Assembly (NCBI GenBank): GCA_010909165.1
Contig: MU008181.1
Coordinates: 372,001 to 436,000 of the forward strand
Direction of reading: 5' to 3'
Source: Anthoceros angustus
Taxonomy: Eukaryota; Plantae; Anthocerotophyta
Length of the DNA: 64,000 nucleotides
Shown here: piece by piece, positions 1-64,000 of the stretch
Layout of the letters: every line of letters begins with the position of its first letter
Position numbering within the stretch: the first letter of the stretch is position 1
The notes under the pieces: model-generated
The model's input: only the letters and a program-made list of their open reading frames with translations
The model's database searches: none
Told to the model about the DNA's origin: nothing
Program-made: the position numbers and the translations under genes

Positions 1-1884
1 ATTGTGTTTGACGGGCTCGGTGAAAAAGATGTGGTGACGTGGACTGCTATGATAGCAGGGTATTCCAAGCAGGGCATGGGGCAGGACGCCCTCCGTCTTT
101 CCAGTGATATGCAAGCAGAAGGCATAGCTGTACCTGATTCTGTGACATTTGTGTGCCTCCTGCAAGCATGTGCGAGTCTGGGCACCCAAGCCTTGGAAGC
201 GGGGAAGCAGCTTCATGCCCAGATTTGGGAACAAGGACATCAGGCTGATGTGTTTGTAGCCAACAGTTTGGTGAACATGTATGCAAAATGTGGCAGTTTG
301 GAAGACGCTCAGATTGTGTTTGACGGGCTCGGTGAAAAAGATGTGGTGACGTGGACTGCTATGATAGCAGGGTATTCCAAGCAGGGCATGGGGCAGGACG
401 CCCTCCGTCTTTCCAGTGATATGCAAGCAGAAGGCATAGCTGTACCTGATTCTGTGACATTTGTGTGCCTCCTGCAAGCATGTGCGAGTCTGGGCACCCA
501 AGCCTTGGAAGCGGGGAAGCAGCTGCATGTTCAGATCATAGAAGGAGGGCACCAGGGTGATGTTTTTGTAGCCAACAGTTTGGTGAACATGTATGCAAAG
601 TGTGGCAGCATGGAAGATGCCCAGAACGTGTTTGATGGTCTTAGTCACAAAGATGTGGTGACATGGAATGCCCTGATGTCAGGATATTCCCAGGAGGGCA
701 TGGTGCAGGAAGTTCTGTGTCTTTACAGTGCTATGCAAGAAGAAGGTATATCTGTACCTGATCCCTTGACATTTGTGTGTCTCCTGCAGGCATTTGCAAG
801 TGTGGGCAGCCCAGCTTTGGAGGACGGGAAGCAGCTTCATGCCCAGATTTGGGAACAAGGACATCAGGCTGATGTGTTTGTGGCCAACAATCTGGTGAAC
901 ATGTATGCAAAGTGTGGTAGCTTGGAAGATGCTCAGAGAGTGTTCAAGGAACTTGATGAAAAAGATGTTGTGACGTGGAATGCCATAATCGCAGGATATG
1001 CACAGCAGGGCATGGGGCAGGAAGCCCTTCATCTCTTCAGTGCTATGCAAGAAGAGGGCGTGGCTGTACCTGATTCCGTGACATTTGTGTCCCTCCTTCA
1101 GGCATGTGCAAGCGTGGCAGCTTTGAGCCTTGGAAGGCAGCTACATGCACGGATTGAAGAACTAGGCCTTCAGGCCGATGTGTTTGTAGCCCGAGGTTTG
1201 ATAAACATGTACGGAAAGTCTGGGAGCATGGTTGATGCACATCAGGTTTTTGACGCATTGCCAGAAAGAGATGTCGTCTCCTGGAGTGCACTGATGGCAG
1301 GGTACACTGGTCAAGGAGACAGCAAATTGGTCTTTGAATTGATCCAGAGAATGAGTGAGGATGGTATACAGCCAGACGGCATCACATTCCTTAGTGTACT
1401 AACAGCATGCAGTCATGCGTGTCTGTTGGACAAGGGGAGGGAGTACTTTGAGGCTATGAGCAGAGACTATGGCATCACTCCTACAGTAGAGCACTACACA
1501 TGCATGGTGGATCTCCTCGGCCGTGCAGGCCAAGTGAAGGAGGCACTAGCGCTGATAAGGACGATGCCTGTACTGCCTAATGCTGCAGTATGGTATACTT
1601 TGTTAGGTTCGTGTCAAAAATGGAACAATGTGGAGGTGGGACAGTATTGTTTTGATGAAGCATTGAAGCTAAACCAGAAAGACGCTGCAGCGTATGTATT
1701 GATGTCAAACATATACACTGGTGCCCAGATGTGGGAGCAAGCACAGGTGATGCAGGTGAGGAGAAAAGGGATCAGGGCTTGGAAGGAGCCTGGTCAGAGC
1801 TGGTGGACAGACATGGAGGGATTCGTTCATAGCTTTCTGGTTGGGGATGAGAAGGATCCCAGGAGAAAAGCAAGACTGGACTAG
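1..1884 (+). CDS. PLS-class PPR protein with E domains and a WW-type PG box, no catalytic DYW domain (5' end outside window); organellar RNA-editing specificity factor
   Basis: Open from the window start. Regular P-L-S triplets (VVTWTAMIAGY / SVTFVCLLQAC / VFVANSLVNMYAKCG), then P2-L2-S2 (EHYTCMVDLLGRAG), E1/E2 (YVLMSNIY), then KEPGQSWWTD...HSFLVGD and a stop; no HxE/CxxC. Confidence 0.95.
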   Translation: MVFDGLGEKDVVTWTAMIAGYSKQGMGQDALRLSSDMQAEGIAVPDSVTFVCLLQACASLGTQALEAGKQLHAQIWEQGHQADVFVANSLVNMYAKCGSLEDAQIVFDGLGEKDVVTWTAMIAGYSKQGMGQDALRLSSDMQAEGIAVPDSVTFVCLLQACASLGTQALEAGKQLHVQIIEGGHQGDVFVANSLVNMYAKCGSMEDAQNVFDGLSHKDVVTWNALMSGYSQEGMVQEVLCLYSAMQEEGISVPDPLTFVCLLQAFASVGSPALEDGKQLHAQIWEQGHQADVFVANNLVNMYAKCGSLEDAQRVFKELDEKDVVTWNAIIAGYAQQGMGQEALHLFSAMQEEGVAVPDSVTFVSLLQACASVAALSLGRQLHARIEELGLQADVFVARGLINMYGKSGSMVDAHQVFDALPERDVVSWSALMAGYTGQGDSKLVFELIQRMSEDGIQPDGITFLSVLTACSHACLLDKGREYFEAMSRDYGITPTVEHYTCMVDLLGRAGQVKEALALIRTMPVLPNAAVWYTLLGSCQKWNNVEVGQYCFDEALKLNQKDAAAYVLMSNIYTGAQMWEQAQVMQVRRKGIRAWKEPGQSWWTDMEGFVHSFLVGDEKDPRRKARLD

Positions 1885-2114
1885 ATTATTTCCAAAGGTC
1901 TGCAATCGGCCAACTCTGGAGTCCCTATCGGCTGGTGTGACAAATGGAAAGCATATCAGTGGAGTCCGTATAGAAGAGTTCGTGCATTGGCTTGGTCGCA
2001 TGGCCCAAATGGATAAGACGCTGGTCTACGAAATCAGACTTCCTGGGTTCTATCTCCAGTGTGATCAACAAATGCATACTATACCAAATGCTCGATCCTT
2101 TATTACTTTAAATG

Positions 2115-2270
2115 GAAGGCCCGCAAACGGAGGATTATGCTGGTTAGTGTAAGTAACATCGTCGCGAAGGCACGCAAACGGAAGATTAGGCTGGTTGAGT
2201 GTAGGTACCATCGTCGCGAAGGCACGCAAACGGAAGATTATGCTGGTAGTGTCAGTGACATCGTCGTGAA
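2115..2270. repeat. about 51-52 bp tandem repeat, 3 diverged copies
   Basis: gaaggc(c/a)cgcaaacgga(g/a)gatta...catcgtcg units start at about 2115, 2166 and 2218. Confidence 0.85.
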
Positions 2271-2457
2271 CACAGGATGTGCTCATCAAGCTTACGGGAT
2301 AAGTCTCTGTTGACTGAACTTGCTGATCAGAAGTCATGCATTGGGGGAACGATTTCACAAGACATACTGCTGGCTCTACTGGACAAAGCATCCTGGAGGT
2401 GCCCAGCATCCTGGCCGTTAGTTTATGAGGCAACTTGTAGAATTGGCTGGCCAACAT

Positions 2458-5392
2458 TCAAGGATCATACCCCACCACTTTCAATTTTGAACTTAGGTCT
2501 TTCAGCAATCCATACAGCAGCGATTCTTGCTGGTGCCTGTGGTCGCCCACCATGAAGGTGTGCAACTCTTGGTTGTGCTCGATCCAGCTCTGTCCGGCTT
2601 TTTTCCAAGCACCCTTGCTTTCTCGCAACTCTTCTATCTCCCTTGCACACTCTGACATGCCAGCATGGGCATAAATGTTTGACATGAGCACATAAGATGA
2701 CGCTTGTTCTGGATCTAGGGCAACTGCACGATTGAAGGCATGCCTCCCAAGCACCACATTACTATGTGTACGGCAGGCGCTCAGAATACACAGCCATGCA
2801 GGGAAATCAGGCTGCATTGGCATTTTTAAGATCAAGTCTTCAACCTCTGTGAAGAGGCCGGCGCGGCCTACTAGATCTATGATGCAAACAAAATGCCCGA
2901 GTTCCGCAGTGATTCCATGCTCTGTTGTCATTCGGGCAAAGTACTGTAGCCCCGAGTCCACCATGCAAGCATGACTGCAGGCAGACAGAAGGGCCAGGAA
3001 TGTAACTCTATCGGGCTTCACTCCTGTACAACACATCTCCTCATAACACTGCCCGCATTTTGCAATATCTCCTTGTCGGGCGTACCCAGCAATCAGTGCA
3101 TTCCACGAAACTGGATCAGGTCGAGGCACGGCCTCAAAAACTTTTCGAGCATCCACCATACTCCCACATTTGCCATAAGCATGAATCAGACTGGTTGCTA
3201 CAGAAAGATAGCATTCACATCCCCGATCCACAACGTCCTGGTGGATATTGGTACAAATATCTAAGGCTCCTGTCTTGCTGCAAGCGTCTAGGACGCATAG
3301 GAATGTAGCCTCATTTGGTTCCACACTTTCCTCCTGCATTTGCCCATACATCTGAAGGGCCTTTTCCCCTTGGTCCTGTTGAGCATATGCTGCAACTATG
3401 GCATTCCAAGAGACCACATCTCGGTGGGATAATCCATCGAATATGCGACGTGCATCCTTGATGCTCCCGCACTTTGCAAACATACTAACCAGACTATTAC
3501 CGACGAACACATCTGAGTCAAAACCTCTGGAGGCTGCTTTTTCATATAGTTCTGTTCCCTTTCGCAGCGACCCCACTTTGATTATTTGGCCATGTACCAG
3601 TGAACTTTCTTCTTTGTCTGCAATGCTGCCACATGCTTGCAGAACGCTGACAAAGGTCCGGGAATCTGGCCTGAAACCTTTCTCTTGCATGTGCTCATAC
3701 AGCTCCAAGGCGATTCCACCTTGATCCTGCTGTGCATATGCTGCAATGATTGAATTCCATGACACCACATTGTGTTGTGTCATTCGGTCAAACACCTGCC
3801 TTGCATCCTTTATGCTTCCACACTTCCCATACATGCTCACCACAGTGCTTCCAACAAACACATCCGATTCAAAACCTAGGCGAACAGCTTCTGCATGTAT
3901 CCTACCCCCTTTCCGCAGTGACTCCACTTTGACATTTTGCCCATAAATGAGCGCACTTCTCTCCTTTTCTGCAAGGGCACCACATGCTTGCAGAGTGCTC
4001 ACAAAGGTTCGAGCATTTGGCTTGATTGCCTTCACTTGCATTTCCTCATATATTTGCAATGCACGTTCTCCTTGGTCCTGCTGAGCAAACGCTGCTATCA
4101 AAGCATTCCATGACACTACATCTTGGTGGGGCATCTGACAGCACACCTCTCGTCCATCCTTCAAGCTCCCACACTTCGCATACATGCTGACTAGACTGCT
4201 AGCAACAAACACATCTGAATCGAAACCCAGCCGAGTAGCTTCCGCATGTATTTCACTTCCCTTGCCCAATGACCTGACTTTGACCTGCTCCCCATGCATA
4301 AGAACACTCTCCTCCTTGTCTGCAAGGTTGCTACACGCTTGAAGAGCACTGACAAAAGTCCTACCGTCAGGCGTCACTCCTTCCTTGCGCATGTCAGCAT
4401 AAATCTGCAATGCCCTTTCCCCTTGGCCCCTCTGAGCATAGGCTCCAATCAATGCAGTCCAGGATACGACATTGCGGTGCACCAGTCTGTCGAACACCTG
4501 TTGCGCAATAGTGAGGTCGCCACACTTAGCATAAAAACTAACCAAAGTACTTCCCACAAAGACATCAGACTCAAGCCCATTTCTCAGAACATGAGCATGA
4601 ATCCGCTTGCCCTCTTCTAAGTCTTCTAACTTGCTGCACGCTTTCAGTAAGCCAACAAACGTGTACTTATCAGGTTGTACACCCTCCTGAAGCATGTCCT
4701 GGTAGCACGAGAGAGCCTGTCTACCCTGCCCAGCATTGCTATACCCTGAAATGACTGCTGTCCACGAAAAAACTGTTCTGCACGACAACCTCTCAAACAC
4801 CTGAATCCCATCTGTGATGCTTCCACATTTCACCAGAGTTGCAACCAGAAGCTCACCTAGGAATTTGTTGGCCTCGAACCCATGTTTTGCCATATGTGCA
4901 CGAACTGCTTTAGCTTCAACCAGGGCCTTCTTGTTGGTGCACGCCTCCAATAAGCACTTATACAACTGCACCGAAGGCACCATACCCAGCTCGTCCATGC
5001 CCAGCAGGGTGTCCAGGGCCTTGTCCAGTTGGCCCAACTTGCAGAGCCTTTCAGCCCCACCATAGCTCCTTGACCTGCAAACCCACACAGGATTTCAAGG
5101 CTGCATTAGGATTTCTTCCACGCAGTACAGTACGTGGCAAAACAGTACAGCACAGAATCTTCTGCCCAGCAAGCAATCACCTTCCTTTGTCAAGGACCAA
5201 CCGAGACTCAGACCCTTGACGTCCCTTCACCGATTCATGAAGTTCAGCACCCAGTCGGACTAGCTGCGACTCTGAATCACCCAAGCCCAGGAGCTTCTTC
5301 GAGTTTTGCTGTCTGAACGCAGGAGAGGCAGAGGATCTTTCTGCCTGCGATACAGCACAGCTCGGGCTGAATATCTCCAAGCATTGCTCCAT
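2458..5392 (-). CDS. PLS-class PPR protein with long (LL-type) L motifs, E domains and a truncated E+ end; 2 exons (5392-5181, 5074-2458)
   Basis: 876-aa ORF of PLS triplets ending WKKAGQSWIE...HTFMVGD...GYDP*. An upstream exon from ATG 5392 (MEQCLEIF...DKGR) joins in frame through a GT-AG intron at 5180-5075 (AG|gtgatt...ttgcag|G). Confidence 0.92.
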
Positions 5393-5534
5393 GTGCCCAC
5401 GGGGAGCTCCACCGTTTTATTCAGATGGATAAAGGGAACTGGGGGGCGCAAAACAGAAAGTTGTGTATCTCGCCACCCTACAATTTTTTATGAGGGCGCT
5501 GAACTCCGGGAGCGGGAAAGAGTGAGCAAGAGCG

Positions 5535-6896
5535 ATGGGGGCTCCGGTGATGAAGTTCCAGGCTGTGGTGATGGCCGGAGGGCTCATGAGGAAGCTCTTC
5601 CCACTGGTCTCTAAGGAAATGCCGAAGGCGCTGCTCCCTGTGGGGAATCGGCCGGTGCTGTCCTATGTGCTAGAGCTTCTGGAAGCCAGCAATCTGAAGG
5701 ATTTGATCGTGGTGGTGGCAGGAGAGGAATCAGCAGGGAGAATTGGTGACTGGATTACCGAGGCCTTTGCTGGGCGATTGAACGTGGAGGTTGCAGCCGT
5801 GCCCGAGGATGTGGGCACCGCGGATGCCCTGCGGCATGTGCTGCATTGTGTGACAGCTGACGACTTCATCGTGGTGAGCGGGGACCTGGTGTGCGATGTG
5901 CCGCTGGGCGTTGTGGCTGCTGCCCACAGACGGCAGGGGGCTGTGGTGACGGCATTGCTCTGCGGGAGGCCGACTGCTGGTGCTGCTGAGAGTGGGCCTG
6001 GGAAGGACAAATCGAAGCAGCCTGCGCCATTGGATGTCATCGGGCTGGGGCCTTCGCAGCAGTCCCTGCTCTACCTTGCCTCGGGCCCGCAGATTCTGAA
6101 GGAGGTGAGGACGGCCAGGTCCTTGTTGCGGGTAGCAGGGCACATGGACATCCGCACGGACCTCGTGGATGCGCACCTGTATGCCTTCAACAGGAAGGAA
6201 GTGAAGGAGGTGCTGGAGGCCAGGCCGGGGATCAGATCCATCAAACAGGACCTCGTACCCTACCTCGTCCGCTCCCAATTGAGACCGCAGCTGGCCACAG
6301 CTGCAGCCTCTGGCTTGGAGGAGGGTTTGGAGAGCTTGCGTGTGGCGGATGAAGTTGGTGCAGTGCAGCTCAGTACCTCTGCACTGCTGCAGGCAGAAAG
6401 CAAGGCTCAACCTTCTTTCAAGTGCCGAGCATATCTTGCCAGCAAGGGCAAGTATTGTGCCCGTCTGAACTCGATTCAGGCGTTTGAAGACATCAATCGG
6501 GATGTTGCAGGCGAGGCAATTCATCTGACGGGCTACACCGTCTCTGCTCAAAACAACGTCATCCATCCGACTGCGGTTTTGGGTTCCAAAACCACAGTAG
6601 GACCTCACTGCATGCTTGGGGAAGGCTCTCAGCTTGGTGACAAATGTAGTGTAAAGCGTTCTGTTGTTGGACGCCACTGCAGGATCGGTTCCAACGTGAA
6701 GATCATGAACTCAGTGCTGATGAACTATGTCACAGTTGACGATGGTTGTGTGATCCAAGGCTCGATTGTATGTAGCAACGTGCATCTGCAGGAAAGGTCC
6801 AACTTGAAAGACTGCCAAGTGGGAGCTGGTTACGTTATAGGGGCAGGCTCTGAATACAGGTCTGAAGCTTTGGAGTCCAAGCAGCACGCCTGGTGA
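5535..6896 (+). CDS. EIF2B3: translation initiation factor eIF2B gamma subunit (intronless)
   Basis: N-terminal nucleotidyltransferase-like domain (FQAVVMAGG...PKALLPVGNRPVLSYVLELLE, VGTADALR) and C-terminal left-handed beta-helix hexapeptides (KCSVKRSVVGRHCRIGSNVKIMNSV). Confidence 0.93.
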   Translation: MGAPVMKFQAVVMAGGLMRKLFPLVSKEMPKALLPVGNRPVLSYVLELLEASNLKDLIVVVAGEESAGRIGDWITEAFAGRLNVEVAAVPEDVGTADALRHVLHCVTADDFIVVSGDLVCDVPLGVVAAAHRRQGAVVTALLCGRPTAGAAESGPGKDKSKQPAPLDVIGLGPSQQSLLYLASGPQILKEVRTARSLLRVAGHMDIRTDLVDAHLYAFNRKEVKEVLEARPGIRSIKQDLVPYLVRSQLRPQLATAAASGLEEGLESLRVADEVGAVQLSTSALLQAESKAQPSFKCRAYLASKGKYCARLNSIQAFEDINRDVAGEAIHLTGYTVSAQNNVIHPTAVLGSKTTVGPHCMLGEGSQLGDKCSVKRSVVGRHCRIGSNVKIMNSVLMNYVTVDDGCVIQGSIVCSNVHLQERSNLKDCQVGAGYVIGAGSEYRSEALESKQHAW

Positions 6897-7233
6897 AGGT
6901 CCATCCGTCGTTTTGCCTGGCTCAAACAACTTTTCCCGTGCATGCACTGCCAGCAATGCCATCGTGTGACTCTAGGGTTCAGGAGGGCAATGTCCACACT
7001 CACTGTCTTGCCTAGGTTGCAGATGACGCAGAGTTGCAGAGACTTCGAACCAATAGGGAAGATCAAAATCGTCGTCCTTTTACACGGGGAACTATGTACG
7101 ATCAATAACGTCTTTTTCACACGAAAAAATGGCCAAATGTGGCTTTCGGGGGAAGCAGGTCCATTCACTGCCAGGGGCATCACCGCGTCTCGGTTCAGCC
7201 AGGAAAAGGATTACAGGAGATTCTCGTACAGAA

Positions 7234-10200
7234 TCAGCCTGACATCTTGTACTGTTTCTTCAGGAATTTGGACGCGTCTCTATCAGTCCTATGACACAAA
7301 ACTCGCAACAGCGTGTCTGCATCTGTTACACTTCGACCTCCCCCTTTTAGCATACCACCGGTGGATACCATCTGCTCGCCTGCCCGTTTGAAATTGTCGA
7401 TAACAAGGAATGCCTGCAAGGGGAAAATTGAAGGTCACCAGGTGGCTGTAAGAGCCAGCCAAGGGTAAAAGGAGCCTAAACCGAAAGCAAACTGCCGCAT
7501 ACCTCCAGACCGTAGAGAGTTAGAACTTGCTGAACAAGATTACTTGCGTTGTCCACAACACCTCTGGGCAAGCCATCTCCGTCTGCTATAAAGAATTCCT
7601 GTGCACAAAATGGATGCAATGTGATATTCACAAATTCACGTTGCCTCCCACTGTCCACGGACCCGATTAATGCAATAACAAATGACTCCACATCAGTATC
7701 AGTATCAGCCCAACCTTCAATAGATTGAAGTCTTCATCCAACATATCTGAGTCTTCCCGGTCAAACGAGCGATTCGTACCACCATCCAGCAGCACTCGAA
7801 TAAGGCCATCCTGCAAGCACCACGTAAAAAGGACCTATCACAACATCGACAACAAAGCAAGTCTTCCTGCAGGAACCATTTGAATATACTTACCACTGCA
7901 GCATGCAACAACCCAAGCACAACTCTATCTCGTAGAGGTTCTATGATGACACTGCAAAGTTGTCCAAGGACCTGCCCACCAACATAGCTCCTTCCATCAG
8001 AACAACTTCGGACATTTGAGACGAACTAGAGGAATATTTCAACCCAGACAGTAGCAAACCGCACCAGAACACTTACAGGATCCAACTCGTTCACCACTTT
8101 TTCCATTCGTGCCTGAGCGACACTTCCTTTGTACAAACCGTCAATAAATGTTTCCCTCATGTCCCAAAAAATAATCTTAGTGCCTGTACCATCATGATGA
8201 CTACAGATTAGATGCAGTAGACAGCCTGTCTCACGTGTACCAAGTGCGACTAGCTTCAATTTGATCATCATAATAGGGATGTTCAAACGGACATCCTTGC
8301 CTGTAAATTCACATAATTTGTCAATTGCATTGTTGGCAGCCTTTCGTGATCCTTCAAATAGTGATGACAGCTCATCTGCTTGCCGTGCCCCTGACAGACG
8401 CTTCACTTTAACATCTCCGTCACTCGGCCTGCTCCCTAAAGAGATCCAACAGTACCCCCCACTTAATTCCGACACAGACAAGCGACAGTGTGCGCGATGC
8501 ATCCTGTTTGAAAACCACTTCACTTTACAGGAAATCTTCCACTTAAGCAGCTGCTGAAACACAGTTCATACATGAGTGAGCTTACTTGAATGACCATTAC
8601 TTCGAGAAAGATCATCTAGCGGTCTCTTGACTGCCCAGCGTTCACGAACGGTGTCTTCTAAGATATCTACTTGTGCCAGAATGTACTGCACAGAGGATCA
8701 GCATCAGCATGGCATTTCAAATGTGGCTAGCTAGCTATCAAACAGACTCAAAGCACACAGAGCCTTACATGCAGTGTGTTAAGTCGGACACACAGCTTCG
8801 ATGTTGTCAGAAGGTTGATTTCAGAGGACCTTCTCTCATCAGGAAGTCGAGGGTCTGCAACCTTTTTCTTGGAAAAGGCTGCTTTCACTAATCCATCTTT
8901 CTTGTACCGAGCTAAACTTGGAACCGGGGGAATCAAATCTGATGTCTCACCTGACAGTCGCTATGGAAATGATGTTTAGAAACATGGAGAACCACAAGAT
9001 GCAGCTCCATGCCACGGAAAATCTGACACACAACAAAAGGACACCAGCAATGTTTTCTACCTAGTTCTGAAGCCACTCCTTTACAGTACAGCTGGAGAGC
9101 ATTGTCCAACCCATTGGTGAGGCCCTTAAGAAGTGGAACTCTCATCGGAAGCTTCATGTCAAAGAATTGGTCAACTGTCTGCTCAATGACAGTTTCAGAA
9201 GAACGACTTTGCATCAATCATGGGACTAAAACAAGTCAGAAATGTAACCACAGAAACAAAATAACTACCAACTCCAAATCAGACCTCTTCAATGATGCGA
9301 AAGACCTCAACAACTGATTCTCCATGACGCTGTTGATTTGACAAACCTTCCCATTTCTGCCAGCAGGTGGAAAGATTGCAGTCAGATCACAGATCAGGGT
9401 TCACCACTCTTAACAGCTAAAACTTGGACACCCCTTCAACTTACCTCTTGTTGGAGGGTACGTTCGACCCACTCATTAACTTTGCTCAGCTGCATGTTAA
9501 CCCATCTCATGATAAGGGTACCCGAAACTACTTCAACCTGATGAAGCAGGAACACCATAAGAAGATACTCAGATAAGTGACAAGCATGTCACTTGCAGCA
9601 TCAACAAGTTTTTCAACAACTCTTTGAACTAAACCATTTCAGCTCAGTGCTGAAACCGTCAGAAGATAACATAGTCAAATAAAGGTTCAGGAAAACCACT
9701 ACTCTTGATATAGATCTCACCTGGTAGGGAACTAGCTGCTGCTCATATATACTTTCATCATCTAGGTCAGGGACAGATAGTATCAACTCCAATAGGTACT
9801 GCTCTAGGCTGTCGGCAGCTGGAAGGACTGATGCTACATCATCCGTAAGATGAGAAACACCATCCAGAAATGGTTTCTGAACAAGCGGCAATATTGTGTC
9901 AATACAGCATGGCCAAACTTACCAAAATTGACTTACAGTAAGCAATAGTCAGAGCAGGACTGCATACAAGGATACAGCCTGATGATATAACAAGGAGCAC
10001 AAATATCAATCAATAAAAAGGTGGTGAGATCTCTCACTAGCTCCTTCTGGAAAAGACCATGCAGAACAGTTGCTGTAGTGGCCACAGCTTGTGGGTGCCA
10101 CCGACTAAGGATGGGAGCAAATAGTGTAACGTCTCGCCTCGCCAGAGCATGGACTTCCACTGCAAGCAAAGCCAATGGATGCTCACCATCTGTGTCCGCT

Positions 10201-13200
10201 CTTGCATCTACAGCCTCCAGAACCTAGATAACAAGCATTTGCAGAGTTGTGCTCATCAAACACAGTCTTATGAGGCCGTAAATACAAATGCCAATTCAAA
10301 GTGAAAGCAACAAAACCACATCATGTCTCACGCCCTCACCCGATCATAAGCAAGCTTTACAGATGACCAAATATAATCTTCTGCTTGCTTTGCAACCGCA
10401 GCCATTTCAGCAGATGGTGTCATCCTTGTGATCTACAGCCAGTAAAAAACCAATAAAGAACAACCAAATTGTCTGAGCAGGCTCAGTGAAATGTTCAGAC
10501 ACCTGGCTACCAGTAGGAAAATTATGTTGCAGCACCCAGGTCAGGATGTAGCACACACCCCAATGTGCTCATTTTCGTCTGCTATCAGCCTGCCCGACAC
10601 CATTGCCACTGTAACGATGGTATCCATCTTCTTCGGATCCTGAGTCACATCAAAACATCCATGGGATTCAAAAATACACATTGATTGGATGTCACTCCAA
10701 AACCCCAGGAAAAATCAGGACATGTGTGCTCACTCAGCACTTCGCTTTCAGAAAGCTGCAGGGAGAATGGATAAAGCTAAGCGCTTACACTGGCAAAGTG
10801 CACGTGATAATCATCAAGCCTTTTGTCAGCCCATAACTTGATAGGCATAAGCACAGACTGAATAAATGAATATTCCTGTGGTCCATCACTTCCCTCAATA
10901 GTAGTTCGTAAGCACTGCATATATGCCCTTTCCATTGCACTGCGCTGAGCATCCGATGCTATTCTCTTCATTTGCTGTGTAGCGTGCTCCAAAAGTCCTT
11001 GCTCACCTGTTAGGACATACTGCCAAGGGACAACCAATGAGAAGAAACCCACAAAACTGGCAAAACAACCGACAATTCTCTGGTGCGCGTGAAAGATTTG
11101 AGCTTTCGCTGACAGGCTTCTCTGAAAGGGCTAGGCAGCTATGAGAATGCTAACCTGCCGGAACAGAACCCAAGAGTAGCAGGTGTCATGAACTGTTTGT
11201 GTAATTCCTAAAACTTTCCAAGTCGATTTCAAAAGCTCTAAAATCTCTTCAACTTCCTGAAAGGCAGGAGAATAAGGCATGAGACACAACCACAGGATCA
11301 ACAATGCACCACCTAAACCTACCAGATAACTTGTTGATGCGACATACCTCAACAATCTGACCCTCATCCAGAACATCGAAAACACTGCATAGCAGCTTTT
11401 CATACAGCCGCACATTCAAATGGTAACCATCAGCCCAGTGACAAACTTCCCCAGTGTGATCCCTCCTATTGGCTCTTTCGGCAAGTGCACCAGCCACCTC
11501 TCTCAATGCCTTCAATGTTTCTGTTTGCTGTGCAGCACCTGCAGGCCCGGGGATAGACTGGAGAGGATTTCCATATTGTGTAAGCGTAATGTGCAGCCGA
11601 CTTGAGAAGACATGGTTTCACAATAAAATCTCAACTGGATAAGTTTTGCACCAATACACAAGAGCAAAGTTTTATACCTCAGCTTCTCCTAATCTTGTGA
11701 TCAACGACCTCAGCTGAGTTCCCAAACGATCCGTCAGCTCCAGCCTCACAGTCGGAAGATTTAGTAGACCTTCCTCCAGAAGATTTAACTGCATGAGAGT
11801 GATACTGTAAGAGGTCAAGATGTATGATTCCCACTTCACACAGACAATGAACCATGTCACCTCAAGCGTCGTACAAACCTGTCGCTTCTGCCACCGTAGA
11901 TACAACTTTCTGTCTGGGAATTCCGACTTGGAGATGACAGACAGCAGTTCAAGAGGAACTAGCAGGGTATCCATTCGCTTCCCAACTCTACCAGCCGCTG
12001 CATGCAGGAGGGCTTCCCTAGTTCGCCTGTCTGTAGCCTCAGAGATCTGCAGCACGACTAGAAGGCGTGAAAACTTTGTTCCTTTGCGTCACAATCTTGG
12101 CTGGATCAGATGCACATGGTGTACTCCCAGAGGTTTGAGTTAAACGTGAAGCAATTTGATACAAATCAAAACAAAAGCATCTAGCATATAAACAACTTGC
12201 CTCCAACTGCGTTCGCATGGTCTCCATCAAGCCTGCCAGACCTGTGGCCTTAGCAGGCTGCTGAGGCACAGGCTTGTCCGCCCTTGTTCGTGTGAGCTTC
12301 TTCACGAACTTTGACTTCTTATCAGATCTCCTTTCAACTTTACTCTCAACCTTAGCTGGTGAAATAAGGCCCCTATGCACAATTCCAAATGTCAGTCCTC
12401 TGTCCGGTGATGGACAGAAGTGGCTGAACGTCTGAAACAGCTGCTAAACCTGACAGACTGTAGACAGCACTGGCACCACCTTACCCAGCAGCACCAACTG
12501 ATACGAGTAAAACCTCATATGCAGTTTCTCTGAGATCATCATCCGACAAGCCTGCGCGAAAAAAGAAGGGCATTGATGAAAAGGCAGAGAGCAGTGGCTA
12601 ACGTCCAAGTACAGCTTTATGGAGCAAGGCTGTTGCGAGATGAGAGAGCATCAAAATAGGGCACCTGTTGCAAAAGGTGGGAGATTCACAACTAGATCAC
12701 TAGCGTCATTGAGTTGGCGCCTTGCAACTTCAACCTGATCATCCTCCGTATCCTCAAGGTCATCAACATCATCATCATCCCCAGGCACCTGTTGCGAGAT
12801 ATTGGACAAGGTGGGCCGAAGGGAGTACGATTTCCCTAACACAGGAGGTGCTAGATAAGGTGCCACAACCGGGGGCGGTGGCCGGTGTGGAGGAGGGCCT
12901 GAGACATCCGGATTGGTGACCAGGAAATAGACTTGTCCCAATCCTGAACCTGCCTGTCAAAATGCAAACAGCAGTCAAGATGAAAGATTTGCAGCCGCAG
13001 CAGCCAAGCACCACAGACGAAGCTGCCAGTACTAAAAGTGCAGCTGGCCGGTACCGTAGGAGGCAGACTCAGATCATCGTGGTACTGCTTTATCGCTTCA
13101 GCAAGGTCCACTGCTGCATCTGCATGAGCACGCACAGCGTGTGAACAACCAACCTCCCCTCCATAAGCTGTAGAAACCCAACACAGAACCCGAGTTTAAG

Positions 13201-13525
13201 GGACCCAGCGAGGAGAGCATACTCTTCCTGGCACAGTCCAGCACATAGTCGACACTGATCTGGTCCAAGTCCACATCATCCAGCGACACTGCGCCAGGGG
13301 GCATGACAACCTTCCTCAGCAGACTGGCGGAGAGCAGGAAGCTGAGAAGCTCCCGCCTGTCCCGGCGGTACCGCTGCAGGAGGTGGGTATCAGACAACCT
13401 GCAGAATGCCATAGTGTCAAACCACTACCTTGCGGAGGCGAGCACGGGAAGCAGGAACACCCATAATCGACATGCACTGACTCAGGTGGTGGGCTCCAAT
13501 TGCAAGGCGGTACCTACCCTTCCAT
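7234..13525 (-). CDS. PATROL1: PATROL1 / Munc13-like (DUF810, MUN domain) vesicle-tethering protein, multi-exon
   Basis: Exon peptides LLQRYRRDRRELLSFLLS...VMPPGAVSLDDVDLDQISVDYVL, GKRMDTLLVPLELL, GEVCHWADGYHLNVRLYEKLL, and C-terminal DADTLLRVLCHRTDRDASKFLKKQYK. The start microexon ATG GAA GG at 13525 splices in frame to LSDTHLLQRY. Confidence 0.93.
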
Positions 13526-13877
13526 GCCGCTCCTGCGTGCGCTTCACACTCTAAAAGAATTCAGCAGCGCGGCCGGGCCCGGGAGGCCCAGAACGCATCT
13601 CCGGCCTGGAGGCAATCTGGAGCACCGCCCTGCACGAGATGGATGAGCGAGAACAAGGCAGCGTCTCCCACAAGAGCAGCAGGAGGCGCTCGTTCGAGTC
13701 CGAGTCCGAGTCCGGCGGGCTCACTCCACGCTCCATGGCCGGCCCGAAATGCGGGTCACAGAGACCCGGGAGAGCCCCATTCCCGGCTCATCAGTGTGGC
13801 CACCACGACGCAATTGGCAGCCCCGGCCTCGCTTCCCGCCCGGGTACAGTAGCAGCAGCAGCTCGCAAGAAGGACAG

Positions 13878-13922
13878 GACGGAAGAGGACGGGACTGGAC
13901 TGGACGGGACGGGACGGGACGG
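13878..13922. repeat. (GGAC[G/T])n pentanucleotide microsatellite
   Basis: ggacgggactggactggacgggacgggacgggacgg. Confidence 0.7.
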
Positions 13923-14003
13923 AACCAGTTAGAACAACAGGCAAAGAAATACGGGCACTGCAAAGACGACGAAGGCAAGTCGCAACTAGGACGCGGATGG
14001 GGA

Positions 14004-14060
14004 TGGAAGGAAGGAAGCAAGGAAGGAAGGAAGGAAGCAAGGAAGGAAGGATGGAAGGAA
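14004..14060. repeat. (GGAA)n-type purine microsatellite
   Basis: ggaaggaaggaagcaaggaaggaaggaaggaagcaaggaaggaagg. Confidence 0.8.
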
Positions 14061-15033
14061 GCGGCTGACAGCAATGGGAAGCAAGTTTGGCAATGGCACA
14101 GTCGAAGGCCCAGGTAGCAAGCGACTCGCGGTCGTCACTCGTGCGCTCCTGTCATCCGGACAAGAATATGACAACCCACGAAGACTCAACGTCCATGTAT
14201 GAATACAAAAAAGGGACTACATCCCCGCATCCTCCAGCTGCTTGCATATCTGAGTCCAGGGCAGCGGGACTTCCATCAGCAACGGCAGCTGCCCGGGACG
14301 GGGACGGGGACCGGGGTGCGGTTCGAACTGAACTGCCTTCCAAGTTGACGGCTGGCGGCAACCAATCCGCCTTAGCCACGCACACCGCCACTGGTTTCAC
14401 AGCTGGTTGGAGCAACTGGAACTTGCTGCATCTCCTTCCTGCCAACAATGTCACCTCGTCCCAACGTCCTGGTACCGCAAAGCCGCTGTCTCTGCTGCTT
14501 TATCATGAATGTGGAGCACATGGATTGCGAGCTGCATCCCTCACGGGGGGCAAGCAGCCCGGGAAAGGCAGCAGAGGAAGCCTCCCAGTCCTTGCCTAAG
14601 CTGATGACACTTTCGGTTACCACACTGATGTTAGGTGGGGAGGTGAAAAGCCAATTCTACATGGATAGATACATACACTACTGCGTCAGTCGGGATCTTG
14701 ATAGGGTGAGGTGAGGCTTCACTGGTAGGTAGAGCCAAAAGTGATGCATCAAGTCAGGGTCGCAGTCCAGCCCACCAGCACGCCTGCGCAATGTCTACAG
14801 CATCCAAATTCCTTAATATGTCAATCGGATTACCGGCAGGTGTACAAAAAGAGATTTTAGTACTACTAAAATACAGGGCGCTGGAAACGTGGCGGCGCAA
14901 CACACTTGTGTCTTCGCCACTCCAGCCTGCCACAGGTGAAAAATCTGAGCGGAGTAGAGTGCTCCCCTGCTCTGCTCTCCTCTGCTCTGCACTTCCTTCA
15001 CATGCTCCTTCAGGTGTATTCAAGGAGGGACGA

Positions 15034-16290
15034 TCAATACGGGAGGAAGATTGAGTCAATGAGCTCTTGCAATGGTGCAAGCTCCTTCTTGTCCACCAAG
15101 TTAAATTCCTGCAGTTGCAGATATGCCGCTGATTATTCCTCCCATCGGCAAGCAAGGCCCCAATGAAGTCAAACATAGGTGTGACGGCTAACTGCTTACG
15201 TGAGTGAAAAGGATGAAGTGCTTGAAGCAAGTGTTCAAGTGAGCCTCCTCTTTGAGGCTCACGATCTTTTGGAAGTGGGAATGATAGATATGGGCATAAA
15301 CCCGAAACAAACGTTTGAAGATGGTCTTCACAACCTCCCGGAAATTTGCTGGAAAGGGAGCCCCTGTATCATCATAGACAGTAGTTTGGATCAAGCTATG
15401 CAATCTTACTCGCCAGTTATGATCTCATCTACAAGCTGCTGAAGACATTACCAATTTTCTGGGGGAAAATAGCCTCGTCATCAAGCTGCCCTTCAATCCA
15501 ATCCATCAAGTACTCCACGTACTTCGGGGCAGATACCTCGATAGGCTTTTTGATTTGCACACCGTCTGCCCACCTATACTCGTATCTGGAACCAGAGCAC
15601 GACATTCATTTCATATGCTCGTTGCCATTTCCGCATATCTGGAGCAGGCACTCAAAACAAGCCTTACTTCGGTCCCGCAGTCATGGTGGGACAGTTCTCC
15701 GGCGTGCAGAACTCTGTCAGCGTCCCAAACAACAGGTTTACCTGGTTGAAAAAATCAACCGCTGCACAGCAACGTGGTGCGCAATTTACAACCTGCTCCA
15801 AGGGCCACTTAGCAAAACAACCGAATACCAGCTGCCATGCCCCAAAAGTAGACTTAACAACTTCAAAACATAGCGCCGGAGCACAAAAGTACGTACTGTT
15901 GACAGCGAGCCATTCTTGAAGATCCTCTCCTAAAGGGAGACGCACAGCTTCCCTTAGATTACCACTCCCAAGAGTAGCATCAATATGCTTCCGGAGCTGT
16001 GCTCCCTACACAACACACAGCCCCGAGAAACAAAGAGCTCACTCAGACCACGGACATCACCACACATCCCAAGCCCTAACACATGTACACCACAAAAAAA
16101 AGTCCGCCTCCAAAACTCATCCCAGCTCTCACCTTGCTTCCTGTGGGAGTGCTCTTCTTCGGCCGGAAAGTCCGCTGATTCCTGCACACAACCAAGCCAC
16201 TCCAAGTTAGCTCCGGTGATGGAGAAGCGCAATCCAGCGTGAAGCGGAACGGGGCCGCGGGCCGCACCTGCCAAGCCCAAACAGGCTCAT
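15034..16290 (-). CDS. MOB1: MOB kinase activator 1, multi-exon
   Basis: MSLFGLGR|NQRTFRPKKS..., ATLGSGNLREAVRLPLGEDLQEWLAVN, DFFNQVNLLFGTLTEFCTPENCPTMTAGPK, FKRLFRVYAHIYHSHFQKIVSLKEEAHLNTCFKHF, ending ELAPLQELIDSIFLPY*. Confidence 0.96.
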
Positions 16291-16406
16291 TGCTCGAAAT
16301 GCAGCCGTGTCGACAAGCTGTTAAACCCCAATTCCGCACTGGAAGGATGGGGAAGTGCACTCTCCTCGCCTCTCCTACAACGGAGTCGTCAACAACACCA
16401 ACGGCG

Positions 16407-16407
<1 letters not shown>

Positions 16408-16437
<30 letters not shown>
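16408..16437. repeat. (CAG)10 microsatellite upstream of the MOB1 start codon
   Basis: Direct read of the cagcagcag... run. Confidence 0.9.
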
Positions 16438-16438
<1 letters not shown>

Positions 16439-16897
16439 GGGCTTCGTCACGGCCACACCAGCACAACCATGGCCCCTTCCTCAGAGGAGGCCTCGGCAAC
16501 AAGGGCCATGGATGGCGGGCGAGCACCACGGCCGGGTCCTCGCAAGGGAGAGCAACAGACGGCGGGGCAGTTGGCGATTGCCGGTCCCGAATCGCGGTTC
16601 ACGATCGGAGCGCTCCCTCGCCTCGGGCTCCTTCCCCGGGTTTGCTTACCCGGCGTTGTGCTTCGCAAAACGGGTAGCTACACGCAGGGAAGAGCCTCGG
16701 CACAGCATCATCCTCTACGCAACTCGTGTTCGTTTGTGTAAGTTTTGTTTCGCCAGGATATTCAGAAGAGGAAAACGACAAGAGGGGGAGTGGAGTCCAG
16801 CCAGGAAAGAAGACGATAAAAGTTACAAGGGGCTCGGAATTCCGCAGCCATGTCGTGAACGAATTTATGGTACAAAATCAATCTGCCTAATATGCCC

Positions 16898-19788
16898 CTA
16901 ATGCCCTGCTAGAGGCTGGGGAGGTGTTAACGGTCTTCGTTCCTGTCGAGTGTAAAGGGAAGCATATCGTCCACCACTGGCCAAGAGGGAACAATGGCTT
17001 CCTTCCTCGATGAGTCGACCTCCGTCAAGGAAGAGGATCCTGTCAGCTTTCTGCACTGTTTCAAGTCTGTGGGCGATGACAAGAACCTGACAACAGAAGA
17101 CATGTTAGGCATTGAAGTAGTCCTAAATGACCAGTTGAGAGTGGGCTAGATGATGAATGAGAGCGGATTATTCGAGTGGCCTTACTGTACGGTGCTCCAT
17201 CAGTCGGTGGAGTGCTTCTCTAACAAGCTTCTCAGAATGGTTGTCTAGGGCAGAGGTTGCTTCATCCAAAATCAGAATGGATGAGTCTTGGAAAACAGCC
17301 CTTGCTATAGCCAGCCTGAGTAGACGAGTGTCCAGCCGATTTTCAAGACACGAGACATGTGGTTATGGTAAGTCAAGGTTGCTGTTCAGTGACATGCATA
17401 CCTTTGTCGTTGCCCTCCACTGAGGGAAGAAGCTCGGTCACCGAGGTTTGTGAGATAGCCTTCGGGGAGCCTTCGGATAAATTCATCCGCATTGGCAAGT
17501 GCAGCAGCGTCCTCTACCCGCTTCATGTCGATGTCGTCGAGGTTGTCACCGTAGGCGATGTTCTCTGCAACTGTTCCTGTGAAAAGAGTCTGCACCGACA
17601 GAGGGAAGCCAATGGGATGGACGTTAGGGGTGTACATCACAAGATGATGTGAAAGCAAATGTTGAGTCTTGAGGGTTTTGCTGCTCACTGTTTCCTGTGG
17701 GACGATGGCCACTTGTCGTCTCAGGCTCTTCAGAGTGACGTCTCTAATGTCATTGCCGTCTATCTCGATATGACCTGGTGAGGATGACAATCGTGTCCTT
17801 CTGGTGTCATTCATTCATGGTGTTGGAAGCCAGGTGAAGAGGATGTTCGGTGCGGTTCAGCTTACCTTGAAGAGGATCGTACAGGCGTAGAAGTAACTTT
17901 GCAAGAGTGGTCTTGCCACCACCAGATGGCCCAACTAGTGCAATTGTCTCCCCAGCAGCAACAGTGAAGCTGACGTTAGTCATGGCCCGAGGTGACCTGT
18001 CGTTGTACCCGAAGGTTACACTGGAGAATCTGATATTCCCAGCAACCTTCTTCAAGGCTACAGCCTCTTCCTTTTCCTTTACCTGCATGGGTTTGGCAAT
18101 TATCAGAGACAACACGAGGCACAGCACCAGATTGCGTCAGGCAATGCATGAAACCTGCCTGGGTAGAGCCGGAAGCCAGATCGAACAGCCTTTCGATGGA
18201 GGGCTCTCCTTGCTTCATGTCATTGTATGCCTTCCCCATTGCCTGAAGAGGACAGTGAGAGGCCAGCTCTGGCAAGTAACCACCACAACAACAGCAGGGA
18301 CAGGGGAAACAAGCTGCACCTGAATGGGCTCCACCAGAAGTACCATAGAGGTGATGAAGGACACCATGCCCTTCCCATCAAAGCAGCCACACGAAATGAC
18401 CCATGTTCCTACGGCAAACAGCACCAAGGTGGTGGCAGCATAGACCGCCGTGATAACCTCAGGGATGAGAGCCTTCATCTTCCTCTTGTTCAGATGCGCT
18501 GTACGGTCTGCCAAAGCAAGTTTTTCAAATCGACTCTGCTCAAATGCTTCCGCAGCATGAGCTTTCACAACAAACATGGATGGCAGCACCTGCACCAGCG
18601 CAGTTCAGCGTCAGTCTTTAACATCCCTTGTGAAGAAAGCCATGCCGAAGTCAGGAAGCACATACCTCGTTAAGGTAGGCAGATAATCCGGCAGTGCTAT
18701 CCTGCCCCTTCCTGGAGAGCTCCCTCAACTTCTCCCCCAATTTGGCTATGGCTAACGACATGCAGGGAATGACCTGTAAAACCCACAAAACGAGCACAGC
18801 TCAGACACCTCCAACAACACGACATCTTCAAACAGCATCAAGCAAGCCCACGCCACCCTCATACCGATACAGTTGCAATTGTGAGCAGAGGGCTCAACAT
18901 CACCATCCTTGCACCCATAGCCACCAGCTGAAACCCGCTGGGCACAACCAGCTGCACATCCAATCCACAAAAACTGTCAGCCCACAACTACCCACCCTCT
19001 TCCACCACATCCTGTATCATCCCAAGCAACCCAAACCACTAACTCCATCGCCCACTCACATGTAGCAGCGCATAGACAGTGTCAGCAGCGTCGTCCGCCT
19101 CCGAGGTCATCCTAAACGCAATGTCGCCACCAGGCACGCCCCCAAGCCCTTCGAAGTACCCCATATCCCGACCCAGCACCTTCCCAAACACGTGCCTCCT
19201 GACCTGGTACGCCACATTCAACGCAGACTCCCAGAGCAGCGTCTGCTGCCAGTACTGCGCCACGGACCGCACGCCCACCAGAACCAGTGCCCACGCAGCC
19301 CGCCTCCCCAGCCTCCCCAGGTCCCCCTGCGACAGCAAATTCGAGAGCTCCCCCACCTGCGGCACCAACAGGAAGAGCGCCCCCACGGCAATCGCAGTGC
19401 AAACCCACGCTCTGAAGATCAGCGCCCGCTGCGGGAGCAGGAAGGGGACGATCTTGGGATACGTGTTCCTGAGCAGCGGGAGGAATCGATCCCACGACCT
19501 TGCTTCCCCCTCCTCCCGCTGCCCAACACCCACAACACCCGCAACACCCGCCCGGACCACAACCCATCGCCCGCGCTTCCGTTGCCTAGCCGCCAACCGA
19601 GACCGCGGGAGCCAGGAGGGCGGCAGCGCGCGACCCAACTCCTGATAGCTCCACACCAACCTGTGGTGCACTCTGCCGATCCCGCCCACACTCCTCCGGG
19701 TGCTACAAGCCCGCGGGACCGTCGGGATCCCGCCATCCGGTCTCCAGGCGGCCCCCAATCGCGCATTCACGACCCACGCTGCCGACAT
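16898..19788 (-). CDS. ABC transporter B-family half-transporter (ABCB29/ATH12-like, probably plastid-targeted), multi-exon
   Basis: Arg-rich transit-peptide-like N-terminus, ABC TM domain, Walker [11 protein letters not shown]-loop VPQE, signature LSGGQRQR, Walker [14 protein letters not shown]-loop VIAHRL; stop at 16898-16900. Confidence 0.9.
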
Positions 19789-20551
19789 GGTGGGCTGCGG
19801 ATCGTGACCCCGGAGAAAGCGTGCTGGCGCGGCCTACACAGCCTGGTGATTCCCAGTCCTGCGACCTCGCCAGCGGAGAGGGAACCGCGGCGTTCCTCCG
19901 GAGCCCGGGCCGGCACATTCCCGCTTCGGCTCCAGCTGCACCATACTTCGCCTGCCGCGTCCAAGAGCCCCTGAGGGAGAGGGACGCCGCAATTGTGCCA
20001 CCTCTGTCGCAGCCCGGGATTCCTCTCCTTGCTTCCCTGATGCTTCTTCTTGCTCCGCATAGCTGGTCCGCCATGCTGCGGGTATGTACCATGCTGGGGT
20101 CGTCGACGCGTGCGGGGAATGCGCCAATGGGATGCATGGGGCATGACCCAGCGGAGACTCATGCGCCCATCCCGGGCCACTTGCCCGACTCGTGACTCCT
20201 GTGCCGTCCCGCCCGTCTCCGCGTTCCCGCACGTGTGCGGGCCGTGCGATCACATGACTGTGGCGTGCAACGGCCGTTGCTGGGCTGGTTGGCAAGTGTG
20301 TCTGGCAAACAGGAGGCGGGAGATCGAACCCTCCAGCAGAATATTAGCTGTTATCGGTGGAACATTAGCTGGTACCGGCGGAACATTAGCGGTTACATTA
20401 GTTCTTCCGGTTACCGTCATAAGCAACCTTGTATAAGGCATGAGGTTGTCCAAGCTACTATGAGTAGCTTGGATGCATCATAAGCATTCAAAGTGATACC
20501 CCAATTTTAGACAGATTTGAGTGAGCCCAATACACTTTGGGCTCACTCATG

Positions 20552-21120
20552 CTTGCACAATTGCAGCCACAAAAATGTTCAAGTTTGCGCCACACCTCAT
20601 GGTGGGAGCTCTCAAAACACCTACCTACAAAATCAAGTACAAAATCACCTACAAACCATGCTCCACTCAATTTGGAAAGAGCTGCAGAATAGGACCTCCA
20701 TCTTCCTGTGCCGCCGAGCGTGGCCCTTGCGCTTCCGAGTTTGAGGCGCCGCACGCCCCGAGGGGAAGAGCCCCAACGGGAAGAGGCAAGTGCTGATCGT
20801 GCCATAGCATGGCAGGTAGCCACAGCCGAAATTGGAGGCGCAGGGAATGCCTCTTGCACAATTGCAGCCACAAAAATGTTCAAGTTTGCACTCCCACCTC
20901 ATGGTGGGAGCTCTCAAAACACCTACCTACAAAAACAAGTACAAAACCACCTACAAACCATGCTCCACTTAATCTGGAAAGAGCTGCAGAACAGGGCCTC
21001 CATCCTCCTGTGCCGCCGAGCGTGGCCCTTGCGCTTCCGAGTTCGGAGGCCGCCACAGCACTGAGGGGAAGAGCCCCAACGGGAAGAGGCAAGTACTGTA
21101 CATAGCATGGCGAGGCTGGC
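20552..21120. repeat. about 300 bp diverged direct tandem duplication (about 20552-20850 and 20853-21120)
   Basis: cttgcacaattgcagccacaaaaatgttcaagtttgc...gagccccaacgggaagaggcaagt occurs twice. Confidence 0.9.
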
Positions 21121-21833
21121 CGTTGAAATTGGAGGTGGAGCAACTCGCATTCCCTGCATGAAAGGGTATGGCTGGGGTGGGGAAAGGGAGGGTCAAGGTG
21201 GCGGCAAGAGGGGAGGGGTCTCGGGTGTCCACCACCTTCAGACATGGATGCAGCAGCCTGCATGGCTGCTCATGTATTCCATGAACGTAGCTGCACTTGG
21301 GCTTCTCCCTGTCTGCATGTTAGGGGCACTCGCGAGCATCTTTTCCATCATGTCCTCCACCTCTATGCATTGCAACCTAAGGTCACGCACCTTCTCCACG
21401 ACCTCAAGGAGCGTGGACATGGCGCCGCTCATCATGGCTGCATCAATAGCAACCAAGGATGAGCGTGTGGATGCCATAATGCCCCAGAACTCCTAGGGCG
21501 CAGGCTCTTGATGGCCGACTTGGGTGGTGCCTGCCCCATCCCTGCTGGTGCTGGCACAAGCTACTCCTCGCGGCCGGAGCACTGGAGTTCGCACCTTCGG
21601 CCTCGTCCCCCCTTCCATCTTCCTCCTTCCTTGCTTGTGTCCGCCTCGGGGCTTGAGTTTGCCGCCGCCGTAGTTCGGCTGCACCCGCTTCTTCTTGTGG
21701 CCACACACGCTAGCAACCCAACCCTAGCCCAATGTGGTCATGCGTGACATAACGAAATAATTCCGCCGTATGCGGCGGGACTATTTGTTTGTGTCCACAA
21801 CCCTAAAAAAATGTGGATGGCGCGTGACCAGAA

Positions 21834-22049
21834 CGGTATTCCATAGGTAGGTCATGGGCATGTGTAGATATAATGAAAATGATTAGAGTACAAATGATAT
21901 GCCTAACAAGGTGGGTAAACATCTGTTCCCAAAGGTGGCCTCGGTATTCCATAGGTAGGTCATGGGCATGTGTAGATATAATGAAAATGATTAGAGTACA
22001 AATGATATGCCTAACAAGGTGGGTAAACATCTCTTCCCAAAGGTGGCCT
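21834..22049. repeat. near-identical 108 bp tandem duplication
   Basis: cggtattccataggtaggtcatgggcatgtg...ttcccaaaggtggcct at 21834-21941 and 21942-22049; one mismatch seen (catctg vs catctc). Confidence 0.93.
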
Positions 22050-22275
22050 GAGCTGCACTGGACATCATAGCAGCGGCAATGTTGCAGCCTTCCAAGCTCC
22101 GCATTATGGATACAAAGCTAGCAAGCAGAACTGATGATCATCCAGACATTGCAGTTGCTTGACAAAGTCTTTTGCAGAGGCAAGCATTTTTGTTTTAGGC
22201 TGCACCGGAGAATGACAAAATAGGGGGTATATAATGACAAGTTATCTCCCTGGCGGCAGGGGCAGAATGCTGGAC

Positions 22276-23509
22276 TTAGCCTCTCAGTTTGAAATACAGG
22301 ATCACCACGATGAGGAATACCAGGACAGCAACGATGGCGTACATGGTATACTGGCTTTGGTAGATCCTTCGGCCCATGGAGTTCAGGATCTTTCTGCTGC
22401 TGGCCACATTGTCGTCCACTGCATGCAGCTGCAGACACAGATTGAAGCAATCAAAGAAACAAGCACATCAAAATGACTGAGCCCTGGGCCATGATTGGAT
22501 GTGAATGCAAGAGAATGGAAGAGAAGAGTACCCTGTCCTGAGCATGCAGAAGAGTTTCCCGTTGCGAATGAAGATCCTGAAGGATGGAAACTCCAATCTG
22601 CTCCGTTTCCAGCAATGTTCTATGACCCTCTTTGATCCTGGCTCCCGTCTGGTTTAATTTGTCTGATGCTGCGAGCAATCTGGTTCTCTGATCAGCTGCA
22701 GTCTGCAGATACGAGACAGCCTTCAGCCAGTAAAAGAGGGTGAGGTGTACCCAGACCGACAATATATCACCTCTAACACTGACCATCTTTCTAGACCGGT
22801 TAACAACGGAACCAATTCCCAAGGAGTGCCCAACATGACCACATTCATCACTCAACAAGTTAACAAACCAAGTGGCATGAGTGGCATGAGGGTTTGGAGA
22901 AGGAGAAGATACCGCCAACAGCCTTTCTCCGGACTCAAGAAGGTCATCCCTAGAAGACAAAGAATCATTGGCAGCAAATTTCTTGACATCCCGCTTGAGG
23001 TTATTGAGGTCCGACTTGTATTCCCGCAGCTTTGCAAGTAGAGTTACTTTCTGTGTGGGCTGTAAGCTCCTGGCTTCCAGATCCATTTTCCGTATCTGTA
23101 CAAGGCGAATTTCAGACAAACTTCTACCATCAAAATGCCCAAACAAACATATGCCTCGCCAAACTACAGCCTTCAATTACCAGAGAATCAGCCTCCTCCA
23201 ATCCATTGTTCAGTTCCTGAAGCTTCTGCTTCTTCAACTCTGCTCACGCACATGCAGATATGACACAATTCACCGGCACGCACCACTGGGCAACAACGAA
23301 GGATCAACCTAGCAGGAAACAACCCGCCAACCTAACAACACCCGACTGTGGAACATCCACTATCGGTCTGGATCCACCTCTAAATTGCGCAGAAGGCAGT
23401 GCGGAGACACATTACCTCCTTGAGCAGCCCCTAATTGCGAGCATTTCCTGGCCAGAGTCGTGGAGAGCTCACAGTACTGCCTCTCGTACCCATCAAACAC
23501 TTCAGCCAT
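22276..23509 (-). CDS. VTI1: VTI1-family Qb v-SNARE, multi-exon
   Basis: MAEVFDGYERQYCELS..., IRKMDLEARSL...LLAKLREYKSDLNNLKR, LLETEQIGVSILQDLHSQRETL, C-terminal TM YAIVAVLVFLIVVILYFKL. Confidence 0.93.
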
Positions 23510-23974
23510 GTCTACCAGCCGTTACGCACACCTTGGTGCACAATCAAGTCCCCCGCCTGCTTTAATTCCTCTCACACACACCGCCGAGGGTCCCGAAAAC
23601 GACTACAGCGCTCTCATGATCCTCCAGCCTGCCACACCCTCGCCTCATCCAGCCTGCCTGCTGAGGACAGTCAGAGGCGGTACAGGTCGGCGTGACCCGC
23701 TTCCCCAGCTCAAGGTCACGCAGCAATTCCAAGTTGGTGCAACCTGTAAAACAATCTGCAACAGATGGGAAACCTCGGATGCATGCATACATAGAAGGAA
23801 AAAACATACCACACTGCACGGACAAGGAGCGTCGCCTCGCACACCGAAAGATGCCTTGGCTTGAAAGGGAGGTGACGAGACTCTATATAGCCTACACCTG
23901 TCACCACAGAAGAACCGAAGAGAGAGGCAACATCAGGAACGCAGACTCTCTACGTTTCCAGGCAGAGGTCAGAG

Positions 23975-24742
23975 ATGGGGAAGTCCGATGAGGGGTTTTA
24001 TTCGTGGGCGGTGGCTGGGTTCTACGTCTTGGCGGTGCTCATCTTCTTGGCGCTCTCTAAAATAGCCGTTCCCTACGGAAGGCACTTGAGGCGAGGATGG
24101 GGCCCTTCCCTGGCGGCCGTGGAAGGGTGGGTTCTCATGGAGAGCGCGGCGTTGTGGGCTACTTTCTGGGTGTACTCCTTCGGGAGGCACAGGGCCGAGC
24201 TTGTGCCCAGAGTGCTGATGAAGCTCTACCAGCTGCACTACATCCACAGGGCCCTGATTTTCCCCTTTCGGATGCGTTCTGATGGGAAGAAGATGCCGAC
24301 GGTGGTGGCTGTCAGTGGGCTGCTCTTCAACATTTACAACGGGTACTTGCAGGCCAGATGGCTGTCGCACTACGGGGAGTACTCTCCCTCCTGGTTTGCC
24401 AGCCCCCAGTTTGTGCTAGGACTTCTGCTGTTTGCGGCGGGCATGGTGATCAACATCTGGGCTGACACCGTGCTCATCAACCTGCGCCATAGCAACGTCG
24501 ATGGCTCCTACAGGATTCCCAGGGGGTGGTTGTTCGAGGTGGTCACCTGCCCGAACTACTTGGGGGAGTCTTTGGAGTGGCTGGGATGGGCTGTCATGAC
24601 TTGGTCTCTTCCTGGCCTAGCCTTCTTTTTTGCGACGCTTGCTACCCTGCTTCCCCGAGCTCTGGCTCATCGGTCCTGGTACATCAACAAGTTTGCCGAC
24701 TTCCCTAAGAAGAGGAAGGCTCTTATCCCCTACGTGCTTTAG
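23975..24742 (+). CDS. DET2: steroid 5-alpha-reductase DET2-like (intronless)
   Basis: Multi-TM 255-aa protein with PYGRH, GWVLMES, HYIHRALIFP, FNIYNGYLQ, GSYRIPRGWLFEVVTCPNYLGE and RKALIPY. Confidence 0.93.
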   Translation: MGKSDEGFYSWAVAGFYVLAVLIFLALSKIAVPYGRHLRRGWGPSLAAVEGWVLMESAALWATFWVYSFGRHRAELVPRVLMKLYQLHYIHRALIFPFRMRSDGKKMPTVVAVSGLLFNIYNGYLQARWLSHYGEYSPSWFASPQFVLGLLLFAAGMVINIWADTVLINLRHSNVDGSYRIPRGWLFEVVTCPNYLGESLEWLGWAVMTWSLPGLAFFFATLATLLPRALAHRSWYINKFADFPKKRKALIPYVL

Positions 24743-24944
24743 GTTTGAAAGACATCAGAATGGGAAGAGCAGGGGGAATCCCTGATGCTGCAAGTTCCGA
24801 GTTCTGGCCCATCGGTCCTGATACGTCAACAAGTTTGCCGACTTCCCTACGAAGATGAAGGCTCTTATCCCTCATGTGCTTCAGGTCTGAAGGGCATCAG
24901 AAAGGGAAGAGCAGGGGGAACCTCTGATGCTGCAAGTTTTCGAG
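24662..24944 (+). repeat. about 142 bp diverged tandem duplication of the DET2 3' coding end and start of the 3' UTR
   Basis: catcggtcctg...caacaagtttgccgacttcccta...gcagggggaa...ctgatgctgcaagtt occurs at about 24662-24801 and 24804-24944; the second copy has TGG changed to TGA. Confidence 0.88.
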
Positions 24945-25675
24945 TGTTTCTCAAGTTCAAAGGTATGCGCAAACAGGAGTCTCTTGTATAGCGGGGGCAA
25001 TCTTCCGTAGCATTGAGAATGTTGCAGAGAGGTGCCCTGGTGTCTTGTAAATTGGGGCCTCAGTTGCCCCTTGTACTACTATTTATGTTTTCATCAACTC
25101 TGGAAGTACTCCCTGCGTGATGGTGAGGCTCGTACACTTGTACAACATGCCCCAGTGGTACTCAGCAAGTTCAGACGATGAGCTTGCTGATCAAATCTGT
25201 GAGGCAATATCAATTATGGAGCTTCAGGTTTAGGTGCTCGGATGCGCTCGTGTTCCGATCATCCTGAAAAGGCCTCAACAGTCAGTTGCCATCATCAGGG
25301 ACCGAAAGACAATCAACGTAACTCATATTCCTATTCAATGCCTTAGGGCCCATCAGCCGAGACGACCGATGCAGATTCTAAACACCAAAGGCTTATGCAT
25401 GAAAGCAAGCCTGGCTCTACATCGTCAGATATCCCAGCTGCATGTAGAACAATATAATCAAATCTCCTGACATGGATCGAAGGCATCAGCTAAAGGCGCG
25501 CAGCACCTGTCCTAGGAGAAGGACATCAAGGCAACAGCAATGATGAACCTAAAAGAACAAGCCCTTAGCCTTCCTTGATGGGCACCTGCTAATTGCTCTG
25601 TTGGAGGAGTTGAATAAGAAGCGCTCCCCAGAGTGAGCGCCAGCTTCAAACTTGCGTCCTGGAATGGTGGGCTCA

Positions 25676-26116
25676 TCAAGAGAGCACGATGTAGGACGAC
25701 TGAGCCAGAGAGCAGTTGAAGACCTGGAAAGGAAGACGGCGGGCCTCCATCAAGCCGAAGCAGGCATCGTGGACAGCCGTGCTTGTGCACCAGTGGCAGG
25801 GATCCAGCGCCAAGCAATCCTCCTTCGATGCCACAGATTCGCACTCGAAATCTTCAGGGGGAACCTTGATCTTCACTCTGTCACAGAAGTACCCGAGCTC
25901 ATCCAGCCGGTCCAGAGGATAGCATCCTTGCGGCAAATCGCACCAGCCGCACACCCTTCCCCCCGACGCGGCATTGCAGCGCTCCCTGGTGTCGTACTGG
26001 CACCTGTCCGTTTTGAAAGGCCAAGACGATCCGAAATCCAGGCTCTCTGCCAGCATCCCGGCGCTCAGGAGCAGGAGAAGCAGGAGCCCGAAGCCTCCCA
26101 ATCGGGCCCACGCCAT
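25676..26116 (-). CDS. small secreted cysteine-rich protein with two 6-Cys CxWC (PSI-like) modules
   Basis: Signal peptide MAWARLGGFGLLLLLLLSAGMLA; 12 Cys in two groups, each containing C-x-W-C (CGWC, CHWC); C-terminal CF..MEARRLP.QVFNC. Confidence 0.8.
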   Translation of the reverse strand: MAWARLGGFGLLLLLLLSAGMLAESLDFGSSWPFKTDRCQYDTRERCNAASGGRVCGWCDLPQGCYPLDRLDELGYFCDRVKIKVPPEDFECESVASKEDCLALDPCHWCTSTAVHDACFGLMEARRLPFQVFNCSLAQSSYIVLS

Positions 26117-26214
26117 GGCCTTGCAAGCAGAGGTCGAGATCCGCCTGCCTCAGCCCCTGGAAACAAGAAAAGCCACCTCGGGACAGAATTTGCAAGCTCG
26201 GATCTCAGAGCAGC

Positions 26215-26366
26215 GCGAGAGCGGATTCAAGATGGGTTCCGCGAACGAGAGCAGATACAAGATGGGTTCCGAGAACGGGACCGAATTCAAGATGGGTTCC
26301 GGGAACGAGAGCCGATTCAAGATGGGTTGCGAGAACGAGAGCCAACTCAAGATGGGTTTCGAGAAC
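26215..26366. repeat. 30 bp minisatellite, 5 copies
   Basis: Core caagatgggtt recurs every 30 bp within cgagagc..att..caagatgggtt.cg.gaa units. Confidence 0.92.
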
Positions 26367-26797
26367 CTGCACGCTGAGAGAAGAGCGAGCTGGAGCAGGA
26401 GATCGAGAGGGCGAGAAGAGTAAACGCCTGCCTTCGAATGCATCTTGCGCAAGACACGCGCCCATGATTTTCCACACCGTAGGAGACGGCGAAGAGATTG
26501 TTCACTGCTGGTGACTGGCCTGGCAGGGGGTAAAACGGGTGCTGACCGTTGAAGCTGCACGCGGCGGGAGCCCAGGACGCCAGCTTTGCTTCCCATCTTG
26601 GCAAAATTTACTGTGTTGGTGACAACCAGCTGGCCGGGTTCGGCCCTACCGCATGTGCGGATTTGGGAAAGCTGCGTTTCTGCTTCCTTCCAGGAGTCAG
26701 GACAAGACGCGCACGCCCTACAGTCTACCAGCTCTCTTCGTAATAGTCTATAGCTCTTTCAAGGCACATGCAGTGCATGGGACAGTCGCAAAGCAGA

Positions 26798-29700
26798 TCA
26801 TTTGTCTGCAGCTTTGCCCTCACCCACTGGCTGCGATGAAGGGTCTTCCGGCGGCTGCTCGACCTCCGGCGCGTTCGGGCCGTGTTTGGCTGCAGCCTGG
26901 AGGACCTTCTCCTTCACGGCCGAAGTGGACGGGGTTGTGGCGAGCTGGAGCTTGGGAGGCACAATCCGTGACGCAATCCTGGATACTAACTTGAAGCCTG
27001 CTACGAACGGCAGACTCAGAAATCTGCAGATTGAATGACCAGGAGGAGTGGTGAGGTTGTGGAGATCCTTGATGGGACGAGAAGGGAGGGTAGATGCAAG
27101 TTGCTTGTGGATCACTACCTGAGATCGTTCTTCACGTCTGCGACGCTCCTGTAGCCGTTCAGCTTGTCGAATAGCAACTGGCAGAGACAGACACAACGAC
27201 AGCCTTGTTAACAGATTTTGAGATCCGATTTGTAGCAATGCGTTTAGGACGGCGGGTACCTGGCATACTGCAAGGAAGCCTATGAGTTGCAGTGTTTTCT
27301 CGTACTCTGCACGAAAGACCATTAGAGCTGGTCAGGCATGGAACCCAACTGGCTTCACAATCCAAGAAAGCTGGAGAGGGGTGGATGAGATCTTACGGGA
27401 GATAGCATATACTCCGGCTACAAGACCCTGTAGTGCACAATGTGTCAGTATTCCTGGCATCACTGAAGATGGTGACGATGAACACATGACCATACTTTGG
27501 AACAGGCCACTTACAAGAGCAACTAGAGCTACACCGCCTGTCGTAGGCTTCACTTCCTCCACGATAGCCTCGGTTTCCTGATAGAGCCATTAAGCGAATG
27601 AGCTCGGATGAAGGGAACAATCTGAAGAAAAACCCTGCAGGAGGGAGAGACTTACTTCCTTGAGGATAGCGATAGGGGTCAGTGGTCCTTCTCCCTTGAT
27701 GGGAAGTCCTGCCCTAACCCAAGCCTTGAACCCACCTTCGATACGGTATTGTTTCTGTGCAACAATGCAGGCGAGTAGGATCAGGTACAACCCATCAGGA
27801 TCAGAATCAGCGATCAGCTCAGACTGGCGAATAAGGACATGGTAGTGGCATCGTACTTGAACACCCAATTTTCTCAAGGTCTTCGCCAAGTCTTTTGTTC
27901 GACGGCCGTCTGCATCTAGCAGGATCAACTTCGAGTTTGGCTGCACATGTGCGAAGCACGGGGTTAGCCAGAATCAGTCACCAGCGGAGCACACAGATGA
28001 GCAAGCACCTGCTTGATCATGATAAGACCTACATTCACGATCTTCAGATTTCGAATGACTGCTGCAGTGACAACGTTGTCGATGTCCCGTGGGCTCCTCA
28101 CTAGCTTTCGCACTGCGGAGCTCACCTGCACATCGGCAGGCATCCTTTGTGTCACACCGATGTGAAATCCATACAGTGAGCAAGAAATCAAACAACTTCT
28201 TGAAATTTGTTTTGTTCACCTTGATAATCTCCACATTCCCGTCCTTAAAACGAGCTCCTCTCCGCAAGTCAAGAATACCCTCAGCGTCCCTGACCTCCTA
28301 CAATGACGAAGAGCAGCAGTGGACGTCCTCACCCATATCCGTATATTTTGGCATGGAACATCAGAAGAAACCAAAGAGCTAGCACCAAGAATCACAGTCT
28401 TCATATACCTGAGACCGAATGTCTATCAAGGCCACATTACGCTCCTTCTTCAGTAATTCCAATGCTGTGCTTGGATCCAGGTCTCCCGAGTAACCACCGT
28501 ACCGCTGAATCCACCATGAGATTCTGCAACGGACGTGATGCATCGTTACCAACATAGCTTGTCGGCATAGTACAATTCACCAGTTGTGAACTTTGCAGAG
28601 CTCCCATGGAACAGCTGGCATGAAGCTTCAGGCATACCCAATATACACCACGGGTATTCCCACAGCAATTGAGGGAACGATAGGATTGTCGACGTCTATA
28701 CCCACTGTCTTAACCACCCGCAGCACAATCTCAAATCCCTGCAAAGATGCAAACCCAAGATCTGCCTTTAAGACACACCTGCTCCACCACCACAGTGCAA
28801 GCAGCAAAATTTGAAGATGCCTGAGGGAAGGCGGAGTACCTGTCCAACAGAGGAGACCACAGGTTTCGAGTACTCTGAAATGGTGCCCTCAATATTGCTC
28901 AAGGCATCCTGGGTCTCCTGTGGAAGGCCTCCCTTTGTGGAGCTGTAAACGTCCACGACATATCCCTCAGCGGTGACCAACGCAGCACCCAAATTGTCCT
29001 TCACACCATCGACTACTACTTTCAGAGCATTATTGGCAGAAGTACCAGGGTAGAATACACCGAACGTATCCAACAGTTTCTGCTGAGTAGCAGCCGTTGT
29101 GTTATCGACGGATGTTTGGATGTCCAGACGCACATTGTCTGCTGCACCCGTGACCGAGCTCACTGCATTCTGTATCGACCCCGTCACACCGTCGGCTACG
29201 TCCTGCACAGCCTGCTCAACGTCCCTAACTCTCTCCTGAAAGAAGTTCTGAGCACTGTTGATGGCATCCTGCACAGGATTCCCCGACCCAAAACCGGAGC
29301 TACTCTGCACTACTGCCTCTGCACCACTCTGATCAACCCCAACCCCGGTTTGAGCTGCTTCCTCAGCACCCTGGTCATTGCCCACACCACCGTTATCAAA
29401 CGGCTCCGTGATACCATCAATGGCATCCTGGAAAAACTTCTGCACACTGGCAACCGATTTGGCCACAGCATCCTGAACACCAGAGATTGCATCGTTTATG
29501 GTCCCGAGTGGGTCATAATTCCCTCCGTTCCGGTCGCTCTCGCCCGATCCAGACCCTCTCACAAGCTCATTGTAGTCCAGCTCCACACGACGGGGCTTCT
29601 CCACAAAGAGAGCGTCCGACCCACCTCCAAACCCGTCACCCTGACTGCCAGCATCGGTCACAGACTCCCCGCCCACAATGCCATCAGCAGCCGGCTGACC

Positions 29701-30984
29701 CACACCATCGGTCACAGACTCCCCGCCCACAATCCCATCAGCAGCCGGCTGACCCACGCCGTCGGTCACAGACTCCTCGCCTACAATGCCGTCAGACGCA
29801 GGCTGAGAATCCACAACAGTGTCGCCGACAGATTGTCCTGCATAGGCTCCTCCTTCTCCACTGTCCCCATCGCCCACAGATTCCCCTCCATAACCTCCAC
29901 CTCCTTCTCCACTCTCTCCAGCTTCCGAAGAATCCCCTGCATATACCCCGGCGCCCTCTCCACTATCTCCAGCCTCTGCAGCAACACCTTCAGCATCAGA
30001 AGCAGGCTGAGAATCCACAACAGTGTCGTCGACAGATAGTCCTGCATCGCCTCCGCCTCCTTCTCCACTTTCCCCAACGTCCACAGATTCCCCTCCATAA
30101 CCTTCACCTCCTTCTCCACTCTCTCCAGCTTCCGCAGAATCCCCTGCATATCCCCCGGCGCCCTCTCCACTATCTCCAGCCTCTCCAGCAACACCTTCAG
30201 CATCAGAAGCAGGCTGAGAATCCACAACAGTGTCGTCGACAGATAGTCCTGCATAGCCTCCGCCTCCTTCTCCACTTTCCCCAACGTCCACAGATTCCCC
30301 TCCATAACCTTCACCTCCTTCTCCACTCTCTCCAGCTTCCGCGGAATCCCCTGCATATCCCCCGGCGCCCCCTCCACTACCTCCAGCCTCTCCAGCAACA
30401 CCTCCAGCATCAGAAGCAGGTTGAGACTCCACAAACGAGTCGTCGACCGATTGTCCTGCATAGCCGCCACCTCCTTCTCCACTTTCCTCAACGTCCACAG
30501 ATTCCCCTCCATAACCTCCCCCTCCTTCTCCACTCTCTCCAGCTTCCGCAGACTCCCCTACATAGCCCTCCACTCCCTCTCCACTCCCTCCAGCGTCCTC
30601 ACTCTCTCCCAGTTCCACAGATTCTTCCTCTGCAACAAAAGAAGCATCCTCACTCTCCAGTTTCTCGCTCTCCTCCGCGCGCACAGGCTGAATTCCCCCA
30701 TACCGTGTGAGCGAGTGCACAGCTTCATGCATTCCGCCCCAGGCATTGCCCAGCCTCCTGGCAGCCGTGGCCCCGGCCTGCTGAGACACGGCGGCGTCTG
30801 CCAGGGCCTGTACGGACGTGACGCCGAGCCCCCCATAGGCAGCAACAACAATTCTCCTCCTCCTCAGCCTGCGATCCCCGGCCCTCAGATTCCGCAACAA
30901 TTTCACATCTCTGCGGCCGCAGGCGAAGCAGGGCGATCCTCCCAGCACCTGGGCAGAATGCTGCTGCAGCAGCGCTTCCCACAT
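26798..30984 (-). CDS. CAS-like plastid rhodanese-domain membrane protein (At3g59780-type) with an expanded acidic Gly-rich N-terminal repeat region, multi-exon
   Basis: ATG 30984 (MWEALLQQH), Arg-rich transit-like stretch, G/E/S/D repeats, then GIPDLRRGARF-like (GILDLRRGARFK), IRNLKIV, LILLDADG, RIEGGFKAWVRAGL (rhodanese), a TM segment and EKTLQLIG. Confidence 0.82.
29645..30560 (-). repeat. coding tandem repeats: about 3.5 x 207 bp (69 aa) plus about 3 x 54 bp (18 aa)
   Basis: cagcatcagaagcagg at 29991, 30198 and 30405 (period 207); DGIVG(E/G)ESVTD(GVGQPAA) three times. Confidence 0.93.
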
Positions 30985-31679
30985 GTCTGCGAAACCGACT
31001 CGGCTCAGGGCAGAGCAGGGCTGGGCCGCAGCAGCCGCCGCCGCCTCCTCCTCCTCACCAGGCGCAGCAGCATACCATAACGGCAAATTCAGCAACCCAT
31101 TGCTGCAATCCCAGCACCCGGAGGCAGGGCAGTGGGAGCCAGAAAGATGGGCTCCGGAAGGACGCTCAGTAGCCCGGTGCCGATTGCCCCGACGAACAAT
31201 CTTGGCCCCCCGTGCGAAAGCCGAAGGCAAGGCCCGAGGCCGAGCTCCCCTGGTCCAGGTGCGCACAAGTGGGCAGGAAGGCCATGCTTCAAATGTGCGT
31301 TTCCTGCCGTCGTGAAGTCGTGGGAGAGTCCGTGGAACCGGAGTAGTAAAACTAGGGACAGGATGCGAGCTCCGCAAGGTCCGATTGTGGTTGGCCCAGC
31401 TTGTGGCCCACTCATCTCCTCCCGGCAATTGGCAGCCAGAAATTTCCCACCACCAAATTCACCAGTTACTGCATCCGAGATCGGAGTTGTGGGAACTTTC
31501 AAAGCTGCCTGCACTGACAGGAACCACCACGTCATGCTGCGAGAGATGATGGGCGGACATAACAGGACGCAGGATGGGCCACGCTGCAAGCTGCGTTGCC
31601 CGATGCTCAAAGTGGGACCGTTTATTAGCGGGCTGTTAGGCGGGCTAATCTGACTTTGTGGGCGCTGCTTTGATCCACG

Positions 31680-34600
31680 ATGCTTGCAGGCGGCGGGACT
31701 GGGCTGCGTGCAGGGGATGGATTGAGGGCGCTGAGATGGGCGGGGAAGGGAGGTGGGTGGAAGAGCAGGGTGCTGTCGGGAAGGGGAAGGCTTGTGGGAG
31801 CAGCTCTGGCTGCGGAGCATGGGCCGAGGCAGGAAGGGAGGGTTGGTTTGGATGTGTCTCTGTTGCCCAAGCGGAAGGCAGAGGCCTACGTGATGCAGGA
31901 GGCTCCCAAGAGGTACCGGAAGAGATGGAAGAAGAAGGCACGTCTGGAGTGCAGTCCGTTGGAGATAGTGGAGCAGGTGCTGAGGATGAACCACTGGGAG
32001 GATATTGATGGGCTGTTGAATCGATGGATGGGGAGGTTCAATCGGAAGAACTTTCCTGCGCTCGTGCGGGTGGGGATGGATGGATGGATGCTTTGGTGGA
32101 ATTGTGTTTTGTGGATTTTGCATGGTGGTGTGAGGTTGTGACGGGGAGTATATGGTGGCAGGAAATGACAAGACGTGGGTCTCTGCCACACTGCCTGCGG
32201 GTGTTCAACTGGATGAAAGTGCAGCAGAATTATCGAGCTAGGAATGATATCTACAATGAGATGATATGGCTCTACTCCAGGCATCAGCAGGTGGATCAAG
32301 CACGGGGGCTGTTTAACGAGATGCAGGAGTGGCGGTCAGTGTTTCCATCCCCCCGGTGTTTTGTTTGCTGCCTGGGAAAAGCTTGTGCTGTGTCAGAGTT
32401 GATGGTGCTTGGTTTTCGCACTCTGAGCAAGAGGATGTAGCAGATGCAAGCCTGACGTTGAGACATACAACGCTTTGATCAATGTGCATGGGCGGGCTGG
32501 GCAGTGGCGGTGGTCGCTGAATATGTTCGAGGACATGCTGCGGGCTGGAGTAAGTCAAACATTCTAGAATGCACTGCCTCTCCCAGTGGTTGCCTGGGGT
32601 GAAGAGAGACTGAGGCACTTCTCGCGCAGGTACCACCGAATAGAAGCTCCTATAACAACGTGATCAACGCATGTGGCACTAGTGGGCAATGGGAGGTGGC
32701 TCTGGATGTTTGCAAGAGGATGTCGAGTCAGGGTGTGGGTCCTGATATTTTCACGCACAACATCATCTTATCAGCATTCAAGAGTGGCTCTCAATATCGC
32801 AAGGTGCTGGCGTATTTCGAGCACATGAAAAGCTGCAAGCTTGTTCATCCAGACCGGGTTTCTTACAACATTGTTCTTCACTGCCTCATCAAGATGGAAG
32901 AGTTCGACAAGGCTGAAGGCCTTTTCCATGTGATGAAGAGCATGAAGTCGAGTCCATGCTACCCGGATATTGTGACATACAACAATCTCATGCACTTGTT
33001 CTCCGTGCAAGGACAAGTCACAGATGCAAGGGCCATTTTTGAGATGATGGTCGGGGAGGGTCTGAAACCCACCATAGTCTCATTCAACACTCTGATTGGT
33101 GCATATGGATCACTTGGACTGCATGCTGAGGCGCAGGAGATGTTCACTTTGCTGACTCAGAGTGAACTATCACCGGATGTAGTATCATATTCTGCACTTC
33201 TGAATGCGTTTGGCAAATCAGAGCAGCCAAAAAAAGCTCGGGAAGTCTTTGAGACTATGAAAAATAGGGCAGTAAAGCCCAATGTGTGCACCTTCAACTC
33301 TTTGATCGACGCCATTGGTTCTTCTGAACCTTTTCCAGCCGTCTTTTCGCTCTTGCATGATATGGAAGCCATGAGAATACAGCCGAATGTTGTGACTATC
33401 TGTAGTCTGATTGCTGCTGCTAGACGCAGTGGGTTTCCAGAGCAAGTGGGAACTGTTCTTCGGGAAGCCACCAGACGGGGGATCAAGCTGAACGTTTGTG
33501 CCTACAATGCTGCAATTGCTGCAGATTTGGACACAGGTGCACGTAATTTGGCAATTACGAAGTACGGGGAAATGAAAACTGCTGGGGTGGATCCAGACAG
33601 AGTCACATTCACCACTTTGATTGAAGGACTTGGTAAACTAGGAGACTTGTCTGAAGCCCAGAAGCTGTACGAAGAAATGTTACAACTCAAGATACCAAGG
33701 ACGGTGCAGGTGTGCACGGCACTGACTGATGCTTATGCCAAACAGGTAATTGTCTGAGACAATGCCCGCATGCTGGCTGTTTGCTTTGAGCCTCCACCCA
33801 CTACGTGAGCTGAGCCTACCCATTGCAGGGCCTGCATCACGAGGCAAGAAGAGTCTTTGATGAAATGGAGGCCCACGGCTGCAAGCCTAACGTCATCACT
33901 TATACGTCACTGATCCATTGCTACTTATTAGCAGGTGCCTCTGCCCCTCACGTTGAACCAAGCCGTTCTCCGTCATAGAGGGAGAGCATCCAGAGTCCTG
34001 GTCTGCTATCACTCTACGCCATTCTTCTGCAAAATGAGCTGATTGTCTCCTCATCTTCGTGGTTACAGGCATGCCAGAAGCTGCAAACCTTGTCTTCAGA
34101 AAGATGGACGATGCGGGAATTGCAGCAGATGAACAAGCTTGTGTTACCATATTTGCTGTGCAGAACAAGTGTGGACAGCCTGAACACGCCTTGCGCTTGT
34201 GGGAAGAAGTGAAAAGCAAGGGTGTAGTCTTAAGAGAAGCAGCGTACAAGGAGCTATTTGTGGCCTGTCACAAGTAATCACTCACGGTTGATGCGCGCTG
34301 TCATTGAGAATATCACATCATCCTCCCTAGAAAAGCCCATGTTCTGACCAGTGGCTCTTGCATCCAGGCTGCTAGATTGGAGATCTGCAAGTAGACTATT
34401 ACAAGACATGCTAGACTCAGGGATCCACCCTACTCTCGGTGTCTCGCACTACTTACTAGGCACTCTAGGGAAGAGTGGCAAACTCGATGTCTTGCTCAAG
34501 GTACTGACAAACTCCTTTGTGCTTAAAAGTTTGATGTTACATCTTCGCTTACTGTCCATCATACGCTGTGTTTCCAGGCATTCCACCAGCTGCAAAGAGC

Positions 34601-34949
34601 CGGTCTCAAACCAACCAGGGAGATCTACGACCTTCTTATCTACAGCTGTGCAAGGGCCATGAAATGGAGAAAATGTCTAGAGGTACGCAGCTGGGAACAT
34701 TAGCAGCCCGCTTTAGAATGCAATGTCTGTGTCTTGCACTTCCAAGCCCGCACTGTGCATGGTGGACGAAACCATGATCTTGCTTCATAGCAACTGTGGT
34801 TCTCCTCCCTGCAGATTCTGGGCTGGATGGATTCCTCAGACCTGGAGCCTTCAACTCAGGCATACGAGAATGTTCTCCGATGCTTAAAAGAACTTGGTTT
34901 GAAGGCCCAGTATGACAGTATCCAAGGAAAGATGCAAGGGCTACGGTGA
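31680..34949 (+). CDS. EMB2654: P-class PPR protein, EMB2654 (At2g41720)-like; probable plastid RNA splicing factor, multi-exon
   Basis: NHWEDIDGLLNRWMGRFNRKNFPALV, VFNWMKVQQNYRARNDIYN.MI..RHQQVDQARGLFNEMQEW, ALINVHGRAGQWRW, YNNVINACG.SG.W..AL.VCK, all matching my recollection of EMB2654; last exon ends QGLR* at 34949. Confidence 0.82.
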
Positions 34950-36308
34950 ATTTCCACTAACCGCGTCCATACTAACCGCGGTTGTCAATGCTTGAGTTCG
35001 AGGCTCGCTCGCATTTAGTTTCTCGAGCTCACTTCCCAACCGAAGTGCTCCTCCATGGATGCGTGGGAGAAGCTGGTGAAAGAACAAAGCACTGTAGATC
35101 CCTAAGATGCTGGATCCACTTTTGTACTCTATGCTGTGCCCATTCTCTACTGACCATGGTGGGATGGCCTTCAGGAGACAAGATCCAGGCTAGGTTGCCA
35201 TGATCCCGAACAGCTTTAGGGGCTAAAATGTACACTCTAACAAGAGTCTGTTTGGTGCGACAGCACGGGCTTGGAGCTGCTCCGATTAGGTGACTTGACA
35301 CCCTGCAGGGATCCCACAAAAGTTCAACCTTTCGAGCCCGCCTCAAGATACACTTGTGCATTTGCACCAACGAGATCGAACAGGCCTTCCCGTACTGCTA
35401 AACCTCCGGCCTTCTGTTACGCATGCTGACAGGCCAACGGGTCTCCTGCTGCCGACAGGCTTCCTCCTTCGGCGATAACCCCACTCCTGAGCAAATCACC
35501 TGAACGATAACAAACCCCTCACTACTGCTCCAGGAAGAGTCCACACGGATACTGTGTTCCAGCCAAGAGCTAGCTGCATTAGCTGTGTCAGTCCGAAGTC
35601 CTACACCTAGGTGTTCACAGCACTAGATGAGGCAGCAGTCTCGTGGTAGCCAAGCAAGCTACCTAAGTTCACCTTTCCATTGATTTTGTTGGTAGGTCGC
35701 CTTTTGCTTGATTCTGTGGAGTAGCAATAAGAGAGGAAAACGAATCTCATGACCCTCTCAGCACAGCACCAAAGGCAGGAAAAAAGGCAGAAGTGAATTG
35801 GCACTCAAATTCCTCTAGTGCAAAACTGCCTTGCATTGATGGCCAGTTACAGGAAACAAATCAACAGACTCCGGCAACCATTAAACGTATGGGCCTGGGT
35901 GATCATGAACACCACCTCCAAGATGCAGAGACTTAGGTTTCAGGTAGAAGTGTCTCCACTTTTGACTCTAGCAGTATAACCTTCCCGTGCATCGGCTTGA
36001 CACCCGAGATGGTAATTAAGTCTCGCATGGGAGGCATCTGCTTAAAGCCTCTACACCAAATCGCACACCACCTGACTGGATGCCCAAGTAGCCCACCTGT
36101 TCACCAATGTACAAAGCTTGCTGGTGAGCCCTCGACAGCTGCCAAGAAGGAAGTGTGTCTACCATCCACAAAATCCTGAAGGCAGCGTCACGTCTCCCTT
36201 GTAAGCTTCAATTTTTCTTCAAACAAGTATCTCCTGTATGCCCAGACTGTTCTGATGTTCCAGCCATGGGCTTAGGTCACTGTCATCGTCTCATGCCATC
36301 GTCTCAAG

Positions 36309-39300
36309 TCAGCAGTGCTCGTATTTCCGTTCAACCTTGTCCTGCTCCATGCACTCATCACAAATCCAGATGTAAGGTGAATTTGGCTGACCGCGAACTC
36401 TTGCCCTCCTTAAACTAAAATCCTTTTCTACATCGGACTCGGCCAAGAACTTGGTCTTCCAACCATACTCCGGATTTTGAGCAAGGAACTCTTCCAGTCT
36501 GCTCCTGAGCGTGTCACCGGACATGTCTACAGCCTCTTCACCTTCAAGCAACTCTTCAACTGCACGTGCACAGTGGACAGTCCGATTTAAGGCCGGAACA
36601 CTTGTGATAACACTTCCTGCCAAACCTGCTCCTGGAACAGGGGCATGCTGCAATCCAATTTGTGCTGCTAGGCACACATACAAGTACAGTCGTGAAGTCC
36701 AGGGTTGGAACCTCATTGCACGTTTATCCATCAAATAAAACATACGCCCTCGTTGAGATGCTACTTTGTGAGTTGGTCCGTCATGTTGATGACTACCATT
36801 CCCACCACACTCACACTCGACATGAAGTCGCAGAGGAATTGCTCTGCCATAGTACAGTCCAGATATGAACTTTCGCCACAAGCCCACATTATGAGTGAGA
36901 TAAACAGGGCCGTGGGGAATGTTTTCAATCGATGGATTCCAAGGACATTCTGGCCGTGCATCAAGTACCCTCTGCCGATCATCATCTAGCAAGACAATAT
37001 CTCCTTGGACAAGTGTTGCATACCCTGAACTACGACCCAGGGGGGGATCTGATCCGTCAACAGCTTGCCAGTGGTGGATGTAGATATTATCCGGACACCT
37101 AGGAATTTGGTCTATCAACTTACTTATCAAAACTGAAGTGTCCCCTGTCCTATACTTGCACAAAGTTAAGGATCTCACGCACTCTTTCCTTATAAGACCT
37201 TCCACAAGAGACACCCCTATGCAGCCTTGTTGAGAAGCACAAAATTGTCGAACCTTTGTTATCAAATGGTCCTGCACAAATCTCATAACTTGGCTATAGT
37301 CTCTCTCCGACCTTACCAACACATCAACAAAGTATCCCACCTGTGCGCTGTATTCCATTATGATTTCGTGACCAACTCCGTCAATCGAGATGTGGAACAT
37401 ATTAACATCCAATACCTTAGTCCACCAAAGATGCTCCCGTGTTACCCATCCTTCAGATACACACATGTCATAGAGAATGATCTACACAGGAAATGAAGAG
37501 TTATTATCCATATATTCATTCATAAAAAATAATTAAACTAATAAATATATATTTATTACCTGTAAACGAGGAAAAAATCCTGGGGTTAAAAATGTGCGCT
37601 TTGTGTCTGAACACTGCAATCGAACCCCAACATATGTATCAGTCCTGCTAGTATCCCTCCACTCCAATTTCCGTTCACCTGCGTCATTGATTCCTCCCAT
37701 CAAAACTGGGATGAGATAATATTCTTCGTTATTGTTGGCGACATGCTCATAACAAAGATTGAATTTCTTCATCAATTGAAATAGCATTCTTATACTAATT
37801 GTTGATGTAACAATATCCTCGTTTGCTTTTATCCGAATAATAGAGTTCTCCAAAAGCTTCGCTAGCTCTTTTATATGTACTATTCCATTCGTCGGCTTGA
37901 AAACGGGCTCATTTTCAGCTTCGCATAGGAATGGATTCATTAAGTACCCAAATATGGCATGACTAAACCAATGAGGATCAATCACCATAAAATCCAGGTC
38001 TTCGAAGTAAATAATAGCCCCACTATCTCGTAGATATGCTGCTACGACTTTCCAGCTACTCTCATGTATCATAGCTACTTGCAATGTTCTCTTATCCAGT
38101 ACATCCATCCTATGCAATTCTACTTCATATGCTGCTTGCACAAGGTGATGAAATGTATCCGTAGTCATAATTGGATTCCCTCCTGCCTCCCTTGCCCACC
38201 GCCGTAAATTTAACAACGTAAGCTCACAAATTGTTGGCACTTCTTCCAACACTAAAAACAAGTGCCTGAACTTTGTTTCAATAATACTAAGTAGACGTTC
38301 TACCTCCTCAGGATCCAAAGCATTGAGAAGGAAGATGGAGTTAACCTCAACTTGTACAAGATTTTGAAACTTGTCCGCCAGCAATTCCACAATACGCCTC
38401 ACATCGAAGGAGTTCAATTTTGTTGCTGCCTCATCTTGGTGTGTAACCACTACGATAACCTTGGGCTTGATAGCATATTCAGACCTAGAATTAGAACAAA
38501 TAAAACGAAGCCAATATTCGAGCTGGCGACGAAAATGTAAAATCCTGGTAATATTTATATCATCCTGCAGAGGCTTATAAACAAACAAGAAAATGGTAGA
38601 ACCATTTGTGTCAGGGAACACGCAATCGTGAAGTGCATAATATTCCTCTTGTCCAGCGAAGTCCCACACCGAAATTCTCAAATCTTCATCCTCCATCAAC
38701 ATGACGACTTCAATTCCTCGAGTGCGTGGCCTTTTCCTTTCCCCTCCCGCGTTGCGAACCGGGAATTCGGAGATACTAGTTTCACCTGCTTCATGGGAAC
38801 CGGCCAGATGTTGTTGCTTGAGATTGCGCATGGTGTCCACCAATGTGCTTTTACCTGCAGGGCATCACATTATGGCAGCATTGGTAAGGACGGTGATAAG
38901 GAGGAAGAAGCAATGCACAAAGTGCTCACAACTATGGGAAAACATGGCCAAGGAAGAAGGGTTAACGTTCTTGCCAGCAAAAGGATATCCGCATAGCACT
39001 AGGCGACCTGATTTGGCACGCATTTTTGGCACCCCTCCAAGAGACGCTCGGTACTCCACATTTCTCCTTATCGCCTCCGAGAGAGCTGGCCCTTTCCCTG
39101 CCTGTTCCAATGGTGTTCCTTTCACATCGATGGTCCGGATCGAAGTATTAGCGAGTAAGAGGTCTGTAAGAGCTTTGTACACAAGTTCCTCATCCACGCC
39201 CTCACAGTCTTCAAGGCTGAGTGTTTGAAGAGTGGTGTTCGAGGCCAGTGCAGGCAGAATTGTAACCCAGTGCGTCTTGGAGTAATAAGCTTTCCGGAGA

Positions 39301-40655
39301 TGAAGCTCCACGAGAGACGTATTGAGAGCGAGCATACTGTGCAAGTCCTGCGCATCCCCGGTGCAGTAGGGTATGGACAGCTCGCGCAGCTGGGATAGCC
39401 CGACGGTGGCATTAGATTGAGCAGAATCCGGGCCCGGGGTGAGCTGTTTGAACAAAGCTGTTGCGCCTGCGCGATCCAGTCGGATGGACAGCTTCTCCAG
39501 GCGCAATCCGTGGTTTAGAGACATGGCCTCAATGACGGCCGTCTTGTAGAATACCAGAAAGAAATTTGTGCCTTCGAAGCCATAGTGCAGGGATTTGAGT
39601 GCAGTATTGCACCGCAGCATCTCCGCCACTTTCTCGCCGAACGATGAAGACAGACTCGGAAGCATCTGACACTGTGTTGGCGTCCAGCGCGTTGGATCTT
39701 CTGCAACGGTTCTGTATTTTACCAAGTCCGACGCTGAGCACTTGTCATTGCGCCCCATGGCCTTCGCCCTTCCGTGAACGAACAGTTTCTCCAGCTTGGT
39801 TGCAGCTTGGTTTTGGAGAAGGGCCTCCGCTGTCACCAATATCACTTTTGCCATCAGCGTCAATCTTGGTGACAAATCTCTCACTGTGAGGGAGGTGAGA
39901 GTGGAAGCAGGATCGGCGAGCAACGGGCCCAAGAGCTGACGAATCTCTTCAACATCCCTGCCCCCATTCAAGTTGAGCCGGAGATCTCTGACAGCAGAAA
40001 ACTTGGTAATGGTGGCCGCCAGGTCCCCGCCTATCCTCGCGATGCCGTCATTGTACCCTTCCCAGATCAGCAAGGTCCGCAGGGTGGCATTGCCCCTCAT
40101 GGATTTCGAGAAAGCTTCCCACCACGCGTGTGCTTCTACCCGGCCTCCCGCGGGCTCCTCGAGGAAGACTCGGAGCTCCTGGAGGGAGGCGTTGGTGTTA
40201 AGACACCGGCCCAGCTGAGCAGCTAACCCTGCTGTCCCAAACATTTCACCCGTCAGCGTCAACTGAACCACGACCGACCTGCTGGAGGCCAGAGCATGGA
40301 AAAATGCTTCCAGCTCCTTTCCCTCCCAAAGCCGCTGATGTTGGAAGACCATTTTGAGCTTTGGACGAGAAAGGGCGAGCAGGGAAAGCGCCACTCCCAA
40401 GGAAGACGGCGCACGCACATTCACCTTCTCACACAGGGTCTCAGCCAAGCTCCGAACTCTAGTATAGTCCTGATCGCCTGGAGTATTGTCGGGAACAGCC
40501 ATGTTCAGTGCGTGGTCGAGCCAATCCGGTCTGGGATCCAGGTCCAAGAGTGTCTGTGCAGTCTCAACCATATCCACAGGGCCAGGGAACCCAGGGGGAT
40601 GGATTCGTTCCGCGGCTTTGGCTGATTTCCAACGCGCCATGAAAGCCATGAGCAT
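36309..40655 (-). CDS. TORNADO1-like LRR (ribonuclease-inhibitor type)-Roc-COR protein; 3 exons (40655-38975, 38854-37560, 37481-36309), about 1380 aa
   Basis: RI-like LRRs (LNTNASLQEL, LASNTTLQTLSLEDC), P-loop GYPFAG|KST, TRGI, WDFAGQEEYYALHD, VVVTH, COR motifs (IDPHWF, FLTPGFFPRLQ), C-terminal LHVECE...H and LRRARV...WICDEC. Both introns keep the frame; the true N-terminus is uncertain. Confidence 0.85.
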
Positions 40656-41267
40656 TGGCAATGCGTGCAACCCTGGGACTTGATTATGCGAAAATCACAA
40701 AACTCTGGTACAAGACAACCAGATACGTGATTAGGTCTGCACCATGGATACTGGCAATGTAACACCAAGTGCGGTGTGCAGCAAGCATCTTTCAGTGAGA
40801 GCCAGACACACATGGATGCATCACGAGTCAGGACTTCTAAGAACTTGAGCATGAATCGAAAATCACAAAAGTCTGGTTCAGTACAACCAGTCTGGACCAT
40901 CTCGAGCAACATAGCACCGGCACCTCAGAACAGCAACAATGCGCACAGCTTCAGGGGAAGAACTGGTACTGCTTGTGCATAGGCAGGAGGGAGAGAGAGC
41001 ACACTTGAAGGAAGTCCTATGATGCCACCCTTTGCGGATCCGGAGCTCACCTCACAATTCACAAGAAAAAAATATTCAGGCAGCGCCGGAATTCAGGCCT
41101 TCCCTTGGAAGAACGTCAGCAATTCTAGGCTCCGCAAGGACCGTGAAGTGGAGGCCTCCAGTAAGGACCTGTCTCTGGTCCCGAAAGTATATCCTTTAAT
41201 TTGAAGCTTCTTGTGAGGATGGGATAGCGTTGCGCGGACTTCCACAGCTGTATACCACTAGCCCGTC

Positions 41268-41391
41268 TCTTCCTGTTCTCCCGCCGACGCCCGCAATACG
41301 CTTCCTGTTCTCCCGCCGACGCCCGCAATACGCTTCCTGTTCTCCCGCCGACGCCCGCAATACATGCGCCTCGCGTGGCATTCAGCATGTG
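41268..41391. repeat. 3 x 32 bp tandem repeat plus tail; inverted copy of 56156-56217
   Basis: cttcctgttctcccgccgacgcccgcaatac three times, then atgcgcctcgcgtggcattcagcatgtg; reverse complement of cacatgctgaatgccacgcgaggcgcatgtattgcgggcgtcggcgggagaacaggaag at about 56156. Confidence 0.92.
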
Positions 41392-43422
41392 GGGTGCGTC
41401 TCAATCTCCGAAACAATCAATGCTTCGCGCGTGTAAAATCTGGCGTGGCATGCCATGCCTCGCCCATCACGATTCTCTCTCATCACGATTCTCTCTCATC
41501 ACGATTCTCTCTCATCATCGTATACTTTAAACACAACACCATGGTCCATACAGGGCTGTCACTGCCGTATTTTGCCGAGCACGGCACAGCCCCAATATGC
41601 GCACCCACACCACAACGAGGTTGAGATGTAAACCAACCATGCTTGATTTTAGAACCGTGCGTGAGCGCGGGGTGTTTCAAACTAAAGACGGAATGCAGGA
41701 GCGATCTGCCTTCATGAAGCGGAAGGCAGGAAGGGCGCGGGGGCGCGAGGACGCGGAGGGCGTGGGTACGGGGAGGGAGGGCGCGGGCACGGGCACGGGC
41801 ACGCACGGGGAGGGAGGCGCGGAGCCGGGGAGGGACAGGGAGGGAGGCGCGCGGTCTGTCGGGAGGCCGCGGGCGGGCGGGGAGACCGCGGGCGGGGAGG
41901 CCGCCGTCTCGCGGGGAGGCCGCGGGCGGGCGGGCAAGCTGCATGCAGTTCTTCAACCACATGTATGGCATAAAGAAATGCGAAACATTATTACACACAG
42001 TCGATACCATGTGAACATCCATTCAAGCAAGCCGATACCATGTGAACATCCATTCAAGCAACCCTTACCGTACAAAGAAACTAGTGCACTTTGGGCAAAG
42101 AATAATACCTATAGAGTCACCCCACTGCTTCTTGAAATACTCAACAAAGGCTGGTTGACTTTCATGCCACTCCTTGAAGAAGAACTCTAACAATACCTTA
42201 CCTCATGCGATAGTACCATGTTGTGTATTATGGCCTCTGACATACATGATCTCCGCAAGAGCTGCCCAAATCTTTTTCCTTGCAATTATGCACTTTACCT
42301 TCTTTAAAAGGTTCCGCTGTTATGCCTTCCTTACATACCATAGGCACAACACAACATGTATGTTGCCCAACATGTCACCACCACGTTCATGTCCTATGTA
42401 GTGACTATCTTCTCGTCCACAACTGCAACATGCCGACGCATAATCTCCGACACAGAAACCTTGCAATAAAGACAATGTTTAACCCAATCCTTTTTCTCTT
42501 TCGAGATCCAAGGAGCTCTAGACAATTTAGGTCCCACATACTGCGGACCATGACAGATATCATCTGCACGATCTACGTGCGCTCCTTCATGAAGAAGGAT
42601 TTGAGCAACTTCAGGGAATAAGCGCAACTGCTTCACAACAAAATTGGCCATACATCCGACCTTCATGCGCACATTCTTGGGTGTGGTAGCAGCTCGGAAA
42701 TCCTCCTGTCCATATGAACACTAATACCTACATACAAACACACGACAGCAAATACCAAGATTTGGCTTCAACTTAAGGCAAAGAAAGCACATGGACAGAG
42801 GCCACCAAGCTAGGAAACCCAAGTGGTCATGGAAATCAGTGCAGAGAACTTGGAAGTTGCGGAAGGTACCTGATATATGTGATTGCAGTGTCCAAGGACG
42901 GCACAATTGGTGGTGGTAGTGAATTTTGAGTCTTTGAATCCTTCCGATAGAAACTTGCAGCACATTTGAAGCCTTCACCAGAAATGAAATCTTCTATTCT
43001 ACTCCATAGAATATAGGCAATCTTCAAATCCTTCAGAACCTGCTAAGTTAGATTGTTGGTATAGAATTGACCAAGCCCTAGAAATTGTACCTTCAGCGGG
43101 CACTCCATGGATGGAGCACGCTTGGCGGCCAGAATGCTTGGTTTAGGTTAATCTGTTTATCTTTGGGTTGGTTTGTTAGAAACACCTCGCGCTCAGTTCA
43201 TACTCCTCGTGCACGGTTCTAAAATCAAGCATGGTTGGTTTACATCTCAACCTCGTTGGTGTGGGTGCGCATACTGGGGTTGTGCCGTGCTCGGCAAAAT
43301 ACGGCAGTGACATCCCTGTATGGACCGGTACATGGTGTTTGTGTTTAAAGTATACCATGATGAGAGAGAATCGTGATGGGCGAGGCATGGCAGATCAATG
43401 CTCCGGAGATTGAGACGCAGCC
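41392..43422 (-). mobile_element. degenerate Mutator-like (MULE) DNA transposon with about 220-270 bp TIRs and an internally deleted transposase remnant
   Basis: TIRs at 41392-41665 and 43206-43422 (gggtgcgtctcaatctccg / cggagattgagacgcagcc; shared gccgtattttgccgagcacggcac...aaccaaccatgcttgattttagaaccgtgc). Minus-strand peptides ILWSRIEDFISGE, GCMANFVVKQL...HVDRADDICHGP...APWIS and FKEWHESQPAFVEYFKKQW resemble MULE/SWIM-family proteins; stops and frameshifts are present. Confidence 0.85.
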
Positions 43423-43752
43423 AGGCATACAGTGGCGCAGACTGCTCGTGGTACAGTAGCTTGGCCAGCACTGTTTCATGGTCGCTCCAACGACATTTCT
43501 GTAACGCAGTTGGATTCTCGAGGTGTTACAGCGGCTACGGACACTGGTTCAATATGTATGGAATGTGCCACCATTTATAGGTAGGGGCATCCGCCGGCGG
43601 ATATGGGAAGGTGCTGCCAAAGGTGCAAACAAAGGAAGGTGCGGAGGAGCAACTTTCTGGTACACGAGCTAGTCTACTTTTAATAGACCAGCGGACAAGT
43701 TCTCCCCAGACAACTGGGAGGACGTGCTTGAAATGTTCCAAGGCGCAAGTTG

Positions 43753-45200
43753 CAAGAGCAACAATATGCGTTCACTCACAAAATTTCTGAAGCACAAGTG
43801 GGTTCTACTCCCACTTTGATTCGCCTTCTACCATGCCTGGATCATCCATGTGAGAGAGCAGCCAAGTCATTGCTTCCTCTACACCTCTGAGCTTGGATGT
43901 ATTGACTGCAAACCGGCTGTCGTGCACAAAGCTGCATGGAAAAAGACAAATGGGTTCAGAGGTTTAAAAGCATGTCCTGAAGTACCTGTCGCCGGGAACT
44001 TGCGAATTCCGGGTGTCCAGCTCTAATGAGCGCTCTTCGGGCAGACGAGCGAGTACAACTGATGCAGGGGAGCAACTGCCACCAAGATGGCAAAATCACA
44101 CCCTTGATTGGCATCGATGTAGTCATGTGACTGCTTCCACAGAGTTTAGGGTACCGCCTCATCCACCAGACAATGGTTAACAAGAAGAAAATATGCACAA
44201 GGTAGTGCCAGCCTCGTGTGGTGCTCTCTCACCAGTAGTCATCTCTGTCTGCATAGGAAGGCAGGCGCTGAAGGCTTGTGATTAAAGCTTGCCTTAGTCA
44301 GAGAGGAAAAAACAATTCCAAAATGATAGAGATATTGTGCCAACAGAGGGTCCTCAACTGCGGCCTTCTTCTGGGTATGAGTACACACCTATACATACAG
44401 GAGAGGCACAGAGACAACTGACATCAGCAAAGAATCCCACATGAGCCAGTTGGAGAACCAAACAAAAGGGTGTGTGTCTTGGGAACTTTGCCGAGTAGAG
44501 TACCAACTGCATCAAGATCGGGTGTGATGGTACCGAGTTTCACAGCTAGGGGTACCCAGCTGCACTGTAGTGCTCCACAGCATGATCATTAGCATCGGTC
44601 CCATCCCAGTTCCGCCTCCCACATAACATTGAGCCATCAGTGAGGTTCAGCCACAGGTTTTCCTTCTTATCTCACAAGCTGCACTTCCAACCGTGCAGAA
44701 GACCCACTCCAGTTCCCTTGCGTAGATAGTTTCTTCCTTGTCCGCAGTCCAGGCCACAAAGTCCGCTTTATGCTCAGCACCCATAGCTGCAAGCACTCCA
44801 TCGACAGAGAGTCTGACCTGAAACTCTGTATAACATTTGTACTCAAGCGGACTAGAATCTCCTTCCAGTAAGCTATATGTGTTTCTAGTGTTGTTGATTC
44901 ATGCTAAACCGATGAATACAAAGAGATCCTACCATTTCAGGAAGCTCCACCCCTTTTTAGGAGGAAAGGCACCCAAAATCCTGCTGCTGCTGGATGACAG
45001 TGGAGTAGGACTGTTGTCATGTCAGACAAGACCTACCGATTTCCAACCGAGATGACTTCTTGTGTAAACCGTCGTCCGGACCAAGTTTAACAGTTTCCAC
45101 AATATGTGAACAGGATTGCCTGTCTTGGAGAGCACATGGTCGCGTCCAACGGCAAGGAAGGAGTTGAGATCCACGGAGAGGCGGCGCTCACCACCTCGGG
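43753..45200 (-). pseudogene. fragmented, intron-containing duplicate of UBP14 with several internal deletions
   Basis: Collinear matches: 43753-43910 to about 52077-52234; 43945-44025 to about 53415-53490; 44053-44078 to about 54167-54192; 44233-45015 to about 54402-55245; 45023-45200 to about 55368-55555. Intron sequence is included and frameshifts are present. Confidence 0.9.
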
Positions 45201-45368
45201 TCGCTGGTTTATCTACTGAAAGGCCTTTCTCGAAAATAAGTAGGAGCTGGCTCGGCATGCTTTCTGGTGTGTCGGATTTGTAAGCTCCTCCCGCGCTGTT
45301 GAACACCGGAGAGGGAGCATTGCCTCGGCTGAGTGGACTGAGGCGAGTTGGGAAGCACATAGAGGGCC

Positions 45369-48300
45369 ATGCCGTCGGGCAAGGCCCGGAAGGCGGCCAA
45401 GGCCAAACCGGGCAAGGTTAAATCCAAGGGCGTGGGAGTCGACTTCAAGGCAAGCATTTCTCTGGCTTGTCAATTTGTCGTCTGCTTTTTGCTGTTTGTT
45501 GATCTCAAGCTGCAACCTTGTGGATTGCAGAAGGTTAAGCACAAGGTGGGACGGAAGCTTCCACCTCCAAAAAATGAGACCAAGCTGGATTTCACCTCAA
45601 AAGGTGAGCTGCTGCTGCTGGTTGTTCACGGAATTGCGTGTCTGGTGAATTTACTGAGCTTTGTCAATTGGGAATGCAGCAATCGTGCTACCTGAACAAA
45701 GCCTGGCACAAAACAAAGATGGCGTTGCTGTCAACCAGCGGAAGCAAACACTGAAGGAGCTACTCTGTCAGAGCACTCACTACAGTGAGAGGGTGCGAAA
45801 AGGTAGTCGTTTTCGTGAGTTGCAGATTGCCGAGATGGAGACGCAGCTCGCTCGTGGGTCTGACTGCGGAGTGTGAAATTGCAGAATCCATAGTTGGAAT
45901 CAGAGATCTCATCTCACGGCACCCGACGGAGCTGGCCTCCCACGCCGTCGCAATTCTGGAAAAGCTGTGTCCCAGAATAACCGATGGAGACAGAGCTGTG
46001 CGACAGGCTTTCCTCGTGCTTCTCCGTTCCGTTGTCTTTCCAGGCTTGTCAGAGGTGATTTCAGTGTCTGGAGGCCCCCTAGATGGTTTGTTATTTAGCG
46101 AGAGGAGTCTGATGTGCGTCGGTTGTGATTTTGCAGGCAAGGATGGCGCCTCTGGTGCCAGTGATGATGGCCCATGTCTGCAGTGCAATGACGCATCTCG
46201 CAATGGATATTCGCTTGACAGCTTTCAGTTTTTTAGATCTGTTAGTGATTCACTACTCCTCGCTTGTGGTCTCCCTCTTCTCGCACCAGGTCAGGTTCTG
46301 AACCACCAAGTTGTAAGTTTTGCAGCATCTTTGGTTCTATGTCCTAGGTTGTCACGTTAGTCAGCTTTGAGATCCTTGCACAAGGACAGTGAGTGATCGT
46401 TTATTCTGTGCCGTGTCTTAGTAGATCACACAGCACTTTGTGGATATTTTGGGGAAAGGAGGTGTGAACAAGCAGTCCACGGATACAGTCCTGAAAATTT
46501 TGGGTAGCTTGGAGCATTTTCTGTCCGCTCTTCAAACGAATGCATCGTCAACACGTTCAGCGAGACCTTTGACCGCAGTACACTGCTGGGGTGAAAAGTA
46601 TGATCTCAACAGCAAGCAGGTCAGTGATCCACATCTAGCTTTTACTTTGTTTGCTCTGGTTGTGCGGAGCCTTAGAATGACCTAAAGCTACTCCATGCGA
46701 ATGGCTTGCAGGTTGATGGTGCTCATCTGTCTGCACTACACAGTTACAGGAGCAGAATTGTACAAGGCACGCCTAAATCAGGTACATGACTTTGGCCTGA
46801 AAGCTTGCCCCAAAGGCTCAGTGTGTCACCTCGACGATGATGTTCATCTAGCAGTGCAGAAAGCATGACATGTTGTTTTGTATCAATCAGGCAGCCTCCT
46901 CCCCAGCCCAAGCCTTGGATCTTCTCTTGCACCAGCATTGCTAGATTGCTGGGCTGAATATGCTCCATCAGTCTGTGCTGGGCCCACACCTGATTCTACC
47001 AATCTGAGCTGTATGGTGTGCGTCACTAGGTGCCTGAAGCTGTTGGTCGACATTGCTTTAAATGCAACCTCACTTTTTGCGAGCCCATCTAGAAATGCTG
47101 CTGGTGAGAGGAGCTTAGTAGCTTCACAGAAAGGGCAGGAACAACATCTGCGGGTGCATGAACAATTGCTACCAGGATTCCTTCATCACTTAATGGCATC
47201 CTTCCCTGTAGCAGCGTCGTCAGTGCAACTGACTCACAAGGTGCGCTCTGCAATTCATTTCCGTATGTTGGTGTGTTGACTTTTCAGAAGCTGTACAGTT
47301 GCTTAAGTACGGGGGTGGGTGTCGATCACCATGCAGGTGGAGGAGGAAGTAGTTGCCTTGAACGTGGGAATTTGTGAAGTTATGATGCGGTTTGTCGCAG
47401 GGTATGGCTCTGCTACAGCAAGGGAACGACTTGCATTCGACTCAGTATTGGAGTACTACCGTGGTGCCCTATTTGGAGAGGTGTTACCCTCATCGGCGCT
47501 GTCGTGTGCTGTTCTAGACAGGAAACTTGCTGAACCACACATGAAGTCTCTTTTGGGATATATGCCAAAATTGGTGCATTGCCTCCCGCAGGACTGGGTG
47601 ACGGAGCTGCTGCAGGTACTGTCTTTTTGTTTGTTGTCATTGTGAGAAGGTGCACTATGCTTATTCTGCATTTTTCAGTTTAGAATCTAAGCTGTGGGGT
47701 CTCAGGCCTTCACCCAAGTCTTCCAAAAGAGCAGAGCTCAATCAACCTTGAAGATAGCTTGCGTTGCTGTCATGGTCAAGATGCTGTTGAAAGTACGATT
47801 TTGCCCCTTAATTTCTTGAGGTGTTGACGTGAATGAAGCAGGAGGTTTTGTGTGGGTGACCTCTCGCTGTCTTCTTCTGAGCTTGTGGCAGCAAGATAAG
47901 GAGGCGTGGTATGCAGATGACACTGAGAAAAGCATTCCTTTGGAAATCCAAAAGCATTGGCTTCAGTCGATACCAAAGCTTCTTTGGGAGCTGAAGCACT
48001 CCCATCCAATGGCTTCCCAGGTGCTGTCCACTTTTCCATTAATAAGTCCTAAATTTTGCATGTGAGTAGTTCAGAGCGTTTGATGCTGCATGTGGACTTT
48101 ATGCAGGCTGTTCTGCAGATGCTTCTTCATATTGGGCAGACTGCTCCTGAGGGATCTGTGTTGTTGGAGGCGTATACAGCTTTGCAGCCGGTGATGGCAC
48201 CTTTCTTCTGTGCTTCCATCACATCCAATAATAGTCCAGGTCTGCCTTTACGTGCATATAGATCTTGTCCTTGATTTCATTGCGTTTTTATGGTTTGGGT

Positions 48301-49914
48301 GCTATGTGCTGAGGACTGATCTGTGCAATGGTTATGATTTCAGTGCGTACAATTTTTGGACCATTTGTGAAGCTTCCAGAGCCCTGCCAGCTGCTCGCAG
48401 TAGATGCCCTTTATTACTACAAGTCTTTCTCTCCACCGTTTCTTAAAGCTATAGCACAATGCTGTCTCAGTAAGTTTCTTTGTGACAGTGCTGCTTTATC
48501 ACAGTCTCTTCAGATGCCACCATTGGCATCTGTGCTTACGTTTACTAGTGCAGGCCTTGATGTCAATGTGACGATCGTCATGCGTGCGGTGGAAGTTCTT
48601 CAAAGATCGTTTTGCAGAGGTGCCATTAGTCTGGCAGATCACTTGAGTTTTCTGGTGACCTTGCTTGTGGGGCACACATCAGACAGAGGTAAGCTTGCTC
48701 ACAGGTTCAATGGAGTTGTTGCAGATTGTGGGAGAGTCACAGCTTGTCTGTGGAACTTGTCATTTGGTGGCAAGTTTGGTCCGGTTGCGCATTCTTTGCA
48801 TCTGTTAGTTTACTTGTGGATTGCTAAACAATATGCTCAATGATCACCTGGCTTGATTACAGATCGAACGGATATAGAGAAGGGTGTTCCCAGAGGTCAT
48901 GATCTTGCAACTGTGCAGCTGACAGGAAACTATGCAGAGAGGAGGCAATGCCTAATCGGAGGGGTTATTTGTGCTTGTTTAAAGCAACTGGGGGATGATA
49001 ACCTAATTCTGCTGCTGCTCGGCCCAATATTGCGTCAAGAACTTGTATGCCTTCAGTGCACCTCTGAAGCTTGAACCTGACGGTCGGAATATCTTCACTG
49101 TGCTGGTTAACATGGTCTAGGTACTTGGTATGCAGGAAGCGGCACCACCGTTGGATGTTGTGCATGGCCTTCTAAGGACAATCGGCGTGCTGAGCCATGG
49201 TGGTAACAGGCTACCACCAGTATTAGCCGACGTGCTTCCAACACACGTTTCCAACTTCACCAAAAGCGTATTTGAGGTAGATGACACCTGAATTATGCCT
49301 TATGCGTGGATGTTAGGCTTGACGAATGTTTGCTTGATCAATTCCATGTTTTGGAAACAGGTTGATGGCGGGGATGGAGTCATGGACTTCCTCTTTCGTC
49401 CATGTGTGGTGTTGCTATCTAAAAACTCCGGTCTAGCTCAAGGGGTGCTGGAGAAGTTTTTTTCTTCGTTGAAGGAAGGTGCGTCACATTATCTTTCGGC
49501 ATGTAGGTTTTGTCGAAAATCTCTTCGTCGTCCTTCTACAGCATATTTGCCCTATTTCCGCTTGTGCAGCGTCGGGATCATCAAATTTTGTGAGGTTGTC
49601 GACAAGGGTTCTCCACGCTACAGTAAGGTTTCTGAAGGAGGAAAAGCTAGCTAGTAGTTTTTCTGTGTGCGAGTCCACGGTGAAGGCTGTTCTGCACTTG
49701 TTCAAGGTACTCATGGGGAGAGCAATTCTCTGCTGCCGGCTTGATGAATTGGGTGTGCTTCTTACAGTCTCTGCGCTTCCTTGTGCAGGAAAGTAATAAG
49801 TCTGCTTCAAACGAGCAAGTCCCACAAGCAAATAAATTATATCTGCAGCTTGAGAATGTAGCTAGTAGACTATACGGTTGGAAGCCTGAAGAGGTGTATG
49901 TCACTGTACAGTAA
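45369..49914 (+). CDS. IPI1: TEX10/IPI1 (Rix1 complex) ARM-repeat pre-60S biogenesis protein, multi-exon
   Basis: MPSGK...GVDFK|KVKHKVGRKLPPPKNET...AIVLPEQSL...TLKELL.Q..HYS.RVRK, LEKLCPRITDGDRAVRQ; C-terminal exon ends YVTVQ* at 49914. Confidence 0.88.
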
Positions 49915-50025
49915 TGAGGAGGGTACCCTCCTGTATGAGTAGTTTACATGTCCTCAGTGGGTGGGACTTCCCCACCCGCGGGACAAAAGAATCTGTACCT
50001 GATTATGAGCGCACACGGCTATCAC

Positions 50026-51069
50026 CTACCTCAGTTCCTGACCTTGCCCATAGAATGTCCAGAGGCTGTGATCGTCGCCGACAAACCTCCAGTGCCACGG
50101 CTCATACGCTATCCCTTGCGAGTTGTCAGCGGGGAAGGACATCTCGAAGTGAAATCTACCAGCATGCCTTTCCAACCACGCGAAGGCGGTTGTCTGCTGG
50201 AATTCGAACTCCACGTCGGCGGAAGGGCAATCCCGATCCCCGATATCCAGAGCATAGCCAGTGTGGTGCTCGCTGAAGCCAGGCGGAGCAGACACCCTGG
50301 CCCTCTCGCTGGCTCTTTGCACTCTGGCCGCCTTCACATCGTAGAACAACGTCTGCTGCTGCTGGACAGACCGAAACCCCGAGATAGGCACAAGTCTGAC
50401 CCCGTCCCGGTACGCCGCCTCCTGCATGAGGAAAAAGGCCTTAGCAGCCGACCTCCGCATCCTGACGCTCCCGTCAGCCAGCACGGGCACCAGCTCGCTC
50501 TCGGGAGCCTCCGCCATTCTCCGGTGCCCTAGTAACCTCTCCAGCCGCGACTCCGTTTGCACCTGCACCGCAGGCTGCAGCACACTAGCCGCCACCGTCC
50601 CGGCGTCCGCCGACCTCATGCTCCCCGACTTCAAGGAAACCGCCATAGCCAGAGCTGCCACAGCATAGATGGCGCCTCCCATCCATGGCGGAGCGGCCAC
50701 CCGGCGCCTGGCGTCCTTGAGCAGAGCCGACGGCTGCCTTACGGCCTGCGGCTTCTCGGGCGGATGGTCCGAGCTCTGGTCTGGCACAGCGGCAGGCCAT
50801 GTGAGAAGCTCGATCTTTTGCTCGATCTGCTCCAAGGTTCCCGCCGCCTCCGGCACCACCTTGGCTCTCTCCCGCAGGCTCTTGAGACGTTGCTCCAGAT
50901 GCTCCACGCTTGGGGCTTGGATGCGTCGCCTCGGGTGCTGGTGGCCTCGCCCGCTCGTCACCCTGAGCTTGAATTCAGATGCCGGTTTCCTTCTTGGAGG
51001 CGGTTGCCTGCGCAGCTGAATCGCGCATCCATGGCAGTGCTGTTGGTAGAACACGACACATTGCTGCAT
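50026..51069 (-). CDS. VanY-like D-Ala-D-Ala carboxypeptidase (peptidase M15B), cyanobacterial type, with transit-peptide-like N-terminus, coiled coil and one TM helix; no intron in the coding region
   Basis: SGFRS...QQ.LF, SAPPGFSEHHTGYALDIGD (SxHxxGxAxD), AFAWL..HA.RFHFEMSFP..N.QGIAYEPWHWRF (ExxH); LLGH...EAP..ELV lead-in; hydrophobic MGGAIYAVAALAMAVSL. First in-frame ATG is at 51069. Confidence 0.92.
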   Translation of the reverse strand: MQQCVVFYQQHCHGCAIQLRRQPPPRRKPASEFKLRVTSGRGHQHPRRRIQAPSVEHLEQRLKSLRERAKVVPEAAGTLEQIEQKIELLTWPAAVPDQSSDHPPEKPQAVRQPSALLKDARRRVAAPPWMGGAIYAVAALAMAVSLKSGSMRSADAGTVAASVLQPAVQVQTESRLERLLGHRRMAEAPESELVPVLADGSVRMRRSAAKAFFLMQEAAYRDGVRLVPISGFRSVQQQQTLFYDVKAARVQRASERARVSAPPGFSEHHTGYALDIGDRDCPSADVEFEFQQTTAFAWLERHAGRFHFEMSFPADNSQGIAYEPWHWRFVGDDHSLWTFYGQGQELR

Positions 51070-51396
51070 GATGCTCCCAGTAAAGAGTGCACGAACCACC
51101 TGCAGAGTCAGGAGCAGACGCGTTACAGCTCACGGCTTCATATCCACTCACAACTCTCACATCGCGAAGTGCAACGGAGAGCCACCGATGGTGTATGTAC
51201 GCCGACGGTTTCCCTCTTACAATACACGTCACTTCACAGCTACCCTGTGTATCTATGTAAATGGCCAGACTTCCGGTCATCCCGTGTACCAGGCGTAAAC
51301 CAGCCTCAAATCTTCCAAAATTGACAATGCCTCTAAGGTTCAGTTGGTGCCAAAACAGTCTAGGTCAAAGCGTACATCTTCACCTCCACTCCTAAC

Positions 51397-54300
51397 CTAG
51401 TTCGACGGTGACCACGTGCCAGCTGCTGGGTTGGCTACAGACGGATCACGCTGGAAAAGGTACAGGTATCCCAGATCTCGAGGAGGGTCTCCGGACACCG
51501 CCACTTTGGAGTCGTTGAATAGGACCCAACGTCCATCCTTCTTCACATGTGCCACGTAATGTCCACTGTGGACGGAACTTCCCATATGACTCACAAAAGC
51601 AAGAAGTTGGTACTCTGCACATTTTCGCCATTCCAGAACAGCTCAGCTCGTCATGCAATAGGTGAAGAAATACCAACACCAGCACTAGAGACGGGAAAAG
51701 AAGTGGGCACTCACTTCCCGGCCCATCTGGTAACCCTTGATCAACTGCCGGCGCATCAGCAGCAGAGGAGCTATCCACTTCCATCGCAATTGCGTCTGGG
51801 GGCTGGCTGAATATCCATTCAGTAGCCCTCTCCACGTCTCCACCCTGCACGCCAGACACGAGCATTCTAACAGATGAAAACGCTGAGGGCAAAAATGACA
51901 AAATACTCGTGGCCAATGATGAGTACCGTTGCTCTCAGTGCTCTAATAGCAACATCTGGTTCGAACCCAAAGGAGATTAGGGTATCCACATGGCGCTGAT
52001 CCACGGGTGCCTCCCTTGACCGACCAGGTTGACTACCTCCTCGAATAGGTTCATCAATATCTGTGAAGCACATCAACAAGAGCAACAACATGCGTTCACT
52101 CACAATATTTTTGAAGCACGGGTGGTTTCTACTCCCACTTTGACTCGGCTTCTAGCGTACCTGGATCATCCATGTGAGCGAGCAGCCAAGTCATTGCTTC
52201 CTCTACACCTCTGTTGGATGTATTGATTGCAGACTTCTCACAGTGAACCCTGGGGAATCCCATAACCACTAGGTGCTCAACAATAGACTCGTCTGCAACT
52301 GGCCCTGCTGGCTCAGGATTTTCTGTCAGGAAACCGAGGGAACGTAAGAAAAACAAGAGGAAGTGACCACGGAACAATCATTTATGCAGCTGTACCATGA
52401 CTCAGGTGAAAGCAGAGGTAGGGGCCCAGTAACGACCTCCAGTTTCGGGCAGAAGCTCCTCCCCTGGTTGAAAACCCCAGCTACGCATGTAGCTGATGTC
52501 AATTTCATCAGGCACGTCTATAAACACATCTGAAAGCAAGTTCTACTTGTCAGTCCGTTGTTTCATGATGACAAACATGACCAACACATGAACAATAATC
52601 TTGATTGAAGTTACCCAGCTTCCTCGGCACCCAGCCATCATCGAGAACAAACTTCCGCATGTGCAGAAGAAGATAATCAGGAAACGTTGCCAAACCGGCT
52701 GTCCTGCACGAACCAACACCGATAGTTGTAACCAAATATGCCTCTCAACAGGATATTCTGTCTGAAATGGTCAAGAAAAGAGCTGTACTTTAGAGCAGTT
52801 GTCTTTGCATTGATGGCAGTACTATGGAAATCCTGCACCTCTTCAGGCGCAGAGAAGCTGCGCAGGCACTCGTATAATGGCACTCTTGGACGAACTATCT
52901 CCTCATCGGTCCTGAAGAACAACCACTCGAAGATAAGACTATGGGGAGAAACCACTTAGCTACTGAAATGAGGAAATGCTTGAAAAACCATCAGGGTAGC
53001 TAGCCTTACAATTTCTCTCCTACCAAGGATTTCTCTGCTTTCTTCTTCTCATATGCAGCCACCTCTTCTGTACAGCCCAATCGTTCAAGAACACATTTTG
53101 CACATTAGAATGCATCTCATGCTTACTTAGGAACCTGAGGGACGTCCATAGAAAGGTACCACAACTTTTGCTACCTTTATTCACAGCAGCATGGAGTGGA
53201 ATGCTCAACGACAAGACATTGTCCGTCTTTTTTGTATAGTTCACTTTCCCAGACACAGAGCACTGTATTCTATCTTCCACCACAAACTTGAAAGCTCGAG
53301 AAGGATCCTCTTGCGGATTTGTCTTAAAATTCTCTTCAACCTGTTGAATAAGATGCTGGAAAAACTCCAAAGCATCCTAATACATGCCAGATCACAGTCA
53401 GCTTCCTGACAAACGACAAATGGGTTCAAAAGTTTAAAAGCATGTCCTGAAGTACCTGTTGCCGGGAAGTTGCAAATTCTGGGTGTCCAGCCCCAATCAG
53501 AGCCTTGAACATGCGGGGTGGAATACCAGCTTGAACCTGAACAATTCAGATCCAGTAAATTTGGATTACTTATGAGAGGATTGTATGTCAACAATATATC
53601 TAATCTGAAAATGTATGTGAAAGCCTGGACAACCAGTGTCTCTTTATCATCGTCCACTTCTTCCTTATCCATTTCCTGCAATCAACCGAATGTGCAACCC
53701 GCAGTGTGAGTGCAGTTACAAAACACAAAAAAATCAGCACTAAAGATTTGCATACCAAACAAAGCTGGAAAGGAAGAGTACTAACAATGACTGATGGCTT
53801 CGTGACAGGGAATGAGTATCGACCAGACAGAATCCCATGTGCTAGCTTCGCCCTGCATAATAAGGACACAAGCACCTGAGTGACGAACGAGCCTAAGGGA
53901 AATCTATTTCAAATAGCACAAAGCCAAACATATCAAAAGGTTCTCTTACAGCTGAGTGTTTAAATCTAAAGTTGGATCAGCAGGAGCTCTCCTGAATGCA
54001 TCGTCCAAATCGAGTCTGTCATAGTATCTGCAACAAATACTAGCATTAGAACATAGCAAAATTGGACAATAGTCTAAAGAGCTCTTGACACAGACAGCAC
54101 GAGTCCAAGGTAAGAGGATAGCAGAAGCTCACTGCTGCTGAAAGCTCTTTGTGGAGAACACAGCTTGTACAACTGATGCAAGGTAGCAACTACAATCAAC
54201 ATGGCAACCCCAACCCTTGATTAGGCATTTACGTGATCCCCCAGACAATGATGCAGAACAAGCGAAAATGGACAAACAAGCCACCTGTTCCCAAGGTTTG

Positions 54301-55816
54301 CCAGCCCTGTGTAGCCCGGACCAAACAAAGGCTCAAGCTCCTTTCCTTTCTCTTGGATGCGATTCCAGTCAAAGTTGACATTCTGGTCAAGTTCTCTCTC
54401 AGCAGTAGTCATCTCTGTCTGCAATTGTACAGGTCACTCAGCACCAGACCGCGCTGAACCAGGCATAAGTGTAAGGCGCGGGAGGCTTGTGAGTTAAGTT
54501 CACCTTAGTCAGTGAGGAGAAATCAATTCCAAAATGAGATAGATGTTGTGCCAACAGAGGGTCCTCAACTGCCGCATCTTCTGGGTATGAGTACACATCT
54601 ACACAAACAGGGGAGCCACAGAGACAACTAGCATCAGCAAAGAATCCAACATGCTCCAGTTGGAGAACCAGACAAAAGGGTGTCATGGGAACTTTGCCGT
54701 GTGGATTACCAGCTGCATCAAGATCGGCTGTGATGGTACCGAGTTTCACAGCAAGAGGGTGCCCAGTTGCACCGTAGTGCTCAACAGCATGATCATTACC
54801 ACCTGTCCCATCCCAGTTCCGCCTCCCACATAATATTGTGCCATCAGTGAGGTTCAGCCACAGATTTTCCTTCTTATCACACAGGCTGCACTTCCAACCG
54901 TGCGGAGGAACCTTGACACCATTGTCCAACTGCTGCAGTTCCCTTGCGTAGATACTTTCTTTCTTCTTGTCAGCAGTCCAGGCCGCCAAGTCCTCTTTAT
55001 GCTCAGCACCCATAGCTGCAAGCACTCCATCTACACAGAGTCTGACCTGACATCATGAAAGTCTGCATCACATTTGTACTCAAACAGACTAGAACCTCCT
55101 ACCACAAAGTTACATGAATTTCTCGTGTCCTTAATTCATGCTAAACCGATGAATAAATAGAGATCCTACCTTTTCGGGAAGCTCCACGTTAGGAAAAGGA
55201 AGGTACACGAAATCCGGCAGGATGACTATGGAGTATGACTGTTCATACTCCGGCCCTTTCACATCAAAACCTCCTTCAACACCTGAATGCCACGCCATCT
55301 CCACAACTTCCTAGTCAGCCGTGCTCTGCCATCGGAACCAGCCGAATACATGCATATCACTTAAATTGCAGACAAGACGTACCAATTCCCAACCGAGAAG
55401 GCTTCTTGTGTGCTCCGTCTTCCCGAGGAGGTTTAACGGTTTCCACAATGTTCAAATAGACAGGGTTGCCTGTCTTAGCGTAGTTCAACAGCACATGGTC
55501 GCGTCCAAAAGCTAGGAAGGAATTGAGATCCACGAAGAGGCCACCCTCCGACCTCTGATAATCGCATGCAAATTAAACGACCCTCCACACAGTCACAAAA
55601 CCCGTACACTCTGAATGCGCAACGAGCTCCGCCAAAGTGCAAAGAACTGGGTCCGCGGGACGCAATTGTTCCCAAACCGGCCCGTCAGCCACGCCGAAAT
55701 CGGTAGGGTTCAGAACTCACCGGCGTATCAAAGGAAATACAACACTCCTCCTTGTAAATCCGGTTCGACGGCTCTGGAATGCGCACCCTACTCAAATGGC
55801 TTCTCAGCAGCTCCAT
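51397..55816 (-). CDS. UBP14: ubiquitin carboxyl-terminal hydrolase 14 (USP5/isopeptidase T family), multi-exon
   Basis: MELLRSHLSRVRIPEPSNRIYKEECCISFDTP; ZnF-UBP (CDKKENLWLNLTDG...CGR); Cys box GYTGLANLGN|SCYLAS; two UBA domains; His box HMGSSVHSGHYVAH...FNDSKV. Confidence 0.96.
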
Positions 55817-56717
55817 CGCTGCTCGCAAATTACCACCACCGACACTGAATCAGCCTTCCTCACCAAACACGCCGCAGCAGCTCTGATCCAGACGCTGCAG
55901 GTACGAGCTCCCACTCCCGCCTTCCAGACTTCAATTCCACTCCAAACTGCAATTCGCTGCTCTACCGTGCGCAGGCACTACAAAATGCTCCACATTCTGC
56001 GGCAGAGGCAAGCAGCGCCAAATCAGCGAATTCCGACACGCCTTCCCGAACAAGATCCGTGCAGCAACCACAAATTGCAACCAGCGAGCTCAATGCAGCA
56101 GAAACACGGCCAGCGAGCTCCACGCTTGTGCGCCTCTTCGAGCATTACCGGGCCACACATGCTGAATGCCACGCGAGGCGCATGTATTGCGGGCGTCGGC
56201 GGGAGAACAGGAAGCGACACGGGCGTCCGCCAGGTTAGGACTCCCACACGCCCGTCATCGCGAGCGCTCTCGCTGTTGATTTCTGGACACGCCCGCACAG
56301 AGGGCGTGAAACGGATTTCCAATCCCGCTCCGTTACTTTGAACGGGATCCGTGCAATGTACCTGGCCCAACAACCCGGTGCCCTAGCCCGGGGCCCGGCC
56401 TTTCTTCATGACTTGGCTGCTAGGGCACAGTAAATATAAACCTCCTGGAGTTCCTATTCCTCTGGTTCCAGGACATGACGCAGAAATCGGCCGGGCTGGA
56501 GTCCCGTCCAGTCCAGACCATACCCGGTCCGGGACCCGGGCGCCAGGAACTAAGCCCTAGAAACGCAAGAGGCTATGGTAATGCGCGTTCATATTTATGG
56601 GAGCTGGAGGCTTACAGGAAATTGGGGAGGCCTGGTGTAAGACAGTAAGGGCTGGTGTAATTCTCGGTTTAGGATTTTGGTAAAGAAATTTGTGCGAGGG
56701 GCGAGCTGGGCAGGGCT

Positions 56718-58386
56718 ATGGAGGTGGATGGTCCCGCAAGAGCTGGGAGCAAGCGCGTTTTGAGAGTGGGCAACTCGGGCGGTAGGGTTTGCCACTACTG
56801 GCAGGAGGGCAGATGCCTCAAGGGAGACGATTGCACCTTCCTGCACCCCGGGAGCCCCGGGACTACGGGCAGGGGAGCGGGGAATGGCGTGCAGGCCAGG
56901 CTGGGGAGGCCGCGAGGTGCCAAGGCTGGGGGAGGCAGGGGAGGGTTTGCCACCTCGCAGCGGAGGACCAAGGACAGGGTATGTTCTTATTTCATCAAGG
57001 GGGATTGCATCAAGGGCGACCAGTGCAACTATCTGCACGCCCACACCACTTGCCCCGGAGTGACCTTGATGACCATGCTCAATGGGCATGAGAAGGTGAG
57101 TTGTGTGGAGATGATGTTGGTTCAGAAGCGTCGGGGCTGGCTTTCTCTGGCTGGAGCTTATTAGGGCTCACAGGTGGAAGTGCTTCTTGTGTATTCGACT
57201 GCAGGCTGTGAGGGCAATTGCTTTGCCAGCTGGTTCATCCATGCTGTATACTGGAGGGCAGGATGAGACAGTGAGGGTATGGGATTGTACAACAGGGCAA
57301 TGTACGACTGTGGTGTCAATGGGGGGGGATGTGGGGGCCCTGATCACCGAGGCGGGATGGCTGTTCGTGGGGCTGCCGAACGAGGTGAAGGTGAGTGTTG
57401 GAGGCATCAGGTTTTGTGCGTTTTGGTGGGGTTGCTGGCAGCTGTTCCTTCTCCGTTGTTGACCTTTTGCTGGGTGCTGGGTGTTTGCAGACATGGAATA
57501 TGCAGACCTCGGCGCAGCAGAGTCTGCCTGGGTCTTTTGGGCAGGTTCATGCCCTTGCGATCAACACTGACGTGTTGTTTGCTGGGACCCAAGATGGGTT
57601 GATCGTTGCCTGGAAATTTAGTCCCACCAGCAACTCTTTTGAACCTGCGGCGACATTTGTCGGGCATACGGGGCCTGTCATCACTCTTGCTGTCGCTGGC
57701 GGGCGGCTGTACTCGGGGTCGATGGACAAGTCCATCAGGGTGTGGGATCTCGCCACCGGAAGCTGCTTGCAGGACTTTCAGGCTCACACGAATGTGGTCA
57801 TGGGTCTGCTCTGTTGGGAGCAATTTCTGCTCTCCTGTTCGCTTGATGGGACAATCAAAGTAAGTCATGGAGTTAATGTAAGTTCGTGCTGCGGGACGTG
57901 GCTCCTCTGGTTGATGATCTGGCCTTTGCAATCTTTCGTTGTGCTAACTCACGTGTTTCCACCTCAGGTCTGGGCTGCCAATTCTGCTGGCTCGCTTGAA
58001 GTCACGTACACACATCCAGAAGACGGAGAAACGTCCGCGTTGCAGGGTGCACTTAGTATATGTGGTTTCGTCGATCCTGATAACAAGCCCGTTTTGCTGT
58101 GCTCCTACAACGACAACTCAGTCAGGCTGTTTGACCTCCCCACGTACGTGTCCCTCCACATGCACACCTTCATCTTCCCGAATCACACCTTGTTTGTCAC
58201 ACGGGCCATCCTGCAATACCAACTGTGGCAATCATGTACATCCGCAGGTTTACTGAACGAGGATCCTTGTTCTCAAGGGAGGAAGTCCGGTCATTGGCAG
58301 TGGGCCCTGGTGGATTGCTGTTTTCTGGTGACAGCCATGGCGCTGTTAAAATATGGAGATACCAAAAGGCTGTGGAAAACTCGTGA
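56718..58386 (+). CDS. ZFWD-type CCCH zinc finger plus WD40 protein, multi-exon
   Basis: Two CCCH fingers (CHYWQEGRCLKGDDCTFLH; CSYFIKGDCIKGDQCNYLH) followed by WD40 repeats (LYTGGQDETVRVWD, LYSGSMDKSIRVWD, LLSCSLDGTIKVW); ends AVKIWRYQKAVENS*. Confidence 0.93.
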
Positions 58387-59269
58387 CCACCGACAAGGAG
58401 CTAGCTAGAGTTTAGCCTCACACCCCTGTGAATATGACACCGCATTGGTGTCGAGTTAGAGCAGAAAAAGGCTTCGAGCGGGACTGGCGAAACCTCGGCG
58501 ATTGTCGGGAATGCCACGTGTATCATCTGAGTTAGAGAAAACCTGCCTTTCAAACAAAAGGCAAAAGAGCGTGCTTGGCACTTGTACATACATGTAGTCG
58601 AATGAATCTTGCAACCGTTGCATCGCCTTCAACGACGCAACGTCCCAAATTGGGACTTGGGCACTCTCTGCAGCAGATCATGCCCTAAAAAATTCATATT
58701 TTCTGGTAGATCCGTTTAGCTTTGGAAGCTGTGTCTTTGCATGTCGTAAACAAAAAAGTTGGACACAGGATTCGGCCATACCCAATGCCATGAGGGTGAG
58801 GAGCTGTTGCTGAAACTGGAGGCGTGGAGACAACAAGAGAAGGCGAGGGTCTATGGACCTGCTCTTTCGTCTCGCGGCTTTTTTAGGTCAGTCTGTTTCT
58901 GACCCTGTGGCTTGACAATATCCGAGCCAAGCTCGATATGGAACAGGCTGCCAGGACTGAGGTCCAGCCTCAAGAAGCTCCCGCTCGCCGCATGGTTTCT
59001 GCAAGGTCCTTCCCTTTCGATTCACGTCGCACTCTGCCACCCTGCAAGGTCCAAGGCCTGTCGATCCGTGAACCCTCCCAGCAGTTGGGGAGCATGCAAG
59101 ACTACCACACCAGGTAGCCTTTGCAGTCATAGCCAAGGCTTGCGCGAGGCCATGAGCACAGCACATCTCACACCAGTCTCCATCCATGCCTCCACTCCAT
59201 TAGCGGCATGGCCCCTGTCCGACATTAGCGTCCGCTGGCCTCATGTGGCCGGTGCCTCCAGAAAATGAA

Positions 59270-61870
59270 AGCTCTGAACAAACATTTTCCATCCCATTAA
59301 ACATGAATGATCTTGTATTCATTTGGTTGCAATATTTTCCTATCAATGGGTGATGTGAAACTCTATGAAACAACCTTTGATTTTGCTGCATTGCGTCCAT
59401 GTGGGATCTTTGCAAGTGTGAAACTCTTTGAAACAACCTTCGATTTCGCTGCACTGCGTTCATGTGGGATCTTTGCAAGTTTGAAACTCTTAGAAACAAC
59501 CTTCGACTTCGCTGAACTAGTATTCGCCGCACTCTGTTCATATGGGATCTTGCGGATGTGCATCTCTTTGAAACAACCTTGGACTTTGCCGAACTAATAT
59601 TCGGTTCGTGTGTGATCTTTGCTTTTTTTTATGCACCAATATTGGCAAATCTTTCTTTGAATCAAAATCGGAAGGACGTAGTTTTCTCTTGGCGCTTGAT
59701 TGAACCATCTTTAAAAATATCATATGCCGTATATACAACACAAAAAATATCCCATCTACCAATTCCTTCTCCACACTCTCCCTGCTCTTCCTTTTCTTCT
59801 TCTACTCCTCCTGCGCACGAGATTTCAAAGAATCTCATGAGAGACACAACTTGGAAGCCTACTGTATAGACTACCTAGGTGGACTGGCCATAGCATACAT
59901 ATGTAGAATTCATCTATCCTCCCATTGGCAAAGCCCTAACTCAGATCTAGATGTGGCAGGCAAGACTGGATCGGGCAAAATTGACGTCTCTGATCTCTCA
60001 TACAACCCATCATCCGAACATGCATTATTAATCCTTCACATTATTAAATACAGATTAAGCCCATGTCGCAACTTCTTACAAGATGAAAGTTGTTTCAAAT
60101 GTCCTTCAAATACTGTGGTCACTTTCATAAAGGCTGCTGAATTTTTATTACAAATATTTTGTGATAAATAATACGATAGATGGCCATAGTAATGGACAAG
60201 ATTCCAAATTATGCTGCTCATTTGCAAAATAATGATATGCTAAAATCATACTCAGTTGGTTAATTCCGTACTAGATCCCATCACCTGAGGATCGAGACTG
60301 ACCGTTGGCTTAAGCCCGTGCCTCCTCACTTCTCAGGAAGAGAACTTATTTGCAAGATCTGTTCCCTAAGTCTTGTAAGGAGGGGTGTGTGCAAACAGCT
60401 CTTTCCCGTCAATAAGCATTGCCAACAAAGTACTTTCTTTGTTTAGCCGAGGGAGCTGGTAGAGCAGAGGATGTTATCTTCATAGAGGTCTGAGTTTGTC
60501 TTCGCCAATGTGAAGGATCAGCCAAGGCTGGCTGAAAAATGTAGAAGAGTAGGGGTCCCTCTTGCCAAGTCTAAGTGGGAAGCATCATTCAGATCTTCTC
60601 TACATTCCTACTGAATTTGTCTAGTCCTGTTGCTTAGAGCAGGCCTTCTACAGCATTTGTCCATTTAAGAAGAAGAAAAATTTTATTTAAGTCCACTAAG
60701 GATGGATTTCTGTCAAGGATAAGCTTGCAGTTGTATGCTATTTTCATTTGTGTGTGTATGGAAAGTGACATCATTATTGATGGGCATTGCGTGTGTGTGT
60801 GTTGAGAAGTTGTATTGACAGTGATCAAGGCTCTTGTTTACAGGCCTCGCACATAAGGAATTCCCCATTTTTCCTCATCCTACATTTGGAACAAGTGCGT
60901 GATCGGTGGTTCCTCATTGTGTCCAATTAGTTGCCTCAACAGTGTGTTCGTTAAGCCACGAGAGTCGTATGGAAGTCAGAAGGCATTGTCTGAAGTATTT
61001 GGCTCCTCAACAGTACCAAAAGAGGAGTCGAAACACTTAACCTAGAGGGTTTGAGGAGTTGTGGCCACACCCTTTTTCAAATCAATCTTTTCATAGTCTA
61101 GAATGTGAAATGTATTTCCTATTCTATTGCTTATGTGGGCATTCAGACTCAATTCTCTTGTCTTTTTTAGTGTACTAGTTTTCCCTTGCACAAATTTCTT
61201 TCTTTTTGTATCCCTAAGCTCTCTAGATTTTGTCTTTATGAGCTTTTGGACCATTGGCAAGCCTTGTTGGACCAGTTCTTATAACTTTTGCCTTTGTATT
61301 CATCTTTTATAACTTTTCCCTCTTTTATCTGAAATAACTACCATCTGTGTAGTTCATACGTACATATGTGTACTATGCTTTTCACCTCTTTCACGCTATA
61401 CTATTTATGTCCCATGGTGGTCCTTCCACCCTTAGTGGACATAAATAGAGTTATTGTTGTTGTTGGTCTCTAAGATGAGGTGTCACATGGAATGCTTATG
61501 TTTTGATAATTTTAAGTCTCAATGGGATCTCATTTTGTTGTGTATCTCCCGTGCTCTCCCGTGCTTGCGATATAGATTGCTTGGCATTTTTGTATGTCCA
61601 CAGGTTAAGGACATTTATCTTGTACGAAAATCAAAATAGAATACAGGAGTGCTAAGTTATAAATGTGTGTCTAAATGGCTTAGGCCAAATGGATGCACAT
61701 TTATAAGAACATGATTAATAGCTATTGCCCTTGACTCGGTATTTAGATAGGGTGTCTAGAGGGAGTAGATGCCCTTGGTACTAGTAGTTTAGGTACACCA
61801 GGGGACAAGATGTTCGGTACAAGTTCCATGATAAGAAAATTCTATCAAATTCCATCCGAGTGGACTAGAA
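59270..61870. other. AT-rich degenerate region, possibly a decayed transposon or gene
   Basis: Clear drop in GC relative to the flanks, only broken ORFs, internal tandem repeat; no recognisable domain. Confidence 0.35.
59356..59620. repeat. about 63 bp tandem repeat, about 4 diverged copies
   Basis: gaaactct(a/t)tgaaacaacctt(t/c)ga(t/c)tt(t/c)gctg...tgggatctt units at about 59356, 59419, 59482 and 59560. Confidence 0.85.
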
Positions 61871-62522
61871 TTCTTGTTCTATACGGGGACCGACACATGC
61901 AGGTCCCCGGGTTCCTGGCACCGGCAACCCAGCGACGGTGGCGGCCGGCGATGGAGCGGACGGATGACTGCTGTTAGTTTGTGCGGAGATTCAGCACCTG
62001 CCGCTGAAAGGGTTGCTGGAGCAAGCGAGCGAAGATGGGCAATTCGGAGGTTCGCAGTTGTATACATTCTAGCACTTCGTTGTCAGGCATCCATGGAAGG
62101 GCCAAACTTGTGCCGGCAGGGTCCTGACGTCAGGGAATTGCAGGAAGACAAGCACTACTTTTCGAGGATGCGTGAGTGGGGATGCGGCACAAGAGTCCTG
62201 GCAGCGGAAGCACCTCGTCTCCGGCATTGGAGAATGGCGTAAGCCTCCTTAGAGGTTCAAGGAACTCAAGCCGGCAGCTGATCAAAGATGCCAAACTTAC
62301 GGAACGTGAGACACATGCATCCACTGGAGCGCACATGGCTTGCACATGGAACCTGGAGCACACGAGGGGGGAAGCACATCCACCATGAGAGAATCCTGTA
62401 CAGCACTGGGACCAAGCTCAGTTCACCAAACCGCTCTAAGATCAGAGCCTGCCAGGAGGGTCCAGAAACTGCTGCAGAGATAAAGAACGGAGGACGTACA
62501 ACCAGGTGGTTATGGATATAGC

Positions 62523-64000
62523 TCATACGACCAGGTTTACGTCGCCCCCGGGATTGCACAACTTCCCCGCGACCTTCAGCATCTCATCCACCTCCACAAT
62601 TTTCTCTCTCGGCTTTCCCTTCAAGCCTCCCAGTTCCCGCTCCTTTTCATCGATTTTAGCCCAATCTTGGAAGGAAATTGTTGCGGTGCCCTTTTCTTCT
62701 AGAATGCTCTGCAAGCCCTGCCCTCCTCCTTTCAGAGGAAGGGGTTCTGAACCTAGCAAGCCTGTCTTATGGTCCTCCACAATAGCCTCGATCTGTAAGC
62801 AAGAGTTCTCCTCTATTCAGATATCTCGAGATAAGTGGTCTGTAGATAAGAGAATGCCATAAGAGGGGTAAGACTTACCGTTTCCTCCGCACAAGTCAGG
62901 TTGGTCCCGATGATCCCTGTGGGACCCCTCTTGAGCCAGCCAACCACATAAAGGCCGCCTTCAGTCGAGGTCTCATCCTTCTGATTGGCGAGCACTCGAC
63001 CAAAAACATTCGGGATGACCCCTGATGACAGCCACCATTCATTGCTTCAGCCACTGCCATTCATGCCAAGGAGCATAACTGCAAGCAGGCAGAAACAGGA
63101 AAGGACAGACAAACCTCGTTTTTCATCAAAAGGCACTCCAGCAACTGGTATGGACTTGTAGCCAATGCTCTTCAGCACCAGCCTAATCAGTACAGTCCTT
63201 GTGTTTAAGATTCCACATCATGGGCATCACAGTTGATTCGAAAAGAGAAGGAGAAATGAGAGACACAAGACGCACCCTGCTTTGATTTCTTCAAATTCTC
63301 CTGTACCAACCGCGATTTGGCCACCACCTTCGTGTCTCTCTGCCATTGACAGATAAAAATACTCAAAATCACCACAATGCATGCAACAACGAGGACAGGT
63401 ACATGTTAATATATGACGAAGACGGAATACTCACTGAGAACCGACTTCTCCAGGCTCACCCCGCCGACCCTTCGGCCATTACCTGAGGGGAGTATCACAT
63501 GTGGGGCTCTGAAAAACACGAAGTCAAGTTTCTTATCGACCTCTGATGCGTTCTTGTTGGCAGCAGCTTTGCAGAAAAGCTCGTATACACGCTTGTGGCT
63601 TCGACTGGCTTTCATCTCTGCCTGCAGGCAATAACACCGGCTGCACAGGCAGCCTTGATGTCAATTTCCAAGGCTGCCTTGCTACACATCCCTTGGAATA
63701 GTACCAAGGGCGGCAATCATGAGCAAGCAGAGGAAGAGGTCATTAGTGCACCGAGTCCATGGCAGAGGTAGATAAATCCTGCTCTTGTACATTCACCTCC
63801 AAGTCTTTCATTCCTTCAGTTCAACGTTTCCTACTGTGAGGATGTCAGCACATAAGAAATGTAAAAGTTCAGCATAATCACACAACATACACTAGGCGCA
63901 ATGACCAGAAGCAACACCGCATGCATTCCAGCTGATGGTCAGCACAGACGAATTACCAAGAAGCTCACGGAGCTCTTTGGCAGTGCAAGCAGCTTGAACA
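62523..64000 (-). CDS. MFDR: NADPH:adrenodoxin (mitochondrial ferredoxin) oxidoreductase, 3' part, multi-exon
   Basis: VQAACTAKELRE, LDFVFFRAP, LVLKSIGYKSIP..GVPFD, GLYVVGWLKRGPTGIIGTN..CAEETV, W.KID..E..LG...GKPREK. Confidence 0.93.

Follow-up and report, generated by a model that had tools for sequence, protein, structure and literature searches.

A gene on the minus strand of contig MU008181.1 of the hornwort Anthoceros angustus, within the 64,000-nucleotide stretch analysed here (the window), encodes a VanY/M15B-type zinc peptidase with a membrane anchor. We consider it probable that this is a functional nuclear gene for a membrane-anchored M15B carboxypeptidase of plastid peptidoglycan (PG), which came through the primary plastid endosymbiosis and works by the mechanism described below, and trimming of the thin PG layer around the chloroplast is its most likely role. 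The earlier note had described a nuclear, cyanobacterial-type M15B/VanY peptidase, and the intact active site, the N-terminal extension and the membrane anchor were all supported by our analysis.

The open reading frame listing of the window contained a single uninterrupted frame of 347 codons, initiated by ATG, at 50026-51069 of the minus strand; the listed frame itself was 50026..51099, with 357 amino acids counted from a GTG. In the alignment with L001, an orthologous transcript contig, the first ATG of the window frame, at 51069 (MQQCVV...), stood opposite the earliest in-frame ATG, and therefore the coding sequence (CDS) was taken as 50026-51069. The ten codons upstream of this ATG are probably not translated. 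The location given before (50026-51100) needs two corrections: the strand is minus, and the eukaryotic CDS begins at the ATG instead of the GTG. The frame is uninterrupted as claimed, and the listing, the Pfam match and the motifs together place it far beyond chance. The CDS was read without a spliced model or stop read-through, and residue numbers refer to the 347-residue protein. The features are listed in Table 1.

Table 1. Positions of the VanY-type gene and its features in the window
Feature	Position	Strand	Remark
Complete single-exon CDS, VanY/M15B-type carboxypeptidase	50026..51069	-	347 codons plus stop (50026-50028); L001 colinear over full length
Ten codons from listed GTG to first ATG	51070..51099	-	Probably 5' UTR; L001 has no in-frame ATG upstream of its aligned MHCC start
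Residues 1-54, basic, Pro-rich, acid-poor, disordered presequence-like region	50908..51069	-	Candidate transit peptide
Residues 55-90, two amphipathic heptad helices with PEAAG between	50800..50907	-	Short coiled coil or helical hairpin
Residues 91-127, Pro-rich linker ending in basic cluster KDARRRVAAPPW	50689..50799	-	N-terminal side of membrane helix
Residues 128-148, single predicted transmembrane (TM) helix	50626..50688	-	Signal-anchor or stop-transfer type
Residues 176-347, catalytic VanY/M15B (LAS-fold) zinc peptidase domain	50029..50544	-	Includes conserved LLGH lead-in
Pfam VanY match	50074-50463	-	Within catalytic domain
Arg233, SGFRS motif	50371..50373	-	Equivalent of SpLdcB Arg120; nearly invariant in 82-sequence alignment
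S266-E-H268-H-T-G-Y-A-L-D275	50245..50274	-	Predicted zinc ligands His268 and Asp275 (H-x6-D)
E323-P-W-H326	50092..50103	-	Predicted catalytic Glu and third zinc ligand His

The C-terminal part of about 170 residues was a complete VanY/M15B domain, as had been proposed. Pfam VanY (PF02557) matched with E=1.7e-42 and 144.7 bits (cut-off 25) over profile positions 3-132 of 132, and all the motifs quoted before were present (GFR(233)S, S266-E-H268-H-T-G-Y-A-L-D275 and Y-E323-P-W-H326-W), with every zinc and catalytic residue. The zinc-binding motif of the family is H-X(3-6)-D...H, and its conserved Arg (Arg120 in SpLdcB) straddles the nucleophilic water (PMC4087270). In an alignment of 82 homologues, S266, H268 and D275 were invariant, as were E323, P324, W325 and H326. 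The EPWH motif aligned with that of BaLdcB and BsLdcB, and Glu323 and Arg233 with the corresponding LdcB residues. The AF2 model had a pLDDT of 84-99 in the blocks over residues 181-340 and above 95 in most of the domain. Foldseek returned a probability of 1.00 to LdcB, VanY-B, VanXYc and VanXYg, and most of these chains had TM-scores, normalised to the target, of 0.57-0.69; the best matches were BaLdcB 4mph (E=1.7e-11) and VanY-B 5hnm (E=2.4e-10). Profile match, zinc motif, Glu and Arg, and fold were all as expected for a member of PF02557/MEROPS M15B, the LAS-fold zinc D-Ala carboxypeptidases. At this level, His268, Asp275 and His326 are predicted to bind zinc, and Glu323 and Arg233 to complete the active site.

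The protein had also been called a D,D-carboxypeptidase. The assignment as an M15B zinc peptidase stood, whereas the D,D label was an assumption, with LdcB proteins as the closest solved relatives and NCBIfam scores below every cut-off. It is possible, if on the doubtful side, that the same protein at the same location is an LdcB-like L,D-carboxypeptidase, which would convert tetrapeptide stems to tripeptides by removing D-Ala; LdcB activity and its active-site residues are described in PMC4087270. Among PDB sequences, the lowest E-value was that of B. anthracis LdcB (4mph/4jid, 7e-20), followed by B. subtilis LdcB/YodJ (4ox3, 3e-16), while VanXYg (2e-12) and VanY-B (1e-11) came behind both. 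Foldseek placed the same LdcB structures first, at 29-33% identity compared with 25-27% for VanY. However, the fold E-values of LdcB and VanY-B were only about tenfold apart, and the S. pneumoniae LdcB structures ranked far below VanY by both sequence and fold. The NCBIfam LdcB/DacB model (NF041194) scored 49.6 bits against a cut-off of 275, less than vanXY (63.4) and vanY (55.7), and none of these reached its cut-off; the VanY/VanXY models NF000472, NF000473, NF000380 and NF000149 gave 39.9-63.4 bits against cut-offs of 250-500. Low-molecular-weight PBPs are not known in plants, and a PG pathway whose only PBP is of class A would otherwise have no D,D-carboxypeptidase. Because of this context, the D,D reaction, from pentapeptide to tetrapeptide, would be favoured over the L,D reaction.

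The N-terminal part agreed in most respects with the earlier description. An Arg/Pro-rich, acid-poor N-terminus was confirmed (11 R/K, 6 P and 1 D/E in residues 1-54), with a pLDDT of 41-47; only 4 of these 54 residues are Ser or Thr, which is atypical for many transit peptides. The heptads quoted as a short coiled coil were modelled as helices at 55-69 and 73-90 with a block-mean pLDDT of about 71-85. Their 4-3-4-3 spacing (L58/L62/L65/A69/V72 and L79/I82/I86/L89) was read from the sequence, and they are conserved in the nearest relative, P0001. A pre-TM motif, APPW/QPPW/APSW, is common to the window protein, P0001, Klebsormidium and Physcomitrium. The claimed TM helix was modelled at 130-148; the best 19-residue Kyte-Doolittle mean was 1.56 at 128-146, a modest hydrophobicity, and the charge around it was asymmetric (KDARRR before, KSGSMRSAD after).

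Every homologue examined, whether from streptophytes, other Archaeplastida or cyanobacteria, had a hydrophobic helix at the equivalent position. This helix starts at residue 26-51 in cyanobacterial homologues, compared with 84-224 in Archaeplastida and 128 in the window protein. The presequence-like region was missing from the cyanobacterial homologues, whereas every archaeplastid homologue examined had an N-terminal extension; such an extension relative to the bacterial proteins is compatible with a transit peptide. The proposal of a plant-added N-terminal module therefore held for the roughly 90-130 residues before the anchor and failed for the TM helix, which is already in cyanobacterial homologues. 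The anchor is a cyanobacterial one conserved into plants, and the additions are confined to the presequence-like region and the helices. Pfam gave no domain match to the N-terminal part. A search with the N-terminal 172 residues alone returned nothing at E<=10, a weak negative, since it also missed P0001, which matches pairwise by BLASTP at E=9e-24.

With 127 residues before it, the internal TM helix could serve as a signal anchor, and the N-terminus is poor in Ser and Thr. The protein would then be a type II protein of the secretory pathway or plasma membrane, with its extracellular domain directed against the walls of symbiotic or pathogenic bacteria. We regard this location as unlikely, because orthologues occur in free-living unicellular algae and in a glaucophyte with a peptidoglycan-walled plastid, N-terminal extensions occur throughout the archaeplastid family and are missing in the bacterial proteins, and a cyanobacterial ancestry suits retention with the organelle.

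The family to which the gene belongs is already known. Orthologues were found in Physcomitrium ('uncharacterized protein', P0005), Ceratodon (P0006), Sphagnum (P0003), Klebsormidium ('Peptidase M15B and M15C', P0004), Mesotaenium (P0122) and Closterium (P0002). Homologues in Chloropicon and Pycnococcus are annotated as 'D-alanyl-D-alanine carboxypeptidase', and the Cyanophora homologue vanY (P0198) appears in the gene list of PMC6704402. With orthologues in mosses, streptophyte algae, prasinophytes and Cyanophora, some of them carrying the D-Ala-D-Ala carboxypeptidase annotation, novelty is lower than first stated: the window gene is a new member of a known plant family, and it will be no surprise to specialists. 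The exact window protein was not on record in public assemblies, and the protein search gave none identical to it. In the literature searched on plant VanY/Dac and plastid PG, we found no published functional test, only the Cyanophora gene list, and the literature on cyanobacterial orthologues yielded no characterised one. A moss 'Dac' is reportedly the subject of work by Machida et al. in PNAS in 2006.

Among named proteins, the VanY-type gene occurs in lineages reported to have the PG toolkit, namely mosses, hornworts, Klebsormidium, Chloropicon and Cyanophora. Hornworts have all ten PG-synthesis enzymes according to PMC8964177, and Chloropicon and Micromonas, whose sequences fall in or near the VanY-type family, likely have a plastid PG layer according to PMC10784329. 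In large protein searches, none of the named orthologues came from a liverwort, lycophyte, fern or seed plant. Since Marchantia has the ten-enzyme synthesis toolkit and these searches showed no liverwort orthologue, the enzyme does not seem to be obligatorily coupled to plastid PG.

A retained relic with a changed, non-peptidoglycan role would also suit this pattern, since liverworts and vascular plants that still have the synthesis toolkit apparently lack the enzyme, which suggests that enzyme and pathway are separable; a changed role has been proposed for MurE in seed plants. Such a relic is improbable, however, as the zinc and catalytic residues are all invariant, purifying selection on the domain is strong, and the identified lineages that keep the enzyme are reported or suspected to keep plastid PG. 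Compared with L001, dN/dS was 0.28 over the whole CDS, 0.32 in the heptad-helix region (residues 55-90) and 0.145 in the VanY domain, while residues 1-54 evolve fast (pN 0.55). The gene therefore evolves under purifying selection, and orthologue transcripts exist in the L001 species and in Physcomitrium.

The origin of the gene was addressed with a careful maximum likelihood tree. The window protein, mosses, Klebsormidium and zygnematophytes formed one streptophyte clade with a support of 99/90, in which the window protein paired with P0001 (100/99). All identified Archaeplastida, including Cyanophora, Prasinococcus, Pyramimonas, Pycnococcus, Chloropicon and Myrmecia, were in one clade that also held the streptophytes and was less firmly supported than the streptophyte clade (82/87). 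This clade, Gloeomargarita and crown cyanobacteria formed a polytomy. Among bacteria, the 80 best matches were all cyanobacterial, from many orders. Deep nodes were only moderately supported, a smaller quick tree had an unstable deep backbone, and a partial eukaryote-like protein, P0275, could not be placed firmly. Of the two origins previously considered, endosymbiotic transfer and later transfer from symbiotic Nostoc, the deep streptophyte clade points to the former.

A recent horizontal transfer into a single plant lineage, with symbiotic Nostoc or some other cyanobacterium as the donor, would fit an intronless CDS and a protein 45-62% identical to cyanobacterial homologues, yet it is very improbable and was rejected by tree, AU test and GC content. 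The window protein lies inside the streptophyte clade, far from the Nostocales clade (100/97), and constraining it and P0001 to group with Nostocales was rejected by the AU test (delta lnL 54.2, p=0.0025). The gene has a GC of 0.62 and a GC3 of 0.74, unlike the 0.45-0.49 GC of Nostocales homologues, and it has the APPW pre-TM motif and the N-terminal extension in common with other streptophytes. With a dS of about 1.1 to the nearest orthologue, the gene is old within its own lineage. The Sphagnum and Klebsormidium genes have eight introns each, whereas the window gene has none, and at least six intron positions within the domain are common to these two genes, showing a long nuclear residence of the VanY-type family. 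The window gene appears to be an orthologue of the moss, Klebsormidium and zygnematophyte VanY-type genes that has lost all eight ancestral introns. By these sequence comparisons, it was inherited from the cyanobacterial plastid ancestor and is shared with mosses and many algae; a recent gift from Nostoc it is not.

The VanY-type gene is a land-plant nuclear gene with multi-exon eukaryotic genes on either side. A UCH/UBA/zf-UBP gene ends 328 bp upstream of it and a TEX10-like gene lies downstream; the window also contains PLS-class PPR genes with E motifs, and the MGS-domain neighbour known beside the Klebsormidium and Closterium genes was absent from the window. The view that the locus is a bacterial contaminant in the assembly, or else a pseudogene in decay, has the bacterial-type domain as its sole point in favour and can practically be dismissed, given these neighbours on the same contig, the intact reading frame, the domain dN/dS and the grouping with plant sequences in the tree.

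For the preferred plastid carboxypeptidase, we infer targeting, envelope topology and beta-lactam insensitivity from the sequence. The basic, acid-poor N-terminus would act as a plastid transit peptide, and the TM helix would arrest in or insert into the inner envelope membrane with its N-terminal side in the stroma, a topology suggested by the positive-inside rule and by the cyanobacterial topology. This would put the heptad helices on the stromal side and the catalytic domain into the intermembrane space, the site of plastid PG, where it would cleave the C-terminal D-Ala off stem peptides regardless of beta-lactams. Either the D,D reaction or the alternative L,D reaction (tetrapeptide to tripeptide) would restrict the cross-link donors for the plastid PBP, and so shape the PG layer used in plastid division. 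More tentatively, and in our view rather unlikely, the lineage-specific stromal helices may make the enzyme a transmembrane coupler, and/or the enzyme may be an L,D-carboxypeptidase. The former would link PG trimming between the envelope membranes to a partner in the stroma, such as the FtsZ/ARC6 division machinery, and the latter would mean that plastid PG is matured to tripeptide stems, neither of which belongs to the current ten-enzyme model of plastid PG.

Surveys of plastid PG list ten synthesis enzymes, and land plants seemingly lack other wall genes thought necessary, according to PMC10784329. The VanY-type family would be a PG-remodelling enzyme outside this list, and we found no other candidate of such kind in the plastid-PG literature searched. 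The family traces to the plastid ancestor and is intact and under selection in bryophyte-grade plants and many algae. The gene would give a direct, beta-lactam-independent handle on whether plastid PG is actively matured, and could reveal how the cross-linking state of the wall contributes to plastid division. Useful evolutionary markers are the loss of every intron in the window gene and the seeming lack of the family in liverworts and vascular plants.

Several known systems can be compared with the window protein. The serine D,D-carboxypeptidases PBP5/DacA have the same role as proposed here, pentapeptide trimming and cross-link control, but their fold and mechanism are unrelated (acyl-serine, penicillin-sensitive), and Pfam found no such domain in the window protein. 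VanY and VanXY of the vancomycin-resistance clusters are in the same Pfam family with the same LAS fold, and remove terminal D-Ala by beta-lactam-insensitive zinc chemistry; they are 25-28% identical to the window protein, whose gene lacks a resistance-operon context. The Firmicutes LdcB proteins (BaLdcB 4MPH, BsLdcB/YodJ 4OX3 and SpLdcB 4OX5) are the closest solved structures by sequence and fold and have the zinc ligands H-x6-D...H, the Glu of ExxH and the Arg in common with the window protein. Their identity is only 29-33%, however, and organism, anchor and PG chemotype differ, the mDAP type being expected in plastids.

The cyanobacterial membrane-anchored proteins annotated as 'M15 family metallopeptidase / D-alanyl-D-alanine carboxypeptidase family protein' (e.g. 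Gloeomargarita P0071, Geitlerinema P0012 and Nostoc sp. MS1 P0065) have a catalytic domain 45-62% identical to that of the window protein, with the same LLGH lead-in and the same single N-terminal TM anchor, which leaves the catalytic domain on the outer side. They are 235-310 residues long and run from a short cytoplasmic N-terminus, with a D-[DE]-[IV]-P-x-A-x-R motif, through a basic patch, TM helix and linker to the VanY domain, but lack the presequence-like region and the heptad helices. The neighbourhoods of 80 cyanobacterial homologues contained permease, malic enzyme and phosphoribosyltransferase genes, with no cell-wall cluster and no functional hint. In the archaeplastid VanY-type proteins, the two-helix heptad module is not clearly present outside the window protein and P0001, whereas the architecture of N-terminal extension, TM helix, linker and VanY domain is the same as in the window protein and the domains are 53-62% identical to its own.

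The VanY gene in the window is real, intact, nuclear and selectively maintained. The earlier note had placed it on the correct ORF; its strand is minus and its start most likely an ATG. Counted from GTG, this ORF (50026..51099) encodes 357 amino acids. The first ATG, at 51069 (MQQCVV...), gives a protein of 347 amino acids and is most likely the translation start. The protein matched the Pfam VanY family PF02557 with E=1.7e-42 and 144.7 bits (cut-off 25), covering profile positions 3 to 132 of 132. The motifs SGFR233S, S266-E-H268-H-T-G-Y-A-L-D275 and Y-E323-P-W-H326-W were each found. S266, H268, D275, E323, P324, W325 and H326 were invariant, and R233 nearly invariant, in an alignment of 82 sequences that took in plants, algae and cyanobacteria as well as more distant bacteria. 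The catalytic domain had pLDDT values of 84-99 in an AlphaFold2 model built on the same alignment. The ORF, the Pfam match, the motifs, the helices and the TM helix all agree with the M15B description made from the sequence alone.

The top match was P0001, the nearest orthologous protein, with 54% identity over 96% of the window protein length; neither this search nor an exact look-up gave an identical protein. It is encoded by a public 1.58-kb contig, L001, which has an uninterrupted ORF and Illumina adapter sequence at 1-23, and which we take to be a transcript. The window ATG aligns with the first in-frame ATG of L001. P0001 as called starts 28 codons before that ATG, at a GTG, so the public record probably extends its N-terminus too far. 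Homology between the two proteins is clear in their N-terminal halves as well (BLASTP E=9e-24), where it takes in the heptad helices and the APPW-plus-TM segment. In the codon comparison with L001, dS was about 1.1 and the first 54 codons were essentially saturated, while dN/dS was 0.145 for the catalytic domain, 0.32 for the helices and 0.43 for the TM segment. These values indicate that the gene is functional and that the helices are under constraint. The GC3 of the VanY gene exceeds that of every neighbouring coding ORF measured in the window (0.40-0.65), and L001 has a comparably high GC content; high expression or biased gene conversion could be the reason.

After P0001, the matches were from Closterium, Sphagnum, Klebsormidium, Physcomitrium and Ceratodon, with Mesotaenium contributed by a profile search; hundreds of cyanobacterial proteins came next. 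The catalytic domain by itself, used in an exhaustive HMMER search free of any length limit, returned 12,519 relatives, Klebsormidium and Mesotaenium ranking at the top. Cluster look-ups of neighbouring representatives yielded Cyanophora paradoxa, Prasinococcus, Pyramimonas, Pycnococcus/Pseudoscourfieldia, Chloropicon primus and Myrmecia bisecta. Among 185,579 bacterial and archaeal species genomes there were 593 relatives, the best 80 of which were all cyanobacteria from many orders. In the three large searches (the one that gave P0001, the profile search and the HMMER search), which did not reach plant genomes directly, liverworts, lycophytes, ferns and seed plants were not represented by any named orthologue; this suggests patchy retention of the family across plants. 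Several orthologues already carry the database annotation D-Ala-D-Ala carboxypeptidase or peptidase M15B. The window gene is orthologous to a VanY-type gene that occurs across Archaeplastida, descends from cyanobacteria and has been neglected. The Klebsormidium gene adjoins a minus-strand gene with MGS_GT/MGS_C domains (PF21969/PF21967; 9813-12604 of locus L084), and a Closterium gene model of 745 amino acids (P0121) fuses VanY to these domains. An old linkage may lie behind this association, or else a merged gene model; the window itself has no homologue of the MGS gene.

The first 54 residues include 11 Arg/Lys, 6 Pro and a single acidic residue, and are disordered in the model (pLDDT 41-47). 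Two modelled helices follow at 55-69 and 73-90, with a hydrophobic spacing of 4-3-4-3, and a further helix at 130-148 coincides with the 19-residue stretch of highest hydrophobicity (Kyte-Doolittle 1.56). Cyanobacterial homologues of 235-310 amino acids begin with a short cytoplasmic N-terminus and a basic patch; one TM helix comes next, and a linker joins it to the VanY domain. Since they already have a TM helix before the VanY domain, the anchor is ancestral, and the proposal of a plant-added N-terminal module holds for the extension before the anchor but not for the anchor itself. The TM helix starts at residue 26-51 in cyanobacteria versus 84-224 in archaeplastid proteins, and the eukaryotic addition is sequence N-terminal of the anchor. 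In the window protein this addition comprises a presequence-like region and two heptad helices, and only here and in P0001 can the complete module of two helices be clearly seen. A conserved cytoplasmic motif, D-[DE]-[IV]-P-x-A-x-R, lies directly before the basic patch and TM helix of the cyanobacterial homologues and is missing from the plant proteins. The basic cluster KDARRR sits N-terminal of the TM helix in the window protein. The positive-inside rule and the analogy with the bacterial proteins would together place the N-terminal part in the stroma and the catalytic domain in the intermembrane space, the site of plastid peptidoglycan. Plastid import is what we infer for this protein, and the product is most probably a plastid-envelope peptidoglycan stem-peptide carboxypeptidase.

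An IQ-TREE tree was built from 94 sequences and 180 columns under LG+C20+F+G4. The window protein paired with P0001 at 100/99, and all nine streptophyte sequences formed a single clade (99/90), which supports the endosymbiotic origin raised in the earlier note. All identified archaeplastid sequences fell in one clade of 30 rows (82/87), in a polytomy with Gloeomargarita and the crown-cyanobacterial clade; this node is moderately supported and was absent from a smaller quick tree. A single origin at primary endosymbiosis is the best reading, though not proven; streptophyte monophyly and exclusion from Nostocales are firm. Later transfer from symbiotic Nostoc, the other origin considered, is rejected. 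Nostocales formed a tight clade (100/97) deep within the crown cyanobacteria, and constraining the window protein and P0001 to it cost 54.2 log-likelihood units (AU p=0.0025). Composition points in the same direction as the tree, the VanY CDS having GC 0.62 and GC3 0.74 versus 0.45-0.49 for Nostocales homologues.

Gene structure gave independent support on the origin. The Sphagnum (L085, 2001-7383) and Klebsormidium (L084, 4001-8604) orthologues have nine exons each, and six introns in the part coding for the catalytic domain share their positions to within one residue, at about residues 178, 200, 231, 259, 288 and 305 of the window protein. An intron-rich nuclear VanY gene was thus already present in the streptophyte ancestor. 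The window CDS lacks any intron, a complete, retrogene-like loss.

The window is land-plant nuclear DNA, and also carries an eIF2B-epsilon exon. Bacterial contamination is ruled out by the multi-exon eukaryotic neighbours, the ubiquitin-specific protease and the TEX10-like gene. The former, USP5/UBP14-like by its domain set, is the immediate upstream gene on the same strand, ending only 328 bp from the VanY ATG; this leaves room for no more than a very compact VanY 5' UTR and promoter, unless they overlap the 3' UTR of this neighbour. The TEX10-like gene converges on the VanY 3' end. The Roc-COR ORF and its flanking ORFs (36309-40670) may belong together as a single large gene of the ROCO type, or may represent a mobile element.

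Features of the window around the VanY gene
Feature	Position	Strand	Remarks
PPR ORF, intronless	4-1884	+	PLS-class with E motifs, organelle RNA-editing type
PPR ORF, intronless	2458-5088	-	PLS-class with E motifs, organelle RNA-editing type
GC-rich region (about 0.60)	28768-32189	-	886-aa and 366-aa ORFs, no Pfam match; overlapped by several long antisense ORFs
PPR ORF, intronless	32660-33757	+	PPR repeats only matched
Long ORF	36309-37466	-	no Pfam match
Roc-COR GTPase ORF	37533-38843	-	GC 0.41
Long ORF	38865-40670	-	no Pfam match
TEX10/IPI1-like TPR exon	48328-48843	+	downstream of VanY
Ubiquitin-specific protease, multi-exon	51397 to about 55025	-	UCH, two UBA and zf-UBP in separate ORF pieces

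Machida et al. (2006) reportedly included a moss gene for a D,D-carboxypeptidase, 'Dac', in their list of peptidoglycan genes. The literature on plant VanY/Dac and cyanobacterial homologues yielded no functional study of a plant or cyanobacterial family member. Surveys of plastid peptidoglycan treat ten synthesis enzymes and leave the VanY family unmentioned (PMC10784329 among them). All ten are reported for hornworts (PMC8964177), and among the papers examined vanY is listed only in the Cyanophora genome paper (PMC6704402).

The modelled fold and active site are of the LAS-family VanY/LdcB type, a group containing both D,D- and L,D-carboxypeptidases (PMC4087270). No score of the window protein came near the cut-off of the NCBIfam VanY, VanXY or LdcB models, so that it is a PF02557/M15B member outside all characterised subfamilies. 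The evidence supports terminal D-Ala release from stem peptides as the chemistry, with either the penta- or the tetrapeptide as the possible substrate, so that the D,D activity named in the earlier note is a candidate specificity. Insensitivity to beta-lactams is expected, as is established for the metallopeptidase mechanism. The nearest solved proteins by sequence were the LdcB enzymes of B. anthracis (E=7e-20) and B. subtilis (3e-16), with VanXYg and VanY-B less close. By fold, the two LdcB structures again led (E=1.7e-11), and VanY-B was close behind (2.4e-10).
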